Source: a bacterium (lineage in GTDB: Bacteria; Vulcanimicrobiota; Xenobia; Xenobiales; Xenobiaceae). From it: a stretch of 64,000 bases of DNA. Where the stretch lies: NCBI GenBank assembly GCA_022839105.1, contig JALHDH010000009.1, positions 4,573 to 68,572 on the forward strand, written 5' to 3'. This document shows, piece after piece, positions 1 through 64,000 of this stretch. Each line of letters opens with the position of its first letter. The stretch's first letter is position 1. The notes under the pieces were generated by a model. That model was not told where the DNA came from. It made no database searches and worked only from the letters and a program-made list of their open reading frames with translations. Made by a program: the position numbers and the translations under genes.

Positions 1-40
1 ACGTTCCCGCTCGCGGCATCGCGGGGAGGCTTCTCGCCAC

Positions 41-68
41 GAAGGCGCCCGCTTTTACGGGCGCCTTC
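41..68. terminator. GC-rich hairpin, probable intrinsic terminator of a gene outside the left edge
   Basis: Perfect 11-bp inverted repeat GAAGGCGCCCG (41-51) / CGGGCGCCTTC (58-68) with a 6-nt loop CTTTTA. It lies in non-coding DNA ahead of the first gene. There is no clear U-tract, so orientation is unknown. Confidence 0.4.
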
Positions 69-176
69 TCCCCCTTGGAGCCTGATCGCTGGATCGGCTC
101 ATGCCTGCCTGGATGCCAAGCGAAGGGTTCTCGGCGTCCCCGGTCAGGACGCCGAGAAGAGGAATCTCCTCCACCC

Positions 177-1742
177 ATGCCCGTGCGGTCCTTGAGTCCC
201 GAGCGACCGGTCCCGGGAAGCGACCCGGTCGCCGGGATGGTGCCCGCCGGCTCCCCGGTCCCAGGCCCGGTCCTTCTGCGAGAAGCGGTGACCAAAGGGC
301 GCGCGCACCCCGCCGAGGGCTCGACCGTGGTGCGCAAGACGACCGCGGGCCTGACGGCCACGGTCGTGCAGTTGTGCGCAGCCCTGCTGACCGCTTTCGT
401 GTTGGCCCGAAGCCTGGGCCCGGAACTCCTGGGCCAGTACTACCTGCTCTATACCCTGACCCTGACCAGCGCGCTCTTCGGCAGCCTGGGGGTGGAGGCC
501 GCCAACTCGGTCTTCGTGGGCCGGGGCGAAGAGCACCCCGGGCGGGTCCACACCGCGTCCCTGCTGCTCACCGTGCTGCTGGGGGGGGGCGCCGTCCTGC
601 TGGCTGGAGCGGCCTACCCCATCCCCTGGCTGGGCCTGACGGGAAGGGTGGATCCGATCAACTACGTGCTGGCCCTCTCCACCGTCCCCTTCATCCTGTA
701 TCAGAACCTGGTCTGGTCCATCCTGATCGGGACGGGTCACCTGGTCCTGATGAGCCGCACCAAGATCCTGGTCGCGCTCCTGCGCCTGGCCGGAGACATG
801 ACGGTGATCGGGCTCTTGTGGCTGGGCGCGAGCCAGGGGCTGGTGGCCTCGGGATTCGGGGTCCGAGGCCTGCTGGTCTCGTTTCTGCTCTGCTCGGCCC
901 TGGGCGCAGGAGCCCTGCTCTGGTTCACCTGGCCGGTTGCCCGTCCCCAGCCGCTGCGCACCCGGGGACTCATGGGGCGGCTGACCGGCTTCGGCCTGCG
1001 CAGCCACCTGGGCACCATCGCCGGGCAACTGCACTCGCGCGCCGACACCTTCATCCTGAACGCCTTCCACGGAACCGCGGCCGTGGGGCTCTACTCGGTG
1101 GCGGTGCAGGCCGCAGAATTGCCGATCCTCTTCTTCAGTGCCATCCAGAACGCGGTCTTCGCACGGGTCAGCGGGGGCGACCGGGCCGAAGCCACGAGAC
1201 TGGTCTCCTTCCTGGTCCGCCTGGGCTGTGCCGCCTGGCTGATCCTGGTCGGCCTGGGCCTGACGGTCATCCCCCGGCTGATCACCTGGATGCTGGGCCC
1301 GGCCTACCAGACCAGCGGGGAGGCCTTCATGGTGCTGATCGGGGGCACCGCTGCAGTCGGAATCTCCCGACTGTGCAACCCCTACTTCCTGGGACAGCTC
1401 AAGCGCCCCGGACTGCTCTCCGGGCTGGCCTGGCTGAACGTGGCTCTGAACCTGCTGGCCTGCGCGGTGCTGGTCCCTGGCCTCTCGGTCCTGGGAGCGG
1501 CCACGGCCTCGCTGGTCTCCTACCTTGCCGGGCTGGCCCTCCTGCTCTTCTTCTACTGCCGGCTCAGCCGCGAGTGCTTCTTCGAGGTCCTGAGGCCCCG
1601 GCGGGAGGATCTCCGGATCCTGGTGAACGCCCTGCGCAGCCTCACGCGAGAGGCCCCGGCCCCTCAGGGCGGCTCCGGACAGGTTCCCCCGGAGGCCGAT
1701 CCTGGCACCGACCATTCCGGCAATTCGAAATCACGCAGATAG
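177..1742 (+). CDS. Wzx/MOP-superfamily-like polysaccharide biosynthesis (oligosaccharide flippase) membrane protein
   Basis: ORF 75..1742. About 12 hydrophobic helices, with an N-terminal ...LARSLGPELLGQYYL... pattern typical of PST/Wzx flippases. The start is uncertain (TTG 75, ATG 177, ATG 237). The 3' end overlaps the convergent neighbour by 79 bp. Confidence 0.6.
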   Translation: MPVRSLSPERPVPGSDPVAGMVPAGSPVPGPVLLREAVTKGRAHPAEGSTVVRKTTAGLTATVVQLCAALLTAFVLARSLGPELLGQYYLLYTLTLTSALFGSLGVEAANSVFVGRGEEHPGRVHTASLLLTVLLGGGAVLLAGAAYPIPWLGLTGRVDPINYVLALSTVPFILYQNLVWSILIGTGHLVLMSRTKILVALLRLAGDMTVIGLLWLGASQGLVASGFGVRGLLVSFLLCSALGAGALLWFTWPVARPQPLRTRGLMGRLTGFGLRSHLGTIAGQLHSRADTFILNAFHGTAAVGLYSVAVQAAELPILFFSAIQNAVFARVSGGDRAEATRLVSFLVRLGCAAWLILVGLGLTVIPRLITWMLGPAYQTSGEAFMVLIGGTAAVGISRLCNPYFLGQLKRPGLLSGLAWLNVALNLLACAVLVPGLSVLGAATASLVSYLAGLALLLFFYCRLSRECFFEVLRPRREDLRILVNALRSLTREAPAPQGGSGQVPPEADPGTDHSGNSKSRR

Positions 1743-2728
1743 CGGGCATCATCCTCTGGGAGATGCGTGTTGATGTACATCCCGGTGCCGACTTCGAAGC
1801 CTGCGGGCGTGGTGACCCGGGGGATCAGGGCGGCGTACCAGTGTGCGAAGGGCACCGTGCCATAATCCCGGCTGGCGGTCCGGAAGATCAGGTTGTAGTC
1901 CGGGTCGCCCAGGCCGTGATAGAAACGGGCCAAGGTCTCGCGCAGGACGGCCGCGAAGTCCTCCTGTTCTTCAGGCCTCAAGTCCGACGGACAGCCGCTG
2001 TGCCGATGCGGGACGATCCACATCAGGTAGGGTGAGGCCGCCGCGAAGGGCACAAAGGCGCTGCAGGTCTGACCCTCGACCACCAGGCGCCGGCCGTCCA
2101 GCTTCTCCCTCCACAACATGTGGCAGTGGACGCACTCGCCATAATCGTTGTGGTAGCGCATGGCCTCCTCCATGCGGTTTCGAACCGTCCGAGGGGTGAC
2201 GGGAAGCGAGACCACCTGGGAGTGGGGATGGGCCAGGGAGGTCCCGCCTCGGGCCCCGTGATTCTTGAAGAGGATCACGTGCTCGGCCTCGGGCCCCATG
2301 CGAAGCTCCCGATAGCGCTCGGCCCAGGCCTGGACCACCAGGTTCACCTCTTCCGGGTTCTGCAGGGCCAGCGTGGTCCCGTGGCAGGGAGACTCGATGA
2401 TCACCTCGTGACGCCCGACTCCCTGCATCCGCCGCTCGAAGCGGCCGCCATCGCGTTGGGGAGGAGGGCCGGGAAGCAGGGCCGGGTAGCGATTCGGACA
2501 GGAGCGAACCTGCCAGGACCCGTCCGGGTTGCTGTAGCGCAGGGTCTCACCGGGGGTGTTCTCCTCCTGCCCCGGGCAGAAGGGACAATTCCCATCGTAA
2601 TGGGGATGTTCGTGGGTCCAGCCGCTGCGGGCCAGGGATTCCTTGCGCATGTCCTCGGGGCGCCGTGCCCTCTCCGGAGCAAAGATCACCCATTCCTTGG
2701 TGGCGGCATCCTGACGCAGATGGGGCAT
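1664..2728 (-). CDS. GalT-family (HIT-like) nucleotidyltransferase: galactose-1-phosphate uridylyltransferase / ADP-glucose phosphorylase-like
   Basis: CPFCPG zinc-site motif and HPHSQ (HxHxQ) active-site motif. ATG at 2728 (MPHLRQDAATKEWVIF...). The upstream 56 codons of ORF 1664..2896 are not protein-like. Confidence 0.8.
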   Translation of the reverse strand: MPHLRQDAATKEWVIFAPERARRPEDMRKESLARSGWTHEHPHYDGNCPFCPGQEENTPGETLRYSNPDGSWQVRSCPNRYPALLPGPPPQRDGGRFERRMQGVGRHEVIIESPCHGTTLALQNPEEVNLVVQAWAERYRELRMGPEAEHVILFKNHGARGGTSLAHPHSQVVSLPVTPRTVRNRMEEAMRYHNDYGECVHCHMLWREKLDGRRLVVEGQTCSAFVPFAAASPYLMWIVPHRHSGCPSDLRPEEQEDFAAVLRETLARFYHGLGDPDYNLIFRTASRDYGTVPFAHWYAALIPRVTTPAGFEVGTGMYINTHLPEDDARYLRDFELPEWSVPGSASGGTCPEPP

Positions 2729-2738
2729 CGTGTCTCCT

Positions 2739-4043
2739 TCAGGCGAGTCTTCGGGCCAGGAGATCCTCAAAGGAGTTGGCGAGGAGATGTTCCCGGGCCA
2801 GGCCGACCCGCTTGCGGACTTCCGATTCTTCCAAGGCTCCGCAGTCCATGGCCCGGCGGAAATGCGCCAGCAGGGCCCGGCCGGTCGCCGCGTCATCGAA
2901 GACCGTCCCGACCCGGGTGGCCTGCGCCGAGGCTTCCAGGAAGTTCTTCAGGCGGTCGGCGACGGCCTCGGCGCCCTCCAGATACCAGGCCTGGACGACG
3001 GCCAGACGGCTGACAAGCTGAGCGGGATGCAGATCCCAGCCTTGATGGAAGCCCTGTCGCAGGCCACGGCGGATGTCCCGGGCGTGGCGACACCAGGCCT
3101 GATGCACGACCTTGCGATTCTCCAGAAGCTTCTCGCGGTCCAGGTTCTCCCCGCGATGAGGCGGGACGGGCAGGACCGTCGTGGTCCCATCCACCAGCCG
3201 GACCGGGTCCCCTGCCACTCCCACATGCAGCATGGCCCGAGCGAAATCGCAGAGGGGGTGACCCAGATCCTGCTCGGCGGGAGCGACCCCGCAAGCGGTC
3301 AGGAAGTCGTTGGCTCCGAAGTGCACCGCCAGACAACGCCCCTGGCATGCCCCGAGTCCGGCTTTGAGGAATCCGGGGTCCAAGGCCCGCGGGCTCTCGA
3401 CCATCAACTCCACGGCCACCACCCCGGAGTGCAGGCCCAGGGCCGCCTCCAACCGATCCAGGGCCTCGGTGAGGATCCCGGGAGCCTCGATCTGCTCGAC
3501 CTTGGGGAGGGTCACGACGAAGCCCCGGGGGAGCCCTCCCGCCTCCGAGACCAGACGCGTCAAGACCAGATCCAGGGTGCGCAGGGCGCGAGGGGCGGTC
3601 TGGTGGTTCAGCGCGCGAATCCGGATCCCGATCCGGGGCGGAAGCCCCCCCTCCCCCATGGCGATCGCCAGGGCGTTGGCCACCTCCAGGGCATGGCGGT
3701 CCTCCTCCTCCTCTGAGCGGACCCCATAGCCATCCTCGAAATCAATGCGGTAATCCTCGACCGGGCACTCCTCCAGCCGAGCCTTGAGCCGGGGCCAGAC
3801 CCTCCGGGCCGTCTCGGGTTCCATCTCCATGGCCTCGGCCAGTTCCTCGGGCTCCGCGGCGTACCTGCTCAAGACTCCCAGCGCGAGGCTGCCGAGTTTC
3901 GCTGGAGTCCGAGGCGAGAAGAGGTGGGCCCCTCCGTAGACGGTGTGGAGGGGATGCCAGGAGGGCTCGGACGGATCAGCCGGTTCCGGAGAGAGCCTGG
4001 CCTGAAGGCAGGCCTGCGCTTCCGGAGAGAGGGTCGTATTCAC
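2739..4043 (-). CDS. HpcH/HpaI aldolase / citrate-lyase beta (CitE)-like TIM-barrel protein, function unknown
   Basis: CitE-like motif spacing: IDFEDGYG, ELMVESPRAL, FGANDF. GTG start at 4043. It ends 10 nt upstream of the GalT-like gene on the same strand, so a probable operon. Confidence 0.55.
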   Translation of the reverse strand: MNTTLSPEAQACLQARLSPEPADPSEPSWHPLHTVYGGAHLFSPRTPAKLGSLALGVLSRYAAEPEELAEAMEMEPETARRVWPRLKARLEECPVEDYRIDFEDGYGVRSEEEEDRHALEVANALAIAMGEGGLPPRIGIRIRALNHQTAPRALRTLDLVLTRLVSEAGGLPRGFVVTLPKVEQIEAPGILTEALDRLEAALGLHSGVVAVELMVESPRALDPGFLKAGLGACQGRCLAVHFGANDFLTACGVAPAEQDLGHPLCDFARAMLHVGVAGDPVRLVDGTTTVLPVPPHRGENLDREKLLENRKVVHQAWCRHARDIRRGLRQGFHQGWDLHPAQLVSRLAVVQAWYLEGAEAVADRLKNFLEASAQATRVGTVFDDAATGRALLAHFRRAMDCGALEESEVRKRVGLAREHLLANSFEDLLARRLA

Positions 4044-4069
4044 CTGGATCGCTTCGCATCAAGGCCTTC

Positions 4070-4113
4070 GGCTCCTCTGCAGAGGCAGAAAAGCGGGCCT
4101 GCAGGAAGAGGAG
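4070..4113. other. Imperfect long hairpin in the 175-nt spacer downstream of the S8 protease gene
   Basis: GCTCCTCT (4070-4077) pairs with AGAGGAGC (4106-4113). Inside lie a 12-bp palindrome CCTCTGCAGAGG and AGGC/GCCT pairing around an A-rich loop. It could be the S8 gene terminator or a leader element of the CitE-like gene. Confidence 0.3.
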
Positions 4114-4218
4114 CGTCCAACAGGAGGGCCCCTGTCGGGGAATGCCGCCCCGAGAAAGCTTCCGGACCCAGGCTGAAGCTCCAGGCGGAACCGGGCTCCT
4201 CGAACCGGGTCCCCGCGC

Positions 4219-5388
4219 TCAGGATCCGGCCATCTCCAGGGCCCGACGGACCGCCTTGGCGGGGTCGACCAGCCCATGACCTCCCAGGATCGCCTTGGTG
4301 TCGGGAATGGGCTGGGCGGTCTCCTTCAAGATCTGGATGACCTCCCGGGGGGAGAGATCCGGGTTGGCCTGCACCACGTCGGCCGCGATGCCCGCCACGA
4401 CGGGGGTGGCCATCGAGGTGCCGGAAAGAAGGACGTAGTAGTCGCCCAGGTGCATCACGTTGGCGCGGTCGATGGCCGAGCCCGGCGAACGGAACGAGAC
4501 CATGTTCACCCCCGGGGCGGCGATGTCCGGCTTGATGTTCCGGTCCCGGGTGGTGGGTCCCCGACTCGAGAAGAAGGCCATCGTGTCGTCGGCATGGGTG
4601 GCGGTGTTCTTGTCGTCGTAGGCCCCCACCGTCAAGACCTCTCGGGAGATGGCGGGAGTTCCGATGGTCTGGCGACCGGGGCCCGAGTTCCCTGCGGCGA
4701 TGACGGGAATGATGCCGGCCTCCAGGGCCTTGTTGACGGCCAGGGCCACCAGATCGTCCTTCTCCTTCTGATTGGCAGCCGCACCGAGGGAGAGGTTCAT
4801 GACCTTGATGTTGTATTTGTCCTTGTTCTCGATGCACCACTGGATGCCACGGATCACGTTGGCCATCGAACCCCCGCCGTTGCCGTCCAGGACCTTGACC
4901 CCGATGATGTCGGCCTCGGGGGCCGAACCGCGATAGGTCCCCCCCGCCTTGGTGCCATCCCCCGCGACCAGTCCGGCCACGTGGGAGCCATGTCCGTTGT
5001 CGTCATAGGGCTCGGTCCGGCCGTTGCAGAAATCCTTGAAGGCGACCAGGCGATCTCCGAGATCCGGATGCGGGTGGACGCCGGTATCCAGAACGGCGAC
5101 CCCGATTCCCTTGCCCGTGATCCCCATCTCCCAGACATCTTCGATGGTCAGGACCTCGCGGACCGCGTCGATCCGCTCAACCGGGCGGGGCATGCGGCTT
5201 CCGGCCCGGGTCAACTCCATCGGCGTCACGTAGGAGACCCCACCTGCCCAGGCAGCCTGGACCTGCGGCTCGGCCTGCCCGGCGTAGCCGTCCTTGGCGA
5301 CGGGTTCGGTCGGAACCCGGGGAGCGGCTTGGGGGCGCGCCTCTGGACGAGGGTTGATCCGCACGGCGTCGGTCGGCTTGAGGCTCAT
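4219..5388 (-). CDS. Subtilisin-family (S8) serine peptidase with no recognisable signal peptide
   Basis: Triad motifs are intact: VAVLDTGV (Asp), HGSHVAGLVAG (His), GTSMATPVVAG (Ser). ATG at 5388 is preceded by AGGAGG at optimal spacing. The N-terminus MSLKPTDAVRINPRPEARPQAAP... is polar and Pro-rich with no hydrophobic h-region. Confidence 0.85.
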   Translation of the reverse strand: MSLKPTDAVRINPRPEARPQAAPRVPTEPVAKDGYAGQAEPQVQAAWAGGVSYVTPMELTRAGSRMPRPVERIDAVREVLTIEDVWEMGITGKGIGVAVLDTGVHPHPDLGDRLVAFKDFCNGRTEPYDDNGHGSHVAGLVAGDGTKAGGTYRGSAPEADIIGVKVLDGNGGGSMANVIRGIQWCIENKDKYNIKVMNLSLGAAANQKEKDDLVALAVNKALEAGIIPVIAAGNSGPGRQTIGTPAISREVLTVGAYDDKNTATHADDTMAFFSSRGPTTRDRNIKPDIAAPGVNMVSFRSPGSAIDRANVMHLGDYYVLLSGTSMATPVVAGIAADVVQANPDLSPREVIQILKETAQPIPDTKAILGGHGLVDPAKAVRRALEMAGS

Positions 5389-5453
5389 GGGCTCCTCCTG
5401 GGCAGGCTTTCCTCTCGAGACTACCACGCTTCCTCGGAGGGCGGGAGGCCGGA

Positions 5454-5465
5454 GTTGTTAACAAC
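5454..5465. promoter_or_regulatory. Perfect 12-bp AT-rich palindrome GTTGTTAACAAC, candidate operator
   Basis: Read directly. It lies in the 174-bp divergent region between the S8 (-) and C11-like (+) genes and is an AT-rich island in GC-rich DNA. Confidence 0.35.
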
Positions 5466-5521
5466 GGGTCGATCGGATCCACCCTGCTCCTTTAACATGC
5501 CGGAAACCTCCACGCCGGCAA

Positions 5522-5541
5522 CCCCTGTCTATAATCAGGGG
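5522..5541 (+). promoter_or_regulatory. Candidate -10 element TATAAT (5530-5535) bracketed by inverted repeat CCCCTG/CAGGGG
   Basis: Perfect TATAAT about 28 nt upstream of ATG 5563, with a GGAGGG RBS at 5552-5557. There is no convincing -35 hexamer. The flanking 6-bp inverted repeat would let a dimeric repressor or a hairpin occlude the -10. Confidence 0.35.
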
Positions 5542-5562
5542 AGCATAGACTGGAGGGTCCCC

Positions 5563-7512
5563 ATGTCCTCGATCGGCCCCAACCTTCCCAGAAACTTCCT
5601 GGACGCCGCAGCCCTGCGCCGCGCCGCCGAAGGCCCCGCGCCCGGCCCTCGCCCCGAAGAGACCGACCGCGCCGCCGAGGCCCCCAGGAAGTCGCCGGAT
5701 TCCTCTCCGGCCCCGCCATCTTCCGAGGCAGCCGAAAAGGAATGGACCGTCCTGCTCTATCTCAACGGGAAGAACGCCCTGGCCAACCAGGCGATCTCCA
5801 CCCTCAAGCAGATGGAGTTCGTCGGCTCGGACCAGAAGATGGACTTCGTCGCCCAGGTGGGGCGCGCCAAAAGTCCGTTGGACCGGTTCTCGAAGGACTG
5901 GAGCGGGGTGCGTCGCTACCATGTCCAGCACAACGGCAAGGAGTTCACCCCCGCCGAGATCGTCAAAGGAGCCCTGATGGGCTTCCTTCCGGGCCAGACC
6001 AGGAAGATCGAGTCCCCCGTGGTCCAGGACCTGGGCCAGGCCGACATGGGCAGCGCCCGTTCCCTGGAGGAGTTCCTGGAATGGGGCATCCAGGCCTACC
6101 CCGCCAAGCGCTACATGGTCGTCATGATGGGCCCCTCCACCGGAGTCTCCGGGATGATGCGGGATGACACCACCGGCAACCAGATGAAGGTTCCGGATCT
6201 GGGTCAGGCGCTGGCCAACGTGCACGAGAAGACCGGCCGGAAGATCGACGTCCTGAACCTGGACGGGTCGGCCACCAACACCATGGAGCTGGCCTACCAG
6301 ATCAAGGACCATGTCGGCTACATGGTGGGCTCTCAGGGCATCCAGTCGGGAAGCGGGATGCCCCTGGCCATGATGGCCAACGAGATGAAGAAGGCCAACA
6401 CCGACCAGCCCCAGGACGCGCTGACCATGGCGCGTTACATGACCTTGATGAACTCCATGGCCGCCACGGCCTCGCAGTTCTCGTCCACCATCTCGGCCAT
6501 CGACCTGGAGAAGATGGATGACGTGAAGAAGGCCTGGGATGGCCTGTCCCAGGAGCTCCTGGCCGCCGAGGTCCCGGCCGCGAAGATCCGCGAGTTGCTG
6601 GACAAGACCCAGGACTTCCAGGGAAGGTCCAAGAACCAGGCCTACCAGAACTCGCGGGATGCCTTCCATTTCGCCCAGCTCGTCCAGGCCGACCCGCAAC
6701 TGTCCAACCCCAGGATCCAGTCTGCCGCGCAGGCCGCCATGGAGGCCATCGAGGGGGCCCTGGTCGGGGACGCCGCCCTGGGCAGGTATGACAAGAATGC
6801 CCACGGGATGTCGGTCTTCGGACCCACGCATTATGGCTTCTTCCGGCCAGACGGCACGCCGATCCCCAAGGATTTCTCGCACGAGGCCCACTACGACAAG
6901 ATCGCCTTCGCTGCCGACACCGGCTGGGATGAGGTCCTGACGAAGTCCGCGCGGGACTCGGGCTTCAACCGCGCGGCCAGATCCCTGGGCCTGTCCGAGA
7001 CCGCGCTGGACCGGATCCACGCCAACGTCTCGCAGCACAAGTCCAAGCTGACGACCCCGCTCCGCCTGGGTTCCATGATCGGTTGGACCAACGCCATGAA
7101 CGCCTGGGGCGGGCGTCCCGCCACGGGCATGCTCTTCCTCAACCCGCAGACCGCAGTCTACGCAGGCGTGGCCGGGGCTGGCTGGGACGCAGCCCAGGCC
7201 CTGGAGGGCCTGGTCTACTCGGCCAGCGAACTCAAGGACCGCCAGGCCGTGGTCGGCAACGCCTTCGACATCGCCAAGGCCGGCATGAAGGCCACCGCCA
7301 ACCTCAGCCACGTGATCCCGGCCCTGGCGCCCTTCGGAGCCACCGCGGGAGCCTTGATGTTCCTCAGCCCCTGGATCCAGAACTTCTACGGGATCTTCGA
7401 GCAGTATCAGCAGATCCGCGATGGAATCGAGCTTTCCAACCAGCCCCTGGCCAACAAGGTGGGCCTGGCAACCGCACGCCACTTCGGTGGCAAGAAGCTC
7501 TGGGACGAGTGA
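5563..7512 (+). CDS. Clostripain-family (peptidase C11)-like protein, apparently catalytically inactive, with a C-terminal Gly/Ala-zipper hydrophobic module
   Basis: C11 landmarks: EKEWTVLLYLNGKNAL..., VGSDQKMDFVAQ, DWSGVRRYHV, PAKRYMVVMMGPSTG, IDVLNLDGSATNTMELAYQIKD..YMVGSQ. The expected His (..W.HG.G) reads MGPSTG and the expected Cys (FDAC.M) reads LDGSAT. ATG at 5563 has a GGAGGG RBS (alternative ATG 5497). The part of ORF 4276..7512 upstream of this is the antisense shadow of the S8 gene. Confidence 0.75.
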   Translation: MSSIGPNLPRNFLDAAALRRAAEGPAPGPRPEETDRAAEAPRKSPDSSPAPPSSEAAEKEWTVLLYLNGKNALANQAISTLKQMEFVGSDQKMDFVAQVGRAKSPLDRFSKDWSGVRRYHVQHNGKEFTPAEIVKGALMGFLPGQTRKIESPVVQDLGQADMGSARSLEEFLEWGIQAYPAKRYMVVMMGPSTGVSGMMRDDTTGNQMKVPDLGQALANVHEKTGRKIDVLNLDGSATNTMELAYQIKDHVGYMVGSQGIQSGSGMPLAMMANEMKKANTDQPQDALTMARYMTLMNSMAATASQFSSTISAIDLEKMDDVKKAWDGLSQELLAAEVPAAKIRELLDKTQDFQGRSKNQAYQNSRDAFHFAQLVQADPQLSNPRIQSAAQAAMEAIEGALVGDAALGRYDKNAHGMSVFGPTHYGFFRPDGTPIPKDFSHEAHYDKIAFAADTGWDEVLTKSARDSGFNRAARSLGLSETALDRIHANVSQHKSKLTTPLRLGSMIGWTNAMNAWGGRPATGMLFLNPQTAVYAGVAGAGWDAAQALEGLVYSASELKDRQAVVGNAFDIAKAGMKATANLSHVIPALAPFGATAGALMFLSPWIQNFYGIFEQYQQIRDGIELSNQPLANKVGLATARHFGGKKLWDE

Positions 7513-7588
7513 CCTCCTCGGAGGGCCACCGGCTTGCGGGAGGCCCCCCAGACCCGATCCGGTTCGGGTCCACCCTCCCCACAACGCA

Positions 7589-7619
7589 GACGAGCCCGGC
7601 CGACCTGGCCGGGCTCGTC
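7589..7619. terminator. Bidirectional intrinsic terminator between convergent genes
   Basis: Perfect 13-bp stem GACGAGCCCGGCC / GGCCGGGCTCGTC with loop GACCT, followed by TGGTTTCT on the + strand. It sits between the stop at 7512 (+) and the stop at 7647 (-). Confidence 0.7.
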
Positions 7620-7646
7620 TGGTTTCTCCAAGTTCGACCTGGTTTT

Positions 7647-8744
7647 TCAGTCCTCGGGCGGAGACGGGGGAGCAGGGGGCGCTGGCGGGGGCTCAGGAGC
7701 CGGTTTCTCCTTGCCGCCCTCGTCCCCGGTGACGGCCCTGACCTGACCCAGGACGCTCCAGACCGTGTTGGCCACCCAGGCCCCGGCAGCCACGATGGCG
7801 GCCGGGCGGCCCAGCCCCATGGACACCGCCATGGTCGCCGCGCCCTGGACCGTCTGCAAGGCGCCCGAGACGGTGTCCGGAAGGTGGCGATTGATGGCCG
7901 AGGAGCGGGTCTTGCTGAGCCCGCCCAAGAGCGAATAGGTCCCACCGACCATCCCGAGCATCCCGTAGATCGCCTTGGGAGAACTCCCGCGGATGGCCTC
8001 CACGGTGTTCCACATCGCCCCCATGCCGCCGATGCCTCGGAAGAACTGGTCGTTGGCTTGGCTGAAGGCAAAGGCCTTCTCGAACTTGCGGCTCCCCCCG
8101 ACCTCGCCGAGATCGCTGGCCTTGCTGAAGGCTGGAAGCGCCGAGGATTCCCCGGCTGGAGCCGGAGAGGCCGGAGCCTGTGCAGGCTGGGGGGCCTGGG
8201 TCTCGGGTTCCGAGTGAGCCTGCTTGCGCTCCTGGAGCTTCTCGTGGGCCGCCACGCCCAAACGACCGACGAGAGCCGCAGCCGCAGCGCCTCCCGCCAC
8301 GGCTCCGACCAGGGCCGGAGCCCCCAGGGCGGGAGCCGCCACCGCTGCGTAGGTGGCCAACCCCTGGAAGAGCTGCAGGCTTCCCTTCAAAGCACCGTGC
8401 CCATCCCGATTCACGGCGGCCTGGCGCCCTTGGGAAGCCCCGACCGCAACGTCGATCGTCCCTGCGGCCAGCGCCAGGGGTCCGCTCAAAGACCATCCAG
8501 GCAGACCCGCCAACCCACCGGCCAACGCGTACACCTGACCCGCGCGCGCCGCCCCCTGAGCCAGGAAGCGGACGGCCGAGGCAGCGGTGTAGGCCGCTTC
8601 GAAGCCCTTGCGATGCTTGTCCGGGCTGGCAGCCTGGAACTCGTCCAGACCAGGGCCTTCCTGCGCCGAGACGGAGGCCTGCGGGGCGGAGGCCAGGGCC
8701 CGCAGGCTGGAGGCCGGGGTCGGGTTGGGCGTGATGGGATTCAA
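7647..8744 (-). CDS. Orphan Gly/Ala-zipper protein with two internal copies of a hydrophobic module, a Pro/Gln-rich linker and a Pro-rich tail
   Basis: TTG start at 8744 (MNPITPNPTPASS...) with AAGGGG upstream. Third codon positions are G/C-rich in this frame, and the competing frames are Arg/Gly/Pro-rich. Module copies: QVYALAGGLAGLPGW...AAPALGAPALVGAVAGG and AIYGMLGMVGGTY...SMGLGRPAAIVAAGAWV. No signal peptide and no family I recognise. Confidence 0.6.
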   Translation of the reverse strand: MNPITPNPTPASSLRALASAPQASVSAQEGPGLDEFQAASPDKHRKGFEAAYTAASAVRFLAQGAARAGQVYALAGGLAGLPGWSLSGPLALAAGTIDVAVGASQGRQAAVNRDGHGALKGSLQLFQGLATYAAVAAPALGAPALVGAVAGGAAAAALVGRLGVAAHEKLQERKQAHSEPETQAPQPAQAPASPAPAGESSALPAFSKASDLGEVGGSRKFEKAFAFSQANDQFFRGIGGMGAMWNTVEAIRGSSPKAIYGMLGMVGGTYSLLGGLSKTRSSAINRHLPDTVSGALQTVQGAATMAVSMGLGRPAAIVAAGAWVANTVWSVLGQVRAVTGDEGGKEKPAPEPPPAPPAPPSPPED

Positions 8745-8839
8745 GACACAAGCCCCTTTCTGGTGCTTCCATCCTGATGATACCGAGCCAGGAGGCTCAC
8801 CGTGTTAAAACGATGTGAAAGGGTTCCTGGACGGGGGGT

Positions 8840-10039
8840 CTACAGCGTCCGGGTCTGCACCTGCCTCTTCTGGGTCTCGCGGAGTTGCTCGAGGCGCTTG
8901 ATCTCGATCTCCACCTCCCAGTCCATCTGGACCTCCTTCTGGAGCTCAGGAGGCAGGGCCGAGATGAAGGCCTGCTTGTCGTTGCAGTTGTCGAAGGCGG
9001 TCTGGAGATCGATATGCCCCTCGTGATAGCGATTGAGCAGGGATTCCTCCATCGTGGTCATGCCGCTGGAAGCCGCGATCTCCATCAACGAATGCAGCAG
9101 GTGGGTGCGATCGTCGCGAATGATGTGCTTGACCGCCGAATTCGAGATCAACACCTCGGCGGCGACCACCCGGCCGGTGCCGCTGCGACGCGGAATCAGC
9201 CTCTGGCACATGATGCCCCGGATCACGTCGGTCAACTGGTGGCGCGCGCTGACCCGAAGGTTGTCGTCGAAGAAGGACAGGAATCGCGAGACCGTCTCGA
9301 TGGCGCTCCGCGTGTGCAGGGTGGCCAGCACCAGCGCCCCGACCTGGGCGGCCCGCAGGGTCATCGCCGCGGTCTCGGCGTCGCGGATCTCGCCCACGAA
9401 GATGATGTCGGGGTCCTGACGCAGGGCTCCGCGCAGGGCGACGTGGAAGTTCTCGACGTGGGTGCCCACCTCGCGCTGTTCGATCATCGAGCGCTTGCTC
9501 TCGAAGAGGACCTCGATCGGGTCCTCCACGGTGATGATGTGGCGCTGGCTCTTGCGGTTCACCAGTTCGATCATGGCCGCAATCGTGGTGGACTTGCCCG
9601 AGCCGGTGGCCCCTGTGACCAGGACCAGGCCGTTCTTCTCGAAGGCCATGCCCTCGAAGGGCCTGGGCAGGCCCAGTTCGTCGAAAGTCTGGATCCGGTG
9701 GGCCAGAACCCGCATCGAGATCGAAGAGCCGTGATACTGCTTGAAGACGTTCAGGCGGAACCGGCGACGCATGGTGGGGAACTCGACGGTATAGTCCAGA
9801 TCCCGCCCCCCATCCTCGTAGAAGACGCTCTTCAGGTAGCGATCGGTCAGGAGATCGATCAGTTTGTTGATCTCCTCCTGGGTGATGGGGTCGGGCTCCA
9901 TGCGGACCAGCTCCCCGTGAATCCGTGCGATGGGGGGAGAACCGGCCGAAAAATGGAGGTCTGAGGCCCCCTGCACCAAGGCGCTGTGCACCACGCCCCA
10001 CTCCATCAGGACCCTCTCGGCTTCGCGATCCAGGATCAT
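8840..10039 (-). CDS. pilT: PilT/PilU-family type IV pilus retraction-type hexameric ATPase (orphan)
   Basis: Walker A GATGSGKST, ITVEDPIE, QREVG, ALRQDPDIIFVGEIRD, LATLHT, and an AIRNLIRE-like AVKHIIRD. It has about 18 extra N-terminal residues and a roughly 35-residue charged, probably coiled-coil C-terminal tail. Confidence 0.9.
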   Translation of the reverse strand: MILDREAERVLMEWGVVHSALVQGASDLHFSAGSPPIARIHGELVRMEPDPITQEEINKLIDLLTDRYLKSVFYEDGGRDLDYTVEFPTMRRRFRLNVFKQYHGSSISMRVLAHRIQTFDELGLPRPFEGMAFEKNGLVLVTGATGSGKSTTIAAMIELVNRKSQRHIITVEDPIEVLFESKRSMIEQREVGTHVENFHVALRGALRQDPDIIFVGEIRDAETAAMTLRAAQVGALVLATLHTRSAIETVSRFLSFFDDNLRVSARHQLTDVIRGIMCQRLIPRRSGTGRVVAAEVLISNSAVKHIIRDDRTHLLHSLMEIAASSGMTTMEESLLNRYHEGHIDLQTAFDNCNDKQAFISALPPELQKEVQMDWEVEIEIKRLEQLRETQKRQVQTRTL

Positions 10040-10133
10040 CTCGCTTGAGTCAACGCCTTTCTGGAGACTTGCCCCTTCCTTCGCCGTGGGACGAGGAAAG
10101 GTCCTGCCCGGATCTGGCTTCGTGGCCCGAGGC

Positions 10134-10142
10134 TGCTATACT
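10134..10142 (+). promoter_or_regulatory. Candidate extended -10 promoter TGCTATACT for the 1005-aa ORF
   Basis: A TGnTATACT match in the 211-bp pilT/large-ORF divergent region, about 110 nt upstream of ATG 10251. The -35 is weak. Confidence 0.3.
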
Positions 10143-10250
10143 GGGCGGGAGACTCACCTTGGGGGCCGAAAGGTCTGGTCAGGCTGAAGCGCGTCTTGAC
10201 AAGGTGCAGGTGGGAAGAGGCTGGCTGACGGAAAGGGAAGACTCTCTGAG

Positions 10251-13200
10251 ATGGCGGGGCTGGGTCACAGGATCGAGACGAGTCTCCGGAGCCTGGTCCG
10301 GCGCCTGAAGAAGGCTCCCACTCCAGAGGACACGGCTCTTGTCTCCAACGAGGCCATGATCAAGGCCCACCAGGTTGACCCTGGCCAGGTCGCCCTGACC
10401 AGCCTTCTGGATGGCCGGCGCCTCTTCAGCATCCAGGGAACCCTGGAGGCCGCCCTGACCCGGGTGGAGGGCGAACGGGACACCGTCTTGCGCTTGCCCC
10501 TCCGGGATTCGACCGGAACCAGACAGTGGATCCGCCTGAAGGTCCTCAACACGGCCTCTTCGGGAAGTCCACCGGTCCTTCGTCGGATCCGCGCCGTGGC
10601 CATCCCCGACGGATTGGAGTTCCATTTCCGCTCGGACCGGGCACCCGACTCGGTCGAGGTCATCCTGGAGTTCACGCTTCCTCCTGGGCTCTCCGTCAGC
10701 GATTTCCGACCCTTCGAGGATCTCCAGCCGGTCTTCCGCGAGCTGCCGGGCGTGGCCGAGATGGCCTCCTACCTGCGCGCCTGCATGCATCAGCGGCGCA
10801 ATCAGTTGCAGATCCTCAACGATCTCGCCGAGAGCCTGCACTCGGCCCGCGTCCGCGACGCCGTGGGCCTGATGCGCCAACGCCGCATGGCCGTGATCTT
10901 CCAGGCTGCCCCCCTGAGCGGGCTCTCCGAGAAGCTGGCCACGCGTCGGGTGGAGATGTCGGGCACCATCCTCGGAGCGGCCTGCCTGGCCGCGGAGTTG
11001 GAGGCCGGAACCCTGGGACTGGACCAGATGGCGATCCTGCTGGAGGAGGCCATTCCCTACGAGCCACAACCCGGCGTCCTGGACCGCTTCGAGGAGATCC
11101 TGGTCCGGACGGCCCTGGGCGTCCATGACGAGTCCGAGGAGACCTCGCCCCTGGAGCGCGCGCTGGCCGCGGCCTCCCGGGCCCTGACCCAGGACTCGGC
11201 GCTGCGGGTCCTGACGGACCTGGCCGCCCAGAGCAAGGCCGGGGCCGCGGCCGGAGTGGTCCGCATCCTGCGTCGGGATCTCCGCGACTCCTCGGCGCTC
11301 TCGGACCGATCGCAACTGGCCCTGAGGCGGCTCCTGGCAGCCCGGGGGCGCTCGCTTTCCCGGGGCACCATGGCGGCCCTCTGCCTCTTCATCGAAGCCG
11401 AACTGGGCCTGCTCACGGGCGAACAGGTCGAAGACCTGATCCGCTCCAAGGACCGCCCCCCGACGACGGCCTACACCCTGGCCGCCGTCGGGGGAGCCTG
11501 CGACTTCGAATTGCGGGGTTTCCGCGTCCCCGCCGAGCAGATCCCGAGTCTGGTCGCCCTGGCTGAGGGGCAGGCCTTGATCCAGGTGGGGCAGGATTTC
11601 CTGACCCCCGACGAGGCTCCGGCGCTCCAGGCCCCCACCTGCGTGCTGGTCCACCTCCCTGTCCTGGAGAACCTGCACACCCGGGACCTGGAGGTGCTGG
11701 CCCAGACCGGACTGCCGGTCCACGCCTGCTACCGGGCGACCCAGGATCGCCAGGTCCTGTGGACGGCCTGCCCGGGACCCGAGACCTCCTTCGCCAGCCG
11801 CGCGCTGGGTCGGGTCCTGCCGGCGGCTCCCGAGGAACTGGAGGGTCGGGAATCGGTCCTGACCACCTGGGCGGATCTCCGGGGTCGAATCTCATTCCGT
11901 TTCCACGCCCGTTTCTCGGCCGAGGATCTCCTGGGCTCTCCCGAGGAACTCCGCTGGACCGGCGAGATCGTGGAACTGCCCGCGGCCGACTCCTTGCCCC
12001 CGGTCCTCACCGAGATGGGCCGCCACGAACTGTCGACCCTGGAGGATCCCGAACTCCTTCCTGAAGGTCTCACCGAGCTCCAGGCTGCCCTGGAGGGTCT
12101 GCGCGACGAGACCATGACCTCCCTTCACGATCACCCCCGCCTCCTCTCCCAGGTGCGACTGGGCCTGGTTTCCGCGCCCTTCATCCGGCTGACCTGCGAC
12201 GCCATCCAGGGCCAGGGAAGACAGGCGATCCTGGAGGCTGCCCGCCGTCCTGACGGGGTCCGGGAAGAGCTGCTGGCCCACCCCGCCTTGCTGGCCATGC
12301 TGGACATGGCGGAAACAGCCGAGACCGGTCTTCTGGCCGCCGGCATCGCCCTGGCCCCCCCTCCCGAGGCACGAGCCCTGGTCAGTCGGCTCCTCCCCAT
12401 CCTGCGAACCCACGCCGCCTCGACGCAGTCGACGGTTCGCTGGGTCGTGGCCCGCCTGATGGGAACCACCCTGGGGACCCTGGCCCCGGATGAAGCCCTG
12501 GCCATCCTCGAAAGGCTTCGCACCGATCCCAGTCGAGGCGTCTCCTCGGCGGCCAGATCCTCGCTGGTCACCCTGGCCCTGGCTCCGGTCCGCCCGGTGC
12601 CGGACCTTCTGGAGGTGCGGGCCAGGCGGACCGACCCCCAGGCCCGCAAGGCCGAGGAGGCCAGCCGACTGACGGCCCAGGTGACCGACCACGTGCGGGG
12701 TTTCCTGATCTTCCCCCAGGACCGGAGCCCAGGAGCCCGCTTCCTGGTGCGGGACGACCCGCCGCGCCCCCGCCCCTACCGGGACCGGATCGAGGCCCTC
12801 TGCGGGCTGGTGGCGGGCCTGAACCTGACCTTGCAGGCCGACCCCCGCCCGGCCCTCCTGGAAGTGCGCCCGGCCCTGGCTGGGTGCGAGGGCCTCCGGT
12901 TCCCCCTGGGTCCCGGAAGCGCAGCCGGTCCCTGGCCCCTCTCGGGTGAAGCCGTGGGAATGGCCGACCGGACCCATTTCTCGCCCTTCTTCGAGCATCT
13001 CTGCCAGGTGGCGGATCACCTGCCGCTCGAGGATATCGAGATCCTGCGCCATTGCCAGGATGGGGACGCCGAGATCCAGACCTACGACCAGATCCGGCTG
13101 GATTTCGACTCGGAAGACCCGCGCTCGTCCTTCCCCGAGAACCCCGAGGACCTGCGGGAGACGGCCCGTCGCCTGATCCAACGCCTGGGGCTGGCCCGCG

Positions 13201-13268
13201 ATCTGGAGGAGGCCGTGCTCCGGCTGCTCACCCTGCAGTGGCGGAGCCTGGGCCCGGGGCGTCGATGA
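10251..13268 (+). CDS. Large (1005 aa) hypothetical soluble protein, Leu/Ala/Glu/Arg-rich and probably alpha-helical repeat-containing
   Basis: The longest ORF with protein-like composition; both antisense ORFs (10179..11723, 11892..13181) are Gly/Arg/Pro/Gln-rich shadows. I found no catalytic motif. One HEAT-like stretch (..VRWVVARLMGTTLGTLAPDEALAILERLRTDPSRGVSSAARSSL..). The stop overlaps the acyP ATG (ATGA). Confidence 0.65.
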   Translation: MAGLGHRIETSLRSLVRRLKKAPTPEDTALVSNEAMIKAHQVDPGQVALTSLLDGRRLFSIQGTLEAALTRVEGERDTVLRLPLRDSTGTRQWIRLKVLNTASSGSPPVLRRIRAVAIPDGLEFHFRSDRAPDSVEVILEFTLPPGLSVSDFRPFEDLQPVFRELPGVAEMASYLRACMHQRRNQLQILNDLAESLHSARVRDAVGLMRQRRMAVIFQAAPLSGLSEKLATRRVEMSGTILGAACLAAELEAGTLGLDQMAILLEEAIPYEPQPGVLDRFEEILVRTALGVHDESEETSPLERALAAASRALTQDSALRVLTDLAAQSKAGAAAGVVRILRRDLRDSSALSDRSQLALRRLLAARGRSLSRGTMAALCLFIEAELGLLTGEQVEDLIRSKDRPPTTAYTLAAVGGACDFELRGFRVPAEQIPSLVALAEGQALIQVGQDFLTPDEAPALQAPTCVLVHLPVLENLHTRDLEVLAQTGLPVHACYRATQDRQVLWTACPGPETSFASRALGRVLPAAPEELEGRESVLTTWADLRGRISFRFHARFSAEDLLGSPEELRWTGEIVELPAADSLPPVLTEMGRHELSTLEDPELLPEGLTELQAALEGLRDETMTSLHDHPRLLSQVRLGLVSAPFIRLTCDAIQGQGRQAILEAARRPDGVREELLAHPALLAMLDMAETAETGLLAAGIALAPPPEARALVSRLLPILRTHAASTQSTVRWVVARLMGTTLGTLAPDEALAILERLRTDPSRGVSSAARSSLVTLALAPVRPVPDLLEVRARRTDPQARKAEEASRLTAQVTDHVRGFLIFPQDRSPGARFLVRDDPPRPRPYRDRIEALCGLVAGLNLTLQADPRPALLEVRPALAGCEGLRFPLGPGSAAGPWPLSGEAVGMADRTHFSPFFEHLCQVADHLPLEDIEILRHCQDGDAEIQTYDQIRLDFDSEDPRSSFPENPEDLRETARRLIQRLGLARDLEEAVLRLLTLQWRSLGPGRR

Positions 13269-13540
13269 GGGAGCGCCTGTGGGCCAGGGTGCACGGAAGG
13301 GTCCAGGGGGTCGGTTTCCGCTGGCACGTCCTGCGCCGGGCCCAAGCCCTGGAACTCTCCGGATGGGTGCGCAACCGGGCGGATGGTTCGATCGAAGTCC
13401 TGGCGGAAGGACCCCGAAACGTCCTGATCCAGCTCCTGGATGCCCTGCGACGGGGCCCTGCGGCGGCCCGGGTGATCCGGGTGGAGGAGTCCTGGTCCGA
13501 AGCCTGGCTGCAACAAGTCGGCTTCGAGGTCCGCGACTGA
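13265..13540 (+). CDS. acyP: Acylphosphatase
   Basis: VHGRVQGVGFRWHV...GWVRNRADGSIEVLAEG signature, 91 aa. The ATG overlaps the upstream stop by 4 nt. Confidence 0.85.
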   Translation: MRERLWARVHGRVQGVGFRWHVLRRAQALELSGWVRNRADGSIEVLAEGPRNVLIQLLDALRRGPAAARVIRVEESWSEAWLQQVGFEVRD

Positions 13541-13572
13541 GAAGAGCCCGCCGGCCGGAGTCCCTCTCGGCC

Positions 13573-14106
13573 TCAGGCCTGGGGATCCTCCCCGCTCGGC
13601 GAGAGCTCTCGCGAGAGCCTGCGGGCGTGCGCCCACTGCGCGGCCAGGTGGATGGTCAGGATCTGGAGCAGCAGGATCCCGACCTGCTGATGGAGAGGCA
13701 GGACGGGGATCAACTCCTGATGCCCCAGCATCACCGGATTCAAGCCGCTGAGCAGATCGACCATGGGCAGGACTCCCGCCCAGGACGGGTCGTCGGCGAA
13801 GCGCCCCAGGAGCCACCCCAGCAGGGGGAAGGCCATCAGGCTGGTGACCAGGGCCACGGCCGGCCAGTGCATGCGAGGAGCCACGATCCTCAGGACCTCC
13901 AGAACCCATTCCTCGCTGCCCTGATGGACTCGGGTCGCCTCCTCGACCTGGGCTTGAAGGGTCGGGTCGGCCAGCATCGCGATCTGGGCATCGATTCCGC
14001 CCACGAAGGCCCAGAGCAGGTAGACGCCGGCGACCATGGCCAAGGAGACCTGGGCGTAGATCGACAGGTTGCGCAAGGTCGAGGGAGGACGGGGCGAATC
14101 GCTCAT
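13573..14106 (-). CDS. Hypothetical integral membrane protein (about 4 TM helices)
   Basis: ATG at 14106; hydrophobic helices such as VSLAMVAGVYLLWAFVGG, VALVTSLMAFPLLGWLLG and VGILLLQILTIHL. No recognised family. Confidence 0.55.
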   Translation of the reverse strand: MSDSPRPPSTLRNLSIYAQVSLAMVAGVYLLWAFVGGIDAQIAMLADPTLQAQVEEATRVHQGSEEWVLEVLRIVAPRMHWPAVALVTSLMAFPLLGWLLGRFADDPSWAGVLPMVDLLSGLNPVMLGHQELIPVLPLHQQVGILLLQILTIHLAAQWAHARRLSRELSPSGEDPQA

Positions 14107-14259
14107 GCCGAGGAGGCTGCCCGCCCTTCGAGGCTTGACCGGTTGCCCTCAGCCCGAGAGATCGTCACGAAGAGCAGGCTCCTTGGGTGTTTCTTGAGAT
14201 TGGGCCCGACCTTCCGCAAGCGCGGCGGGGTTCCTCCAGGCGCCGACGAACATGGGAGC

Positions 14260-14901
14260 ATGGACAGAAGCGAACTTTTTCGTGCCACCTGGCAGGAACT
14301 CCAGGCCCAGGGCGACCCCGGACCGGTCCTTCGGAGCCTCGAAGAATGCTGGTCGGAAGACCACCGACTCTATCACAACCTCGAACACCTGGACTTCTGC
14401 CTGGCCGAACTCGAAGGGGTTCGCGACCAGATGGACAGACCTGCCGAGGTCTTCTTCGCCGCCTTCGTCCACGACGTGGTCTATGATCCCCGTCGCGGAG
14501 ACAACGAGAACCGCAGCGTCGAGTGGGCCTTGCGGGTCCTGGAGGAGGCCCAGGTTCCGGCCGAAGCACGCGAGCGCATCGCCTGGCTGGTGTTGGCCAC
14601 CCGCCAGGATCGGATCCCCGCAGAACTCGACGCCCAACTGCTCATGGATGCCGATCTCTCGATCCTGGGCCATCCCCTGGACGAATACGCCGACTACGAG
14701 CGCCGGATCCGCAAGGAATACCGCCACCTGCCCCGGATCCTCTACCGCGCGGGAAGGGCCCGAGTCCTCAAGCGTCTCCTGAAGCGGCATGCGATCTTCC
14801 TCAGCGAGACCTTTCGAGAGCGTTACGAGGATGCGGCGCGCTCCAACCTCAAGCGGACCCTGGCCAGCCTGAAATCCCTGCGAGGGCGGATCGGGCTCTG
14901 A
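14260..14901 (+). CDS. HD-superfamily metal-dependent phosphohydrolase-like protein
   Basis: YHNLEH...AAFVHDVVYD (H...HD) motif pattern. ATG at 14260, in frame within ORF 13279..14901, whose upstream part is not protein-like. Confidence 0.65.
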   Translation: MDRSELFRATWQELQAQGDPGPVLRSLEECWSEDHRLYHNLEHLDFCLAELEGVRDQMDRPAEVFFAAFVHDVVYDPRRGDNENRSVEWALRVLEEAQVPAEARERIAWLVLATRQDRIPAELDAQLLMDADLSILGHPLDEYADYERRIRKEYRHLPRILYRAGRARVLKRLLKRHAIFLSETFRERYEDAARSNLKRTLASLKSLRGRIGL

Positions 14902-14986
14902 ACCGGGCTGTCGCCGGTCATTGAGGCCCTCGCAAGGCCCTGCTACCATGTGCTGGGGCACTTCGCAGTGAAAGGGGGACCCGGCC

Positions 14987-15190
14987 ATGATCGGACCGGA
15001 GGATCGCGAGATCGACCTCGAGGAGCTGGAGGTCCTCTGCCCGCTCAACGGGCGTGAAACACGGATCCAGGTGCAGACCGACGAGAGGCCCTTTGAAGAA
15101 GCCCTGGTGACCTGGTGCCCGAACTTCGATGAGGCGCCGATCACCTGCGGGCAGCCCTGCCTGCACTACCAGCAGGCCCCTGCAGGCTGA
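14987..15190 (+). CDS. Small (67 aa) acidic protein with four Cys, hypothetical
   Basis: ATG preceded by AAGGGGGA. Acidic, non-shadow-like composition, with Cys at positions 18, 44, 54 and 58. There is no homology evidence, so it could be spurious. Confidence 0.35.
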   Translation: MIGPEDREIDLEELEVLCPLNGRETRIQVQTDERPFEEALVTWCPNFDEAPITCGQPCLHYQQAPAG

Positions 15191-15212
15191 GCGCCTGGGG
15201 GTCGGATCCTTC

Positions 15213-16181
15213 TCAGTCCTGACCGCCCGCCCAGGACTCGTACACCTCCTGGACGGCCTGGAAGCGCTGAGCCCCATGGGGATGGGTTCGGTGCTGCTGG
15301 AAGGCGGTCCCGGTGTGCTGTTCGATGCGGTCGATGAAGGCATACCAGCGACGGAAGCCCTCCAGGCCATACCCGGCATGGAAGGCCACCAGGGCGCCTG
15401 CCCGATCCGCCTGCAACTCCTTGGCCGGGGCCAGCCGGTAGTTCAGATGCTGCTGGATCTGCGCCTCCAGGACCCAAGGGGGGACCTGCCCCCCATACTG
15501 GCTCTGCAGACGCAGAGCCTCCTCGATCTTCTCCCGGGCGTGCCCCAGATAGCAGTGGCTCAACTCGTGGCAGACCCAGGCCGCCAGCATCTCCTCGAAG
15601 ATCTCTTCGGCCCGGCGTTGAGCCTGGAAGTTCAGGCCGGGCGGAGGTGGAATCCGATAGGGATTCTCGGGATCGATCCTGGCGCGATCCCGCAGGGGCG
15701 CCCCATAGCCCCCCTGGGTTGCCAGCGTCCCGATGAAGGCGGCCAACTGGTCCACATAGGGGGTCTCCAGACGACCGTAGACCGCGATGGCCTCCGCGAC
15801 CCGGTGCAGGGTGTCCAGAAGCAGGCTGTCCAGGATCACCACCCGGTGCCAGGCCACCCCGTTGAAGCCCATGTTGGACAGGAAGACCCCGTAGGTGACC
15901 TCCTCCTCGCTGTTCGGAAAGACCTTGTGCAGTTGGGGATTCACCCGCTCCCCGATCCGCGAGAGCACGGCCTCATACCGGGGATCCGCAGGGAAGTTGA
16001 AGAGGTAGAAGCGCCGAACCATCTCGTCGCGGGCCAGGAGCGAAGCCTCGATGGGGTCGGCCGCAACCGGCCCCCACCCCTGGGCCGGGGCCCTGCCGCT
16101 CCAGGCCAGGACCAGGACCAGGGCCAGCAGGAAGGCCCGCAGGAGGGCCCGCCTCGAGCCCGACTCAGCAAAGCACCTCAT
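15213..16181 (-). CDS. Secreted HExxH zinc metallopeptidase (M48/M56-like)
   Basis: HELSH motif within WVCHELSHCYLGH. Signal peptide MRCFAESGSRRALLRAFLLALVLVLAWSGRAPAQG from ATG 16181. Confidence 0.6.
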   Translation of the reverse strand: MRCFAESGSRRALLRAFLLALVLVLAWSGRAPAQGWGPVAADPIEASLLARDEMVRRFYLFNFPADPRYEAVLSRIGERVNPQLHKVFPNSEEEVTYGVFLSNMGFNGVAWHRVVILDSLLLDTLHRVAEAIAVYGRLETPYVDQLAAFIGTLATQGGYGAPLRDRARIDPENPYRIPPPPGLNFQAQRRAEEIFEEMLAAWVCHELSHCYLGHAREKIEEALRLQSQYGGQVPPWVLEAQIQQHLNYRLAPAKELQADRAGALVAFHAGYGLEGFRRWYAFIDRIEQHTGTAFQQHRTHPHGAQRFQAVQEVYESWAGGQD

Positions 16182-16234
16182 CCGCGTGGTGGGCCTCCTC
16201 GCGAGCACGCAATCCCTCTCCCCCATAAGACATG

Positions 16235-17467
16235 CTAGCGCCTGGAGGGTTTCGGTTCCAGGGTGGCCCGGACCGCCTTGGAAGGGGAAAGAAGTCCGAG
16301 ATGGGAGGTCCCGTCGTAATGCCGGAGCCCGTCAAGCCCACGGGCCGCCAGCCGACGATCCACCTCCGAGGAGTCCAGGAGCGCAGGGTCCAGGCTCGAG
16401 GAAGCCGTGGCAAAAGCCCAGTTGGCGTGGAAGGAGGGAATCGAGGCCACCAGGCTGGTCACCTTGGGGAAGACCCGGGCCAGGGCCTCACGGATCCTGC
16501 GATGGCCTTCGAGATAGAGGAAGTCCCCCCGGCCCGCCTGCATCGAGAAGATCCCCGGCTCGGCGAGGCGCTCCCGGACCAGGCGAAAGAATCCTTGCGA
16601 GAAGAGGCTCTGCGACGGGCTCTCGGGATGGGGATCCGTCAGATCGCTGATCACCACGTCGAAGCTCCCCTCGACTCCCTCCAGGAAGGCCCGGGCATCG
16701 CCGAAGACCAGGCGGGCCCGAGGGTCCTCGAAGGCTCCGGAGGCGTACTCGGGAGCGTGGCGCCGGCAGACTTCCACCACCTCCCGATCCAGATCCACCA
16801 GGAAGGCCTCCTGGACGCTGGGGTGGCGCAGCACCTCGCGCAGGGTGGCCCCCTCTCCGCCCCCCAGGATCGCGACCCTTCGCGGTTCGGGATGGACGAT
16901 CATGGCCGGATGGACGATCGTCTCGTGGTAGATGAACTCGTCGCGGGTCGCGGACTGGAAATCCCCGTCGAGCAGCAGGTAGGTGCCATACAGGGGGTTC
17001 TGCAGCAGGGCCACCTCCTGGAAGGCCGTCCGCCCACGGAAGAGTTCGCGGCGAACCCGGTGGGACACGGCGACGTCCTGGCCCTCGCTGCGCAGGACGT
17101 GGCCGAAGGCGCCTCCCGGACGAGGCAGGCCCCTGTCCAGGGTGGTCAGGGTCATCTGCCTGGATCCCAGGAACTCGGCCAGATAACGACAGGCCCTTTC
17201 CGGGTCCGTGTGCAGCCCGCAGGTATAGACATCGATGGCTGCATATCCGAGCTCGGGCCAGGTGTGGATCGACAGGTGTGATTCTGCGATCACCACGACA
17301 CCGCTGACGCCTTGCGGAGAGAATCGATGGAAGGCGACTTCGCGCACCTCGGCGCCCGCCTCCTGGGCAGCCCGGACCATGGCGTTGCGAACCAGGTCGA
17401 GGTCTGCCAGCCGGTCCTGCCTGCACTGAGACAGCTCGGCGATGATATGGGTTCCCAGAGCGATCAT
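16235..17467 (-). CDS. speE: Fusion protein: S-adenosylmethionine decarboxylase proenzyme (SpeH/SpeD type) + spermidine synthase (SpeE)
   Basis: The N-terminal roughly 115 aa carry the VSGVVVIAESHLSIHTWPE self-processing site (ES|S). The C-terminal part carries LLLDG..Q....DEFIYHE, ILGGGEGATLRE, LVDLD and ISDLTDP aminopropyltransferase motifs. ATG at 17467 has a GGAG RBS. Confidence 0.85.
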   Translation of the reverse strand: MIALGTHIIAELSQCRQDRLADLDLVRNAMVRAAQEAGAEVREVAFHRFSPQGVSGVVVIAESHLSIHTWPELGYAAIDVYTCGLHTDPERACRYLAEFLGSRQMTLTTLDRGLPRPGGAFGHVLRSEGQDVAVSHRVRRELFRGRTAFQEVALLQNPLYGTYLLLDGDFQSATRDEFIYHETIVHPAMIVHPEPRRVAILGGGEGATLREVLRHPSVQEAFLVDLDREVVEVCRRHAPEYASGAFEDPRARLVFGDARAFLEGVEGSFDVVISDLTDPHPESPSQSLFSQGFFRLVRERLAEPGIFSMQAGRGDFLYLEGHRRIREALARVFPKVTSLVASIPSFHANWAFATASSSLDPALLDSSEVDRRLAARGLDGLRHYDGTSHLGLLSPSKAVRATLEPKPSRR

Positions 17468-17510
17468 TGCAAATCTCCATTCCCGGAGTGATTTGCGGAG
17501 TCCCACCTCC

Positions 17511-17545
17511 AAAACGCCCCGCCTGGAGGATGAATCCAGGAGGGG
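17511..17545 (-). promoter_or_regulatory. Terminator-like hairpin inside the speH-speE 5' leader (possible attenuator)
   Basis: On the minus strand: CCCCTCCTGGA-TTCATCC-TCCAGGCGGGG (11-bp stem with 1 mismatch) followed by CGTTTTGG. It lies about 45 nt upstream of the start codon, and no upstream co-directional gene needs terminating. Confidence 0.3.
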
Positions 17546-17572
17546 CCGCGGCCAGGATTTGCCGACCATGGC

Positions 17573-17600
17573 ATTCTATCGAAAGCAGCCAGGGCTGTAA
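17573..17600 (-). promoter_or_regulatory. Candidate sigma70-type promoter TTACAG-16 nt-TAGAAT for speH-speE
   Basis: Read on the minus strand; it would give a leader of roughly 100 nt containing the hairpin above. Confidence 0.25.
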
Positions 17601-17758
17601 AGCGCGGACTGGAGCCATTGCGCAGGGCCGAGGCCACCGAGGCGGCGACCGCGCCGACGGAGTTCGCGCCTCGGCGCGCCCACCTGGACCTCTCCCGGGT
17701 TCCTCGGGCCCTTCCCAGGGCAACCAGGAGGCGGGCCGGGCAAGGTGAATCCGAGGCC

Positions 17759-19699
17759 ATGGCCTGTGTCGGCGAATCTGCCCCCCGCCCTGGCTCCAAC
17801 CCACCCCCGCCGCCTTCAGGCTCCGGGGTCCCGATCCGACTCTGGGAGATCCTCGCCGTGGCCGCCGTGGCGGCCGTGTTCCTGGGCCTGGACTTCGCCT
17901 GGATCGACCTTCACCACGACTTCCTGTACGACGACGCCCATCCCCACCTGATGCACCTGGTCGGGCTGGCCTGGCGGCCGCTGGAGACCCCCTATCCCTA
18001 TCCCCCGCTCCCCTATCGCGTGGTGCTGGCCGGCTGGAACCTCCTGGGCATGGACATCCGCGTCGCCCAGAAGAGCCTGGCCTGCTGCTCGGTCCCCTTC
18101 GTCTTCGCGACGTGGGCCTGGGCCCGCTTCCACCTCAAGCCGACGGGAAGCCTCCTGGTTGCCCTGGTGGCCGCAGGCGCCCCCTGGCTGACCACCTACG
18201 GGCGCCTCCTGGGCCTGGAGGTGATCTCGGCCGCCTGCCTGGCAGGATTGATGGCTGCCCTGGCCTGGAGTCGGGGATTCACCCGGCCCCTCCCGACCCT
18301 CCTGATCGGCCTGGGGGCTGGAGCCGGCCTGCTCGCCTCGCTCCAGTTCCTCTCCTTCGCCCTGCTCCCCTGGCTTGTTGCGGGAGTGCGGACCTGGAGG
18401 GGCGGCCGGACCGCCCGAGTCCTGCTGCTCGGCGCCGCCGGGGTGGCCTGCCTGGTCCTGCTCGTGTTGGCCCCGTTCTCGGAGCGGGAACAACCTCCGA
18501 CCCAGGCCTGGGTGGCGACGATCGGCCTGGCCCTGCTGCTTGTTGCACTGGCCGGATGGCTCCGGCACAGCGACTCCCCGAGCCCCGGCCTCTGGAATCC
18601 GGGAGCGGGACTGGCCCTCTCGGTGGGCCTGGCCCTGGTTCTGAGCCTGCCGTGGTATCTGGACAACTTCGCCTCGATCCAGGCCCGAGGTCTGGACACG
18701 GTCGGCCATCCCCACTCACTGGGGGTGACCCTGCCTCAGTACCTGCTCCAGATCGGGACGACCTGGACGGGGGCCTTCCTGCTCCTGCCCTTCTCGATGG
18801 TGGCCTGCCTGCGCACCAGGAGCCTGCGCGACAGCGTCCTGACGGCCCTGGCCGCCACTGCGCTGGGAGTCCTGGCCATCGCGGATTCAGGAGCCCGCTG
18901 GCTGCCCCGCTACATCCTGAGTGCCACCCCCCTCCTGGTCTTCGCAGGGATGGCCCCGCTGGCCTGGCAGGTCGACCGGCTGGGAAGGCTCCTCAAGGCC
19001 GGCATCCTGATCGGCGCCCTGGCCCTGTCCCTGATGCAGGTGGGCTCCTTCCTGTGGGCGCCGGGGGCCCTCCCCCTGAACCTGCGTCAGGCCCCCTCCC
19101 TCACCCTGGGTCGGATCGTGCGGACTCTTCCCCCCAATCCGGTGCCCTATCCCTGGGAGGCGGTGCTGGCCCACCGACCCGCCGGACTGCTGGTCTGCGA
19201 TCTCTTTCCGGAAGGCCGTTCCTGGAGCGTCCCTGCGGATCGCCTCGAGGCCCTGGCCGGCCTCCGGGGCCTCGAGATGCGCTTCGAAATCCGCCGAGCC
19301 GGATCCCCGGCGCCCCCCCCGGACCCGAGGGGATTCGACTTCCTGCTCCTGATCCGACCGGAAGGGATCCCTCGGGAACAGGCTTTCCGGGACTTCCCCT
19401 GGCTCGAGGTCTATCAGCCCGTCCAGAGCTGGAGGATGGCCCATCCTCCAGCCTGGTGCACCCCTCCGTGGGAGACCGCCTACCCGCCCTGCGCGAGCTC
19501 CGGCCACCGCTTCGAGATCCAGCTCCTTCGAAGGACAGGTGATGCCGAGACCTCCAGCGGAACGCTCCCAGGGCTCCTCCAGGACCCCACCACTCCCGAA
19601 CCCCGGACGGCCCCGGCCAGGGAAGTTCAGTGGGCCCCGTCGGGGATGATCTCCGAAAGACATGTATCGGTCCAGTGGGAGCCTGGGAAGGTGGATTGA
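17759..19699 (+). CDS. Polytopic membrane protein (about 13 TM plus a roughly 190-aa C-terminal domain), possibly a GT-C fold (ArnT/PMT-like) glycosyltransferase
   Basis: The topology resembles GT39/GT83 enzymes. I could not read a diagnostic catalytic motif. The start is uncertain (ATG 17759 chosen; the ORF opens at 17618). Confidence 0.5.
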   Translation: MACVGESAPRPGSNPPPPPSGSGVPIRLWEILAVAAVAAVFLGLDFAWIDLHHDFLYDDAHPHLMHLVGLAWRPLETPYPYPPLPYRVVLAGWNLLGMDIRVAQKSLACCSVPFVFATWAWARFHLKPTGSLLVALVAAGAPWLTTYGRLLGLEVISAACLAGLMAALAWSRGFTRPLPTLLIGLGAGAGLLASLQFLSFALLPWLVAGVRTWRGGRTARVLLLGAAGVACLVLLVLAPFSEREQPPTQAWVATIGLALLLVALAGWLRHSDSPSPGLWNPGAGLALSVGLALVLSLPWYLDNFASIQARGLDTVGHPHSLGVTLPQYLLQIGTTWTGAFLLLPFSMVACLRTRSLRDSVLTALAATALGVLAIADSGARWLPRYILSATPLLVFAGMAPLAWQVDRLGRLLKAGILIGALALSLMQVGSFLWAPGALPLNLRQAPSLTLGRIVRTLPPNPVPYPWEAVLAHRPAGLLVCDLFPEGRSWSVPADRLEALAGLRGLEMRFEIRRAGSPAPPPDPRGFDFLLLIRPEGIPREQAFRDFPWLEVYQPVQSWRMAHPPAWCTPPWETAYPPCASSGHRFEIQLLRRTGDAETSSGTLPGLLQDPTTPEPRTAPAREVQWAPSGMISERHVSVQWEPGKVD

Positions 19700-20235
19700 A
19701 CCAGGACCCGCACCTTGTCCCCCGGTCGCACCAGGATCTCGGGGAAGGAGACCCTCTGGACGCCCGGGGCGTCCAGCAGGTGGATGCGCAGAAGAGGGGT
19801 CCGGTTGAGCTCGAGGCGCAGCACCCTCACCCGCGAGTTCTTCCGCCAGATCTCAGGGGTCTTCCCGTACCCGTTGTAGACGCGGAATCCACGCATGGGA
19901 ATGCCCTGCTCGAGGTTGCGGGCCGACTTGAAGTTCCATTCCAGCCACTCGCCGGCGCCCTTGCTGGCCCAGCAGGTCTTCTCGGAGCCATCCTCCAGGC
20001 GAGAAGCGTCATAGTGGTTGCCCTTCTCGGGGGGCAGGAAGGAGCTCACCGCCAGGCTCCAGCCGATGGCACAGGCCAGGCTGCAGCCTGCGAAATCCCG
20101 GACCTTCGCCTCCGGCTCCAGGACGGCCTGGACCTCGGGAAGGCCAGCCAGGACGGGCATGCCCAGGGAAAACCAGAGAATCCCCAGCAACAGGGCCAGA
20201 CGAGGGAGCCCGGACCGCGAGTTCATGAAGCGCAT
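19627..20235 (-). CDS. Secreted protein with a discoidin / F5-8 type C-like (glycan-binding-type) beta-sandwich domain
   Basis: Signal peptide MRFMNSRSGLPRLALLLGILWFSLGMPVLAG. Pattern ...YDASRLEDGSEKTCWASKGAGEWLEWNF...GFRVYNGYGK....RKNSRVRVLRLEL, typical of the small carbohydrate-binding domains found in many bacterial surface proteins. The start lies 3 nt after the ankyrin gene stop. Confidence 0.55.
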   Translation of the reverse strand: MRFMNSRSGLPRLALLLGILWFSLGMPVLAGLPEVQAVLEPEAKVRDFAGCSLACAIGWSLAVSSFLPPEKGNHYDASRLEDGSEKTCWASKGAGEWLEWNFKSARNLEQGIPMRGFRVYNGYGKTPEIWRKNSRVRVLRLELNRTPLLRIHLLDAPGVQRVSFPEILVRPGDKVRVLVQSTFPGSHWTDTCLSEIIPDGAH

Positions 20236-20238
20236 CCC

Positions 20239-21080
20239 CTAGCTTCCCTCCTGCAGAAGACGAACTGCCTCCAGATGACCGCGAGCTCGCGCGATCTCCA
20301 GGGCGGTCCGCCCCTGACGGTTGCGCAGGCCCCGGGAGGCTCCCGCATCCAACAGGGCCTTCACCACCGCCGGGTTTCCCTGGGCCGCGGCCTTCATCAG
20401 GGCGTGGAGCCATCCTGGGAAGCCTGGTCCACGCGAGCGCCCGACTCCAGCAGCAGAAGGACCGGACGGGACTGGCCCGCCGCCGCGGCCAGGTGCAGGG
20501 GGGTCAGGCCCTCGGGAGTCTCCCCATCCACCGGCACTCCCAGCTCGACCACCGCCTTCATCGACTCCATGTGCGCACCTCGAGCCAGAAGATGCAGCAC
20601 GCTGGCTCCGCGCATCCGGGCCTGGAGATCGGCGCCCCGGGCCACCAGGAGCCGAAGGACCTCGGCGCGACGGGCCTCGTCCAGGCTGCCGATCTCGGCC
20701 ACCGAGTGCACGATGGCGTAGCCGCCCGAACTGCGGGCGTCGGGATCGGCACCGGCGTCCAGCAACCGGGCCATGACCTCGAGCTGCCCCCCGGTCGAGG
20801 CCCAGTCCAGCGGAGTCCGCCCCGAGCGATCCCGCGGGTCGACCGAGGCCTTCCGAGCCAACAGGTACTCCACCACCTCGTTCCTCCCCCGGGAGGCCGC
20901 CTGATGCAAGGCCGTCTCGCCCAGATATCCCGACTGGTCGACCGGGATCCCCTGGACCTCCAGCAGTTCACGGACCCGGGCCAGGTTTCCCGAGGCCGCC
21001 GAATCGTGCACGGGCCCGGCCAGGGCCGGGAGGGCGAAAAGCGACAAGAGCAACACGACGAGTGGGGTTCCAATGCGCAT
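20239..21080 (-). pseudogene. Secreted ankyrin-repeat protein (AnkB-like) interrupted by a 1-nt frameshift near 20400
   Basis: ATG at 21080 and signal peptide [22 protein letters not shown], then ankyrin repeats (G.TALH.AA..G...VV..LL..GA). The frame ends at ...QDGSTP-TGA (stop 20397-20399). Another frame continues seamlessly as LMKAAAQGNPAVVKALLDAGA...GRTALEIARARGHLEAVRLLQEGS-stop (20239-20241). Adding one C to the CCC run restores DGSTPLMKAAAQGN. Confidence 0.7.
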
Positions 21081-21222
21081 GGAGAGGACTTCGCCCTTCC
21101 AGCCGGGTCGACCTGTGCCTTCCAAAGCGTGCCGAAGGAGTGCCGACCTCCCGAAGGAAGGCGTTCCCCGGTCCAGAACATGGAGTCTCCCGCATGTCGA
21201 ATTCCACCCCCAGGAGGACCGA

Positions 21223-22743
21223 ATGGCAGACCACAAGACGAATGTTCCCCGCATGACCAACGCGGTCGGCGCCCCCGTGGCGGACAACACCCATATCCTG
21301 ACCGCCGGCTCCCGCGGCCCGCAACTCCTCCAGGACGTCTGGTTCCTCGAGAAACTGGCCCACTTCGACCGGGAGGTGATCCCCGAGCGGCGCATGCACG
21401 CCAAGGGAAGTGGCGCCTTCGGCCACTTCACCGTGACCCACGACATCACCCGATACACCCGCGCCAGGCTCTTCTCGGAGGTGGGAAAGCAGACCCCCGT
21501 CTTCGTCCGCTTCTCGACGGTGGCCGGGGAGCGCGGGGCGGCCGACGCCGAGCGGGACATCCGTGGTTTTGCCATCAAGTTCTATACCGAGGAGGGGAAC
21601 TGGGACCTGGTCGGCAACAACACGCCGGTCTTCTTCCTGCGCGATCCTCTGCAGTTCCCCGGCCTGAACCGGGCGGTCAAGCGCGATCCCAAGACCAACC
21701 TGCGCACCCCCCAGAACAACTGGGACTTCTGGACGCTGCTTCCCGAGGCCCTGCACCAGATCACCATCGTGATGTCCGACCGGGGCATCCCCGCCTCCTA
21801 TCGGCACATGCACGGTTTCGGCAGCCACACCTTCAGCATGATCAACGCCGCCAACGAGCGGGTCTGGGTCAAGTTCCACTTCAAGACCCGGCAGGGGATC
21901 AAGAACCTGACCAACCAGGAAGCCGCCGAGCTGGTCGGCAGGTGCCGTGAGAGCCATCAGCGCGACCTCTTCGGGGCCATCGAGCGCGGAGAGTTCCCGA
22001 GCTGGACCCTGTACCTCCAGGTCATGACCGAAGAGCAGGCCAAAAACCACTACGAGAACCCCTTCGACATCACCAAGGTCTGGCCCCACGGCGAGTTCCC
22101 GATGATCGAGGTGGGAATCCTGGAGCTCAACAAGAACCCCGAGAACTATTTTGCAGACGTCGAGCAGGCCGCCTTCAACCCGGCCCACGTCGTGCCGGGA
22201 ATCGGCTTCTCGCCCGACAAGCTCCTGCAGGGCCGTCTCTTCTCGTATGGCGACGCCCAGCGCTACCGCTTGGGGGTGAACCACGACCAGATCCCCGTGA
22301 ACTCCGCCCGATGCCCGGTGCACTCCTACCACCGCGACGGGATGATGCGCGTGGACGGGAACCTGGGCGCCACGGTGCACTACGATCCCAACAGCGAGGG
22401 CCAGTGGGCGGACAGTCCCGAGTTCCGCGAGCCGCCTTTGGACCTGGAGGGGGCCGCCTGGCACTACGACCCCAAGGACGACCCCACCGACGATGTGTTC
22501 AAGGCTCCGGGCCGGCTGTACCGGCTGATGACCGAAGAGAAGCGCTCGCTTCTGATCTCCAACACCATCGCCGACATCATGCCCGTCACCGAGAACGTGA
22601 AGTACCGCCACGTCTCCCAATGCTACAACGCAGACGTGGAGTATGGAACCCGCCTGGCCGAGGGCCTGGGCCTGGACCTGGAGCACGTCAAGAAGCTGGC
22701 CGCCATGAGCCACGCCGAGCGGCGTCAGGCGACGCTGAAGTAG
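21223..22743 (+). CDS. katA: Monofunctional haem catalase (small-subunit, clade 3-like)
   Basis: [20 protein letters not shown] (distal His), [39 protein letters not shown] (proximal Tyr). ATG at 21223 is preceded by AGGAGG. Confidence 0.95.
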
Positions 22744-22768
22744 CCTGCCCGGACGGGCGCTGAGACGG

Positions 22769-22802
22769 ACGAGGCCCTGCCGGGGTTCCCGGCAGGGCCT
22801 CG
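22769..22802. terminator. Bidirectional terminator hairpin between catalase and the CoADR-family gene
   Basis: ACGAGGCCCTGCCGG-GGTT-CCGGCAGGGCCTCGT: a 15-bp perfect stem with a 4-nt loop, between convergent stops. Confidence 0.65.
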
Positions 22803-22825
22803 TTCCTGGATCCGAAGTCGATTCT

Positions 22826-25324
22826 TCAGATGAAGAGCGTGGTGCCGGCGTTCTCGTTGGCCGCGATGTAGGCGCCCACCCCGCCGTACTCGATCCCGTC
22901 GAGGAGTTCCTCCTTCTTGATGCCCATCAGGTCCATCGACATGGTGCAGGCGATGAAGGTGACCCCCAAATCCATGGCCTTGCGCATCATGACCTCCAGC
23001 GAATCGACGTTCTTCGCCTTCATGATCCCCTGGATCATGGCCTTGCCCAGGCCAGCCATGTTCATCTGCGAGAGGCTCAATCGTGCCGCTCCCCGAGGCA
23101 TCATCATGCCGAACATCTTCTCCACCAGGGTCTTGGAGACCGGAGGCGCTTCCTCCTTGCGCAGCGCGTTGAGACCCCAGAAGGTGAAGAAGACGGTGAC
23201 CCGCTTGCCCTGGGCCGCTGCTCCCTGGGCGATCACCATCGCGGCCAGGGCCTTGTCGAGATCTCCGCTGAAGAGCACGAGGGTGGCGTTCTCCTGCGTC
23301 GCGCAGGCCCCACCCCTGGAAACTGCCGCCCCGGAACGAGAGCCTTTGACGATCTCGGCGATGTGCTTGTTGCCTTCCCTGGAGAGACTGGCCAGGGTAT
23401 GCCCGTTGGTCCGACACCAGGACTCGATGTCCTTGGCGAAGCCCATGTCCGTGGTGACCACGCGAACCCGGTCTCCCTCCGCCGCCTCCCGGACGGCCTG
23501 ATAGGTCGCCAGAAGCGGCCCCGGGCACTGCAGGCCCACCGCATCGACGAGCTTGACCTGGCTGGAGGACTCCTCCGCCTCGACGGGGAGGCTCTGGCCG
23601 GTGATCTCGTCGACCTCGACGCGAGATCCGGTGCTGGCGGCGGTGCCGAGTCGGTAGGAATAGGCCTTGAAGGTCGAGTAGCCGCCCGAGACGTTGAAGA
23701 GGCGGGTGAAGCCGTGAGCGCGGAGGATGAGGATGGCCAGGTAGGCCCGCAGGCCGACCTGGCAGTTCACATGGATCGGAGTGTCCTTGGGGACCTGGAT
23801 CTCGCCGAGCCGCTCCCGCAACTCGTCGAGTTCGATGTTCACCGCGCCGGGGAAGTGGCCCGTCGAGAACTCCGTCGGCGTACGGACATCCAGGAAGAAG
23901 GCTCCTTCGGCGGCCAGGCTCTCGATCCGGTCGACCCCGACCACCCCATACTCCCGATTGAAGACGTTCTCGGCGATATAGCCCAGGATGTTGACGGGAT
24001 CCTTGGCGCTGGAGAAGGGCGGGGCATAGCTCAGTTCCAGATCGGCCAGATCCTGGACCTTCGCCCCCAGCTTGATGGCGGTGGCGATCACGTCGATGCG
24101 CTTCTCGGTGCCTTCCTGTCCCACCGCCTGGGCGCCCTGGACCTGACCCGTCTCGGGATGGAAGAGGAGCTTCAAGGCGATGTTGGTGGCGCCGGGATAG
24201 TAGCCGGCGTGGTTGCCCCGGTGGGCATGGATCGCCAGGGAAGGGATCCCGCGCGTCTCCAGGGTCCGCTGGTTGTTCCCGGTGGCCGCGACGGTGAGGT
24301 TGAAGACCTTCAGGACCGAGGTCCCCAGGGATCCGCGGTACTCGACATCCCGACCGTGGATGATGTCGGCCACCAGGCGGCCCTGGCGATTGGCCGGCCA
24401 GGCCAGGGCGATGGCCGTGTCCTGCCCCGTCACGAAATCCTTGACCTGGATCGCGTCCCCGATGGCGTAGACGTCCGGCAGCTCCTGGCCGGTCTCGGCG
24501 TCCAGGGTGCGCAGCCTGGAGGTGGTGACCACGTGGCCGCGAGGCCCGAGCTTCAACCCCGCCGCCTTGGCCAGGGCGTTCTCGGGGGTCACGCCGATCG
24601 AGAGGATCACCAGATCGGCTTCCAGGGTCCGACCGGACTCCAGGTGCAGGAAGCGGCCCTTCTCGGTGAAGCGCGAGACCCCGTCGCCCAGGACCAGCTC
24701 GACCCCGTGGGCCTCCATCTCCTGGTGCACCATCTGGGCCATCTCGAAGTCCAGGGGAGCCAGGATCTGGGGCATCTTCTCGACCAGGGTGACCTTCAGG
24801 CCCCGCTCGACCAGGTTCTCGGCCATCTCCACGCCGATGAAGCCCCCTCCCACCACCACGGCCCGGCGCGGACCGCGCTCCTGGAGGAAGCCCGCGATCG
24901 CGTCGGTGTCGGGGATATTGCGCAAAACGAAGAGATTTTCGGCTTCGGGGAGCCCCGGGATCGGAGGCTGGATGGGGCGGGCTCCAGGCGAGAGGATCAA
25001 GACATCATAGCTCTCGGTGTAGGTTTCGCCGGTCAAGGTCCTGCGGACCGTGACGGTCCGGGCCTTCCGGTCGATCCCCGTCACCTCGCTGAAGTTCCGG
25101 ATGTCCAGGTTGAAGCGCCGGGACATCGCCGGAACGGTCTGCACGAGGAGTTTGTCGCGTTCCTGGATGACTCCGCCCAGATAGTAGGGCAGACCGCAGT
25201 TGGCGAAACTGATGTACTCGTCCCGCTCGAAGACGACGATCTGGTCTTGCTCGCTGAGCCTGCGCAGACGCGCGGCCGCGGTGGCGCCTCCGGCCACTCC
25301 CCCGACGATGAGGATCTTCTTCAT
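22826..25324 (-). CDS. Four-domain sulfur-handling fusion: CoA-disulfide/persulfide reductase (FAD/NAD) + rhodanese + TusA/SirA-like + DsrE/DsrF-like
   Basis: MKKILIVGGVAGGATAA (FAD), SFANCGLPYY (redox Cys), rhodanese loop HVNCQVGLRAY, TusA motif GLQCPGPLL, and a DsrE-like C-terminus (ATLVLFSGDLDKALAA...FIACTMSMDLMG). ATG at 25324. Confidence 0.9.
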   Translation of the reverse strand: MKKILIVGGVAGGATAAARLRRLSEQDQIVVFERDEYISFANCGLPYYLGGVIQERDKLLVQTVPAMSRRFNLDIRNFSEVTGIDRKARTVTVRRTLTGETYTESYDVLILSPGARPIQPPIPGLPEAENLFVLRNIPDTDAIAGFLQERGPRRAVVVGGGFIGVEMAENLVERGLKVTLVEKMPQILAPLDFEMAQMVHQEMEAHGVELVLGDGVSRFTEKGRFLHLESGRTLEADLVILSIGVTPENALAKAAGLKLGPRGHVVTTSRLRTLDAETGQELPDVYAIGDAIQVKDFVTGQDTAIALAWPANRQGRLVADIIHGRDVEYRGSLGTSVLKVFNLTVAATGNNQRTLETRGIPSLAIHAHRGNHAGYYPGATNIALKLLFHPETGQVQGAQAVGQEGTEKRIDVIATAIKLGAKVQDLADLELSYAPPFSSAKDPVNILGYIAENVFNREYGVVGVDRIESLAAEGAFFLDVRTPTEFSTGHFPGAVNIELDELRERLGEIQVPKDTPIHVNCQVGLRAYLAILILRAHGFTRLFNVSGGYSTFKAYSYRLGTAASTGSRVEVDEITGQSLPVEAEESSSQVKLVDAVGLQCPGPLLATYQAVREAAEGDRVRVVTTDMGFAKDIESWCRTNGHTLASLSREGNKHIAEIVKGSRSGAAVSRGGACATQENATLVLFSGDLDKALAAMVIAQGAAAQGKRVTVFFTFWGLNALRKEEAPPVSKTLVEKMFGMMMPRGAARLSLSQMNMAGLGKAMIQGIMKAKNVDSLEVMMRKAMDLGVTFIACTMSMDLMGIKKEELLDGIEYGGVGAYIAANENAGTTLFI

Positions 25325-25481
25325 CTCAAGCTTCCTTTGAAAACGATCATGTTGGTCCCCCTGTCTCCTATGGATGCACTGGACCTCTGGGAGGTTCAGA
25401 CCCGCCACGCCTCTCACCTTTCGAGAGCCAGGAATCTCGCTCCGGAAGGATCCTTGCGGGCCGTGGCGCACCAGGGCGGGG

Positions 25482-26909
25482 ATGTCTTCCGAGGACCGAA
25501 CCCGGGCCCGAATCCTGCACCGCCTCTTCCGGGGGCGCAGGGACCTCCACGCCCGCCGCCGGCCCGGGGAGGGCTGGGACGTCGTGCCCGGACCGGCGCC
25601 CCTGGAAGAACTGGAAAGGCATGTTCGGGGAGAACTGGAGGTCGGCCTGTATGGCCAGTCCGGCTCGCCGGAATTCCTGGTCCTCAGGGCCCCGGATGCG
25701 GAGGGGGCCCAGGCTCTGCTCCGAGCCGCCCGGCTCCGGAATATTCCCCTGGCCCCGGCGGGCGACGGCCTGCAACTGTGGATTCCCTTCTCGGCGCCGG
25801 TGCCGCCCCGCGCCGCCCGCGACCTGGCCGACCACCTCCAGGCTGTGGCCGGCCTGAGGCCGGAAGTCTGGGATCCGGACTCCCCCCAGCCCCTTCCTCT
25901 GCCTCCGGATCAGCCGGGGGCCTGGGAGGAGCTCCATGACCTGGAACCCATGCCACCCTGGCGCCCCGTCCGGATCCTGGCGGAAAGGCTGGACCGCGAA
26001 TATGGCCCCCTCCCCTCGTGCCAGGCCGTCCAGGCCCAGGATCCGACCTCGGGGCGTCTCCAGGTGATCCTGGGTTCCCACCTGGAGCTGCGCGGACCCG
26101 TCCCCCGCGCCCTCCAGAGCCTGCTGGAACACACCCGGATGGCCCGGACCCCCCGGGGATGGGCGCGGTGCTGGGGGCCCACGCCCTGGGGCCTGGTCGG
26201 AGCGCCCGGACTCTGGCCCGACCTGGAGCATGCCCTGGCCCGGCTGGGTTGTTCATGGCAACTGGAGGATCGCCGGCTCACCGGCCCGTCCAGCCCGCCC
26301 GGGCGTCAACCGGCCCTGCGCCAGGAGGAGTCCACCTGGCTCTCCGGCATCCTGGAGCAGGATCGCTGTCGGGTGACCTTCCCTCTCCCGGAGACCGCCC
26401 GCAGGGTGGCCCTGGCAGCCATCGCGGCCCGCCCCCGCCCCACCCTTGTGCTGACCTCGCAGGTCCAGACCTGGGTGGAGGAGATCACCCGCGAGCTGGC
26501 CCTCCCCGAGGCGAGGATCGGAATCCTGGATGGCGAGAAGGCCCGACTGGGCTCCCTGGTCACGGTGGCTTCCTGGTCTGCACTGTTCAAACGGGATCTC
26601 TCGGAGCTGGCTTGCCACGTGGGCTGCCTGATCCTGGACCCGGGAGCCGACCTCTCGGGCCCGGCGCTGATCGAGGTGGTCCGCCAGTTTCCGGTGCGTT
26701 GGGTCCTGACCCTGGAGAACCCGGACTGGAGCGCCTCACCGGCCATGCGCCAGGCCTGGCTGGGGGATCGGCTCCGGCCCCAGACGCGAGCATTCCGGCC
26801 CGCTCCCGTCGCCAGCGAGGAGGAGACGCCGCCCTCCCCCGCTCCGAGGCGCAGGCGTTCCCGACGCTCCAGCGACTCCTCCGAGCAGTTGTTCCTCTCC
26901 TTCGAATGA
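25482..26909 (+). CDS. Degenerate primase-polymerase (AEP)-like + truncated SF2 helicase-like protein with catalytic motifs lost; hypothetical
   Basis: The N-terminus RILHRLFRGRRDLHARR...HVRGELEVGLY...FLVL...GDGLQLWIPFSAPVPPRAARDLA follows the pattern LFRGR.DVYA.RW...H..G...VG.YP...FL..DFD...G.GAH.WIFF..PVPA..AR.L of bacterial AEP-helicase fusion proteins. The helicase-like half (PRPTLVLTSQVQTWVEEI...IGILDGEKARLGSLVTVASWSAL...VGCLILDPGADL...VRWVLTLENP) has PLPETARR in place of the Walker A, DPGAD in place of DExH, and no RecA2 domain. Third codon positions are G/C-rich in this frame. Confidence 0.55.
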   Translation: MSSEDRTRARILHRLFRGRRDLHARRRPGEGWDVVPGPAPLEELERHVRGELEVGLYGQSGSPEFLVLRAPDAEGAQALLRAARLRNIPLAPAGDGLQLWIPFSAPVPPRAARDLADHLQAVAGLRPEVWDPDSPQPLPLPPDQPGAWEELHDLEPMPPWRPVRILAERLDREYGPLPSCQAVQAQDPTSGRLQVILGSHLELRGPVPRALQSLLEHTRMARTPRGWARCWGPTPWGLVGAPGLWPDLEHALARLGCSWQLEDRRLTGPSSPPGRQPALRQEESTWLSGILEQDRCRVTFPLPETARRVALAAIAARPRPTLVLTSQVQTWVEEITRELALPEARIGILDGEKARLGSLVTVASWSALFKRDLSELACHVGCLILDPGADLSGPALIEVVRQFPVRWVLTLENPDWSASPAMRQAWLGDRLRPQTRAFRPAPVASEEETPPSPAPRRRRSRRSSDSSEQLFLSFE

Positions 26910-26979
26910 GTCCCGAATCGCCCCGACCAGGGCCCGGCCCCCGAGCCGGTGAAGAATGCGGTTCAAAGGAGCGATGAAG

Positions 26980-27336
26980 ATGCCACGAACCGTATTCTCC
27001 CTCTTCGGCGCCGGTTGGGCCCTGATCCTGATCGGCCTGGGTCTGGCGCTGTTCTACTTCCTGGCCTACGACACCACGGTCCAGGTCCAGGGGCTGGCCT
27101 CGATCGTGGCCGAGATGGTCCAGGGGGATCGGGTCCACAACAACGGGTTCCTGAACAACCGGCTCTGCGGTGTGGTCCTGGGCAGCACCCTGGCCCTCCT
27201 GGGCGGGGTCCTGCTCGTGCTCGGGGGGCTCCACGAGTCCGCCTCCAGTCAGCACCGGGTTGTGGTCCTGCTGACGGTCCTGGCCAACAAGCAGGGAGCC
27301 AACCAGAAGGACCTCGACGACGCCCTGGGGAGGTAG
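26980..27336 (+). CDS. Small two-TM membrane protein, hypothetical
   Basis: AAGGAG lies 8 nt before ATG 26980. TM helices FSLFGAGWALILIGLGLALFYFLAY and LCGVVLGSTLALLGGVLLVLGGL. It sits 70 nt downstream of the AEP/helicase-like gene on the same strand. Confidence 0.5.
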   Translation: MPRTVFSLFGAGWALILIGLGLALFYFLAYDTTVQVQGLASIVAEMVQGDRVHNNGFLNNRLCGVVLGSTLALLGGVLLVLGGLHESASSQHRVVVLLTVLANKQGANQKDLDDALGR

Positions 27337-27344
27337 AAGACCCT

Positions 27345-28460
27345 CTATCCGGCCGGCCGCACCCGGTTGCGCTGGCGATCCTCGAAGCGCTGGAAGGCAA
27401 AGGCCACCAACCGGTCCAGCAACTCGGCGAAGGGCACCCCGCTGGCCTCCCAGAGCCTTCCGAACATGGAGATCGGAGTGAAGCCGGGCATGGTATTCAC
27501 TTCGCTGAGCCAGATCTGCCCCTCGGAGTCCATGAGGAAGTCGACCCGGGCCAACCCGTTCAGGTCCAGGGCCTTCCAGGCCTGGGCGGCCAGGTGCCGG
27601 GCGCGGTCGGTCTCCTCGGCGGTCAGGGGGGCGGGGATCTGGGGTGGGGGATTCTCCCGGGCGAAGTACTTGGTCTGATAATCGTAGAAAGGCCCGCAGT
27701 GGCGGATCTCCCCCACGACCGAGACTTCAGGGACCTCGTTGCCGATCACTCCGATCTCCAGCTCCCGGGGAGATTCCACGGCCCTCTCGACGAGGATCTT
27801 GCGGTCGAACTCCGCGGCATGGTTCAGCGCCCCGAGCAGCTCCTCGGGCGTGCGAGCCCGCCGGATCCCGACGCTGGAGCCCAGGTTGGCAGGCTTGACG
27901 AAACAGGGCAATCCCGGGTTTTCCAGGCATTCGGCCAGCACCGACTCCGGCTCGAGGTCCAGGCGATGGCGCAGGACCACCCGATCCGGCAGGACAGGCA
28001 GGCCCGCGGCCCGCAACAACCCCTTCATGAGGGCTTTGTCCATCCCCACGGCGGACCCGGAGACCCCGGCCCCCACGTAGGGCAGACCTGCCATCTCCAG
28101 CAGGCCCTGGATGGTGCCATCCTCGCCGTAGGTCCCGTGAAGGATCGGAAAGACCACGTCCAGCCCGACGAATTCGGGCGCCGTCCCATCCGCCCCCTCG
28201 CCGATGGAGACCAGGGTCCGCTCGCCCGCCCCGGGACACAGGCCCAGCGCTCCGCGCAGCCCCTCGGCACGACCGGCCTCCAGGGCGGCCCGGGCTGAGC
28301 CCGGTGAGAGCCAGCGCCCCTCGCGGGTGATGGCCAGGGGAATGACCTGGTAGCGCCGAGGGTCGAGCCCGGCCACGATGGAACGCGCCGAAAGGACGCT
28401 GATCTCGTGTTCAGCCGAACGGCCACCGAAGAGGACACCGAGACGGATCTTGCTGTTCAT
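27345..28460 (-). CDS. ddl: D-alanine--D-alanine ligase
   Basis: RLGVLFGGRSAEHEISVLSA, FPILHGTYGEDGTIQGLLE, GMDKALMK, and the ATP-grasp C-terminal EVNTMPGFT. ATG at 28460. Confidence 0.95.
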   Translation of the reverse strand: MNSKIRLGVLFGGRSAEHEISVLSARSIVAGLDPRRYQVIPLAITREGRWLSPGSARAALEAGRAEGLRGALGLCPGAGERTLVSIGEGADGTAPEFVGLDVVFPILHGTYGEDGTIQGLLEMAGLPYVGAGVSGSAVGMDKALMKGLLRAAGLPVLPDRVVLRHRLDLEPESVLAECLENPGLPCFVKPANLGSSVGIRRARTPEELLGALNHAAEFDRKILVERAVESPRELEIGVIGNEVPEVSVVGEIRHCGPFYDYQTKYFARENPPPQIPAPLTAEETDRARHLAAQAWKALDLNGLARVDFLMDSEGQIWLSEVNTMPGFTPISMFGRLWEASGVPFAELLDRLVAFAFQRFEDRQRNRVRPAG

Positions 28461-28569
28461 GGCCGGAGCATTCGCAACCAGTCCCGGGGAGCCTGCCCGT
28501 TCGCCCACACAGGAGCCGGCGCGCTCCCCGCGAAGCCCCGGGCCGATCCCGACCCCTGGAGGCCTGCCC

Positions 28570-30228
28570 ATGTCCCGACCGATCCTGGTGGCCGTCGCCT
28601 GGCCCTACGCCAATGGCCCTCTGCACCTGGGGCACGTGGCCGGCTGTTACCTGCCGGCCGATGAATTCGCCCGCTACCACCGCATGAAGGGCGACCGGGT
28701 CCTGATGGTCTCGGGAACCGACCAGCACGGCACGCCCATCACGGTGCGAGCCCAGGCCGAAGGGATCACCCCCGTGGAGGTGGCCGAGCGCTACCACCGA
28801 TTGATCGTCGACTCCTTCGACCGACTGGGGATCCGCTGGGAGTTGTTCACCAGCACCCACACCGAGAACCATCGGCAGGTGGTCCAGGACCTCTTCCTGG
28901 ACCTGTACCGCAAGGGGTTCATCGTCACCCAGACCCAGGAGCAGCTCTACTGCCCCCAGGAGGAGCGTTTCCTGCCCGACCGCTACGTCGAGGGGCGCTG
29001 CCCCCACTGCGGACACGAGAAGGCTCGAGGCGACCAGTGCGAGGCCTGCGGGCGGACCCTGGACCCCGAGGACCTGGGCGAGCCCCGCTGCAAGACCTGC
29101 GGCACCTCGCCGGTTCCCCGCCAGACCGAGCACTTCTTCTTCCGCTGGTCGGCCTTCAACGATCGCCTGGTGGAGTGGCTGGCCGACAAGCCCCACTGGC
29201 GCTCCAACGTGGTGAACTTCTCGCGCCGCTACCTGCAGGAAGGGCTGCGGGATTCCGCCATCTCGAGGGATATCGACTGGGGCATCCCCGTCCCCGTCGA
29301 AGGCTATGAGGGCAAGCGCATCTACGTCTGGTGGGAGGCCGTGATCGGCTATCTCTCGGCCAGCATCGAGTGGGCCAGCCTCCAGGGCCGGCCCGAGGCC
29401 TGGAAGGACTGGTGGGAGGACCCCGAGGCCCGCACCTTCTACTTCATCGGCAAGGACAACATCCCGTTCCACTCGATCCGCTGGCCGGCGGTCTTGATGG
29501 GTCGTGGCGGCTTGAACCTGCCCTTCGACGTGCCGGCCAACGAGTTCCTGAACCTGGAGGGTCGCAAGTTCTCGACCTCCGAGAACTGGGCCGTGTGGAC
29601 CAACGACTTCCTGGATCGCTACGACCCGGATCCGCTGCGCTACATCCTGACCGCCGCCGCTCCGGAGGGGTCCGACACCGACTTCTCCTGGAGCGAGTTC
29701 CACCGGCGCAACAACGACGAGCTGGTGGGCTGGTGGGGCAACCTGGTCCACCGCAGCATGACCTTCACGGCCAGACACTTCGAAGGGCGGATCCCGGTCG
29801 CCCACCAGGCCCCCGAGGATCAGGCCATCCTGGATCAAGCCCGGCAGGCCTTCGAGAAGATCGGCGGCCTCCTGGAGGCCTGCCAGTTCAAGTCGGCCCT
29901 GGCCGAGGCCATGGAACTGGCCCGGGAAGGGAACCGCTACTTCGACAACCAGGCCCCCTGGAAGCTGGTCAAGACCGACAAGGACCGGGCGGGAACGGTC
30001 ATGGCCACCATGGTGCGCCTGATCGCCGCCCTGCGGGTGCTGCTGACGCCGTTCCTGCCCAACAGCAGCCGCGTCCTGCACTCCGTGCTGGGACTCTCCG
30101 GCGACCCCGAGGCAGGCCCCTGGGCCATGCCGGAACTCCCTGAAGGGCACGTTCTGGGCGAGCCCCGCCCCCTCTTCAAGAAGCTCGACGAGAGCCTGGT
30201 CGAAGAGGAGCGGGCCCGCCTGGGTTGA
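28570..30228 (+). CDS. metG: Methionine--tRNA ligase
   Basis: PYANGPLHLGH (HIGH), zinc knuckles CPHCG/CEACG and CKTCG, and a KFSTS (KMSKS-type) motif. ATG at 28570 with a GGAGG RBS. Confidence 0.95.
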   Translation: MSRPILVAVAWPYANGPLHLGHVAGCYLPADEFARYHRMKGDRVLMVSGTDQHGTPITVRAQAEGITPVEVAERYHRLIVDSFDRLGIRWELFTSTHTENHRQVVQDLFLDLYRKGFIVTQTQEQLYCPQEERFLPDRYVEGRCPHCGHEKARGDQCEACGRTLDPEDLGEPRCKTCGTSPVPRQTEHFFFRWSAFNDRLVEWLADKPHWRSNVVNFSRRYLQEGLRDSAISRDIDWGIPVPVEGYEGKRIYVWWEAVIGYLSASIEWASLQGRPEAWKDWWEDPEARTFYFIGKDNIPFHSIRWPAVLMGRGGLNLPFDVPANEFLNLEGRKFSTSENWAVWTNDFLDRYDPDPLRYILTAAAPEGSDTDFSWSEFHRRNNDELVGWWGNLVHRSMTFTARHFEGRIPVAHQAPEDQAILDQARQAFEKIGGLLEACQFKSALAEAMELAREGNRYFDNQAPWKLVKTDKDRAGTVMATMVRLIAALRVLLTPFLPNSSRVLHSVLGLSGDPEAGPWAMPELPEGHVLGEPRPLFKKLDESLVEEERARLG

Positions 30229-30244
30229 GCCACCCCGGGGGGGG

Positions 30245-31291
30245 CTACTTCTTCAGGGTCTCGATGTCGATCACGAAGCGATAACGCACGTCTGAAGCCA
30301 GCACCCGCTCGAAGGCCTGGTTGATCTCCCCTGCGGGGATGAGTTCGATCTGCGGAGCGATCCCGTGCCCGGCGCAGAAGTCCAGGACCTCCTGGGTCTC
30401 GCGGATGCCGCCGATCAGGGAGCCTGCAAAGGAGCGGCGCTTCATCAGCAAGGAGAAGACCTGGACGGCCAGGGGTTCGGACGGAGCCCCGACGTTCACC
30501 ATCGTGCCGTCCACGGCCAGAAGCGAGAGATACGCGTTCAGGTCGAGCCTGGCGCTGACGGTGTTCAGGATCAGGTCGAAGGTGTTCGCCAGCTTCTTGA
30601 AGGTCTCGGGATCGCTGGTCGCGTGGTAGTGGTCCGCGCCGAGGCGCAGGCCATCCTCCAACTTGCTCAGGGTCTGCGAGAGGACCGTCACCTCGGCGCC
30701 CATGGCGTGCGCCAACTGCACGGCCATGTGGCCCAGCCCCCCCATGCCGACGATGGCAACCTTCTTGCCCGGGCCCGCGCCCCAACGACGCAGGGGCGAA
30801 TAGGTGGTGATCCCGGCGCACAGGATCGGGGCGGCCACCGAGAGGTCCAGGGCCTCCGGGATCCGGACCGCGAAGTCTTCAGGCACCACCAGGTGGGTGG
30901 AATAGCCCCCGTGCGTCAAATCGCCGTGGCGATCCACGCTGCCGTAGGTCATGGTGGCGCCCTGATGGCAGTACTGCTCTTCTCCCTTATGGCAGGAGGG
31001 ACACGTGCGACAGGAGTCGACCATGCACCCCACGCCGACCCGGTCGCCGACGGCGTGGCGGGTCACCTCGGAGCCGACCGCGGCGACGATCCCGGCGATC
31101 TCGTGCCCCGGCGCCACAGGGTAGGTCACCTGCCCCCAGTCCCCACGGACATGATGGATGTCGGAATGGCAGATCCCGCAGTACTTGATGTCGATCAGGA
31201 TGTCCCGAGGTCCGATCTCGCGACGTGAGAGGGTGAGCGGCCCGAGCGGTTCGGTAGCCGAGAAGGCGGCGTAGGCGTGGACGTCGTGCAT
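30245..31291 (-). CDS. Zinc-dependent NAD(P) alcohol dehydrogenase (cinnamyl-ADH / YahK-like)
   Basis: CGICHSD, GHEIAG, the structural-zinc Cys cluster [15 protein letters not shown], and [11 protein letters not shown]. Confidence 0.9.
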
Positions 31292-31404
31292 GGTTCCTCC
31301 AGGTCAAGGTGGCCTCGGGGGGCTCAGGGCTCCTGCTCCCGGGCAGGGCATGGTTCGGCCTGGAGTCCGCCTTCCTGCTGCTCCGCCCGGCGGTCCGGCA
31401 TGAA

Positions 31405-31434
31405 AGAAGGCCCCCCCGCGAGGGTGGGCCTTCT
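31405..31434 (-). terminator. Hairpin downstream of the 31458..32723 gene
   Basis: On the minus strand: AGAAGGCCC-(12 nt)-GGGCCTTCT followed by TTCAT. It starts about 25 nt after the stop codon. Confidence 0.4.
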
Positions 31435-31457
31435 CGAACGAACCAGTGCGCGATGGA

Positions 31458-32723
31458 CTAGCCGGCAGCCTGGCTGGCCGCCACCTGCTGTTCGAACATC
31501 ATCTGCTGGACCCGCGGGTCGGAGAGCAGGGCGGTCTGGAGCTCGACCAGCTCGCTGTAGATGGGGCCGGCCGAAGGATGGGTCTTCAGGCCGTCCTCCA
31601 CCTTGAGGTATTCGACAGCCTCGGCCCCTTCGGGGTTCTGGATGGCTGCGGGCATCAGCTCCTGCATCTGCTGCAGGGTTCCGGCGATGCTGGGGTCGGC
31701 CATCAACCGGGCCTGCAGATCCTGGACCCGGGCGCTGATCTGCTGGATCTGCTCGTCGGAAAGGCTGGGAGGAGCCTGGGCCTCCGCGGCTGCAGGAGCC
31801 TGCTGCGGGGTCGCGGCGGTGGCGGGCATCGCAGCGGGAGCCGGGGTCGAGGCCTCCTTGGCCGCCTGGACCTCCGGCGAACTCGAGGCGACCACCTGCG
31901 GCTTCTGCGGGGTGCCCGAGCCGGCCTCGTTGGCGGCCGGCTTGTCCTTGGTGAAGATGTTCTTGAACTTCTCGGCGATCTTGCCACCGATGGCCTTGAG
32001 GGCCCCGCGCATCCCGAAGACCATCGAACCCAGGCCCAGGGCCACCGCGCCCACCGCCACGACGGCAGGAGCACCCAGGGCGGCGGCGATCATCGCCCCG
32101 CTGGAGACGATGCTGATGCCGCTCATGATCGCCTTGTCCCGGGCCCCCTTGACGATCTCGTCGATGGGGACATCGCGAACGCCCGCGACCATCTTGCCCT
32201 CTTCGTTGCGGACCGGCACCTGCATGGGAATGCTCTCGGTGCCCTTGGCCTTCAGGCCCTCATAGAAGTGCTTGGCGTCGAGGGCTTCCTTCAACTGGTC
32301 GGCCCCCGTCAAGAGGCCCACGGCCCCGCCGATCCCGGCCAGTTGACCGGCCATGGCCGCCGGGATCCCCCAGGAGCCCCAACCCGCCAGGCTGTAGACG
32401 CCGATGCCACCGGCCATCTGGCCCAGGGAGCTGGCCACGCTCTTGCCGCGGGCCACCTTCAGTCCGGCCGGAGAGTCGCCCACCTTGGGGACCATGCCCT
32501 GGGGCAGGGTCTCCTCCTGGACCTGGGCGACCAGTTTCTGGACCTCGGCCTGGTTGGTGATGATCGCGTCATGGGGAAGCAACTGGACCTGGAAATCGTC
32601 GATGGGCATCCGGCCCGTCTTGGGATCCACCACCAGCATGTCCCCGGGGACCTGCAACGGAACGTTGACCTCGGTCATCCCCTTGGTCTGGGATGAAACG
32701 GACGGGTTGCTCTGGATGTTCAT
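31458..32723 (-). CDS. Orphan Gly/Ala-zipper protein, paralogue of 7647..8744, with a helical Gln-rich C-terminal domain
   Basis: ATG at 32723 with a GAGGAG RBS. N-terminus MNIQSNPSVSS... resembles MNPITPNPTPA... of the paralogue. Shared module: GIGVYSLAGWGSWG...AAALGAPAVVAVGAVALGLG versus QVYALAGGLAGLPGW...AAPALGAPALVGAVAGG. It also has a Pro/Ala/Gln linker and no signal peptide. Confidence 0.65.
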   Translation of the reverse strand: MNIQSNPSVSSQTKGMTEVNVPLQVPGDMLVVDPKTGRMPIDDFQVQLLPHDAIITNQAEVQKLVAQVQEETLPQGMVPKVGDSPAGLKVARGKSVASSLGQMAGGIGVYSLAGWGSWGIPAAMAGQLAGIGGAVGLLTGADQLKEALDAKHFYEGLKAKGTESIPMQVPVRNEEGKMVAGVRDVPIDEIVKGARDKAIMSGISIVSSGAMIAAALGAPAVVAVGAVALGLGSMVFGMRGALKAIGGKIAEKFKNIFTKDKPAANEAGSGTPQKPQVVASSSPEVQAAKEASTPAPAAMPATAATPQQAPAAAEAQAPPSLSDEQIQQISARVQDLQARLMADPSIAGTLQQMQELMPAAIQNPEGAEAVEYLKVEDGLKTHPSAGPIYSELVELQTALLSDPRVQQMMFEQQVAASQAAG

Positions 32724-32889
32724 CGGTCAACTCCTCGGATGGAATCCCCTGGACGGCGCCCCCCCGAAAGGAGCCACCACCGCAGCGTGGTATACGACAA
32801 GACTATACTAGTTCGGGCCACGGCCGGCAGCAACGGCAAGATGTTGCTGACATGCAAAAAAACAGGCCGTCCCCCCCACTGGAGGCTCA

Positions 32890-33189
32890 GTGACCGTTCC
32901 TGAAATGACCGGACAGACCGCCGAGAAACGCCTCGAGGAGGCGGGCGAGGAACTGGGCCGCGCGCTGGCCGCCCTCCCCCCCGAGGTCAAGACGATGGTG
33001 CGCGAGCTCAAACAGAACGTCGAGCGGGAATTCGAAGAGCAGCGCAAGCAGGGCAACTACATGGACCGCTCGGTCTTCTTCGCCGCCGCCCTGATCGGAC
33101 ATGAGGAGATCCGCGACGAGAACCTGATCCGCGCCGCCGCCAACTACGTGGACGCCGACCACGCCTTCATGAAGGCCCAGCAGGCCTGA
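32890..33189 (+). CDS. Small (99 aa) acidic helical protein, hypothetical
   Basis: GTG at 32890 lies 4 nt after GGAGG (alternative ATG 32905). Protein-like charged composition. It diverges from the Gly-zipper paralogue. Confidence 0.5.
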   Translation: MTVPEMTGQTAEKRLEEAGEELGRALAALPPEVKTMVRELKQNVEREFEEQRKQGNYMDRSVFFAAALIGHEEIRDENLIRAAANYVDADHAFMKAQQA

Positions 33190-33208
33190 GTCCGGGCGGG
33201 TCCTGGGC

Positions 33209-33886
33209 CTACTCGTCCGCCTCGCGCAGTCGAGCCGCCAGGCCCGGCAGGACCCAGACCCGAAGCACGGACTCTCCGATGCCGACGCGGGTTCCGGACT
33301 TCACGGGCGTGGGTTCGGTGACCTGGCGTCGGCCCAGGCGGGTGCCGTTGTGGCTCTGCAGGTCCTCCAGGACCACCTTGCCCTCCTCGGTCACGTGCAG
33401 CCGCAGATGCTGGCGCGACAGGCCCGGGTCCACCAGGCGGAGATCCGCCTCCGGTCCCCGGCCGATCACGACGCCTTCGCAGGAGATGCCCCAGAGGCCC
33501 CCTCCGGCGGGGCCTTCAACCCCTTCGACCATGCCCAGGGCCGGAATTCCCCGGCCATCGGTCCAGCGGACCTCGACATCCTCCAGGCCGGCCTCCGGGC
33601 CGACGGTCCGGACCTCGAAAGGCCCCAGGGTCCGGAATCCCCTCTGCTGCATCTCGGTCGAGACCAGACGCAGCACCTCTTCCGAGAACCCCTCAGGAAC
33701 CCCCTCCAGATCCGGGAAGGGCACCATGACCAGGTTCGGAACCAGTGTCATGTTGCCACAACGCCGACGGCTGTCCAGAAGGGTCCGCACCGCGGCCCGC
33801 GAGGCCTCCAGGGCGTGCATCTGCACTCCCGTTCCTCCTTCGAGTCGCTCTTCAAGAAGCCGTTCCAGACTTCGCAGCCAACCCAT
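33209..33886 (-). CDS. FhaA-like protein: DUF3662-type N-terminal domain + C-terminal FHA domain
   Basis: N-terminus MGWLRSLERLLEERLEG...TLVPNLVMV.. resembles FhaA. The C-terminal FHA has VVIGRGPEADLRLVDPGLSRQHLRL....VLEDLQSHNGTRL. ATG at 33886 with a GGGAGG RBS, 5 nt after the rlmN stop. Confidence 0.8.
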   Translation of the reverse strand: MGWLRSLERLLEERLEGGTGVQMHALEASRAAVRTLLDSRRRCGNMTLVPNLVMVPFPDLEGVPEGFSEEVLRLVSTEMQQRGFRTLGPFEVRTVGPEAGLEDVEVRWTDGRGIPALGMVEGVEGPAGGGLWGISCEGVVIGRGPEADLRLVDPGLSRQHLRLHVTEEGKVVLEDLQSHNGTRLGRRQVTEPTPVKSGTRVGIGESVLRVWVLPGLAARLREADE

Positions 33887-33890
33887 GGCA

Positions 33891-35051
33891 TCAACCTCCC
33901 GCGCCTGGTGCGAGCGGAACCTCCGTCCGAGGCGATCCGTCCGCATGGCGGTGGATCTCCCGGAGTCGGAGCTGCCCGCAGGCAGCGTCGATATCGGAGC
34001 CCTTCTCACGCCGCACGGTGCAGCGCAGTCCCCCCTGCTGGACTCGATCCTGGAAGGCCTGCACCCGGCTCTTCGAGCTCCGGCGGAAGAACGGGTGATC
34101 GACGGGGTTCCAGGGGATCAGGTTGACCAGGGAGCGGATCCCGCCCAGCAACTCCACCAGCCGGTCCGCCTCCTCCAGCGAATCGTTGACCCCCTCGAGC
34201 ATGACGTATTCGAAGGTCATCCGTCGCCCCGTGGCGGCCTGATAGTCCCGGCATGCCGCCAGCAGTTCCTGGATCTTCCAGCGCCGGTTGACGGGCATGA
34301 GGCGATCCCTGAGATCGTCCCGGGTGGCGTGCAGGGAGACGGCCAGCTTCAGGGGCAGCCTCTTCTCGGCCAGACGACGGATCGCGGGGACCACCCCTGA
34401 GGTCGAGATGGCGATGTGGCGCATCCCGATTCCCAGGCCATCCCCGTGGTTGAGGATGCGGATGGCCCGCAGGAGGTTTCGGAAGTTGTGCAGGGGCTCA
34501 CCGATGCCCATGAAGACGACATTGGCCACCCGTTCTCCGCGAGGATCGACCAGACGCTGGATCGCCAGGACCTGATCCACCATCTCCCAGGCCTGGAGAT
34601 TGCGCAGCAGGCCCGACTTGCCCGAAGCGCAGAACTCGCATCCCATCGCGCACCCCACCTGGCTGGAAAGGCAGACCGCCAGACGTCCAGGCCCGAGATG
34701 TTCCAGGTAGCGCATCCGCACGCTCTCGATGGGGTTGCCGTCGGGAAGGGTGAAGAGGAACTTGGTGGTATCCTGGAGCGACTCCTCAGGGGAAGCCAGA
34801 TGAAGGGTCGGGAGGGCGGCCACCTCCTCCAGGACCTGGCGGAAGGCCCGGGAGAGGTCCGTCATCTCGGCAAAGGACCCGGCCCTGCGGACGTACAGCC
34901 AGCGGACCAGTTGTCGGGCCCGATAGGGCGACTCTCCCAGGAGGCGCACGAAGGCCTCGAGTTCGGAAGGCAGGAGCTCCTTGAGGTTCACCTTCCCGCC
35001 ATGGAGGCGATCCGGGAAGCTGCGGACCAGTTCCTCCGGGCAGCCGGACAT
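33891..35051 (-). CDS. rlmN: 23S rRNA/tRNA adenine-C2 methyltransferase RlmN (radical SAM)
   Basis: CLSSQVGCAMGCEFCASG (CxxxCxxC), NVVFMGIGEPL, SLHA, and the C-terminal GSDIDAACGQL. Confidence 0.95.
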   Translation of the reverse strand: MSGCPEELVRSFPDRLHGGKVNLKELLPSELEAFVRLLGESPYRARQLVRWLYVRRAGSFAEMTDLSRAFRQVLEEVAALPTLHLASPEESLQDTTKFLFTLPDGNPIESVRMRYLEHLGPGRLAVCLSSQVGCAMGCEFCASGKSGLLRNLQAWEMVDQVLAIQRLVDPRGERVANVVFMGIGEPLHNFRNLLRAIRILNHGDGLGIGMRHIAISTSGVVPAIRRLAEKRLPLKLAVSLHATRDDLRDRLMPVNRRWKIQELLAACRDYQAATGRRMTFEYVMLEGVNDSLEEADRLVELLGGIRSLVNLIPWNPVDHPFFRRSSKSRVQAFQDRVQQGGLRCTVRREKGSDIDAACGQLRLREIHRHADGSPRTEVPLAPGAGG

Positions 35052-35617
35052 CAGAAGAGGTCCATCCCCGCGATCTGCCAGCTGCCCTCGATCTGACGCA
35101 TCACGAAGCGGCCCAGACGCAGGCGGATGGTGGCAGAGGTGCCGTCGGTGTCCTCGAAGGTCATGGCCTCGGTGCCGATGATGGGCACGCTGGACAGAAC
35201 CTCCACCGTCCCATCCGGAAGGGACTTGAACTCTGCGAAACCGGACTGGAAGTCCTGCAGTCGATAGTCCTCGTGACGGAAGATGTCCTCGTGGAAGGCC
35301 CGGAAGGCGTCCCGAATCTCCTGGTCCGCCCCGACTTTTTCGGGGTGGCGGGCCTGGTATTCCCCAGCCGTGGCCTCGATGGCCAGGTGGATCCGCCCCA
35401 GGACGCCCTCCAGGTCCCGGGCTTCGTAGGCGGCATGCAGACCTTCCAGGACCTCCAGGATGGCGGCCTGTGCCTCGTCATCCAGCGCGGCTTCCTCGCG
35501 GATCGAGGGAGCCGAGGCTTCACCTGAGGCGGAACCCCGAGCCGGATCTTCGGTCCGATCACAACCGGCAACCAGGAGGAACGCGGCCAGCAGGGCCACG
35601 GCGCAGCGGAGAAGCAT
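35051..35617 (-). CDS. Lipoprotein, possibly NTF2/SnoaL-like fold, hypothetical
   Basis: Lipobox LLVAGC. The stop overlaps the rlmN ATG by 1 nt (TGATG). Confidence 0.6.
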   Translation of the reverse strand: MLLRCAVALLAAFLLVAGCDRTEDPARGSASGEASAPSIREEAALDDEAQAAILEVLEGLHAAYEARDLEGVLGRIHLAIEATAGEYQARHPEKVGADQEIRDAFRAFHEDIFRHEDYRLQDFQSGFAEFKSLPDGTVEVLSSVPIIGTEAMTFEDTDGTSATIRLRLGRFVMRQIEGSWQIAGMDLF

Positions 35618-35665
35618 CGGGGTTCCTTTCAGGGCATCAGGAGGCCCGCAGCAGGGCTCTGGGTG

Positions 35666-35674
35666 ATTATACCA
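35666..35674 (-). promoter_or_regulatory. Extended -10 promoter TGGTATAAT upstream of the lipoprotein-rlmN-fhaA unit
   Basis: A perfect TGnTATAAT on the minus strand in the 102-nt fmt/lipoprotein spacer, about 48 nt before ATG 35617. Such an AT hexamer is conspicuous in this GC-rich DNA. Confidence 0.5.
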
Positions 35675-35719
35675 CCGCGAGCAAGCCGCCCTGACAGGCC
35701 CATCCCGGACGAACCCTCC

Positions 35720-36649
35720 TCAGCCGCTTCCGAAGCTCTCTCCGAGCTGCACCCGACGCCCCTGGACGAAGGCCCAGCCATCCATCCAGCCCTTCCCGGC
35801 GGGCTTGAGCTCCTTGAGGAGGATCGCTCCCTGGCCGGTGGCGACCACGGGGCCCAAGCCCCTCTCCAGGGCCACCACCGTCCCGGGTTCGGCCTCGGCC
35901 CCGGGACAGAGCTCCGCGCGCCCGAGCTTGACGGGTTCCCCTCGCCAGGAGGTCGAGGCCGCGGGATCGTGGGCCAGGGCGCGCAGGAAGTCCCGGACCC
36001 TCGAGGCGGGCAGGGACCAGTCCACGAGCAGATCCTCCTTGCGCAGGGGCCGGGTATAATCGCCTTCCGGCGGCTGGGGTGTGGCCGACAGGGTCCCGTC
36101 ATGCAGGCCCCGGACGGTCTGGACCAGCACCTCTCCCCCCTGCACGGCCAGGCGTTCGGCCAGTTGCTGACCGGTCTCCTCGGGGCCGATCGGGACCCTC
36201 ACCTGCATCAGGAGGTCTCCCGTATCGTAGCCCTCGTCCATCAGGAAGGTGGTCAGGCCGGTCTCGGAGTCCCCGTTCATCAGGGCGGCCTGGATGGGAA
36301 TCGCGCCGCGATAGCGTGGCAGCAGCGAGGGGTGCAGGTTGATGCAGCCCAGGCGGGGCAATTCCAGGATTGCCGGAGGAATCAACCGCGAGTAGGCGGC
36401 CACCAGGATGATGTCCGGCGAGAGCCGGGTCAATTCCTCGAGAAAGCCGGGGTCCCGAACCCGGGCCGGCTGGAGGACCTTCAAGCCCAGGTCCAGGGCC
36501 CGGGCCTTGACCGGGGTCGGCGCCACCTTCAGCCCGCGGCCCCGGGGACGATCCGGCTGGCTGACGACGGCCAGCACTTCGAAGTCGGCAGCCAGCGCCT
36601 CCAGGGAGGGGACGGCAAACCGGGGAGTGCCCATGAAAACGACGCGCAT
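35720..36649 (-). CDS. fmt: Methionyl-tRNA formyltransferase
   Basis: MRVVFMGTPRFAVPSLEAL, VVSQPDRPRGRG, NLHPSLLPRYRGAIPIQ. Confidence 0.95.
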   Translation of the reverse strand: MRVVFMGTPRFAVPSLEALAADFEVLAVVSQPDRPRGRGLKVAPTPVKARALDLGLKVLQPARVRDPGFLEELTRLSPDIILVAAYSRLIPPAILELPRLGCINLHPSLLPRYRGAIPIQAALMNGDSETGLTTFLMDEGYDTGDLLMQVRVPIGPEETGQQLAERLAVQGGEVLVQTVRGLHDGTLSATPQPPEGDYTRPLRKEDLLVDWSLPASRVRDFLRALAHDPAASTSWRGEPVKLGRAELCPGAEAEPGTVVALERGLGPVVATGQGAILLKELKPAGKGWMDGWAFVQGRRVQLGESFGSG

Positions 36650-36729
36650 CGGAGCCTCCGGTGTGGGGATGCCGGCGGCTTCGCGTCCGGGCTCCGAGGC
36701 CCTCCCCCCACGAAGCCCTGCAGGGTCGA

Positions 36730-37245
36730 TCAGACCTGCTGGCCGGGCAGTGGCCCCTCCTCGGAGGCCATCTCGGAATCCTCCTCCGGAGTCACCTGAC
36801 GCACGTCGCTCGCCTTGTCGGTGAAGAGCACCCCGTCGAGGTGATCCACCTCGTGCTGGAAGACCCGGGCCAGGAGGCCCTGAGCCTGAAGCTTGAGAGG
36901 ACGGCCCTGCTCATCCAGGCCCCGGACCAGGACCTCGAGGGATCGCCAGACATCCCCCTGGACCCCGGGAATCGAGAGGCAGCCTTCGGTGGCCAGCTCC
37001 TCCTCCTCGCCGAGCAGGGTGAGCTTGGGATTGACCACGCAGATCGGTCCATCCCCGATATCGACCACGATGGCTCTCTGGGAGATTCCCACCTGGGGCG
37101 CCGCCAGACCGATCCCCTGGGAGGCGTACATGGTCTCCACCATGTCTTCGAGCAATCGGCGGATCCGCGCATCGACCTGGGCGACGGGGCGCGCCTTCTG
37201 ACGCAGGATGGGGGCCGGGACGAGCTTGAGTTCCAGGGTGGCCAA
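36730..37245 (-). CDS. def: Peptide deformylase
   Basis: GIGLAAPQ, EGCLS and QHEVDHLDG motifs. A TTG start at 37245, 2 nt after the upstream stop, gives a typical 171-aa protein. ORF 36730..37428 continues upstream, overlapping the 3' end of the neighbouring upstream gene in another frame. Confidence 0.9.
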   Translation of the reverse strand: MATLELKLVPAPILRQKARPVAQVDARIRRLLEDMVETMYASQGIGLAAPQVGISQRAIVVDIGDGPICVVNPKLTLLGEEEELATEGCLSIPGVQGDVWRSLEVLVRGLDEQGRPLKLQAQGLLARVFQHEVDHLDGVLFTDKASDVRQVTPEEDSEMASEEGPLPGQQV

Positions 37246-37247
37246 GA

Positions 37248-38147
37248 CTATCGCCCCCCGCCGTCCTGCCCCTCGGGAGGGGCTTCCTTCTCGGGTTCCG
37301 ACTGGAGTTGATGCTCGACGATCACCTTGGGGGTGACCTGGATCCGGTTGTAGTTGTACCAGACGGGAGGCTCGGGCGTGAAGTCCACCTGCGCGCCGGG
37401 ACGCATCAGGCCGATCGGGTGGGTCCATTCGTGGACGACTTCGTTGGCCAGGTTCATCAGGCGCAGATGCAGGGTGACCTTCTCCAAGGGCTTGTCCGAA
37501 CCGTTCCGGATGCTGGTCGAGGTCCGGACCTCACCCACGAAGCTGGTCCCGGGGGTGGTGCTGTCCGAAAAGTCGGTCTTGAGGATCTGGATCGGCGAGA
37601 GGCGGTTCGTCCCGTCGGTCTCGACCATCCCGGGGGCCTTCGAGCCGTCCGAGGCGGGCTTGCCCGGCTCGGAGGCGGCGCTCCCGCCAGGGGAGGCCGG
37701 GGCGTCCGAGGCGGCAGGCGTCTGGCTGACCTGGATCCGGGATACCGGAACATTGAGGTCCGCCATTCCCAGGGCCGGCATCGGACGATAGGACAGGCCC
37801 ATCACCCGGGCCAGATCGACCAGGGAGACGAAGCCACGGCCCTGGACTTCGACCAGGGAGAGGGCCAGGGGCTTCCCGTCCAGGCTCAACTGCAGATCGG
37901 AGCCGACCAGGGCCGGGCCTCCGCCGGAACGGCGGGAGATATCGACCCGGGTGCCGTCCAATGTCCAGGAATACCCGATGGCCTGGAGGAGGGTTCCCAG
38001 TTCCGCGTGCAACTGCCCGCCCCGGGTCACGGTCGCCCCCTGGAAGGGGCGATTCTTCACATACAGCTCCAGGTCGGCTGCCTGGACCGCCGTCCCGAAG
38101 ACGAGGAGCGCCAGGGCCAGGACCAGGGCTCGAAGTTTCCAGTTCAT
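37248..38147 (-). CDS. Secreted hypothetical protein
   Basis: ATG at 38147 is preceded by GAGGAGGG. Signal peptide MNWKLRALVLALALLVFGTAVQA. Ser/Pro/Ala-rich central linker. No family recognised. Confidence 0.6.
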   Translation of the reverse strand: MNWKLRALVLALALLVFGTAVQAADLELYVKNRPFQGATVTRGGQLHAELGTLLQAIGYSWTLDGTRVDISRRSGGGPALVGSDLQLSLDGKPLALSLVEVQGRGFVSLVDLARVMGLSYRPMPALGMADLNVPVSRIQVSQTPAASDAPASPGGSAASEPGKPASDGSKAPGMVETDGTNRLSPIQILKTDFSDSTTPGTSFVGEVRTSTSIRNGSDKPLEKVTLHLRLMNLANEVVHEWTHPIGLMRPGAQVDFTPEPPVWYNYNRIQVTPKVIVEHQLQSEPEKEAPPEGQDGGGR

Positions 38148-38225
38148 AGAATCCCTCCTCATACTTCCCCTTGCGGTGAGAGGCCTCGGGGAGGGAGGAA
38201 GTTTCCCTCCTGGGGCAAGACCCGG

Positions 38226-40223
38226 CTACATCAGGCTCTGGGGGTCCGGATCCGCAAAGACGTGGAAATCGGGGCCCTCCGGAGGCCGCAGATAGTTCCG
38301 CACGCCATCCATCAGTTCCTGCACTTTCGGCCCCTTCAACAGCAGGTGCCAGCGATGACGGCCCCGCAGACGCTCGACCGGACAGGGGGCCGGACCGACG
38401 ACCCTGGCCTGGCGCAGATGAGCTGAGAGGCTCCTGCCGATCCGGATGGCCTCCGCCTCGGCGCGGTCCGGATCGGGATGCGTGAGCAGCACCCGGACCA
38501 GTCGGCAGAAGGGGGGATAGAGAGCCTCCTTCCGGATGGCCATCTCGCTGTGGAACATCGCCTTGTAGTCGTGGGTCGCAGCGGCCAGCAGACAGGGATG
38601 CTCGGGGTCCATGGCCTGGAGGAGGACCTCGCCGGGGCGCTCTCCCCGGCCCGCGCGCCCCGCAACCTGGGCCAGCAACTGGAAGGTCCGCTCGGCAGCC
38701 CGGAAATCCGGCATGTGCAGCTCGGCATCAGCCCGGACGACGCCCACCAGGGTGACCGAGGGGAAGTCCAGTCCCTTGGCGATCATGCGGGTGCCCACCA
38801 GGACCCGGGCCTGACCGCTGCCAAAGCGCTCGAGAAGCCTGCGGTGGGCCCCGGCCCCCGAGGTGGTGTCGCTGTCCATCCGGACCACCGGGACTCCCGG
38901 CACGAGTTCCTGGACCTCCGCCTCCAGGCGCTCGGTTCCGGCGCCACCGGTCCGGAAGCGGCTTCCCTGGCAGCCCGGACACACTTCGGGGGGAGGCTCC
39001 TGGTGCAGGCAATAGTGGCATCGCACCAGGCCCCGAGCCCGATGCCAGGTCAAGGAGATGCTGCACTCCGGGCAGGTGGGCACGAAGCCGCACTCCTGGC
39101 ACTGGAGGAAGCTGGCGAATCCCCGACGATTCAGGAGCAGGACCACCTGCTCGTCCTGGGCGATCCGATCCCGAAGGGCCTCCCCGAGATCCGGCGAGAG
39201 AAGGCGTCCCCTTCTCAGATGGGCTCGCATGTCGACGATCCGGACCGAGGGCAACGGCCTGCCACCGGGCCGGCCGGGCAACTCGATCAGACGGAACCTC
39301 CCCTGCCGGGCCAGGTGATAGGATTCCAGCGAGGGCGTGGCGCTGCCGAGCACGACGCCGGCCCCCACCTGGGCTGCCCTCTGGAAGGCCACCTGCCGGG
39401 CATGATAGCGGGGAGCCCCTTCCTGCTTGTAGGAGGTTTCGTGCTCTTCATCGACCACGAAGAGGCCGGGCCGCTCCAGAGGCGCGAAGACCGCCGAACG
39501 GGTCCCCAGGGCCACGTTGAGGTCCCCCCGCCGCAGGCTCCACCACTGCTCGCGTCGCTCGAGATCGGGAAGGCCGGAATGCAGGACTCCGACCGTGCCC
39601 CCCAGCCTCCCCCGATAACGCTCGACCGCCTGTGGGGTCAAGGCCAGCTCCGGAACCAGCACCACGGCCTGGCGGCCCTCTTCGAGCACCTCCTGGACGG
39701 CGCGCAGGTACACCTCGGTCTTGCCGCTCCCGGTCACCCCGTGCAGCAGGACCGTCCCCCCGACGGCGCGAGCTTCCCGAATCGCCTCCAGGGCCAGTTC
39801 CTGGGCCCGGTTCGGGGCGATCTCGGGGTAGGCCGCAACCGGTTCGGCGGGCGGAAGGGAACGTGTCCGGGAACGGCGGGTCGCGGCCCGGGCCGCGCGC
39901 GCCCGCCGGAGCACGGGGCCGGGAACGGCCGACTGAAGGGATTCGAGCCAGGTGCAACCGTAGAATCGACGCATCCAATCGGCCAGACCCAGGAGATCCT
40001 GACCCCAGAAGGGCGTGGGGTCCAGGACCCTCAGGAGCGGCCGGAGATGATGCGAGAGGGCCTCGGCCCCCGGGTCATGGAGGATCTCCAGCACGAAGCC
40101 GACCAGGCGGCGGGGTCCGAAGGGGACCTCGACGGTGCTTCCGACCTGGACCCCTCCCTGAAGCTCCGGGGGGATTCCATAGGTGAAGGGGCGATTCAGG
40201 GCCCGTGCGGTGACCTCCACCAC
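38226..40223 (-). CDS. priA: Primosomal protein N' (replication restart helicase PriA)
   Basis: LHGVTGSGKTEVY (Walker A), VVDEEHE (DExH), and Cys4 zinc fingers CQECG..CPEC / CHYC..CPGC. Confidence 0.95.
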   Translation of the reverse strand: MVEVTARALNRPFTYGIPPELQGGVQVGSTVEVPFGPRRLVGFVLEILHDPGAEALSHHLRPLLRVLDPTPFWGQDLLGLADWMRRFYGCTWLESLQSAVPGPVLRRARAARAATRRSRTRSLPPAEPVAAYPEIAPNRAQELALEAIREARAVGGTVLLHGVTGSGKTEVYLRAVQEVLEEGRQAVVLVPELALTPQAVERYRGRLGGTVGVLHSGLPDLERREQWWSLRRGDLNVALGTRSAVFAPLERPGLFVVDEEHETSYKQEGAPRYHARQVAFQRAAQVGAGVVLGSATPSLESYHLARQGRFRLIELPGRPGGRPLPSVRIVDMRAHLRRGRLLSPDLGEALRDRIAQDEQVVLLLNRRGFASFLQCQECGFVPTCPECSISLTWHRARGLVRCHYCLHQEPPPEVCPGCQGSRFRTGGAGTERLEAEVQELVPGVPVVRMDSDTTSGAGAHRRLLERFGSGQARVLVGTRMIAKGLDFPSVTLVGVVRADAELHMPDFRAAERTFQLLAQVAGRAGRGERPGEVLLQAMDPEHPCLLAAATHDYKAMFHSEMAIRKEALYPPFCRLVRVLLTHPDPDRAEAEAIRIGRSLSAHLRQARVVGPAPCPVERLRGRHRWHLLLKGPKVQELMDGVRNYLRPPEGPDFHVFADPDPQSLM

Positions 40224-40266
40224 GACCCGTGCATACAGACTGTAGGAGGCAGGCTCGTCCGCGACC

Positions 40267-41190
40267 TCAACCCTCCTCGGGGGCCACCAGGAAAGCCTGG
40301 TTGAAGCCGTCCTTCTTCAGGGCCTCCAGGGCGGCCTGGGCACCCGGACGATCCGGGTAGGAGCCCACGTAGACCCGGAAGAGGTTGACTCCGTTGCGCG
40401 TGGAGTGCTCGATCCGGGAATCATGCCCCTTGGTCTTGAGCTGGCTGACCTGCTCCTGGGCGTTGGCCAGTTCGGCAAAGGAGCCGACCTGGACCCGCCA
40501 GGTGGTGACCCGCGGTGCCGAGGAGGGCGTGCGGGCCGGCGCCGGAGTGGAGGCGGCTCCGGAGGGGGCCCCGGCCGCCGGTGTGCGGATCGCGGCCGGA
40601 CGGATCGGCTGCCCGGAGCCGGTGGACGGCGACGGCGAGGCCGCAGGCGAAGTCGAGGGGGACGGTGAGGGCGAAGGCGACGAGGCCGGTTCGGGCTCCG
40701 GTTCCGACCCGGCCGGGCGCGACGGGGCCTCGGGAGCCAGCATCTCCTCGGCCCGGGAAAGGACGTCCTCCGCCGAACGTCGGGCGCGGACGATCCGGTC
40801 CAGGCGATAGACCACCTTGCGGGGGAGCCGGTCCTCGAGCTCGACGATCCCCACGAAGAGGAGATCCTCTGCCAGGATGTTCAGCCTCTTCTCGCAGTAC
40901 TGCCTCTCGCGCGGCTGATTGAAGTGGTAGGAATAGACCTGCAGGGTGCGGGCATGGGGGAAGCGATCCTTGCCCGCCTCCCCCTCGGTCTTCGCGGTCA
41001 GCAGACGGGTCATCTCGGCGATCAGGGCCTTCTCCTCGCGAAGCATGGCGGCATTGGCCTCGTCGCCGACGATCAGGATCGCCAGGCTGGGGGTCGTCTC
41101 CCGGGACTTCTCCTCGGCCCGGAGTCCGACGGCCGACGCCAGCAAGACCACGCCCAGGCCAAGCACCAGGGCCAGAACCCGATACCCCAT
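40267..41190 (-). CDS. SPOR-domain (peptidoglycan-binding) membrane-anchored protein
   Basis: N-terminal TM MGYRVLALVLGLGVVLLASAV, a Pro/Ser-rich linker, and a C-terminal SPOR (WRVQVGSFAELANAQEQVSQLK...FRVYVGSY.DRPGAQAALEALKKDGF). ATG at 41190. Confidence 0.8.
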   Translation of the reverse strand: MGYRVLALVLGLGVVLLASAVGLRAEEKSRETTPSLAILIVGDEANAAMLREEKALIAEMTRLLTAKTEGEAGKDRFPHARTLQVYSYHFNQPRERQYCEKRLNILAEDLLFVGIVELEDRLPRKVVYRLDRIVRARRSAEDVLSRAEEMLAPEAPSRPAGSEPEPEPASSPSPSPSPSTSPAASPSPSTGSGQPIRPAAIRTPAAGAPSGAASTPAPARTPSSAPRVTTWRVQVGSFAELANAQEQVSQLKTKGHDSRIEHSTRNGVNLFRVYVGSYPDRPGAQAALEALKKDGFNQAFLVAPEEG

Positions 41191-41344
41191 CCGCAAAGAA
41201 CCATACCTCCCGCCTGATCGGACGGTTCTGGACCGTCCTGCTGCCTCCCCGACCGACCCGGAATGCCCCCGGGCCACCGGTGGGAAGGCGCAAATTTCCT
41301 GGCCACGGCCCCGAGTCCTGCCTGGACCGCCGGCACGGGCGAGC

Positions 41345-44300
41345 CTACTCGTGAAGCACCGACAGGCGTCCGGCCATCTTGCGCAGGCGCGGGACCTCTT
41401 CCTCCGGGGCCAGCTCCATGGCCTTCTGGAAGGCCCTGGCGGCTTCATCCATCTGCGCCAGGCTGGCGCAGGCCTTGCCGAGATCCGCGTGGATCCGCCA
41501 GTCGTGGTGCATGGTCTCGAGCGCCTTGCGATAGGACCAGGCCGCCTCGCCGAAGAGATCCTGGCGGAACTGGACGCGTCCGGTCAACCAGAGGAAGTAG
41601 CCTTCCTGATCGGGGAAGATCTGGGCCGCGCGGCGGAAGACGTCGACGGCATCCTGGAATCGTCCGGCCTTGCGCAGCACCCGACCCATCTCTTCGTGGA
41701 GTTCGGGCCGACGCGGGTCGTCCTGAAGGGCCTCCTGCATCAGGGTCACGGCGTTTCCCCAGTGCCCCTGCAGCCCCTGAATCCGGGCCTGGGTGATCCT
41801 CAGCTCGCTGCTGCGGGGTTCGGCCTCCAAGGCCCGATCCAGCCAGCGCTGGGCCCTGGCATAATCCTTGCGGGCGACGGCCACCTGGGCCAGACCGTGA
41901 AGCGCCCGGGCGTCCTGGGGATTGCGCTGCAGGGCGGCCTGGAAGACCTCCGCGGCCCGAGCCGGATTGTTGTTGGCCAGGTACGAGCGCCCCATGTCCA
42001 CATAGGCCTCGCCCAGCATCCGCGTCTTCTCCTGGTTGCCCACCCGGGCCAGGAACTTGCGGAAGGACTCGACGGCCCGTTCATGTCGGCCGGCCTGGGC
42101 ATAGGCCCGGGCCATCGAGAGATGCAGCAGGTACAGGTCCGGATCCAGGTCCAGGGCGCGCTCGTACTCGGCGATGGCCAGGTTGGTCAGGCCCTGCCGG
42201 GCCAGGGCCTGACCCAGCATGCCGTGGGCCTGGGCATCCGCCGGAGCCAGTTCCAGGCTGCGCTTGAGATCCCGGACGGCCTCCTCGTAGTCTCCCTGCT
42301 CGACGTGGAGCATTCCCAGGGCCTTGGGATAGCTGGCATTGGTGTAGTCGAGTCGGGACGCCTTGGAGAGTTCGTGGATCGCCGAAGGAAGCTGACCCGA
42401 GCAGTAGTAGGCCATGGCCAGATCCTCGCGGAACTCGGGATTCACCGGATGCAGCTCGACGGCCTTGCGATAGGCCTGGACCGACTGTTCGTCATAGCGC
42501 TTCTTGAGGTAGATCCGACCGAGCCGATGATGCAGCTCGGCACTGGCGGGATCCAGCTTGACGACCTCTTCGAAATGGCGCAGGGCGTCGTCGAGCCGAC
42601 CCGAGCGCATGTGCAGTTCCCCCAACTGCCGGTGGATCTGCAGATCCCGAGGGTGGAACTCCAGGGCCTTGTCCAGGCGACGGACCGCCTCGGAGGTGCT
42701 TCCGTGGCGTTCCAGGAGTTGGGCCAGGCGCAGCGAGGCGTCCCGGTTGCCTCGATCCAGTTCCAGGGCCTCCTGGAGCTCCTGCGCTGCCAGGTGATCC
42801 TGGTTCTGGGCCTGGTAGATGGCCGCCAGCTCGGCCCGCAACGAGGCATCCCTCGTGTCGAGCTGGATGGCCATCCGCAGGGCCTGCTGGGCGTGGGAGT
42901 AGCGCCTCCGACGCGCGTAGAGCCGGGCCAGCAGGCTGTGGGCATGGGGATCCCGGGGGTCCAGCAGACAGGCCTGTTCCAGGAAGGGGATCGCCTCATC
43001 CAGGCGATCCGAGGCCGCCAGGATCAGCCCCAACTGGCGATTGGCCTCGAGATGCTCGGGTTGATGGGCGATCGCCTGGTGATACTGGTCGATCGCCGCG
43101 TCGATCCGGCCATGCTCGTGATACAGGAAGGCCAGACGGCAGCGGGTGTTGGAGTCGGCAGGATCCCGATCCAGGGCCGCGTGCAGGGTGGAGAGGACCT
43201 GATCGGGCTGCTCGGTCCTCTGGAAGAAATCGGCCAGACCCAGGTAGGGGTCGGCGCTGTCCTCCATGAGCTCCACGGCCCGTTCCAGGCTCTCGCGGGC
43301 CCGACCGAACTCCTCGGTCTCCAGGTAGGCCCGCCCCAGGTACAGGTGGGCCTCGCCCAGCTCCTCGTCCCTGGAGAGGGCCTGCAGGAACTCGAAGATG
43401 GCCTCCTTGTAGCGCCCGTTGCGGTACAGGCCGAGCCCGGACTCCATGTGGGTCCGGGCTTCCCGGTCCACCACGAAGTGCGAGGGGGACAAGACCTCCC
43501 CGCACTCGACGCAGAGCTTGCGTTCGGAGGGGTTCTCGGCTCCGCAGCGGGCGCAGACGGTCCGGTTGACCTCGGGGCGCTCGGCCAGAAGGCGGCTCTG
43601 CTGGGCCTCGTCATCGCGCAGCCGATCCATCAACTGGTCGATCCGCCCGGTGACCTGCTCCTGGCGGACGTTGGCCATCCAGGAGCTGCTGGCGATCCCA
43701 CCGGTGGGGCCCTGGATGAAGGGATGGTAGGTCGAACTGGTCTGGGGCGCCGAGGGCGCGGCAGTTGGAGCCGGCGGGGCCTCCGACGCGGTGGCTCCAG
43801 CCACCGGGTAGCCCAGGGCCTCCGAGACGGGGTCCCGTTCGGCCGGGCGCGGCGGAGGAGGCGGGGAAGCCTCGATCGGCGCCCTGGGCAAGGCGATCGC
43901 CAGCGGAGGCGCCGCCGGCGAGAAGGCCCGGGGAGGTGGCTTGGGGGGCTCGACGGGAGCCTCGGCCCGGGTCGCCTCCAGCGGAGCCCTCAAGGCCGGA
44001 CCGGGGGCGGGGAAGACCGGGGTCGGAGGAGGTGGAGGGATCGAAGTCGGGGCCTTCCAGGAGGCAGGCTCCAGGGTGACCGGAGGAGAGGAAGGGGCCT
44101 CGAAGGCGGGCGGGCCGGAGCCGGGCAACTCGACGTGCAGGCTGGAGCGCTTCAGGAAGTGCTCGAAGTCGGCGATGAACTCACCCAGGCCCTGATAGCG
44201 ATCCTCGGGATCCTTGCGCAAGGAGCGCAGGATGATCATCTCCAGGGAGAGAGGGACCGAAGAGTTGAAGTCGCGCGGCGAAGGGGGTGGGGCCTCGGCC

Positions 44301-44965
44301 ACCTTGCGGAACATCTCCAGAGGGTTGGAGGCGCTGAAGGGCCAGCGGCCGGTCACCATCTCGAAGAGGATCACGCCCAGGGAGTAGACGTCGGTGCGCG
44401 GGTCGGTCAATCGGCCCAGGGCCTGCTCGGGAGAGACGTAGGCGGCCGTGCCCATCACCTGGCCGACCTCGGTCAGGGAGTGGCTTCCCTCGAAGAAGGC
44501 CAGCCCGAAGTCCATGACCTTCACCTGGCCTGCCGAGGTGACCATGATGTTGTCGGGCTTGAGATCCCGGTGGATGACCCCGTTTTCGTGGGCGTAGCGG
44601 ACGGCCTGCAGGACCTGCCAGAAGATCCGGAGCCTTTCCTCGAGGGCCTTTGAACCGGGCGCCTCCTCCTTGGAGAGGATCTCTCCCAGGGTCTGTCCCT
44701 CGACGAACTCCATGACGATGAAGTGGATTTCGTCCACCTCCCCGATATCGTGGATCTTCACGATATAGGGGCTGTCCAGCCGGGCCGCGGTCTTGGCCTC
44801 CCGCAGGAAACGGTCGACCGCCTTCTGGGTCAGCTTCTTGGGAGGCAGGATCTTGATGGCCACCTGACGCTCGAGGACGGGGTCCTCTCCGCGATAGACC
44901 ACGCCCATGCCCCCGCGGCCCAGTTCCTCGATGATCCTGTAACGACCGATATGGACGGGAGCCAT
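41345..44965 (-). CDS. Hanks-type Ser/Thr protein kinase + Pro-rich linker + zinc ribbon + long TPR array (1206 aa)
   Basis: GRGGMGVVYRG, VAIK, HRDLKPDNIM, DFGLA, SPEQ. Zinc ribbon CARCGAENPSERKLCVECGE. TPR repeats (..A...Y..AL.L.P....A...LG..) extend to the C-terminus. Confidence 0.9.
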   Translation of the reverse strand: MAPVHIGRYRIIEELGRGGMGVVYRGEDPVLERQVAIKILPPKKLTQKAVDRFLREAKTAARLDSPYIVKIHDIGEVDEIHFIVMEFVEGQTLGEILSKEEAPGSKALEERLRIFWQVLQAVRYAHENGVIHRDLKPDNIMVTSAGQVKVMDFGLAFFEGSHSLTEVGQVMGTAAYVSPEQALGRLTDPRTDVYSLGVILFEMVTGRWPFSASNPLEMFRKVAEAPPPSPRDFNSSVPLSLEMIILRSLRKDPEDRYQGLGEFIADFEHFLKRSSLHVELPGSGPPAFEAPSSPPVTLEPASWKAPTSIPPPPPTPVFPAPGPALRAPLEATRAEAPVEPPKPPPRAFSPAAPPLAIALPRAPIEASPPPPPRPAERDPVSEALGYPVAGATASEAPPAPTAAPSAPQTSSTYHPFIQGPTGGIASSSWMANVRQEQVTGRIDQLMDRLRDDEAQQSRLLAERPEVNRTVCARCGAENPSERKLCVECGEVLSPSHFVVDREARTHMESGLGLYRNGRYKEAIFEFLQALSRDEELGEAHLYLGRAYLETEEFGRARESLERAVELMEDSADPYLGLADFFQRTEQPDQVLSTLHAALDRDPADSNTRCRLAFLYHEHGRIDAAIDQYHQAIAHQPEHLEANRQLGLILAASDRLDEAIPFLEQACLLDPRDPHAHSLLARLYARRRRYSHAQQALRMAIQLDTRDASLRAELAAIYQAQNQDHLAAQELQEALELDRGNRDASLRLAQLLERHGSTSEAVRRLDKALEFHPRDLQIHRQLGELHMRSGRLDDALRHFEEVVKLDPASAELHHRLGRIYLKKRYDEQSVQAYRKAVELHPVNPEFREDLAMAYYCSGQLPSAIHELSKASRLDYTNASYPKALGMLHVEQGDYEEAVRDLKRSLELAPADAQAHGMLGQALARQGLTNLAIAEYERALDLDPDLYLLHLSMARAYAQAGRHERAVESFRKFLARVGNQEKTRMLGEAYVDMGRSYLANNNPARAAEVFQAALQRNPQDARALHGLAQVAVARKDYARAQRWLDRALEAEPRSSELRITQARIQGLQGHWGNAVTLMQEALQDDPRRPELHEEMGRVLRKAGRFQDAVDVFRRAAQIFPDQEGYFLWLTGRVQFRQDLFGEAAWSYRKALETMHHDWRIHADLGKACASLAQMDEAARAFQKAMELAPEEEVPRLRKMAGRLSVLHE

Positions 44966-44992
44966 CCTGCCTCCACCAGAATCTGGACCGGT

Positions 44993-46351
44993 TCAGGAAT
45001 CCCTGGCCAACCATTCCGCTGCGAGGGCCAGCGCTTCCTCCCGGGATCGCACCTTTTCCTCGGCCACCGCCTCGGCCAGTTCTTCCAGGAGGCGGCCCAC
45101 CAGGGGACCGCGCGGCAGGCCGAAGGCACGGGCCAGGTCTGCGCCGGTCAGGAGGGTCTTCGGCCGGGAGACCCGTCCCTCCTGGAAGAAATCCTCCAGC
45201 ATCCGGCGGATCCGCGCCAGGAAGTTCGAGTCTCCGCGGCCGCCGGATCCCATGGCCCGGGCTGCCGAGAAGACCAGCAGGTCGGGAGCCGACGGGCCCG
45301 CCTCGCGGAAGAGCCGGTGCCAGCGCCCCGGGGAAGCCCCCTGCCGGGAGAGGTTCCAGGGTTCGTCCCGAAGGGCCATCAACCGCTCCAGTCGACGCCC
45401 CTCCCGCCTGGACAGGACCAGGTGCCGAGCCACCCTCCCGATCCCAGACTCCTCCCCGGCTCGAGACAGGGAGGCGGATTCCGGACCCGGCTCCAGGAGC
45501 ACGGCCAGCTTGAGCAGTTCCAGCGGCCTGCGATTTCCCGCCAGGGGGGTCTCCAGGTGGGCACGCAGCCTCTCGGCGCACCAGGAATTCCCCAGGACGG
45601 CCAAGGCCTGCGGGTCTTCGAGAAGCCTCAAGGTGGCCAGGACCCGGGCCTGCTCCCCTCCCCCGAGCCCTTCGGCTTCGGGCAGGGTCGCCCGGAGCAG
45701 GCCGGACTCGACGAAGATCTCCCAGCGAGAGGTCAGGCCGGCGACCAGGCATGCGAAGAACTCGTCGCGGATTCGCTCCCCCGAGACGCCCGAAAGCCGA
45801 CAGGAATGGGCGCGGAGCGCATCGAGAAGCCCGGGGGCCGGTTGCAGGGGCAACGAACACAGCATCCGCAAGGCCCGCATCGTACGCAGGGGGTCCTCGA
45901 CCAGGCTGGCGGGCCCGGCCAGGCGCAGGATCCCCCGCTCGAGGTCGGAGCGCCCGCCGGTCGGGTCCACCAGCGCGCGGCTTCGAGGATCCCAGGCCAT
46001 GGCATTGAGGGTGAAGTCCCGATGCCGCAGATCCTCCTCCAGGGTGGAGCCGACCTGCGCAGCCAGATCCAGATCCCTTCCCCCCTTCAGGACGATCCTG
46101 GCAATCCCACGGGCTTTGTCCAGCGGGACGAAGGTGCCTCCCAGGCCGTCAGCCAGACCCCGCGCCAGTTCCAGGACCTTCCCAGGGCTGTCGGTCTGGA
46201 CCACCAGGTCCAGGTCCTTGCTCGGGACTCCCCGCAGGGCGTCCCGAACCGCTCCTCCCACCAGGAAGACCGGCAGATCGCGGGCGCGGGCCTCGGCCAC
46301 GACGAGATCCAGGATGGGGGCGAAGGATCCCGGGAGAAGGGAAGGATCCAC
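44993..46351 (-). CDS. cca: CCA-adding enzyme / poly(A) polymerase-family tRNA nucleotidyltransferase
   Basis: VFLVGGAVRDALRG...KDLDLVV and RDFTLNAMA motifs. GTG start at 46351 with a GAGGAGGAGGG RBS. Confidence 0.85.
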   Translation of the reverse strand: MDPSLLPGSFAPILDLVVAEARARDLPVFLVGGAVRDALRGVPSKDLDLVVQTDSPGKVLELARGLADGLGGTFVPLDKARGIARIVLKGGRDLDLAAQVGSTLEEDLRHRDFTLNAMAWDPRSRALVDPTGGRSDLERGILRLAGPASLVEDPLRTMRALRMLCSLPLQPAPGLLDALRAHSCRLSGVSGERIRDEFFACLVAGLTSRWEIFVESGLLRATLPEAEGLGGGEQARVLATLRLLEDPQALAVLGNSWCAERLRAHLETPLAGNRRPLELLKLAVLLEPGPESASLSRAGEESGIGRVARHLVLSRREGRRLERLMALRDEPWNLSRQGASPGRWHRLFREAGPSAPDLLVFSAARAMGSGGRGDSNFLARIRRMLEDFFQEGRVSRPKTLLTGADLARAFGLPRGPLVGRLLEELAEAVAEEKVRSREEALALAAEWLARDS

Positions 46352-46377
46352 TTCAAGGCCCTCCTCCTCGAGACGGT

Positions 46378-47655
46378 TCAGAAGCGCGCCGAGCTGGGTT
46401 CAGGTTCCGGCTCGGGACTGGATTCCTCGGGGGCGGGGATGACGCCGTGTTCGGAGGGGGTGGGAGAGGCGGTTGGAGCGGGGGATGGCGTCGCCCCCCC
46501 AGGCGAGGGGCTCGTGCCGGGGCTCGGGCTCCCCGGCGCGGCCGGACTCCCCTGGACCACGGGGCTCCCCTCCACGGCGGGACTCCCCTCCACGGCGGGG
46601 CTTCCGCCAGCGTCCGGGGTGACTTCTACGACGGGCATCTCCTCGGGGACGGGGACCGGGGGCCGGGTGGAGCCGGCCTCCGGGGCGGGGGCGAAGAGCT
46701 GGTTGGGGCGGCGGATGCGCAGCACCTGGATCCGATGGTTGCTGGTATCCGCGACCAGGATCCGGTCACCGGGGCCCTCCGCAATCTGCTGGGGCTTCTG
46801 GAACTGGCCCGGCGCATTCCCGGTCTGCCCCCATTCCGCCTCGAAGTCGCCCTGCGGGGTGAACTTCTGGATCCGGTTGTTCCCCGAATCCACGACCAGG
46901 ACCGACCCGTCCGAGGTGACCAGCACGTCGGTGGGATGGCGGAATTCCCCCTCCCCCTTTCCGGGCAGGCCCCACTTCTTCAGCAGCACCCCCTCGGGAG
47001 TCAGCTTGAGGATCTGGTGGGCTCCGGTATTGGCCACGTAGAGGTTCCCCAGGCTGTCCACGGCCACACCCCAGGGCTCGCGAAACAGGACCTCGTCGGC
47101 GCGGTCGAGGATCCTCAGGACGTTGCCCTGGGGCCCGAACTGCTGAAGCCGGTTGTTCCGGCTGTCGGCCACCCACATCGCGCCGGTCCTGTCGAAGGCC
47201 ATGCCGATCGGGGCTGCGAACTGCCCGGGTTGGGATCCCAGCGAACCGAGCTCGCCGAGGTAGCCGCCCCGGGAATCGAAGTGCTGGAGGCGATCATTCC
47301 CCGTGTCGGCCACCCACAGGGTGTCGTCGGGTGCCAGCTCGATTCGCAGAGGCTCACGGAACTGGCTCCTGTCGGCGCCCGGAGCGCCCCAGACGTCGAT
47401 CAGCCTGCCCTCGGCATCGAAGCGCTGGATCCTCAGGTTGCCGGTATCCACGACATAGGAGTTGCCGCTGCGATCCACGGCGACCCCGGCGGGTTCGGCC
47501 AGTTCTCCCGGCTGATTTCCCCGCGTCGAACCGCCCACCACCCTCTCGGTCGAGGGCGGCAGTTCATGCTGGGTGAGGTACAGGATCACCGCCACGGCGC
47601 CCCCCAGCACACCGACCAGGATCAGGACCCAGACCAGAAGCCGCGTGTTGTGCAA
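46378..47655 (-). CDS. Membrane-anchored NHL-repeat beta-propeller protein
   Basis: N-terminal TM LLVWVLILVGVLGGAVAVILYL. Six repeats of the type F..P.G.A.D..G...VAD..N.R.Q.F. The C-terminus is Pro/Ser/Gly-rich. TTG start at 47655. Confidence 0.85.
   Translation of the reverse strand: MHNTRLLVWVLILVGVLGGAVAVILYLTQHELPPSTERVVGGSTRGNQPGELAEPAGVAVDRSGNSYVVDTGNLRIQRFDAEGRLIDVWGAPGADRSQFREPLRIELAPDDTLWVADTGNDRLQHFDSRGGYLGELGSLGSQPGQFAAPIGMAFDRTGAMWVADSRNNRLQQFGPQGNVLRILDRADEVLFREPWGVAVDSLGNLYVANTGAHQILKLTPEGVLLKKWGLPGKGEGEFRHPTDVLVTSDGSVLVVDSGNNRIQKFTPQGDFEAEWGQTGNAPGQFQKPQQIAEGPGDRILVADTSNHRIQVLRIRRPNQLFAPAPEAGSTRPPVPVPEEMPVVEVTPDAGGSPAVEGSPAVEGSPVVQGSPAAPGSPSPGTSPSPGGATPSPAPTASPTPSEHGVIPAPEESSPEPEPEPSSARF
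46544..46615. repeat. Four imperfect tandem 18-bp repeats inside the NHL gene 3' region
   Basis: Units ggactcccctggaccacg / gggctcccctccacggcg / ggactcccctccacggcg / gggcttccgccagcgtcc, encoding GSPAVE-GSPAVE-GSPVVQ-type hexapeptides. Confidence 0.8.
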
Positions 47656-47728
47656 GTCGATTCTCCGAAGCTGCCGTGCCCGGGTCTGGCCCGAACCGGT
47701 CGGCTCGTTGTAGGATGGAGGGACCCGG

Positions 47729-48337
47729 GTGAGTCAGGAGGCGACGGCACTGGACCCCTTCTCGGACCTGCGTGAGTTCTACAGACGACTCGACGAGATC
47801 CTCCCCGGACCCGATCTCTCCGCCGGGCCGGGCTCCAACCCTTGCGGAAGCTGCGGCGACTGCTGCCGTTGGTTCTTCTACCTCTCGCGACACGAATGGG
47901 ATTTCCTGGCCAGCGGGCTTGAGGATCTCGGCGAGCCGGACCTGGCCCGCTTCCAGGTGGCCAACACGCCCGAACAGGACGAGCGGCTCGGGCTTCCCGA
48001 GTGGCGTTGCCCCCTGTACCGCGAGGGTCAGGGATGCCTGGTCTACCACCACCGCCCCCTGGCCTGCAGGCTGGCCGGCCCCCATCTGCCCGTCCTCTCG
48101 AAGCTTCCCGACCATTGTATCTTCACCCGGCCGATCCGCTACTCGACGGTGGAGGAGATCCCGCTCTGGGAGGAATACGTGCGGGTCCTGCGCCGGCACC
48201 CCTCCCCCCCCGGCTACCTGGCGCCGGGGCCCTCCCATGGAGCCCCGCTCAGCGACGAACCAGCCCCGCCCGCGAGAAGTCCAGGATCCCCAGGCGATCC
48301 ACCGTCACCCCCCGCAGGTCCCGACGCCAGGCGTTGA
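47729..48337 (+). CDS. YkgJ-family (UPF0153, CxxCxxCC) cysteine-cluster protein
   Basis: CGSCGDCCRW...CPLY..GQGCLVYHHRPLACR pattern. GTG start after GGAGGG. The Pro-rich tail overlaps the convergent SBP gene by 89 bp. Confidence 0.7.
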   Translation: MSQEATALDPFSDLREFYRRLDEILPGPDLSAGPGSNPCGSCGDCCRWFFYLSRHEWDFLASGLEDLGEPDLARFQVANTPEQDERLGLPEWRCPLYREGQGCLVYHHRPLACRLAGPHLPVLSKLPDHCIFTRPIRYSTVEEIPLWEEYVRVLRRHPSPPGYLAPGPSHGAPLSDEPAPPARSPGSPGDPPSPPAGPDARR

Positions 48338-49835
48338 CTTCCAGCGACCAGGCCAGCGGAACCGTGGGCGCCGCCTTCCAGAGCTGCTGCTGGATCTCGG
48401 CGTACACGCGGACCCGGTGCGTCGGCTCGGAAATCGAGCGGGCCATCTCGAGCAGTTCCTGGAGCCGGCCGCTGGAGAAGCGCGAGACGTTGGTGCCCCC
48501 GGGGAAGCGATTCTCGCGAGACCAGGCGGGATAGAGGTCCAGATCGGGATCCACCATCCCCTTCTCCTCGAGTTGAAGAGCCAGATCATAGGCCCCGCGG
48601 CGAAGATGATCCGTGAATTCCGGGGCCGGCAGACCTCGAGTTCGCACGGGCAATCCGACCTGGGACAGGTCCCGGGCGATCCTCCGGGCCAGGGCACCGG
48701 GAGCGGCCAGGACCGGGGACTCGGTGGGATGGAGCAGGAGGACCGGCTCGGAGGAGGGCAGCCGCACCCTCGACAAGAGGCGCCGGGCTCGCTCGGGTCT
48801 GAAGGTGTATCCTCTTTCGGTCTCGTCAAAGGCCCAGCTTCGAGGCGAGAGGACCCCGGTGGCCGGAGCCATCCGGGATCCGGCAAAGTCCCGGGCCAGC
48901 TCGGCCCGGGGAAGGGCGTGCTGGAGCGCCAGACGGGTGCGGATGTCGCTCCAGGGATTCCGCGAGCAGTTCATCACCAGGGACCAGGAATTCAGGCCGC
49001 CGGCGGGGGCCAGGTGGAAGGTTCCCGCCTTCTTCAGATCATCGACTGCCAGGAGATCGACGGCCAGGGCCATGTCCGCATTCCCGCGGCTCAACTCGCG
49101 TTGGCGGGCCAGGGCCCTGGGCACCACCGTGAAGACGAGATGGTCCAGGGAGGGAGGTCCTCCCCAATAGTGCGGGTTGGACTCCAGGGTCACCCTCTGT
49201 CCGGGCCGGCGCTCCAGGAAGCGGAAGGGCCCGGTCCCCACCGGTCGGGGTGGCCCGCTTCCGGCCGAGACCATGGACGGGGCCACGACGGCCATCGGCG
49301 GATGCGCCAGGATCTCGAGGAATCCGGGCATGGGCTCGCGCAACACGAGGCGCAGGGAATGGGGAGAAACGGCCATGACCTGCTCCACCACCGGCGTCGG
49401 GCCGCCCAGGAGGCTGCGGAAGAAGAGGTTTCCTCCCCAGCCGGAGCCCGGGTCGGAAAAGCGCCTCAAGCAACGGGCAACTGCGGCCGCGGTCAGGGGG
49501 GTGCCGTCGTGGAAGAAGACACCCTCCCGCAGGTGCAGCAACCACTCGCGCCCCTGGCCCGAGCTCTCCCACGAGATGGCCAGCCCGGGCAGGACCTGGC
49601 CGGGGTCGGGCCCGGGTCGGACCAGGGTCTCGAAGACACAGGACAGGACCCGCCAGGAGGTCCGGTCGGTCACCTCCCCGGGGTCCAGGCCCTGCAGGTC
49701 GGAAGGCAGGGCCACCACGGCCGTTCCGCCGAGAGCGGGGTCCCGGAGCGTCGCCCCGAGACCCCGGGTCCCCAAGGGCAGCAGGAGCACCAGGAAGACC
49801 AGGATCAGGGCGCCCAGGATGCGCGCCGGCTTCAC
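48249..49835 (-). CDS. ABC transporter substrate-binding protein, family 5 (peptide/nickel type), orphan
   Basis: LDPG......W.VLS.VFETLVR...........LA.SWE.S..G..W...LR.GV.FHDGTP pattern. Signal anchor ARILGALILVFLVLLLPLG. The GTG at 49835 overlaps the gmk stop (GTGA). Confidence 0.8.
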   Translation of the reverse strand: MKPARILGALILVFLVLLLPLGTRGLGATLRDPALGGTAVVALPSDLQGLDPGEVTDRTSWRVLSCVFETLVRPGPDPGQVLPGLAISWESSGQGREWLLHLREGVFFHDGTPLTAAAVARCLRRFSDPGSGWGGNLFFRSLLGGPTPVVEQVMAVSPHSLRLVLREPMPGFLEILAHPPMAVVAPSMVSAGSGPPRPVGTGPFRFLERRPGQRVTLESNPHYWGGPPSLDHLVFTVVPRALARQRELSRGNADMALAVDLLAVDDLKKAGTFHLAPAGGLNSWSLVMNCSRNPWSDIRTRLALQHALPRAELARDFAGSRMAPATGVLSPRSWAFDETERGYTFRPERARRLLSRVRLPSSEPVLLLHPTESPVLAAPGALARRIARDLSQVGLPVRTRGLPAPEFTDHLRRGAYDLALQLEEKGMVDPDLDLYPAWSRENRFPGGTNVSRFSSGRLQELLEMARSISEPTHRVRVYAEIQQQLWKAAPTVPLAWSLEVNAWRRDLRGVTVDRLGILDFSRAGLVRR

Positions 49836-50488
49836 GGGCCTTCGGAATTGGGGAGGACCGGCTCGAGATCCGGGCCGAAGAGGGCGTGGACCTGCCCGTC
49901 GGCGATCACTCGAGGCGTCCGGGCCATCTCGGCCTCCAGGACCGCCTCCAACTGGGTTTGGGCCCGCTCGAGTTCGTCGTTGACGATCGTGTAGGCGTAG
50001 CGATCCATGTGTTTGAGCTCGCTGCGGGCCACCAGCAGGCGCCCGGCGATCTGCTCGGCGTTCTCGGTTCCGCGATGGCGCAGACGCCAGCGCAGGGCCT
50101 CCAGGTCCGGGGGAGCCAGGAAGATGCTGACGCAGTCCGGCTCGGCGGACATGACCTCCAGCCCCCCCTTCACGTCCACGTCCAGGACCACGTGCTGGCC
50201 ACGGGCTCTCGCGCTCTCGACGAATTCCCGAGGAGTCCCGTAGTAGGCGCTGTGCACCTGGTTCCACTCCAGGAAGCGATCCCGCTCGATCCAGTCGTTG
50301 AAGGTCTCGGGATCCAGGAAGTAGTAATGCCTTCCTTCCACCTCGCCGGGCCGGGGAGCGCGGGTCGTGGCCGAAATCGAGAAGACGCAGTCCTCCCGCC
50401 GAGCCAGCAGACGCTCGAGGAGGGTGCCCTTGCCCACTCCCGAGGGCCCGGAGACCACCACCAGGAGGCCCTTTCGCAGTCCGGTCAC
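49832..50488 (-). CDS. gmk: Guanylate kinase
   Basis: VVSGPSGVGKGTL, SATTRAPRPGEVEGRHYYF, YGT. The GTG at 50488 overlaps the remA stop (GTGA). The rest of ORF 49832..52054 is the antisense shadow of rqcH. Confidence 0.9.
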   Translation of the reverse strand: MTGLRKGLLVVVSGPSGVGKGTLLERLLARREDCVFSISATTRAPRPGEVEGRHYYFLDPETFNDWIERDRFLEWNQVHSAYYGTPREFVESARARGQHVVLDVDVKGGLEVMSAEPDCVSIFLAPPDLEALRWRLRHRGTENAEQIAGRLLVARSELKHMDRYAYTIVNDELERAQTQLEAVLEAEMARTPRVIADGQVHALFGPDLEPVLPNSEGP

Positions 50489-50772
50489 TCCTCGTCCACC
50501 TCCTCGGTCCCGAGCTCCACCGTGCCCGCCGGAGAGCCGTGGCGACGGATCCGGCTGGCCAGCGTCTCGGTCGAGAGCGCGGAGAGGACCAGTTGCCCGG
50601 TGTCCATGAACAGAACCGAGCGGGTCCTGTGGCCGGCCGTGGCGTCCACCACCCGGCCTGTGCGGCGGCCTTCGCTGACGGCCCGCCTCACGGGGGCCGA
50701 GTCGGGCACCACTGCCGCCAGGATCCGCCCCGAGGAGACGTAGTTGCCGTATCCGATCGGGATCAAGCTCAT
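50485..50772 (-). CDS. remA: RemA/YlzA (DUF370) family regulator
   Basis: MSLIPIGYGNYVSSGRILAAVVPDSAPVRRAV.EGR..GRVVDAT.G.RTRSVLFMD.G.LVLSAL..ETLA.R is near-colinear with Bacillus RemA. Confidence 0.85.
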   Translation of the reverse strand: MSLIPIGYGNYVSSGRILAAVVPDSAPVRRAVSEGRRTGRVVDATAGHRTRSVLFMDTGQLVLSALSTETLASRIRRHGSPAGTVELGTEEVDEE

Positions 50773-50870
50773 GGGCCGGCCCGCCTTCTCGCCGATCCGT
50801 GGGAATCCTGCCCCACCTGAATCGATCGCCCGGGCAGGGGGCCTTGGGCTGCCCTGGAGAAGCCCCCCGC

Positions 50871-52544
50871 ATGATCGTCGACTCCATCACCCTGCGAGCG
50901 GTCTGCCTCGAGCTGGCCCCGATTCTCGAGGGAGGGCTCCTGCAGAAGATCTCCCAGCTCAACGAACAGGACCTGGCCTTCCACTTCCGTCGCCCCGGGA
51001 TCACCCGAAGGCTCCTGGTCCGCCTGGCACCCGAAGAGGCCCGGGTCGTCCTGGTCGAAGGCCCGCTCCCCCCGGCCCGCGAGCCCTCCTCCTTCACCAT
51101 GCTCATGCGCAAGCACCTTTCGGGGCTCCCCTTGCGCGGAATCCACCAGGCGGGACTGGAACGGGCCGTCTGGCTGCACTTCGGGGAATGGGCCCTGGTG
51201 ATCGAGATCCCCGGACGCTCGAACAACCTGTTCCTGGTCGGCGAGTCCGGGCGTCTGGCCGGGATGCTCCATCCGGAACGCGAGGGAGCCCGTCGGCTCC
51301 GCCCGGGCCAGCAGTATCTGCCCCCCCCCCGACCCGATCGGCCCGAAGCCCTGTCGGTGACGGCCTCGGAGCTGCCTTCCCTGCTCCGCCCCGCGCTGGG
51401 CGAACCCGCCGCGCGCAGCCTGGGTCGGGCGCTCTTCGGCCTGCCTCCCCAGCAGTGCCGCTTCGCCTGTCGCCTGGCCGGCCTGGACCCGGCCTCGCCC
51501 CTGACCGAGGGGGACCTCGACGCCCTGGCCGAAGCCTGGCCGTCCTGGCGGGGCCTTCTGGAGGCTGGGGGCTTCGAGCCGGTCCGCCTGCCCGGGGGCC
51601 GCGTCTCGCCCTGGCCCCTGGGAGAGCCAGGAGAAGCGCGCCTGCCCAGCCTGCAGGAAGCCCTCCAGGACGAAACCGCTCCGCCTGGAGTCCGAGACGG
51701 GAAAGAGGAACTCGAGAGCCTGGTCCGGCGCGCGCAGCGCAAGGCCCGCACCCTCCTGGAGCGCCGCCAGGAGGACCTGGAACGGGCCATGCAGGCGGAC
51801 TCTCGGCGCCTGGCGGGCGAACTGCTCCTGGCCCACTGCCACCGCATCGCCCGGGGGGCGGATCGGGTGTTCCTCCCCGACTGGGAAGGCCGCGAAATCG
51901 AGATTTCCCTGGATCCCTCCCGCAGCGCCTCCGAGAACGCCCAGCGCTTCTTCCGCGAGTACCGCCGCCTGCAGCGCGCCCAGAAAGCCCTGGAGGCCCC
52001 CCTGGCCCGGGCTCGGGCCGAGCTGGAATTCCTCGAAGAGGTGCTCCTGGCCATCCAGGAGGCCTCCAGTGCCCAGGAACTCGAGGAGATCCGTCAGATG
52101 TGGCGGGAAGAGCGACGCGGCGCGACGGGTCGCCCCAAGCGCCGCATGCAGGCTCCCTCCCCGGGGCCGAGGCGCTTCCGGCACGACGGCTTCGCCATCC
52201 TGGTCGGCCGGAATCCCCGCCAGAACGAGAAACTCACGCTGAAGACGGCCGGTCGCGACGACCTGTGGTTCCATGCCCGGAACATCCCGGGCTCGCACGT
52301 GGTCCTTCGGACCGCCGGGCGGGTCCCAGGCGAAGAGACCCTGCACGCCGCGGCCGTCCTGGCCGCCCGATTCAGCCAGGCGGGTTCGGCCACCACGGTC
52401 GAGGTGGTCTGCACCCCGATCCACAAAGTCAAGAAGCCCCCTGGAACTCCGCCCGGCAAGGTGATCTACCGCGGGGAACGCACCTTGATGGTGGATCCCG
52501 CGGCCAGGGTCGACGGCCTGGACGCAGAAGAGGAGACGCGATGA
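50871..52544 (+). CDS. rqcH: RqcH / FbpA (NFACT-family) ribosome quality-control protein
   Basis: NFACT-N (MIVDSITLRAVCLELAPILEGGLLQKISQ...LAFHF), a coiled-coil middle region, and NFACT-R/DUF814 (GFAILVGRNPRQNEKLT...DLWFHARNIPGSHVVLR). Confidence 0.85.
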   Translation: MIVDSITLRAVCLELAPILEGGLLQKISQLNEQDLAFHFRRPGITRRLLVRLAPEEARVVLVEGPLPPAREPSSFTMLMRKHLSGLPLRGIHQAGLERAVWLHFGEWALVIEIPGRSNNLFLVGESGRLAGMLHPEREGARRLRPGQQYLPPPRPDRPEALSVTASELPSLLRPALGEPAARSLGRALFGLPPQQCRFACRLAGLDPASPLTEGDLDALAEAWPSWRGLLEAGGFEPVRLPGGRVSPWPLGEPGEARLPSLQEALQDETAPPGVRDGKEELESLVRRAQRKARTLLERRQEDLERAMQADSRRLAGELLLAHCHRIARGADRVFLPDWEGREIEISLDPSRSASENAQRFFREYRRLQRAQKALEAPLARARAELEFLEEVLLAIQEASSAQELEEIRQMWREERRGATGRPKRRMQAPSPGPRRFRHDGFAILVGRNPRQNEKLTLKTAGRDDLWFHARNIPGSHVVLRTAGRVPGEETLHAAAVLAARFSQAGSATTVEVVCTPIHKVKKPPGTPPGKVIYRGERTLMVDPAARVDGLDAEEETR

Positions 52545-53086
52545 GACATGCTCTTTCGATCCTCGGGATCCTTCTCACCCTGGCGTTCCTGCCGGCCTGC
52601 GGCGGCAAGACCCGGAGCGCGCCTCCCGAGCCTCAGCAGACCTCCATGGTCCGGGAGACGGGCAGCCCCCTTCCCGCCTTCAGCCTGAAGGATGCGGACG
52701 GCAACCCGATCGGCTTCACTCCCGGGACCGATGAACTGACCGTGCTGGAGGTCTGGGCGCCGACCTGGTTTGAGCAGGCCGAGGAACAGTTCCGACGCCT
52801 GGAGGAGCTTCACGAGCGCTTCGGGAATCGTGGGGTGCGCGTGCTGTGTCTGGCCTATGAGGCCCAACCGGCCCAGGTCCGCCAGGCCATCGAGAAGCAC
52901 GCGGCCCTCTTCGACGTGGCCCTGGGCGAAGAACCCACCTGGGAGATGCTGGAACTCCAGTCCCTGCCGACCACCTGGATCCTGGACCGGGAGGGCCGGA
53001 CGATCGAAAGGCTGGAGGGCTTCCAGCCCCTGGAGACCCTGGAGAAGAGCCTGGAAGAGATCCTTTCCGGGCCTCACGCTCCATAG
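52541..53086 (+). CDS. TlpA/ResA-like thioredoxin-fold lipoprotein lacking the CxxC motif
   Basis: Lipobox LAFLPAC. F.L.D..G....F...........VLEVWAPTWFEQAEEQ occurs where redoxins read FWA.WC.PC. The ATG overlaps the rqcH stop (ATGA). Confidence 0.7.
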   Translation: MRHALSILGILLTLAFLPACGGKTRSAPPEPQQTSMVRETGSPLPAFSLKDADGNPIGFTPGTDELTVLEVWAPTWFEQAEEQFRRLEELHERFGNRGVRVLCLAYEAQPAQVRQAIEKHAALFDVALGEEPTWEMLELQSLPTTWILDREGRTIERLEGFQPLETLEKSLEEILSGPHAP

Positions 53087-53164
53087 AACCTTCCAAGACG
53101 CAGGGACCTGGGAAGTGACGAGGCGGACCAGGGGTGGGACCAATAGACGGGAGGCGAACCTGCA

Positions 53165-54193
53165 GTGTCCCACCGCACCTTAGCCTGGTTGGCCTTGGTT
53201 GTGGCCGCCTTCACCCTGATCCTCCAGATCACCGCCAGGAAACCCGGGCCGGAGGAGCCTGCGGCCTCCCTGGGCTGGCTTCTGGAGTCCGAACGGGCCT
53301 TCGTCCGGGTCCTGCGAGGGGGGCGCTGGGACAACCGGACGATGCAGGCCGCGATGGCCGATTTCGAACGACTCGGCGCCCAGGATCCCTTCTATGGGCA
53401 CCACTACCTGGTCTACGCCCGTTGGGCGCGGGAACGCCTGGAGAAGGCCCCGAAAAGCTATCTGACCAGCTACGACCTCGCCATGCTCAGGTATCTGGAG
53501 GGCCGCGAGGACCCTGCTGAAGCCCTTCCCCTCCTGGCCGGCCGACGAGTCGACCCTGCCTCGCACTACGTCCCGGAGCTCTACCACCAGTGGTCGAAGG
53601 GCTTCTTCAGCTCCGACCGGGGGCGTTCCCTGCTCGACGAGATCCTCCCCCATATCAATCCCGCCCGACTCAAGGGGGCCACGGTGGCCGACATCGGCTC
53701 AGGTCCCGGGCAGTTTGCCCGAAGCCTGCTCGACCTCGTGGGAGATCAGGGGAAGGTCCTGGCGATCGACATCTGCCCCTCCGTCGCGGAAGTCCAGGCT
53801 CCCATGGCGCTGCTCGACCCGGACTTCGCAAGAATCCACTTCAGGATCCTCCCTCGGGGGGATCGGGGGGTGGGGGTCCTGCCGGAGGAGGCTCTCGATT
53901 TCGCCTTCCTGATGGATGTCCACCTGTTCTCCTTCTCCCCGGAGGAGTCGGATCCGCAGTTCCAGGAGGATTGGCTCGAGGCCCTGCATGCCGCGCTGCG
54001 TCCCGGCGGCACCTTCTTCCTCTTCGAGTCCTCCGGAGCCCCACAGGCCCTGGAGCAGACCCTTCAGTGGCTGACCCGGTCCCGGCTCCGTGGCCAGGAA
54101 TGGAGCGGGCCGGGTCTCCACGGAACGAGCTCGTTCTTCGTCCAGGTCCAGAAGGCCGAGGAGGCCCCGCCCTCTTCCGAACCTCAAGGGTGA
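53165..54193 (+). CDS. Class I SAM-dependent methyltransferase with an N-terminal membrane anchor
   Basis: Motif I VADIGSGPGQFA, post-I VLAIDI, and LRPGGTFFLFE. GTG start after GGGAGG. Confidence 0.7.
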   Translation: MSHRTLAWLALVVAAFTLILQITARKPGPEEPAASLGWLLESERAFVRVLRGGRWDNRTMQAAMADFERLGAQDPFYGHHYLVYARWARERLEKAPKSYLTSYDLAMLRYLEGREDPAEALPLLAGRRVDPASHYVPELYHQWSKGFFSSDRGRSLLDEILPHINPARLKGATVADIGSGPGQFARSLLDLVGDQGKVLAIDICPSVAEVQAPMALLDPDFARIHFRILPRGDRGVGVLPEEALDFAFLMDVHLFSFSPEESDPQFQEDWLEALHAALRPGGTFFLFESSGAPQALEQTLQWLTRSRLRGQEWSGPGLHGTSSFFVQVQKAEEAPPSSEPQG

Positions 54194-54203
54194 GGAACAG
54201 CCC

Positions 54204-56831
54204 TCAGTGCCAGCGGCTGCGATCTCCCGAGAGGCGGCCCACCGACAGGGCCCGAAAGGCGGGGGAGTCCTTCATGGGCAGACAGTATCGGGTCTGCCCG
54301 TCGAATTCCGCCAGGGCCCCGGCCACCGCCGCGGCCGTAGGCACCAGGCCGATCTCGCCCACCCCCTTGGCTCCACAGGGTCCCTCGGGCTCGGGCTCCT
54401 CGATCAGGATCACCTGGACCTCGGGCATGTCCCGCGCCCGCAGGACCCCCAGGTCCCGGAATCGGGTCGAGACGGGTCGCCCGTCCTCACAGGGCAGTTC
54501 CTCGGAGAGGGCATAACCCAGGCCCATGTGGATGGCTCCCTCGATCTGGGCCTCGCACAGGACAGGGTTGATGGCGCGTCCCACGTCGTGGGCAGCCACC
54601 ACCTTCTCGAGCCGACCCTCCTGGTCCAGGACCACCATCTGGGCCGCGTAGCTGAAGGCGCAATGGGTCCTGACCGGCCCCGGCGCGCCGGGCAGGGTCG
54701 TCTCGGCCCGACGCAGATCCGCGGCATAGACCCGACCCACCAGGCTCGAAAGCTCCTGACCCGCTTCCAGGTCCCGGCGCAGCTTGCCGGCAGCGTCCAG
54801 GACCGCCGCCCCGGCGAAGAAGGTGGCCCTTGAGCCGGTCGTCTGGCCGCAGTCCAGGGCAAAGGTGGAATCGACCCGGGGGCTGAAGAGGGTCGAAGGA
54901 AGGCCGCTGGCCTCGGAGGCGAACTGCGTCAGGATGGTCAGCAGGCCCTGACCCATCTCGGTATAGCCGCAGAAGAGCGAGATCGTGCCGTCGGCCTCCA
55001 CCACCAGGCGGGCTTTCCCCCATTCCTCCATCCCGTTGCCGATTCCCACGTTCTTGATCCCGCAAGCCAGACCGACGGCCCGACCTCGACTCCTGGCTTC
55101 GAGATAGGGCTCGCGGAGGGCCTCCAGGGTTCGTGCTGCCCCAGCCGAGGAGGGCCCCAGGACCTGTCCGGTCGTGAAGAGATCCCCGGGGCCGACCAGG
55201 TTGCGCCGACGCATCTCCCAGGCATCCAGGCCGACCTTTCGGGCCAGCAGATCCAGGCAACCCTCGATGGCAAAGGCAGCCTGGTTGACCCCGAAGCCCC
55301 GCATGGCTCCACAAGGGGGGTTGTTGGTGTAGACCGCCAGGGCCTCGACCTCCAGGGCCGGAACCCGGTAGGGACCACAGGCGTGGCCAGCCGCGCGCTG
55401 CATGACCTTGGCTCCCACCGAGGCATAGGCGCCCGTGTCCCCGACGATCCTCGCCCGCACGGCGGTCAGGCGTCCCGCGGCATCGCAGCCCGCGGTGTAT
55501 TCCAGGCGCATCGGGTGGCGCTTGGGATGCATCAGGACCGACTCCTCGCGGGAGAGGGCCAGCCGCACGGGACGGCCGGTCTGAAGGGCAAGCAGGGCCG
55601 CATGGGCCTGGACCGAGAGGTCCTCCTTGCCGCCGAAGGCGCCTCCGTTGGGGATCAGTTCGACCTGGACGGCCTCGGGTTCCAGGCCCAGGACCGCCGC
55701 CACCTGGCGCCGATCGTCGAAGATCCCCTGCCCCTGGGTGAGGAGCCGGACCCCTCCCTCCTCCGGGACGGCCAGGGCGGCCTCCGGCTCCATGAAGAGG
55801 TGGTCCACCCTCTGGGTGGTCCACACCCCGTGGACCACATGCTCGCTCTGGGACAGGGCCTGCTCCACCTGGCCCCTGGACTCGTGGAAGCGCGAGAGAA
55901 GGTTGGCGTGCCGGGGATTGACCTGGGGGGCTCCCGGGGTCAGGGCCTGCTCGGCCGAGAGAACGGGAGGCAGGGGCTCATAATCCACCTCCACCAGGCC
56001 TGCAGCCCGACGAGCCAGGACCGGGTCCTCGGCGGCCACCGCGGCCAGGACATCGCCTACGCAGCGGACCTCCTCCCCGACGGCCACCAGGACCGGCCAG
56101 TCCCGGGTGATCAGGCCGACCCAGCGCTCTGCGGGCACGTCGGCCGCGGTCACGACCCCCAGGACCCCGGGCAGGGCCCGGGCCTTGGCGGCATCCACCC
56201 GAAGCACGCGGGCCCGAGCGTGACTCGAGAGGACCAGGGCGCCGTGCAGGAGTCCCGGCGGGGCGAGGTCGGCCACGAAGGGTCTCTGCCCCAGGACCGA
56301 AGCGCGGGCCTGGTAGCGGACCACGGAGCGGCCAACGCCCCCGGAATGCTCCACCTCGGGGATCGGCCGGCCCCGGCGAGCCGCAGCGGCAAGCTCCAGC
56401 GCATCCAGGATCCGCTTGTAGCCGGTGCAACGACAGACGTGTCCGTCCAGGGCGCGGACCAGCTCCGCGCGGGTCGGCTGCGGATTGGACTCCAGGAAGG
56501 CGTGGGCCCGGACCACGATCCCGGGAATGCACCAGCCACACTGCAGGCCCGAGGTGGCCTCGAAGCAACGGGCGTACAGCTCCCGCACGGCCGGATCCAG
56601 ACCCTCCAGGGTGACCACGTTGCGCCCTTCCACACGGGTGGCCGGAATGGCGCAGGTGGTCAACGGGCGCCCGTCCACCAGGGCCAGACAACTCCCGCAT
56701 TGTCCCTGGGGGCGGCAACCTTCCTTGCAGGAACGGATCCCCAGACGATTCCGCAGGATCTCCAGCAGCGACTCTTCAGGGTGGGCCTGGACCCGGACAG
56801 GCGTGGCGTTCAGGACAAAGCAGATCTCCAT
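54204..56831 (-). CDS. Molybdopterin-dependent aldehyde oxidoreductase / xanthine-dehydrogenase-family protein with fused N-terminal 2x[2Fe-2S] domains (Mop-like)
   Basis: N-terminal CKEGCRPQGQCGSCLALVDG and GLQCGWCIPG...CRCTGY iron-sulfur motifs, then the a/b-hammerhead and MoCo-binding domains (GGAFGGKED, RMRGFG-type AMRGFGVNQ, GAKGVGE). Confidence 0.9.
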   Translation of the reverse strand: MEICFVLNATPVRVQAHPEESLLEILRNRLGIRSCKEGCRPQGQCGSCLALVDGRPLTTCAIPATRVEGRNVVTLEGLDPAVRELYARCFEATSGLQCGWCIPGIVVRAHAFLESNPQPTRAELVRALDGHVCRCTGYKRILDALELAAAARRGRPIPEVEHSGGVGRSVVRYQARASVLGQRPFVADLAPPGLLHGALVLSSHARARVLRVDAAKARALPGVLGVVTAADVPAERWVGLITRDWPVLVAVGEEVRCVGDVLAAVAAEDPVLARRAAGLVEVDYEPLPPVLSAEQALTPGAPQVNPRHANLLSRFHESRGQVEQALSQSEHVVHGVWTTQRVDHLFMEPEAALAVPEEGGVRLLTQGQGIFDDRRQVAAVLGLEPEAVQVELIPNGGAFGGKEDLSVQAHAALLALQTGRPVRLALSREESVLMHPKRHPMRLEYTAGCDAAGRLTAVRARIVGDTGAYASVGAKVMQRAAGHACGPYRVPALEVEALAVYTNNPPCGAMRGFGVNQAAFAIEGCLDLLARKVGLDAWEMRRRNLVGPGDLFTTGQVLGPSSAGAARTLEALREPYLEARSRGRAVGLACGIKNVGIGNGMEEWGKARLVVEADGTISLFCGYTEMGQGLLTILTQFASEASGLPSTLFSPRVDSTFALDCGQTTGSRATFFAGAAVLDAAGKLRRDLEAGQELSSLVGRVYAADLRRAETTLPGAPGPVRTHCAFSYAAQMVVLDQEGRLEKVVAAHDVGRAINPVLCEAQIEGAIHMGLGYALSEELPCEDGRPVSTRFRDLGVLRARDMPEVQVILIEEPEPEGPCGAKGVGEIGLVPTAAAVAGALAEFDGQTRYCLPMKDSPAFRALSVGRLSGDRSRWH

Positions 56832-56906
56832 GCCCTGTTCTTCGCAACTCGTCCGGGTGGGCCTGCGCGGCGAGGGTGCCTGCTCAGGCGACGAAGGCGA
56901 TGCGAT

Positions 56907-57158
56907 TCAGGAGTGCGAGAGCGGTGAGGGCACGACCCGTCGCCAGATCTCCTGGGCCTCTCCACCCGGGCTGGGACACAGGTTCCGGACCGCGCACCCC
57001 CCGCATGAGGGAGGCGAGGCGCACAGACGCTCGATATAGCCGCGTGACTCCAGCAATCCCAGCATGCCCTCGAGCGCAGACGGGGTGGTCCCCAGCTCGT
57101 GCGCGAGTTGGCCCGAGGAGCGCGGAGCCTCCAACAGCTCCAACAGACGCTCGATCAC
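56907..57158 (-). CDS. feoC: FeoC-like winged-helix protein with a C-terminal Cys cluster
   Basis: IERLLELLEAPRSSGQLAHELGTTPSALEGMLGLLESRGYIERL followed by CASPPSCGGCAVRNLC. The GTG at 57158 overlaps the feoB stop (GTGA). Confidence 0.7.
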   Translation of the reverse strand: MIERLLELLEAPRSSGQLAHELGTTPSALEGMLGLLESRGYIERLCASPPSCGGCAVRNLCPSPGGEAQEIWRRVVPSPLSHS

Positions 57159-59233
57159 AGGGGGATCCTGGCGGCCAGGAAGGCCAGGGCATAGGCCACG
57201 ACCAGTTGATACAGGGCCGAGAGGGTTGCCCAGCGTCGCCCGAACTCCAGCCTCAGGGCCATCAACGTGCCCACGCAGGGGGTGTAGAGCAGGACGAAGA
57301 CCAGATAGGCCAGGGCCCCGGAGCGGGAGATCGAGGTGGAGAGCGCGGCAGCGAGGCCTTCGGGAGCCTCGGGAGGAGGAAGGTGGAGCCCCGGCACGCC
57401 GAGCAGGGAAGGGAAGGCCAGCAGGGTGGCCCACAAGGCCTCTCCCAGACCCGTCGCGATCCCGCGCATCCCTTCAAGCAGGCCCAGGGGAGCCACCGGG
57501 TCGGACTGCAGGTAGCTCACCCCCAAGGTGCCGATCACCACCTCCTTGGCTACGAATCCCGGCACCAGGGCTCCGGCCAGACGCCAATCGTGGATCTCCA
57601 GGGGGCCCAGGGCCCAGGTCAGCCCCGTGGCGACTCGCGCATACAGGCTCTGGGAAATCTCGCCCGGGGGCAGGTTCAAGAGGACCCACACGGCCGCGAC
57701 CGACACCAGGATGGCCCCCCCGACGCCCTCGATGAAGATCCAGGTGCGGGCTGAAGCCTGTCGCCACACCACCTTCCAGGTGGGGATCCGATAGGGCGGG
57801 AGTTCCATGGCCGAACCGGCCTCGCTGGGAGGGGTCAGACGCCCCAGGGCCAGCGCCGTCAACATTCCCACCAGCAGGCCCAGAAGGTACAGGCCGAAGA
57901 CCACCAGGGCCGCCTGCCGGGGGAAGAAGATGGAGGTGAACAGGGTGAAGACCGCCAGACGCGCGCTGCAGGCCGCGAAAGGCACGGCCAGGGCCACGCG
58001 CAGGCGATCCGAGAAGGACTCCATCGTCCGGGTGGCCGAGATGGCCGGAACATTGCAGCCGAACCCCAGGATCATGGGGATGAAGGCCCGACCGGGCAGA
58101 CCCATCGCCTTCATGAGGCGATCCACCAGGAAGGCGGATCGAGCCAGGAAACCGCTGGCTTCCAGGAAGCTCAGCGCCAGGAAGAGGAAGAAAAGGACCG
58201 GTGTGAAGGCCAGGACCGTCCCGATCCCACCGACCAGGCCGTCCGCCAGGAAGGACGCCACCAGACCCGGCAAGGGCAAGGCGGCGATCCATCCGCCCAG
58301 CACCTCCTGGACCCGTCCCAGCCAGTGGACCCAGGGGTCGGAGAACTCAAAGGTGAAGCGGAAGACCAGAAGCATTCCCATCAGGAAGAGGGGGATTCCC
58401 AACCAGGGATGCAGGAACCAGCGATCCAGGGCCTCGGTCAGGCGATGCGCTCCAGGTCGGGAGGCCTGGACGCTCTGGGCGATCTCGCGCGCCGCCTGAT
58501 AGCGGGTGCCCGCGATCTGCAGGAAGGGATCGATGCCCCGGGCCGCCAGTTCGACTTTGAGGGTCTCGACCAGGCGGGCAGCGGGTTCCTCCAGCGCAAT
58601 CGGCTCTCCGGCCAGTGCGGCCAGGGCCATCCAACGATGGGAAGGGTGCTGGATCAAGGGCTCCAGACGAGCGACGGCGCTCTCGATGCCCTCGGGATAG
58701 TCCAGGCGTACGGTGGGCGGCCGGGCCCGCAGGGCGGCCTTCACCAGCCCCTCCATCCCCTGCTCCCGCACGGCGACGGTGGCCACCACGGGGACCCCCA
58801 GGCGCTCCTCGAGGATCTCCGGACGCAGCTCGAGCCCCCGGGCGCGAGCCTCGTCGAGAAGGTTGAGGGCCACCACCACCGGATGACCCAGCTCGGCCAG
58901 CTCCAGGGTCAGGTAGAGGTTCCGCTCCAGGTTGCTGGCATCCACCACGTCGAAGACCGCATCCGGACGCCCCGCCAGCAGCTCATCCCGGGTCAGGCGC
59001 TCCTCGGCCGTGCTGGCCGCCAGGCTGTAGGATCCGGGAAGATCGACCAGACAGGCCCGACGCCCTTCCACGGGGAAGCAGGTCTCGACCTTCTCGACCG
59101 TCGTTCCGGGCCAGTTGCCGATCCGCAGGCTGGAGCCCGACAGCGCGTTGACCAGGGTGGTCTTGCCGGTGTTGGGGTTGCCGACGGCGACGAAACGCAG
59201 GTCGGCCACCGCGGGCTCCGCCAGGCATGCCAC
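57155..59233 (-). CDS. feoB: Ferrous iron transporter FeoB (G-domain + permease)
   Basis: VAVGNPNTGKTTLVNALSG, GNWPGTTVEK, DLPGSYSL, then about 10 TM helices with gate motifs. GTG start at 59233. Confidence 0.95.
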   Translation of the reverse strand: MACLAEPAVADLRFVAVGNPNTGKTTLVNALSGSSLRIGNWPGTTVEKVETCFPVEGRRACLVDLPGSYSLAASTAEERLTRDELLAGRPDAVFDVVDASNLERNLYLTLELAELGHPVVVALNLLDEARARGLELRPEILEERLGVPVVATVAVREQGMEGLVKAALRARPPTVRLDYPEGIESAVARLEPLIQHPSHRWMALAALAGEPIALEEPAARLVETLKVELAARGIDPFLQIAGTRYQAAREIAQSVQASRPGAHRLTEALDRWFLHPWLGIPLFLMGMLLVFRFTFEFSDPWVHWLGRVQEVLGGWIAALPLPGLVASFLADGLVGGIGTVLAFTPVLFFLFLALSFLEASGFLARSAFLVDRLMKAMGLPGRAFIPMILGFGCNVPAISATRTMESFSDRLRVALAVPFAACSARLAVFTLFTSIFFPRQAALVVFGLYLLGLLVGMLTALALGRLTPPSEAGSAMELPPYRIPTWKVVWRQASARTWIFIEGVGGAILVSVAAVWVLLNLPPGEISQSLYARVATGLTWALGPLEIHDWRLAGALVPGFVAKEVVIGTLGVSYLQSDPVAPLGLLEGMRGIATGLGEALWATLLAFPSLLGVPGLHLPPPEAPEGLAAALSTSISRSGALAYLVFVLLYTPCVGTLMALRLEFGRRWATLSALYQLVVAYALAFLAARIPL

Positions 59234-59237
59234 GAAT

Positions 59238-59462
59238 TCAACCCTCGACCACGATGCCGGCGGCCTCTTCGCAGCGCAGCATCAAGAGGCAGCCGGAAAC
59301 GTCGAATTCCAGGGGGTCCCCCAGGGGAGCCCGCCGAACCATGCGCACCCGGGCTCCCGGACTCAGGCCCAGGGCCATGATCCTCCGGGCCCGGAGGTGG
59401 GGACCTCCCACGGCGTGGACCAGGGCTTCTTCGTTCATGGCCAGTTCGGTCAGGCAGCGCAT
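59238..59462 (-). CDS. feoA: FeoA (SH3-like) ferrous iron transport protein
   Basis: L.EL..NEEALV..V.G.....RR.MALGLSPGARVRMVRRAPLGDPLEF.V.G..L.LR..EA..I.V. ATG at 59462 gives a typical 74-aa FeoA. The ORF also opens at ATG 59558 (106 aa), and the extra 32 codons have weaker G/C bias at third positions. Confidence 0.75.
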   Translation of the reverse strand: MRCLTELAMNEEALVHAVGGPHLRARRIMALGLSPGARVRMVRRAPLGDPLEFDVSGCLLMLRCEEAAGIVVEG

Positions 59463-59721
59463 CGTCTCGGGATCTCTTTCTCGAAGTGCGGACTCTTCGG
59501 GGGCCCTGTCCAGACCAGGATAGCTCTCCGAAATGAAGGCTTCCTTGTCCCAGATCATTCGGCGAGCCTTACTTTATCCAACCCCCCTCCCAGAAGCAAG
59601 GGCCTCCGGGATCCCGAATGTGTACATCCTGACACGATCGGTGGCCAGGAGGGGGCGTCTGGAGGGAGCGACACCGGAGGCGTCGATCATGAGGTCCAGG
59701 GATGAATCGATGGAGGCCGCG

Positions 59722-60144
59722 ATGCACAGACTGTTCCTGAGCCTGATCCTGGCGGCCTCTTGTTGGGCCTGCTCGCCCCAGGCCAGCGGCCCGCCCCGGC
59801 CCTCGGGAGACCTGGCTCCCCTCTCCTCCCAGGGCCTGACCGCTCCCCAGGATCCGGTTTCGGCGGTGGATTCCCCGCCCGCCGCCGGACACCCGAATCC
59901 GGAACTCATGACCGGGACGCCGGGAGAACTGACCGGGACGGTGGTCGAGGTCCGCGGGCAGGATCTCTTCCTGGCCCGCCCCAGCGGAGTCGAATTGAGA
60001 TTCCGCCTGCCCGGAGACCTGCAGCTCAGACCCGAAGGACGCACCCTCGAGGATCTGGCCCCGGGCACCGAGGTCATGGTGCGGATCCGCAACGTCGAGC
60101 GAGGGATGGAAGCCAGCGAGATCCTCTTCGAAGAGGCCCGCTGA
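59722..60144 (+). CDS. Small secreted protein or lipoprotein, hypothetical
   Basis: GGAGG lies 5 nt before ATG 59722. Signal sequence MHRLFLSLILAASCWAC, a Pro/Ser-rich spacer, then a beta-rich roughly 80-aa domain. Confidence 0.5.
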   Translation: MHRLFLSLILAASCWACSPQASGPPRPSGDLAPLSSQGLTAPQDPVSAVDSPPAAGHPNPELMTGTPGELTGTVVEVRGQDLFLARPSGVELRFRLPGDLQLRPEGRTLEDLAPGTEVMVRIRNVERGMEASEILFEEAR

Positions 60145-60159
60145 AGCCTCCTTTCGGGC

Positions 60160-61041
60160 TCAATCCGCCGTCTTGGAACCGGGATCGATCCCCTCGAAGA
60201 GGGGCACCACCCGCCAGGCTCCCCGAACCGTCAGCACGGCACATGTGGCCCGGCGGACGACGGCGCTGGCCGTGCTCCCCAGAGGAAGGCCGGCCAGCAA
60301 GCGGCGCCCCCGGGTCCCCTGGACCACCAGATCCACCTCCTTGCGTTGGGCCAGGGCCACGATCGCGTCGGCGGGATCGCCGACATCGACGAAGAGGCGG
60401 GACTCCGGGACCCCGAACCGGCGCCCCAGCTCGGCCAGGAACTCCCAGGTGGCCCGCTGTCGATCGGATTGGAGCTCGTCAAGCACGTGCACCATGAGGA
60501 TCTCCGAACGCAGAGCGCCGGCCAGCTCGGCCGCGTAGGCCAGGGCGTCCCGGGAGGGAGACTCGAAGTCGATGGGCACCAGGATCCTCTGGACGTGCAG
60601 GCGAGGGGCCACCTGCGACTGGCCCAGGTCGACGGGGTCCGAAGTCGGTCCGCAGGCCTCGACCCGCTTGACGGTCAGCACCGGGCAATGGGCCTGGGAG
60701 ACCACGGCCTCGGCGGCACTCCCCAGCACGAGCCGCTCGGCTCCCCGGCGCCCATGGGTGGACATGACCATCACGGCCTCGGGAATCTCCCCGCTCAGGC
60801 GGACCAGGACCTCAGCCGGAGCCCCGACCTCAGCCCGGACATGGAAATCTGGGAACTCCTGGAAGCGGGCCACCCGCTCGAGGTGTTCGCGCACCTCCGG
60901 CAGGTCCTTCGGGGAATCGCATGCATGGACCAGGAGGATCCTCGCGCCAGAAACCTCGGCCAGGTCCCGGGCATAGGAAAAGGCCTGATAGGAACAATGC
61001 GAAAAGTCCGTGGGAAGGAGGATCGTCTCCAGCGCGATCAT
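60160..61041 (-). CDS. Tandem universal stress protein (2x UspA domain)
   Basis: Two repeats of ILLPTDFS....A..YA..LA......L.LVH....... ending in G.RG......LGS.A..V...A.CPVLTV. The ATG at 61041 overlaps the amidase stop (ATGA). Confidence 0.85.
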   Translation of the reverse strand: MIALETILLPTDFSHCSYQAFSYARDLAEVSGARILLVHACDSPKDLPEVREHLERVARFQEFPDFHVRAEVGAPAEVLVRLSGEIPEAVMVMSTHGRRGAERLVLGSAAEAVVSQAHCPVLTVKRVEACGPTSDPVDLGQSQVAPRLHVQRILVPIDFESPSRDALAYAAELAGALRSEILMVHVLDELQSDRQRATWEFLAELGRRFGVPESRLFVDVGDPADAIVALAQRKEVDLVVQGTRGRRLLAGLPLGSTASAVVRRATCAVLTVRGAWRVVPLFEGIDPGSKTAD

Positions 61042-62540
61042 GGGCAGGCCTCTCCTCTCGTCGACGCGGATTCGGAGAACCGGACCCTCCCCTCCGAATC
61101 CCCTGGAGCCTTCAGGAAGTCCAGAAGGCCCCGGTACAGCCCCCCCGCGGCCTGGTCTGCGTAGCCGTGAAGGCGGGTCCGAGCCTCCAAGGTGGGGTTG
61201 GACAGATAGTTGACCTCGACCAGCACGGCCGGCATCCCAGTCTGACGGATCACATGGAAGGACCTCCACAGGAAGGCATGGCGCGATTCCTGGACGGCCC
61301 GCGCCAGGGGAGCGGCCAGGCTTGCCGCCAGTTCCCGGCTCTGGGGATGGTAATAGTAGATGTCGGTGCCGTGGGCGACCCGCCCCTCGGCCACCGAGGC
61401 CTTGGCGTTGTGATGGATGCTGAGGAAGAGATGAGCCTGGGCCTGCTCGGCCCGCAGGACCCGGGCCTCCAGCTCCTCGGCCGCAGGGACACCGGGTTCA
61501 GCCACCGAGCGGTCCGTCTCGCGGGTCATGGCCACCCGGGCCCCGGCGCGCTCCAGAAGGCGGCGCAGGGCCAGGGCCACTTCCAGGTTCACCTCCGACT
61601 CGCGCCGACCGTCGCGACCGATGGCGCCGGAATCGTCCCCACCGTGGCCGGGGTCCAGGGCCACCACCAGGCCCTCCAGGGGTCGGGTGTCCTGATCGGG
61701 TTGCGGGAGATCGGGCGGAGGCGCCAGGGTCAGCACCAGGTCGGGGGACTGCCAGCGAAGGCGGTATCCCCAGAGCCCGGCCCGACCCAGCCCCAGGATC
61801 ACGCGCACCCCGGATTCGGAGGGTTCCAGTCGCACCAGGGGCACGCGCTGGGGATGAGAAACCTGGCGGACATGTCCGGTCGCCTGGCCGGCGCCAGGAA
61901 GCCAGAGGACCAGGCGCCCCAACTCGGGCTCGGCCTGGACCCGCCAGGCTGCCGGGTCTCCCAGGCGCATGGTCAGACGCGCGCTGCCATCACCGGGTTC
62001 CTCCAGCTCCACGCGTTGGAGGATGGGCCGGGAGGGCGCCACCGGGTGCAGCCGGACCGATTCCAGGTGGACCCAGCCGCCCGCGGGTTCCAATCGCAGC
62101 CATCCGTTGAGCCGGGCCGAGACCAGCGAGCGCAATCCCTCGGGAAGCGGGTCGAGCCGATCGAAAGCCGAATCCGGGCCGCTGCGGCAGGGAGCCTGCT
62201 CGCGGACCACCTCCAGGACCGGCAACTCCCTCTCCAGCAGAAGGACCGGCCCGAGCGGGCAGACCTGCCCCGCCTGCTCCACCTCCAGGGTGCCGGACCG
62301 GTTCGGCAGGACCGCCCCCCGGAAACGACCGGGCTCCCATTCGAAAAGTCCGATTCCGGTCCCGTCGGGCAGTCGCAGGAGGGCCGGCACTCCAGGCATT
62401 CCCTGGACCTCGAGGTGGAGGATCTCTCCGGGCTGGACCCAGATCTCGCCCTGAGGCGAGAGGCACTTGAGTTCGCCGGCCTGAGCCGGGAAGACCCCCC
62501 CCAGGACCCAGAGCAGGAGCACCAGCACCAGACGTCTCAT
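61038..62540 (-). CDS. N-acetylmuramoyl-L-alanine amidase (Amidase_3, AmiC-like) with N-terminal SH3/AMIN-like domains
   Basis: VVALDPGHGGDDSGAIG, E.EVNLEVAL.L..LLE..GA.V..TR..D, FLSIHHNA, and PAVLVEVNYLSNP. Signal peptide MRRLVLVLLLWVLGGVFPAQA from ATG 62540. Confidence 0.9.
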   Translation of the reverse strand: MRRLVLVLLLWVLGGVFPAQAGELKCLSPQGEIWVQPGEILHLEVQGMPGVPALLRLPDGTGIGLFEWEPGRFRGAVLPNRSGTLEVEQAGQVCPLGPVLLLERELPVLEVVREQAPCRSGPDSAFDRLDPLPEGLRSLVSARLNGWLRLEPAGGWVHLESVRLHPVAPSRPILQRVELEEPGDGSARLTMRLGDPAAWRVQAEPELGRLVLWLPGAGQATGHVRQVSHPQRVPLVRLEPSESGVRVILGLGRAGLWGYRLRWQSPDLVLTLAPPPDLPQPDQDTRPLEGLVVALDPGHGGDDSGAIGRDGRRESEVNLEVALALRRLLERAGARVAMTRETDRSVAEPGVPAAEELEARVLRAEQAQAHLFLSIHHNAKASVAEGRVAHGTDIYYYHPQSRELAASLAAPLARAVQESRHAFLWRSFHVIRQTGMPAVLVEVNYLSNPTLEARTRLHGYADQAAGGLYRGLLDFLKAPGDSEGRVRFSESASTRGEACP

Positions 62541-62645
62541 TCCAGGCCCTTCGCCGATCCGCCTTGGGGCCCTCCCCGGAGCCGGCAGCGGGAAGGGCAT
62601 CAAGCCTCGAGCAGATGGCCCAGGAGACTTCCGCCCGCCCCATGG

Positions 62646-62683
62646 TTGAAGGTCCTGGAGGCGGTCGCTTCCAGGACCTTCAA
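62646..62683. terminator. Strong hairpin after pepF (14-bp perfect stem), with no U-tract
   Basis: TTGAAGGTCCTGGA-(10 nt)-TCCAGGACCTTCAA, located 18-55 nt downstream of the pepF stop on the minus strand. Confidence 0.45.
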
Positions 62684-62700
62684 GGGCTCGGCCGGAAGGA

Positions 62701-63999
62701 TCAGCGGCTGGCCGAAGCGGTCTTGTCCAGGATCGCCTCCATCTGATCCATGATGTGGTTCATCTCGCGCATCGCAGCCTGGAAGGGGGCACTGGTGTTC
62801 GTGTCCACCCCGGCCGCCTTGAGCAGGTCCACGGGATCGCGCGACGAGCCGCTGGAGAGCATGTGCAGGTAGGCATCCCGGGCCTTTGTGGAGCCCTGGG
62901 CGGCTTCCTGGCGGATCTCGGCGGCGATCGAGGACGAGGCCATCAGGCTGGTCGCGTACTGGTAGACGTAGAAGTTGTAATAGAAGTGGGGAATGAAGGC
63001 CCACTCGGCGCCATAGAGCTCATCCACGCTGCAGACCCCGGCGTCGTGACCATAATAGCGGCGGGCCAGGTCCAGATAGAGCTTGTTCAGGCTGTCCCCG
63101 GTGAGGGATTCACCCTTCTCGACCAGATCGTGGATGGCCAGTTCGAACTCGGCGAAGAGGGTCTGGCGGAAGAGCGTCGTGCGGAAGGTCTCCAGACGCT
63201 CTCCGAGCAGGTACAGGCGGGTCTCGTCGTCCTTGGCCCGTTCCATCATGTAATGGAAGAGCAGGTCTTCGTTCAGGGTCGAGGCCACCTCGGCCACGAA
63301 GATCGAGTAGTCCGAGGTCGCATAGCGCTGGTTCTTGTTGGACAGATAGGTGTGGATCGAGTGGCCGGACTCGTGGGCCAGGGTCGAGACATCGTCATAC
63401 TGCCCGTTGTAGTTGAGCAACTGGTAGGGATGCACATCGTAGGCCCCGGTGCTGTAGGCGCCCGAGCGCTTTCCCTGGCTGGGCAGCCAGTCCACCCATC
63501 GCTCCTCGTAGGCCTTCTTGAGGGCCGCCTGGTATTCCGACCCCAAGAGATCCGTCGAATCCAGCGTCAGCTTCATGGCCTCTTCGGGGGTGAAGCTCAT
63601 CTCGACCGCCTTGACGGTGGGGGCGTAGAGGTCCTCATAGCCGATGGCATCCAGGCCCATCATCCGCTGGCGCAGGCGCAGGTAGCGGTGCAGGGTCGAG
63701 AGGTTCTCGTTGACGTCCCGGATCAACTGGTGGTAGACGCTGGTCGGGATGTTGTAGGTATCCAGGGCCGCGGCCAGGGAGGACTCGTAGCCCCGAAGGT
63801 CCTTGTTGAGCACATGGGTCTTGACGTGGTTGAAGAGGGCCAGACCCAAGGTGCTGCGGAAGGCCTGCCAGGTCTTGAAGAAGTTCTGGAAGACCTTCAG
63901 GCGATCGGCACGGACCGGCGAGGCGCGGTGCAGGCCATAGGCGGACTGGTCCAGGCGGACCTTGCGACCATCCGAGAGCTCGATCTCGGGAAAGGGCAT
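62701..63999 (-). CDS. pepF: Oligoendopeptidase F (M3B), partial: the N-terminus lies beyond the right edge
   Basis: HESGHSIH (HExxH) followed by FVAEVASTLNE, with a PepF-like C-terminal region. The ORF is open to the window end. Confidence 0.9.
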   Translation of the reverse strand: MPFPEIELSDGRKVRLDQSAYGLHRASPVRADRLKVFQNFFKTWQAFRSTLGLALFNHVKTHVLNKDLRGYESSLAAALDTYNIPTSVYHQLIRDVNENLSTLHRYLRLRQRMMGLDAIGYEDLYAPTVKAVEMSFTPEEAMKLTLDSTDLLGSEYQAALKKAYEERWVDWLPSQGKRSGAYSTGAYDVHPYQLLNYNGQYDDVSTLAHESGHSIHTYLSNKNQRYATSDYSIFVAEVASTLNEDLLFHYMMERAKDDETRLYLLGERLETFRTTLFRQTLFAEFELAIHDLVEKGESLTGDSLNKLYLDLARRYYGHDAGVCSVDELYGAEWAFIPHFYYNFYVYQYATSLMASSSIAAEIRQEAAQGSTKARDAYLHMLSSGSSRDPVDLLKAAGVDTNTSAPFQAAMREMNHIMDQMEAILDKTASASR

Positions 64000-64000
64000 C

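What the first reader, a model, noticed from the sequence alone, without database searches (positions are those of the whole stretch)
4219..13540. Accessory-looking block: S8 protease, inactive C11 scaffold, orphan PilT ATPase, Gly-zipper proteins, 1005-aa orphan and acylphosphatase
This roughly 9-kb block is flanked by ordinary genes, and four of its seven products have no function I can assign. The assignable ones are odd in context. The S8 protease has an intact Asp/His/Ser triad but no signal peptide. The clostripain-fold protein appears substituted at both catalytic positions. The PilT-type hexameric ATPase has no pilB, pilC, pilMNOPQ or pilin gene anywhere in the 64 kb. pilT and the Gly-zipper gene are co-directional, 95 nt apart, and run into a bidirectional terminator shared with the C11-like gene. 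The S8 and C11-like genes diverge from a 174-bp region with a perfect palindrome and a TATAAT. My inference is a protease-processed, ATPase-assisted, membrane-active effector or export module. It matches no described system that I know, but the functional link among these genes is unproven.
Basis: partly seen in the sequence, partly recalled or inferred. Interest (0 to 1): 0.7.

Follow-up and report, generated by a model that had tools for sequence, protein, structure and literature searches.

The report
Subtilase paired with dead clostripain-like partner
The block is not one seven-gene machine: its conserved core is an active subtilisin-type protease paired with a catalytically dead clostripain-fold protein, plus helper proteins sharing a new helical domain, while the PilT ATPase, the 1005-aa protein and the acylphosphatase are local neighbours.

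Summary
The window comes from a Candidatus Eremiobacterota (Xenobia/UBP9) genome, and the block has the same base composition as the rest of the window. Across about 25 related genomes, only one link holds: an S8 subtilase with an intact triad next to a C11-fold protein. That C11-fold protein lacks both catalytic residues and carries a C-terminal four-helix Gly/Ala-rich domain. The pair occurs in two gene orders, divergent and tandem. It has a conserved control region containing TGTTAACA. The "Gly-zipper" protein is two copies of the same helical domain, has a near-copy of the motif upstream, and follows the C11-like gene directly in another clade, together with the 177-aa membrane protein. 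PilT is a true PilT/PilU-family ATPase. PilT, the 1005-aa ORF and the acylphosphatase are linked to the pair only in close relatives whose flanking genes are syntenic too. My inference is a subtilase with a non-catalytic partner or substrate that carries membrane-inserting helical domains. The function is unknown. I rate it a new variant of known protease/pseudoprotease pairs, of moderate interest.

The parts
4219..5388 (-). S8 subtilase, 389 aa. The triad is intact and there is no signal peptide. It is the only catalytic component of the core.
   Evidence: PF00082, 205 bits. D/H/N/S motifs are present in this protein and in all partner S8s. No hydrophobic N-terminus. AGGAGG lies 6 nt before the ATG at 5388. 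Best PDB match is Tk-SP 3afg at 260 bits. Linked to the C11-like gene in about 20 genomes.
5389..5562 (.). Divergent control region. It holds the palindrome GTTGTTAACAAC (5455-5466), a second element TTTAACATGCCGGAAA (5491-5506), a TATAAT box (5530-5535) and a Shine-Dalgarno sequence (GGAGG).
   Evidence: In an alignment of 11 orthologous spacers, TGTTAACAA, the T-TAACA and CGG-AA positions of the second element, and TA---T of the TAT--T box are invariant, at protein identities down to 45%. 26 of 42 TGTTAACA sites in 1.28 Mb of loci lie within 500 nt upstream of a C11 domain.
5563..7512 (+). C11 (clostripain-fold) pseudoprotease, 649 aa. It has a disordered N-terminus (1-55), a C11 fold (about 56-470; nt 5728-6972) with His->Pro and Cys->Ser, and a C-terminal four-helix Gly/Ala-rich ('GA') domain (about 479-620; nt 6997-7422) followed by a tail helix.
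   Evidence: PF03415, 75 bits. AlphaFold2 pLDDT 72.6, with Foldseek matches to clostripain 9cip (E 1.6e-15) and to other C11 structures. Catalytic columns. The C-terminal domain is homologous to the Gly-rich protein's repeat.
7587..7621 (.). Perfect 15-bp stem with a 5-nt loop between the convergent C11-like and Gly-rich genes. Probably a terminator.
   Evidence: RNA fold -36.6 kcal/mol, z -5.7. Flanking T tracts are weak.
7647..8744 (-). GlyZ, 365 aa. It carries two internal copies of the GA helical domain (repeat 1 at nt 8220-8615, repeat 2 at nt 7710-8102), a disordered N-terminus and linker, and a Pro-rich tail.
   Evidence: No Pfam, NCBIfam or PADLOC hit. Repeat 1 against repeat 2: hhalign 98.8%, E 6.5e-17. 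AlphaFold2 gives two four-helix units at pLDDT 55. No PDB fold match. Homologues lie directly downstream of the C11-like gene in L004 and L013-L016.
8803..8810 (-). TTTTAACA (one mismatch to TGTTAACA) in the 95-nt gap, 20 nt upstream of TATCAT. Candidate promoter of GlyZ itself.
   Evidence: Perfect TGTTAACA lies at the same place upstream of GlyZ in L087, L088 and L089.
13573..14106 (-). 177-aa membrane protein with about four TM segments. A facultative member of the module.
   Evidence: Hydropathy. Homologues at 31-35% identity sit between the C11-like gene and GlyZ in L004, L013, L014 and L016, and after the C11-like gene in L018.
8840..10039 (-). PilT/PilU-family ATPase, 399 aa. A neighbour; membership of the module is not shown.
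   Evidence: TIGR01420, 385.8 against a 319.1-bit cut-off. Linked only in close relatives. Identity is 99/94/82% inside the clade and <=45% elsewhere.
10251..13268 (+). 1005-aa lineage-restricted ORF, probably alpha-helical, with a weak HEAT_2 hit. A neighbour, not part of the module.
   Evidence: Only 9 homologues. The distant one, at 30% identity, lies next to ThrRS. HEAT_2 E 0.008. No PDB hit.
13265..13540 (+). Acylphosphatase, 91 aa, translationally coupled to the 1005-aa ORF. A neighbour, not part of the module.
   Evidence: PF00708, 89 bits. The ATGA overlap is visible in the sequence. The same pairing occurs in L088.

Best explanation
**What the block is.** It is a chromosomal stretch of a Candidatus Eremiobacterota (Xenobia/UBP9) genome. 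It contains one real, conserved module plus unrelated neighbours.

**The module core (shown).**
- The core is a signal-less, catalytically competent S8 subtilase paired with a C11 (clostripain-fold) protein.
- In every member, that C11-fold protein has lost both the catalytic His and Cys and has gained a C-terminal four-helix Gly/Ala-rich domain with a hydrophobic helical hairpin.
- The two genes share a conserved control region built around TGTTAACA.

**Facultative members (shown).**
- GlyZ is two further copies of the same helical domain, with a near-copy of the motif in front of it.
- A 177-aa, roughly four-TM protein also belongs.
- In another clade, both of these lie in one operon-like row directly behind the C11-like gene.

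**How it works (inferred, not shown).** The subtilase is the only enzyme. The dead C11 protein is its dedicated partner. It may be a substrate whose disordered linkers are cut to free the helical domain. It may instead be a PopD-like keeper that holds the protease in check. In either case the Gly/Ala-rich helical domains of the C11-like protein and GlyZ are the working end, associating with each other and/or inserting into a membrane.

**The neighbours.** PilT, the 1005-aa ORF and the acylphosphatase were wedged between GlyZ and the membrane protein in this lineage only. They are best read as neighbours.
For: **Linkage.** S8 lies next to the pseudo-C11 gene in about 20 of 25 genomes. In about 13 species at 45-90% identity the genes are divergent, about 175 bp apart. 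In about 9 species at 30-35% identity they are tandem, 10-130 bp apart. One MAG carries both kinds of pair.

**Loss of the catalytic dyad.** Every C11 homologue with the C-terminal helical domain lacks His and Cys. Nearly all of the roughly 90 other C11 homologues retrieved keep HG and (D)AC; four to six variant ORFs do not. None of them has an S8 directly beside it. All partner S8s keep D/H/S.

**Shared domain.**
- GlyZ repeat 1 against repeat 2: hhalign 98.8%, E 6.5e-17.
- C11-like C-terminus against GlyZ repeat 2: hhalign 94%, E 1e-7.
- The GlyZ-only HMM hits the C11-like C-termini of the tandem class at E 8e-8 to 2e-4.
- AlphaFold2 gives four long helices in each copy.

**Shared cis element.**
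- TGTTAACAA is invariant in 11 spacers.
- Its sites are enriched about 15-fold upstream of C11 domains.
- It is present upstream of GlyZ in L087-L089, and with one mismatch in the window.
- It is absent upstream of PilT, the 1005-aa ORF and the membrane protein.

**Gene order.** GlyZ and the membrane protein follow the C11-like gene directly in L004, L013, L014 and L016.

**Neighbours.** PilT, the 1005-aa ORF and the acylphosphatase are linked only where flanks (DUF6986, GalT, catalase) are also syntenic. The 30%-identity homologue of the 1005-aa ORF sits beside ThrRS.

**Precedent.** A signal-less subtilase held by an adjacent partner is known from PopC/PopD (PMC6434023).
Against: - No experiment bears on the question, and no complex prediction could be run.
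- The substrate/keeper roles and the membrane activity are inferred only from fold, hydropathy and linkage.
- The GlyZ model has low confidence (pLDDT 55) and no structural match.
- The Gly/Ala-rich composition could inflate the profile-profile scores.
- Three related species (L009, L011, L012) have the C11-like gene without an S8 within 10 kb and without the exact motif.
- GlyZ and the membrane protein are absent from the 10-kb flanks in several genomes (L002, L008, L010).
- PilT cannot be formally excluded. It is a divergent, lineage-restricted paralogue and the most conserved gene of the block. It is adjacent to GlyZ in every genome where it was found.
Confidence: 0.6

Rival explanations
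1. All seven genes form one system in which a PilT-type hexameric ATPase powers export or assembly of protease-processed, membrane-active proteins.
For: - PilT lies 95 nt upstream of GlyZ on the same strand, with no terminator between them.
- This PilT is a divergent paralogue, <=45% identical to others. It is under strong constraint and is adjacent to GlyZ wherever it was found.
- Pilus or c-di-GMP genes recur loosely near the pair elsewhere: a PilZ gene in L088, L089 and L004, prepilin-like genes in L010, and T2SSE ATPases in L008.
- S8, the C11-like protein and GlyZ lack Sec signals yet have similar N-termini.
Against: - PilT, the 1005-aa ORF and the acylphosphatase are absent from the 10-kb flanks of the pair in about 18 more distant genomes.
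- Linkage exists only where the flanks are syntenic too.
- GlyZ has its own TGTTAACA-type promoter element.
- PilT passes the ordinary PilT/PilU family threshold, and the phylum makes type IV pili (PMC9758169).
- pilT loci standing apart from other pil genes are common (general knowledge).
- The distant homologue of the 1005-aa ORF is not near any of these genes.
Confidence: 0.12
2. A protease-triggered cell-death or defence module, in the manner of bacterial gasdermin operons. On a signal, the subtilase cleaves the C11-like protein or GlyZ, and the freed helical domains permeabilise the membrane.
For: - An active protease lies next to proteins with hydrophobic helical hairpins inside amphipathic bundles.
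- S8 gives a PADLOC 'subtilase' hit at 113 bits and IetS hits.
- In L002 the pair sits beside a PglZ/methylase/helicase (BREX-like) cluster.
- The regulatory region is tightly conserved.
Against: - The C11-like protein, GlyZ and the membrane protein have no PADLOC hit.
- No gasdermin or other known pore-former fold was found.
- In each fetched locus the divergent pair is a single copy. Its divergence tracks that of neighbouring genes, and it sits among different housekeeping genes. That looks like vertical inheritance across a class, not a mobile defence island.
- Composition is native.
Confidence: 0.12
3. The genes are unrelated neighbours and there is no module at all.
For: The genome is high-GC and gene-dense. 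Most of the block's synteny is seen only in close relatives.
Against: - The S8/C11-like linkage survives in two gene orders down to 30% identity.
- Loss of the dyad, gain of the helical domain and S8 adjacency coincide nearly perfectly.
- A domain is shared and so is a motif.
Confidence: 0.03

Closest known systems
Peptidase family C11 (clostripain; PmC11; the Bacteroides thetaiotaomicron C11 proteases 6n9j and 6nag 'iotapain'), MEROPS clan CD
   Same: Pfam PF03415 above threshold. The predicted fold matches solved C11 structures (9cip, 6n9j, 6mzo; E 1e-15 to 1e-11).
   Different: The catalytic His-Cys dyad is replaced in every member (H->P/Q/E, C->S/N/other). There is no signal peptide. An extra C-terminal four-helix domain is present. 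The gene is always beside an S8 gene.
PopC/PopD of Myxococcus xanthus (a signal-less subtilisin-like protease and the adjacent partner that binds it and blocks its release)
   Same: An S8 protease without a signal peptide and with an unassigned N-terminal part, encoded next to a non-enzymatic partner (PMC6434023).
   Different: No PopD sequence was compared, so homology is untested. Here the partner has a dead C11 fold plus a helical domain. Secretion is not shown.
Csp proteases of Clostridioides difficile (active subtilase CspB working with the pseudoproteases CspA and CspC)
   Same: An active S8 acts together with catalytically dead protease-fold proteins. The NCBIfam CspC and CspBA models give weak local hits to this S8.
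   Different: There the dead partners are themselves S8-fold and the system is spore-specific. Here the dead partner is C11-fold, and the scores are far below the family cut-offs.
Bacterial gasdermin-protease operons
   Same: A protease gene lies beside a gene for a protein with a latent membrane-inserting part. This is a resemblance of logic only.
   Different: No gasdermin homology and no PADLOC hit. The candidate membrane part is alpha-helical. The module looks vertically inherited.
PilT/PilU type IVa pilus retraction ATPases (TIGR01420)
   Same: The 399-aa protein scores above the family cut-off and has the Walker A motif GATGSGKST.
   Different: It is only <=45% identical to other PilTs found. 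It has a C-terminal extension of about 45 aa. No pilus genes lie in the window.
Type VII secretion mycosins (TIGR03921)
   Same: Best NCBIfam hit of the S8, at 171.5 bits.
   Different: The score is below the cut-off of 278.75. There is no signal peptide, no C-terminal anchor, and no T7SS genes in the window.

Membership tests
Peptidase C11 (clostripain family) | Sequence match to PF03415 above the gathering score | tested here: met
   75.2 bits against a cut-off of 25.8.
Peptidase C11 (clostripain family) | Clan CD alpha/beta fold like solved C11 proteases | tested here: met
   AlphaFold2 model at pLDDT 72.6. Foldseek 9cip E 1.6e-15, 6n9j E 7e-13, 6mzo E 2e-11.
Peptidase C11 (clostripain family) | Catalytic His-Cys dyad | tested here: not met
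   The His position is Pro and the Cys position is Ser in the window. Neither residue is present in any of about 30 subfamily members, while nearly all other C11 homologues keep HG and (D)AC. It is therefore a pseudoprotease of the C11 fold, not a C11 peptidase.
Subtilase S8 | PF00082 match and the Asp/His/Ser triad with the oxyanion Asn | tested here: met
   205 bits. DTGV, HGSH, AAGN and GTSMATP are present.
T7SS mycosin (TIGR03921) | Score at or above the equivalog cut-off | tested here: not met
   171.5 against 278.75 bits.
T7SS mycosin (TIGR03921) | Signal peptide and C-terminal membrane anchor; T7SS genes nearby | tested here: not met
   No terminal hydrophobic segments. No EccC/FtsK-type or WXG genes among the scanned window ORFs.
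PilT/PilU retraction ATPase (TIGR01420) | Score at or above the subfamily cut-off; Walker A and B motifs | tested here: met
   385.8 against 319.1 bits. GATGSGKST and DPDIIFVGEIRD are in the sequence.
PilT/PilU retraction ATPase (TIGR01420) | Works with a type IV pilus machine encoded in the genome | not testable with these tools
   There are no pil genes in the 64-kb window, and the rest of the genome is not available. The phylum's cultured member has pilMDTC and pili (PMC9758169).
Gly-zipper membrane proteins (Pfam Gly-zipper models) | Match to any Pfam Gly-zipper model | tested here: not met
   No Pfam family at E<=10 for GlyZ or for the C11-like C-terminus.
Bacterial gasdermin / known defence systems | Match of the non-protease components to PADLOC models or to a gasdermin fold | tested here: not met
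   No PADLOC hit for the C11-like protein, GlyZ, the 1005-aa ORF or the membrane protein. Foldseek on GlyZ gives E>1.
PopC/PopD-type protease-keeper pair | The partner binds the protease and blocks its activity or release | not testable with these tools
   This needs pull-down, activity or secretion assays. Only the gene arrangement and the lack of a signal peptide are shared.
Acylphosphatase (PF00708) | Pfam match above the cut-off | tested here: met
   89.3 against 22.5 bits.

The most novel reading that the evidence does not exclude
S8, the dead-C11 protein and GlyZ form a previously undescribed system specific to Eremiobacterota.

- They are co-regulated through TGTTAACA.
- Their short N-termini lack a hydrophobic core and co-vary between clades. 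These could be a shared signal-peptide-independent targeting or export tag.
- The subtilase would gate the release of a new membrane-inserting four-helix domain.
- In the window's lineage, a divergent PilT paralogue would have been recruited as the motor.
Probability: 0.15. Interest if true: 0.75.

Novelty: new variant of a known kind. Interest (0 to 1): 0.45.

Why it matters
- It defines a clean, testable pair of an active protease and a dead protease-fold partner in a phylum with almost no experimental biology.
- It adds a C11-fold case to the short list of bacterial pseudoproteases.
- It identifies a rare helical domain with no family assignment: only 24 clusters among 1.84 billion representative proteins.
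- It identifies a conserved operator-like motif, TGTTAACA, that marks C11-family genes across Eremiobacterota genomes from 34 to 72% GC. That motif gives a handle for finding the regulator and its regulon.
- It also shows that an apparently coherent seven-gene "module" read from one window was three units of different evolutionary depth.

Tried and rejected
- **Island hypothesis.** Rejected: GC and skew are unremarkable, and there is no tRNA or mobile-element gene.
- **Known RNA element in the spacers.** Nothing in Rfam reaches threshold.
- **Sigma-70 promoter scan.** It finds no site. The TTAACA element lies 32 nt from the TATAAT-like box, so it is not a -35. Sigma-54 and ECF readings did not hold across the orthologous spacers (by eye).
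- **GlyZ and the C11-like C-terminus against Pfam at E<=10, NCBIfam, PADLOC and the PDB by fold.** No usable hit.
- **The 1005-aa ORF.** No PDB hit and only a weak HEAT_2 hit.
- **T7SS reading prompted by the mycosin hit.** Rejected on score and context.
- **Literature searches for a C11 pseudoprotease or an S8-C11 operon.** Nothing relevant was found.
- **PilT neighbourhoods at intermediate distance.** The metagenome scan returned only 99% copies and then relatives at <=45%, so it could not separate linkage from synteny.
- **Proteins from the representative search.** The encoding-contig look-up accepts only window proteins or homologous-protein hits, so I did not try to look them up, and the single-repeat GA proteins have no known context.
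Full report
**Source and gene models.** The window is about 68% G+C throughout, so raw ORF lists are full of shadow ORFs. I fixed the gene models with third-position GC. The window's PilT protein is encoded on a Logan assembly contig from run SRR18493541, whose gene calls agree with mine. The closest public genomes are MAGs named UBP9, Candidatus Xenobia, Vulcanimicrobiota or Eremiobacterota. The block shows no compositional break, has no tRNA, and no integrase or transposase turned up. It is therefore not an obvious island.

The genes are as follows.
- S8 subtilase, 4219-5388(-).
- C11-like protein, 5563-7512(+).
- Gly/Ala-rich 365-aa protein (GlyZ), 7647-8744(-).
- PilT-type ATPase, 8840-10039(-).
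- 1005-aa ORF, 10251-13268(+).
- Acylphosphatase, 13265-13540(+), overlapping the preceding stop by ATGA.
- 177-aa membrane protein, 13573-14106(-).

The S8 has DTGV, HGSH, AAGN and GTSMATP and no hydrophobic N-terminus. Aligned to solved C11 proteases, the C11-like protein has Pro at the catalytic His and Ser at the catalytic Cys. The 174-bp divergent spacer contains the perfect palindrome GTTGTTAACAAC and a TATAAT. The convergent C11-like and GlyZ genes are separated by a perfect 15-bp hairpin (-36.6 kcal/mol, z -5.7). The pilT-GlyZ gap is 95 nt. None of the other window ORFs scanned with Pfam is a pilus gene.

**The co-localisation test splits the block.** I collected homologues of the C11-like protein and fetched 80 loci from species-representative genomes with 10-kb flanks, plus loci from assemblies. 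I then searched them with all 13 window proteins of the region and clustered all neighbours.
- The whole block recurs only in close relatives, with C11-like identity of 72-90%. In those genomes the flanking DUF6986, GalT-like, catalase and M48-like genes are syntenic too, so these say nothing about function.
- Beyond them, only S8 stays with the C11-like gene. In about 13 species at 45-90% identity the two genes are divergent, about 175 bp apart. In about 9 species at 30-35% identity S8 lies immediately downstream on the same strand, 10-130 bp away.
- One MAG carries one pair of each kind (L008 and L038).
- Three species (L009, L011, L012) have the C11-like gene without S8 within 10 kb.
- GlyZ (37%) and the membrane protein (31-35%) follow the C11-like gene directly, on the same strand, in L004, L013, L014 and L016. 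L018 has the membrane protein only.
- PilT, the 1005-aa ORF and the acylphosphatase are absent from all these flanks. The exception is two distant T2SSE-family genes 5.6-9.5 kb away in L008.
- The 1005-aa ORF has only nine homologues. Its one distant relative, at 30%, sits beside a threonyl-tRNA synthetase gene.

**The C11-like protein is a conserved pseudoprotease with an added domain.**
- In a 22-sequence alignment the His position is P, Q or E and the Cys position is S or N, while many other positions are invariant.
- Across all 160 C11-domain matches in the fetched loci, every protein with the C-terminal extension lacks both residues. Nearly all others (Elusimicrobia, archaea, low-GC Eremiobacterota-like MAGs) keep HG and (D)AC. 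A few variant ORFs (in L035, L058, L063, L066 and L045) are the exceptions. None of these others has S8 directly beside it.
- All partner S8s keep the triad.
- AlphaFold2 on the alignment gives a confident C11 core that matches clostripain and the Bacteroides and Parabacteroides C11 structures (E 1e-15 to 1e-11). It is followed by four long helices at 479-515, 528-557, 560-581 and 586-620.

**GlyZ is two copies of that same helical domain.**
- Its halves align at hhalign probability 98.8% (E 6.5e-17).
- The C-terminal domain of the C11-like protein aligns to repeat 2 at 94% (E 1e-7).
- An HMM built from GlyZ repeat 2 alone finds the C-termini of tandem-class C11-like proteins at E 8e-8 to 2e-4.
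- The GlyZ model is weak (pLDDT 55) but shows two four-helix units.
- Each copy ends in a hydrophobic helix-turn-helix of about 2 x 16 residues.
- Nothing in Pfam (even at E<=10), NCBIfam, PADLOC or the PDB resembles it.
- An exhaustive profile search of 1.84 billion representative proteins finds only 24 clusters. They are two-repeat, one-repeat and two longer forms. The ten clusters scanned with Pfam gave no hit above a family cut-off.

The "Gly-zipper" label is thus not supported. The domain is a rare, unassigned helical domain.

**A shared cis element ties S8, the C11-like gene and GlyZ together.**
- Eleven orthologous divergent spacers were aligned. TGTTAACAA is invariant across them, as are the T-TAACA and CGG-AA positions of a second element (TTTAACATGCCGGAAA in the window), TA---T of a TAT--T box and most of the ribosome-binding site. 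The encoded proteins are as little as 45% identical.
- Over 1.28 Mb of fetched loci, 26 of 42 TGTTAACA sites fall in the 4% of sequence that lies within 500 nt upstream of a C11 domain. This includes active C11 paralogues in low-GC Eremiobacterota-like MAGs.
- In the window the motif occurs once perfectly, in the spacer, and once with one mismatch. The mismatched copy lies in the pilT-GlyZ gap, 20 nt upstream of TATCAT. By itself one such near-match is about what chance predicts (1.42 matches expected in the window).
- In L087, L088 and L089 the GlyZ-upstream copy is perfect.
- No copy precedes PilT, the 1005-aa ORF or the membrane protein.
- The element lies 32 nt from the -10-like box, too far to be a -35. 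I read it as an operator or activator site. The factor that binds it is unknown.

**The neighbours.**
- The ATPase passes the PilT/PilU family cut-off (385.8 against 319.1 bits).
- The cultured member of the phylum makes type IV pili and carries pilMDTC (PMC9758169). A pilT gene standing apart from other pil genes is common (general knowledge).
- This PilT is unusual in one respect. It is the most conserved gene of the block inside its clade (99, 94 and 82% where the C11-like protein is 89, 82 and 72%). It is nonetheless at most 45% identical to any other PilT found in the metagenome scan.
- Relative to the L004-type order (S8 <> C11-like, membrane protein, GlyZ), the window looks like an inversion of the membrane-protein/GlyZ segment, with PilT and the 1005-aa-ORF/acylphosphatase pair inserted between them. 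I cannot exclude that the paralogue was recruited, but nothing independent supports it.

**Most likely mechanism.**
- Shown: there is a conserved, co-regulated pair of an active subtilase and a dead C11-fold protein, and helical-domain proteins are attached to that pair.
- Inferred: the subtilase acts on, or is held by, the dead C11 protein. The Gly/Ala-rich four-helix domains are the effector end, pairing with each other and/or inserting their hydrophobic hairpins into a membrane.
- The nearest functional precedents are PopC/PopD (a signal-less subtilase held by an adjacent partner; PMC6434023) and the Csp protease/pseudoprotease set of Clostridioides (general knowledge).
- A gasdermin-like defence reading is possible. 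It is weakened by the apparently vertical, single-copy inheritance and by the lack of any PADLOC hit for the non-protease parts.

**Verdict.** The real finding is narrower: an undescribed subtilase/pseudo-C11/helical-domain module with its own operator motif. I rate it a new variant of known protease/pseudoprotease pairs, interest 0.45. The function is unproven.

Noticed in passing
window 5361-5388(-), 5563-5592(+), 8715-8744(-); L004 9795-9824(-), 10001-10030(+), 12672-12701(+): Within each genome the first ~10 residues of S8, the C11-like protein and GlyZ resemble each other, and they co-vary between clades. In the window clade they are MSLKPTDAVR and MSSIGPNLPR. In the L004 clade they are MQVQANQT, MKVQSVNY and MKLHSAPQ, and these are the only 3 of 23 annotated genes in L004 that start this way. 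None has a hydrophobic signal peptide. This may be a shared targeting or export tag.
   Followed up: partly
L029-L034, L037, L048, L058, L063, L066, L074 (about 60-170 nt upstream of the C11 ORFs): TGTTAACA, often as two copies 11 nt apart, also precedes catalytically intact C11 paralogues in low-GC Eremiobacterota-like MAGs. It does not precede the Elusimicrobia or archaeal C11 genes. This suggests a phylum-specific regulator of an expanded C11 family.
   Followed up: partly
L088 13342-13761(-), L089 4049-4468(-); L004 18697-19554(-): In closer relatives (C11-like identity 72-83%) a 139-aa PilZ-domain gene is inserted between S8 and the C11-like gene, on the same strand as the C11-like gene. 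Tandem-class loci L021, L025, L026 and L038 carry a shared gene family, GGDEF/EAL-like by eye from its N-terminal sequence, 2-4 kb upstream. This is a weak c-di-GMP theme.
   Followed up: no
L088 3873-5090(-), L087 13074-14291(+): These relatives carry a second S8 gene (405 aa, with what looks like a propeptide-type N-terminus) between the acylphosphatase and the membrane protein. The window lacks it.
   Followed up: no
L002 12057-21923: In this distant genome the S8/C11-like pair lies directly beside an HTH gene and a PglZ / DNA methylase / SNF2-helicase cluster, which looks BREX-like.
   Followed up: no
L010 12817-16493: Four consecutive genes with hydrophobic N-termini, two with prepilin-type motifs (GFTLAELMMAIF, LTLFEMLATLAL), lie 1.5-5 kb downstream of the C11-like gene.
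   Followed up: no
window 4276-7512(+): The mechanical 1078-aa ORF is the C11-like gene extended upstream through the antisense shadow of the S8 gene. It is a high-GC artefact. The true start is the ATG at 5563, supported by the conserved N-terminus and the Shine-Dalgarno sequence.
   Followed up: yes
window 16235-17569(-): AdoMet decarboxylase and spermidine synthase read as one 444-aa ORF in the window. The Logan contig of the same organism calls them as two overlapping genes (142 + 307 aa). This is either a real fusion or a frameshift difference between assemblies.
   Followed up: no
window 19627-21578(-) and 25374-26909(+): A 202-aa protein with an NADase-translocation F5/8-type-C domain lies next to a 393-aa ankyrin-repeat protein. 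A 511-aa ORF has a weak primase (AEP-TOTE) hit. None of these was examined.
   Followed up: no
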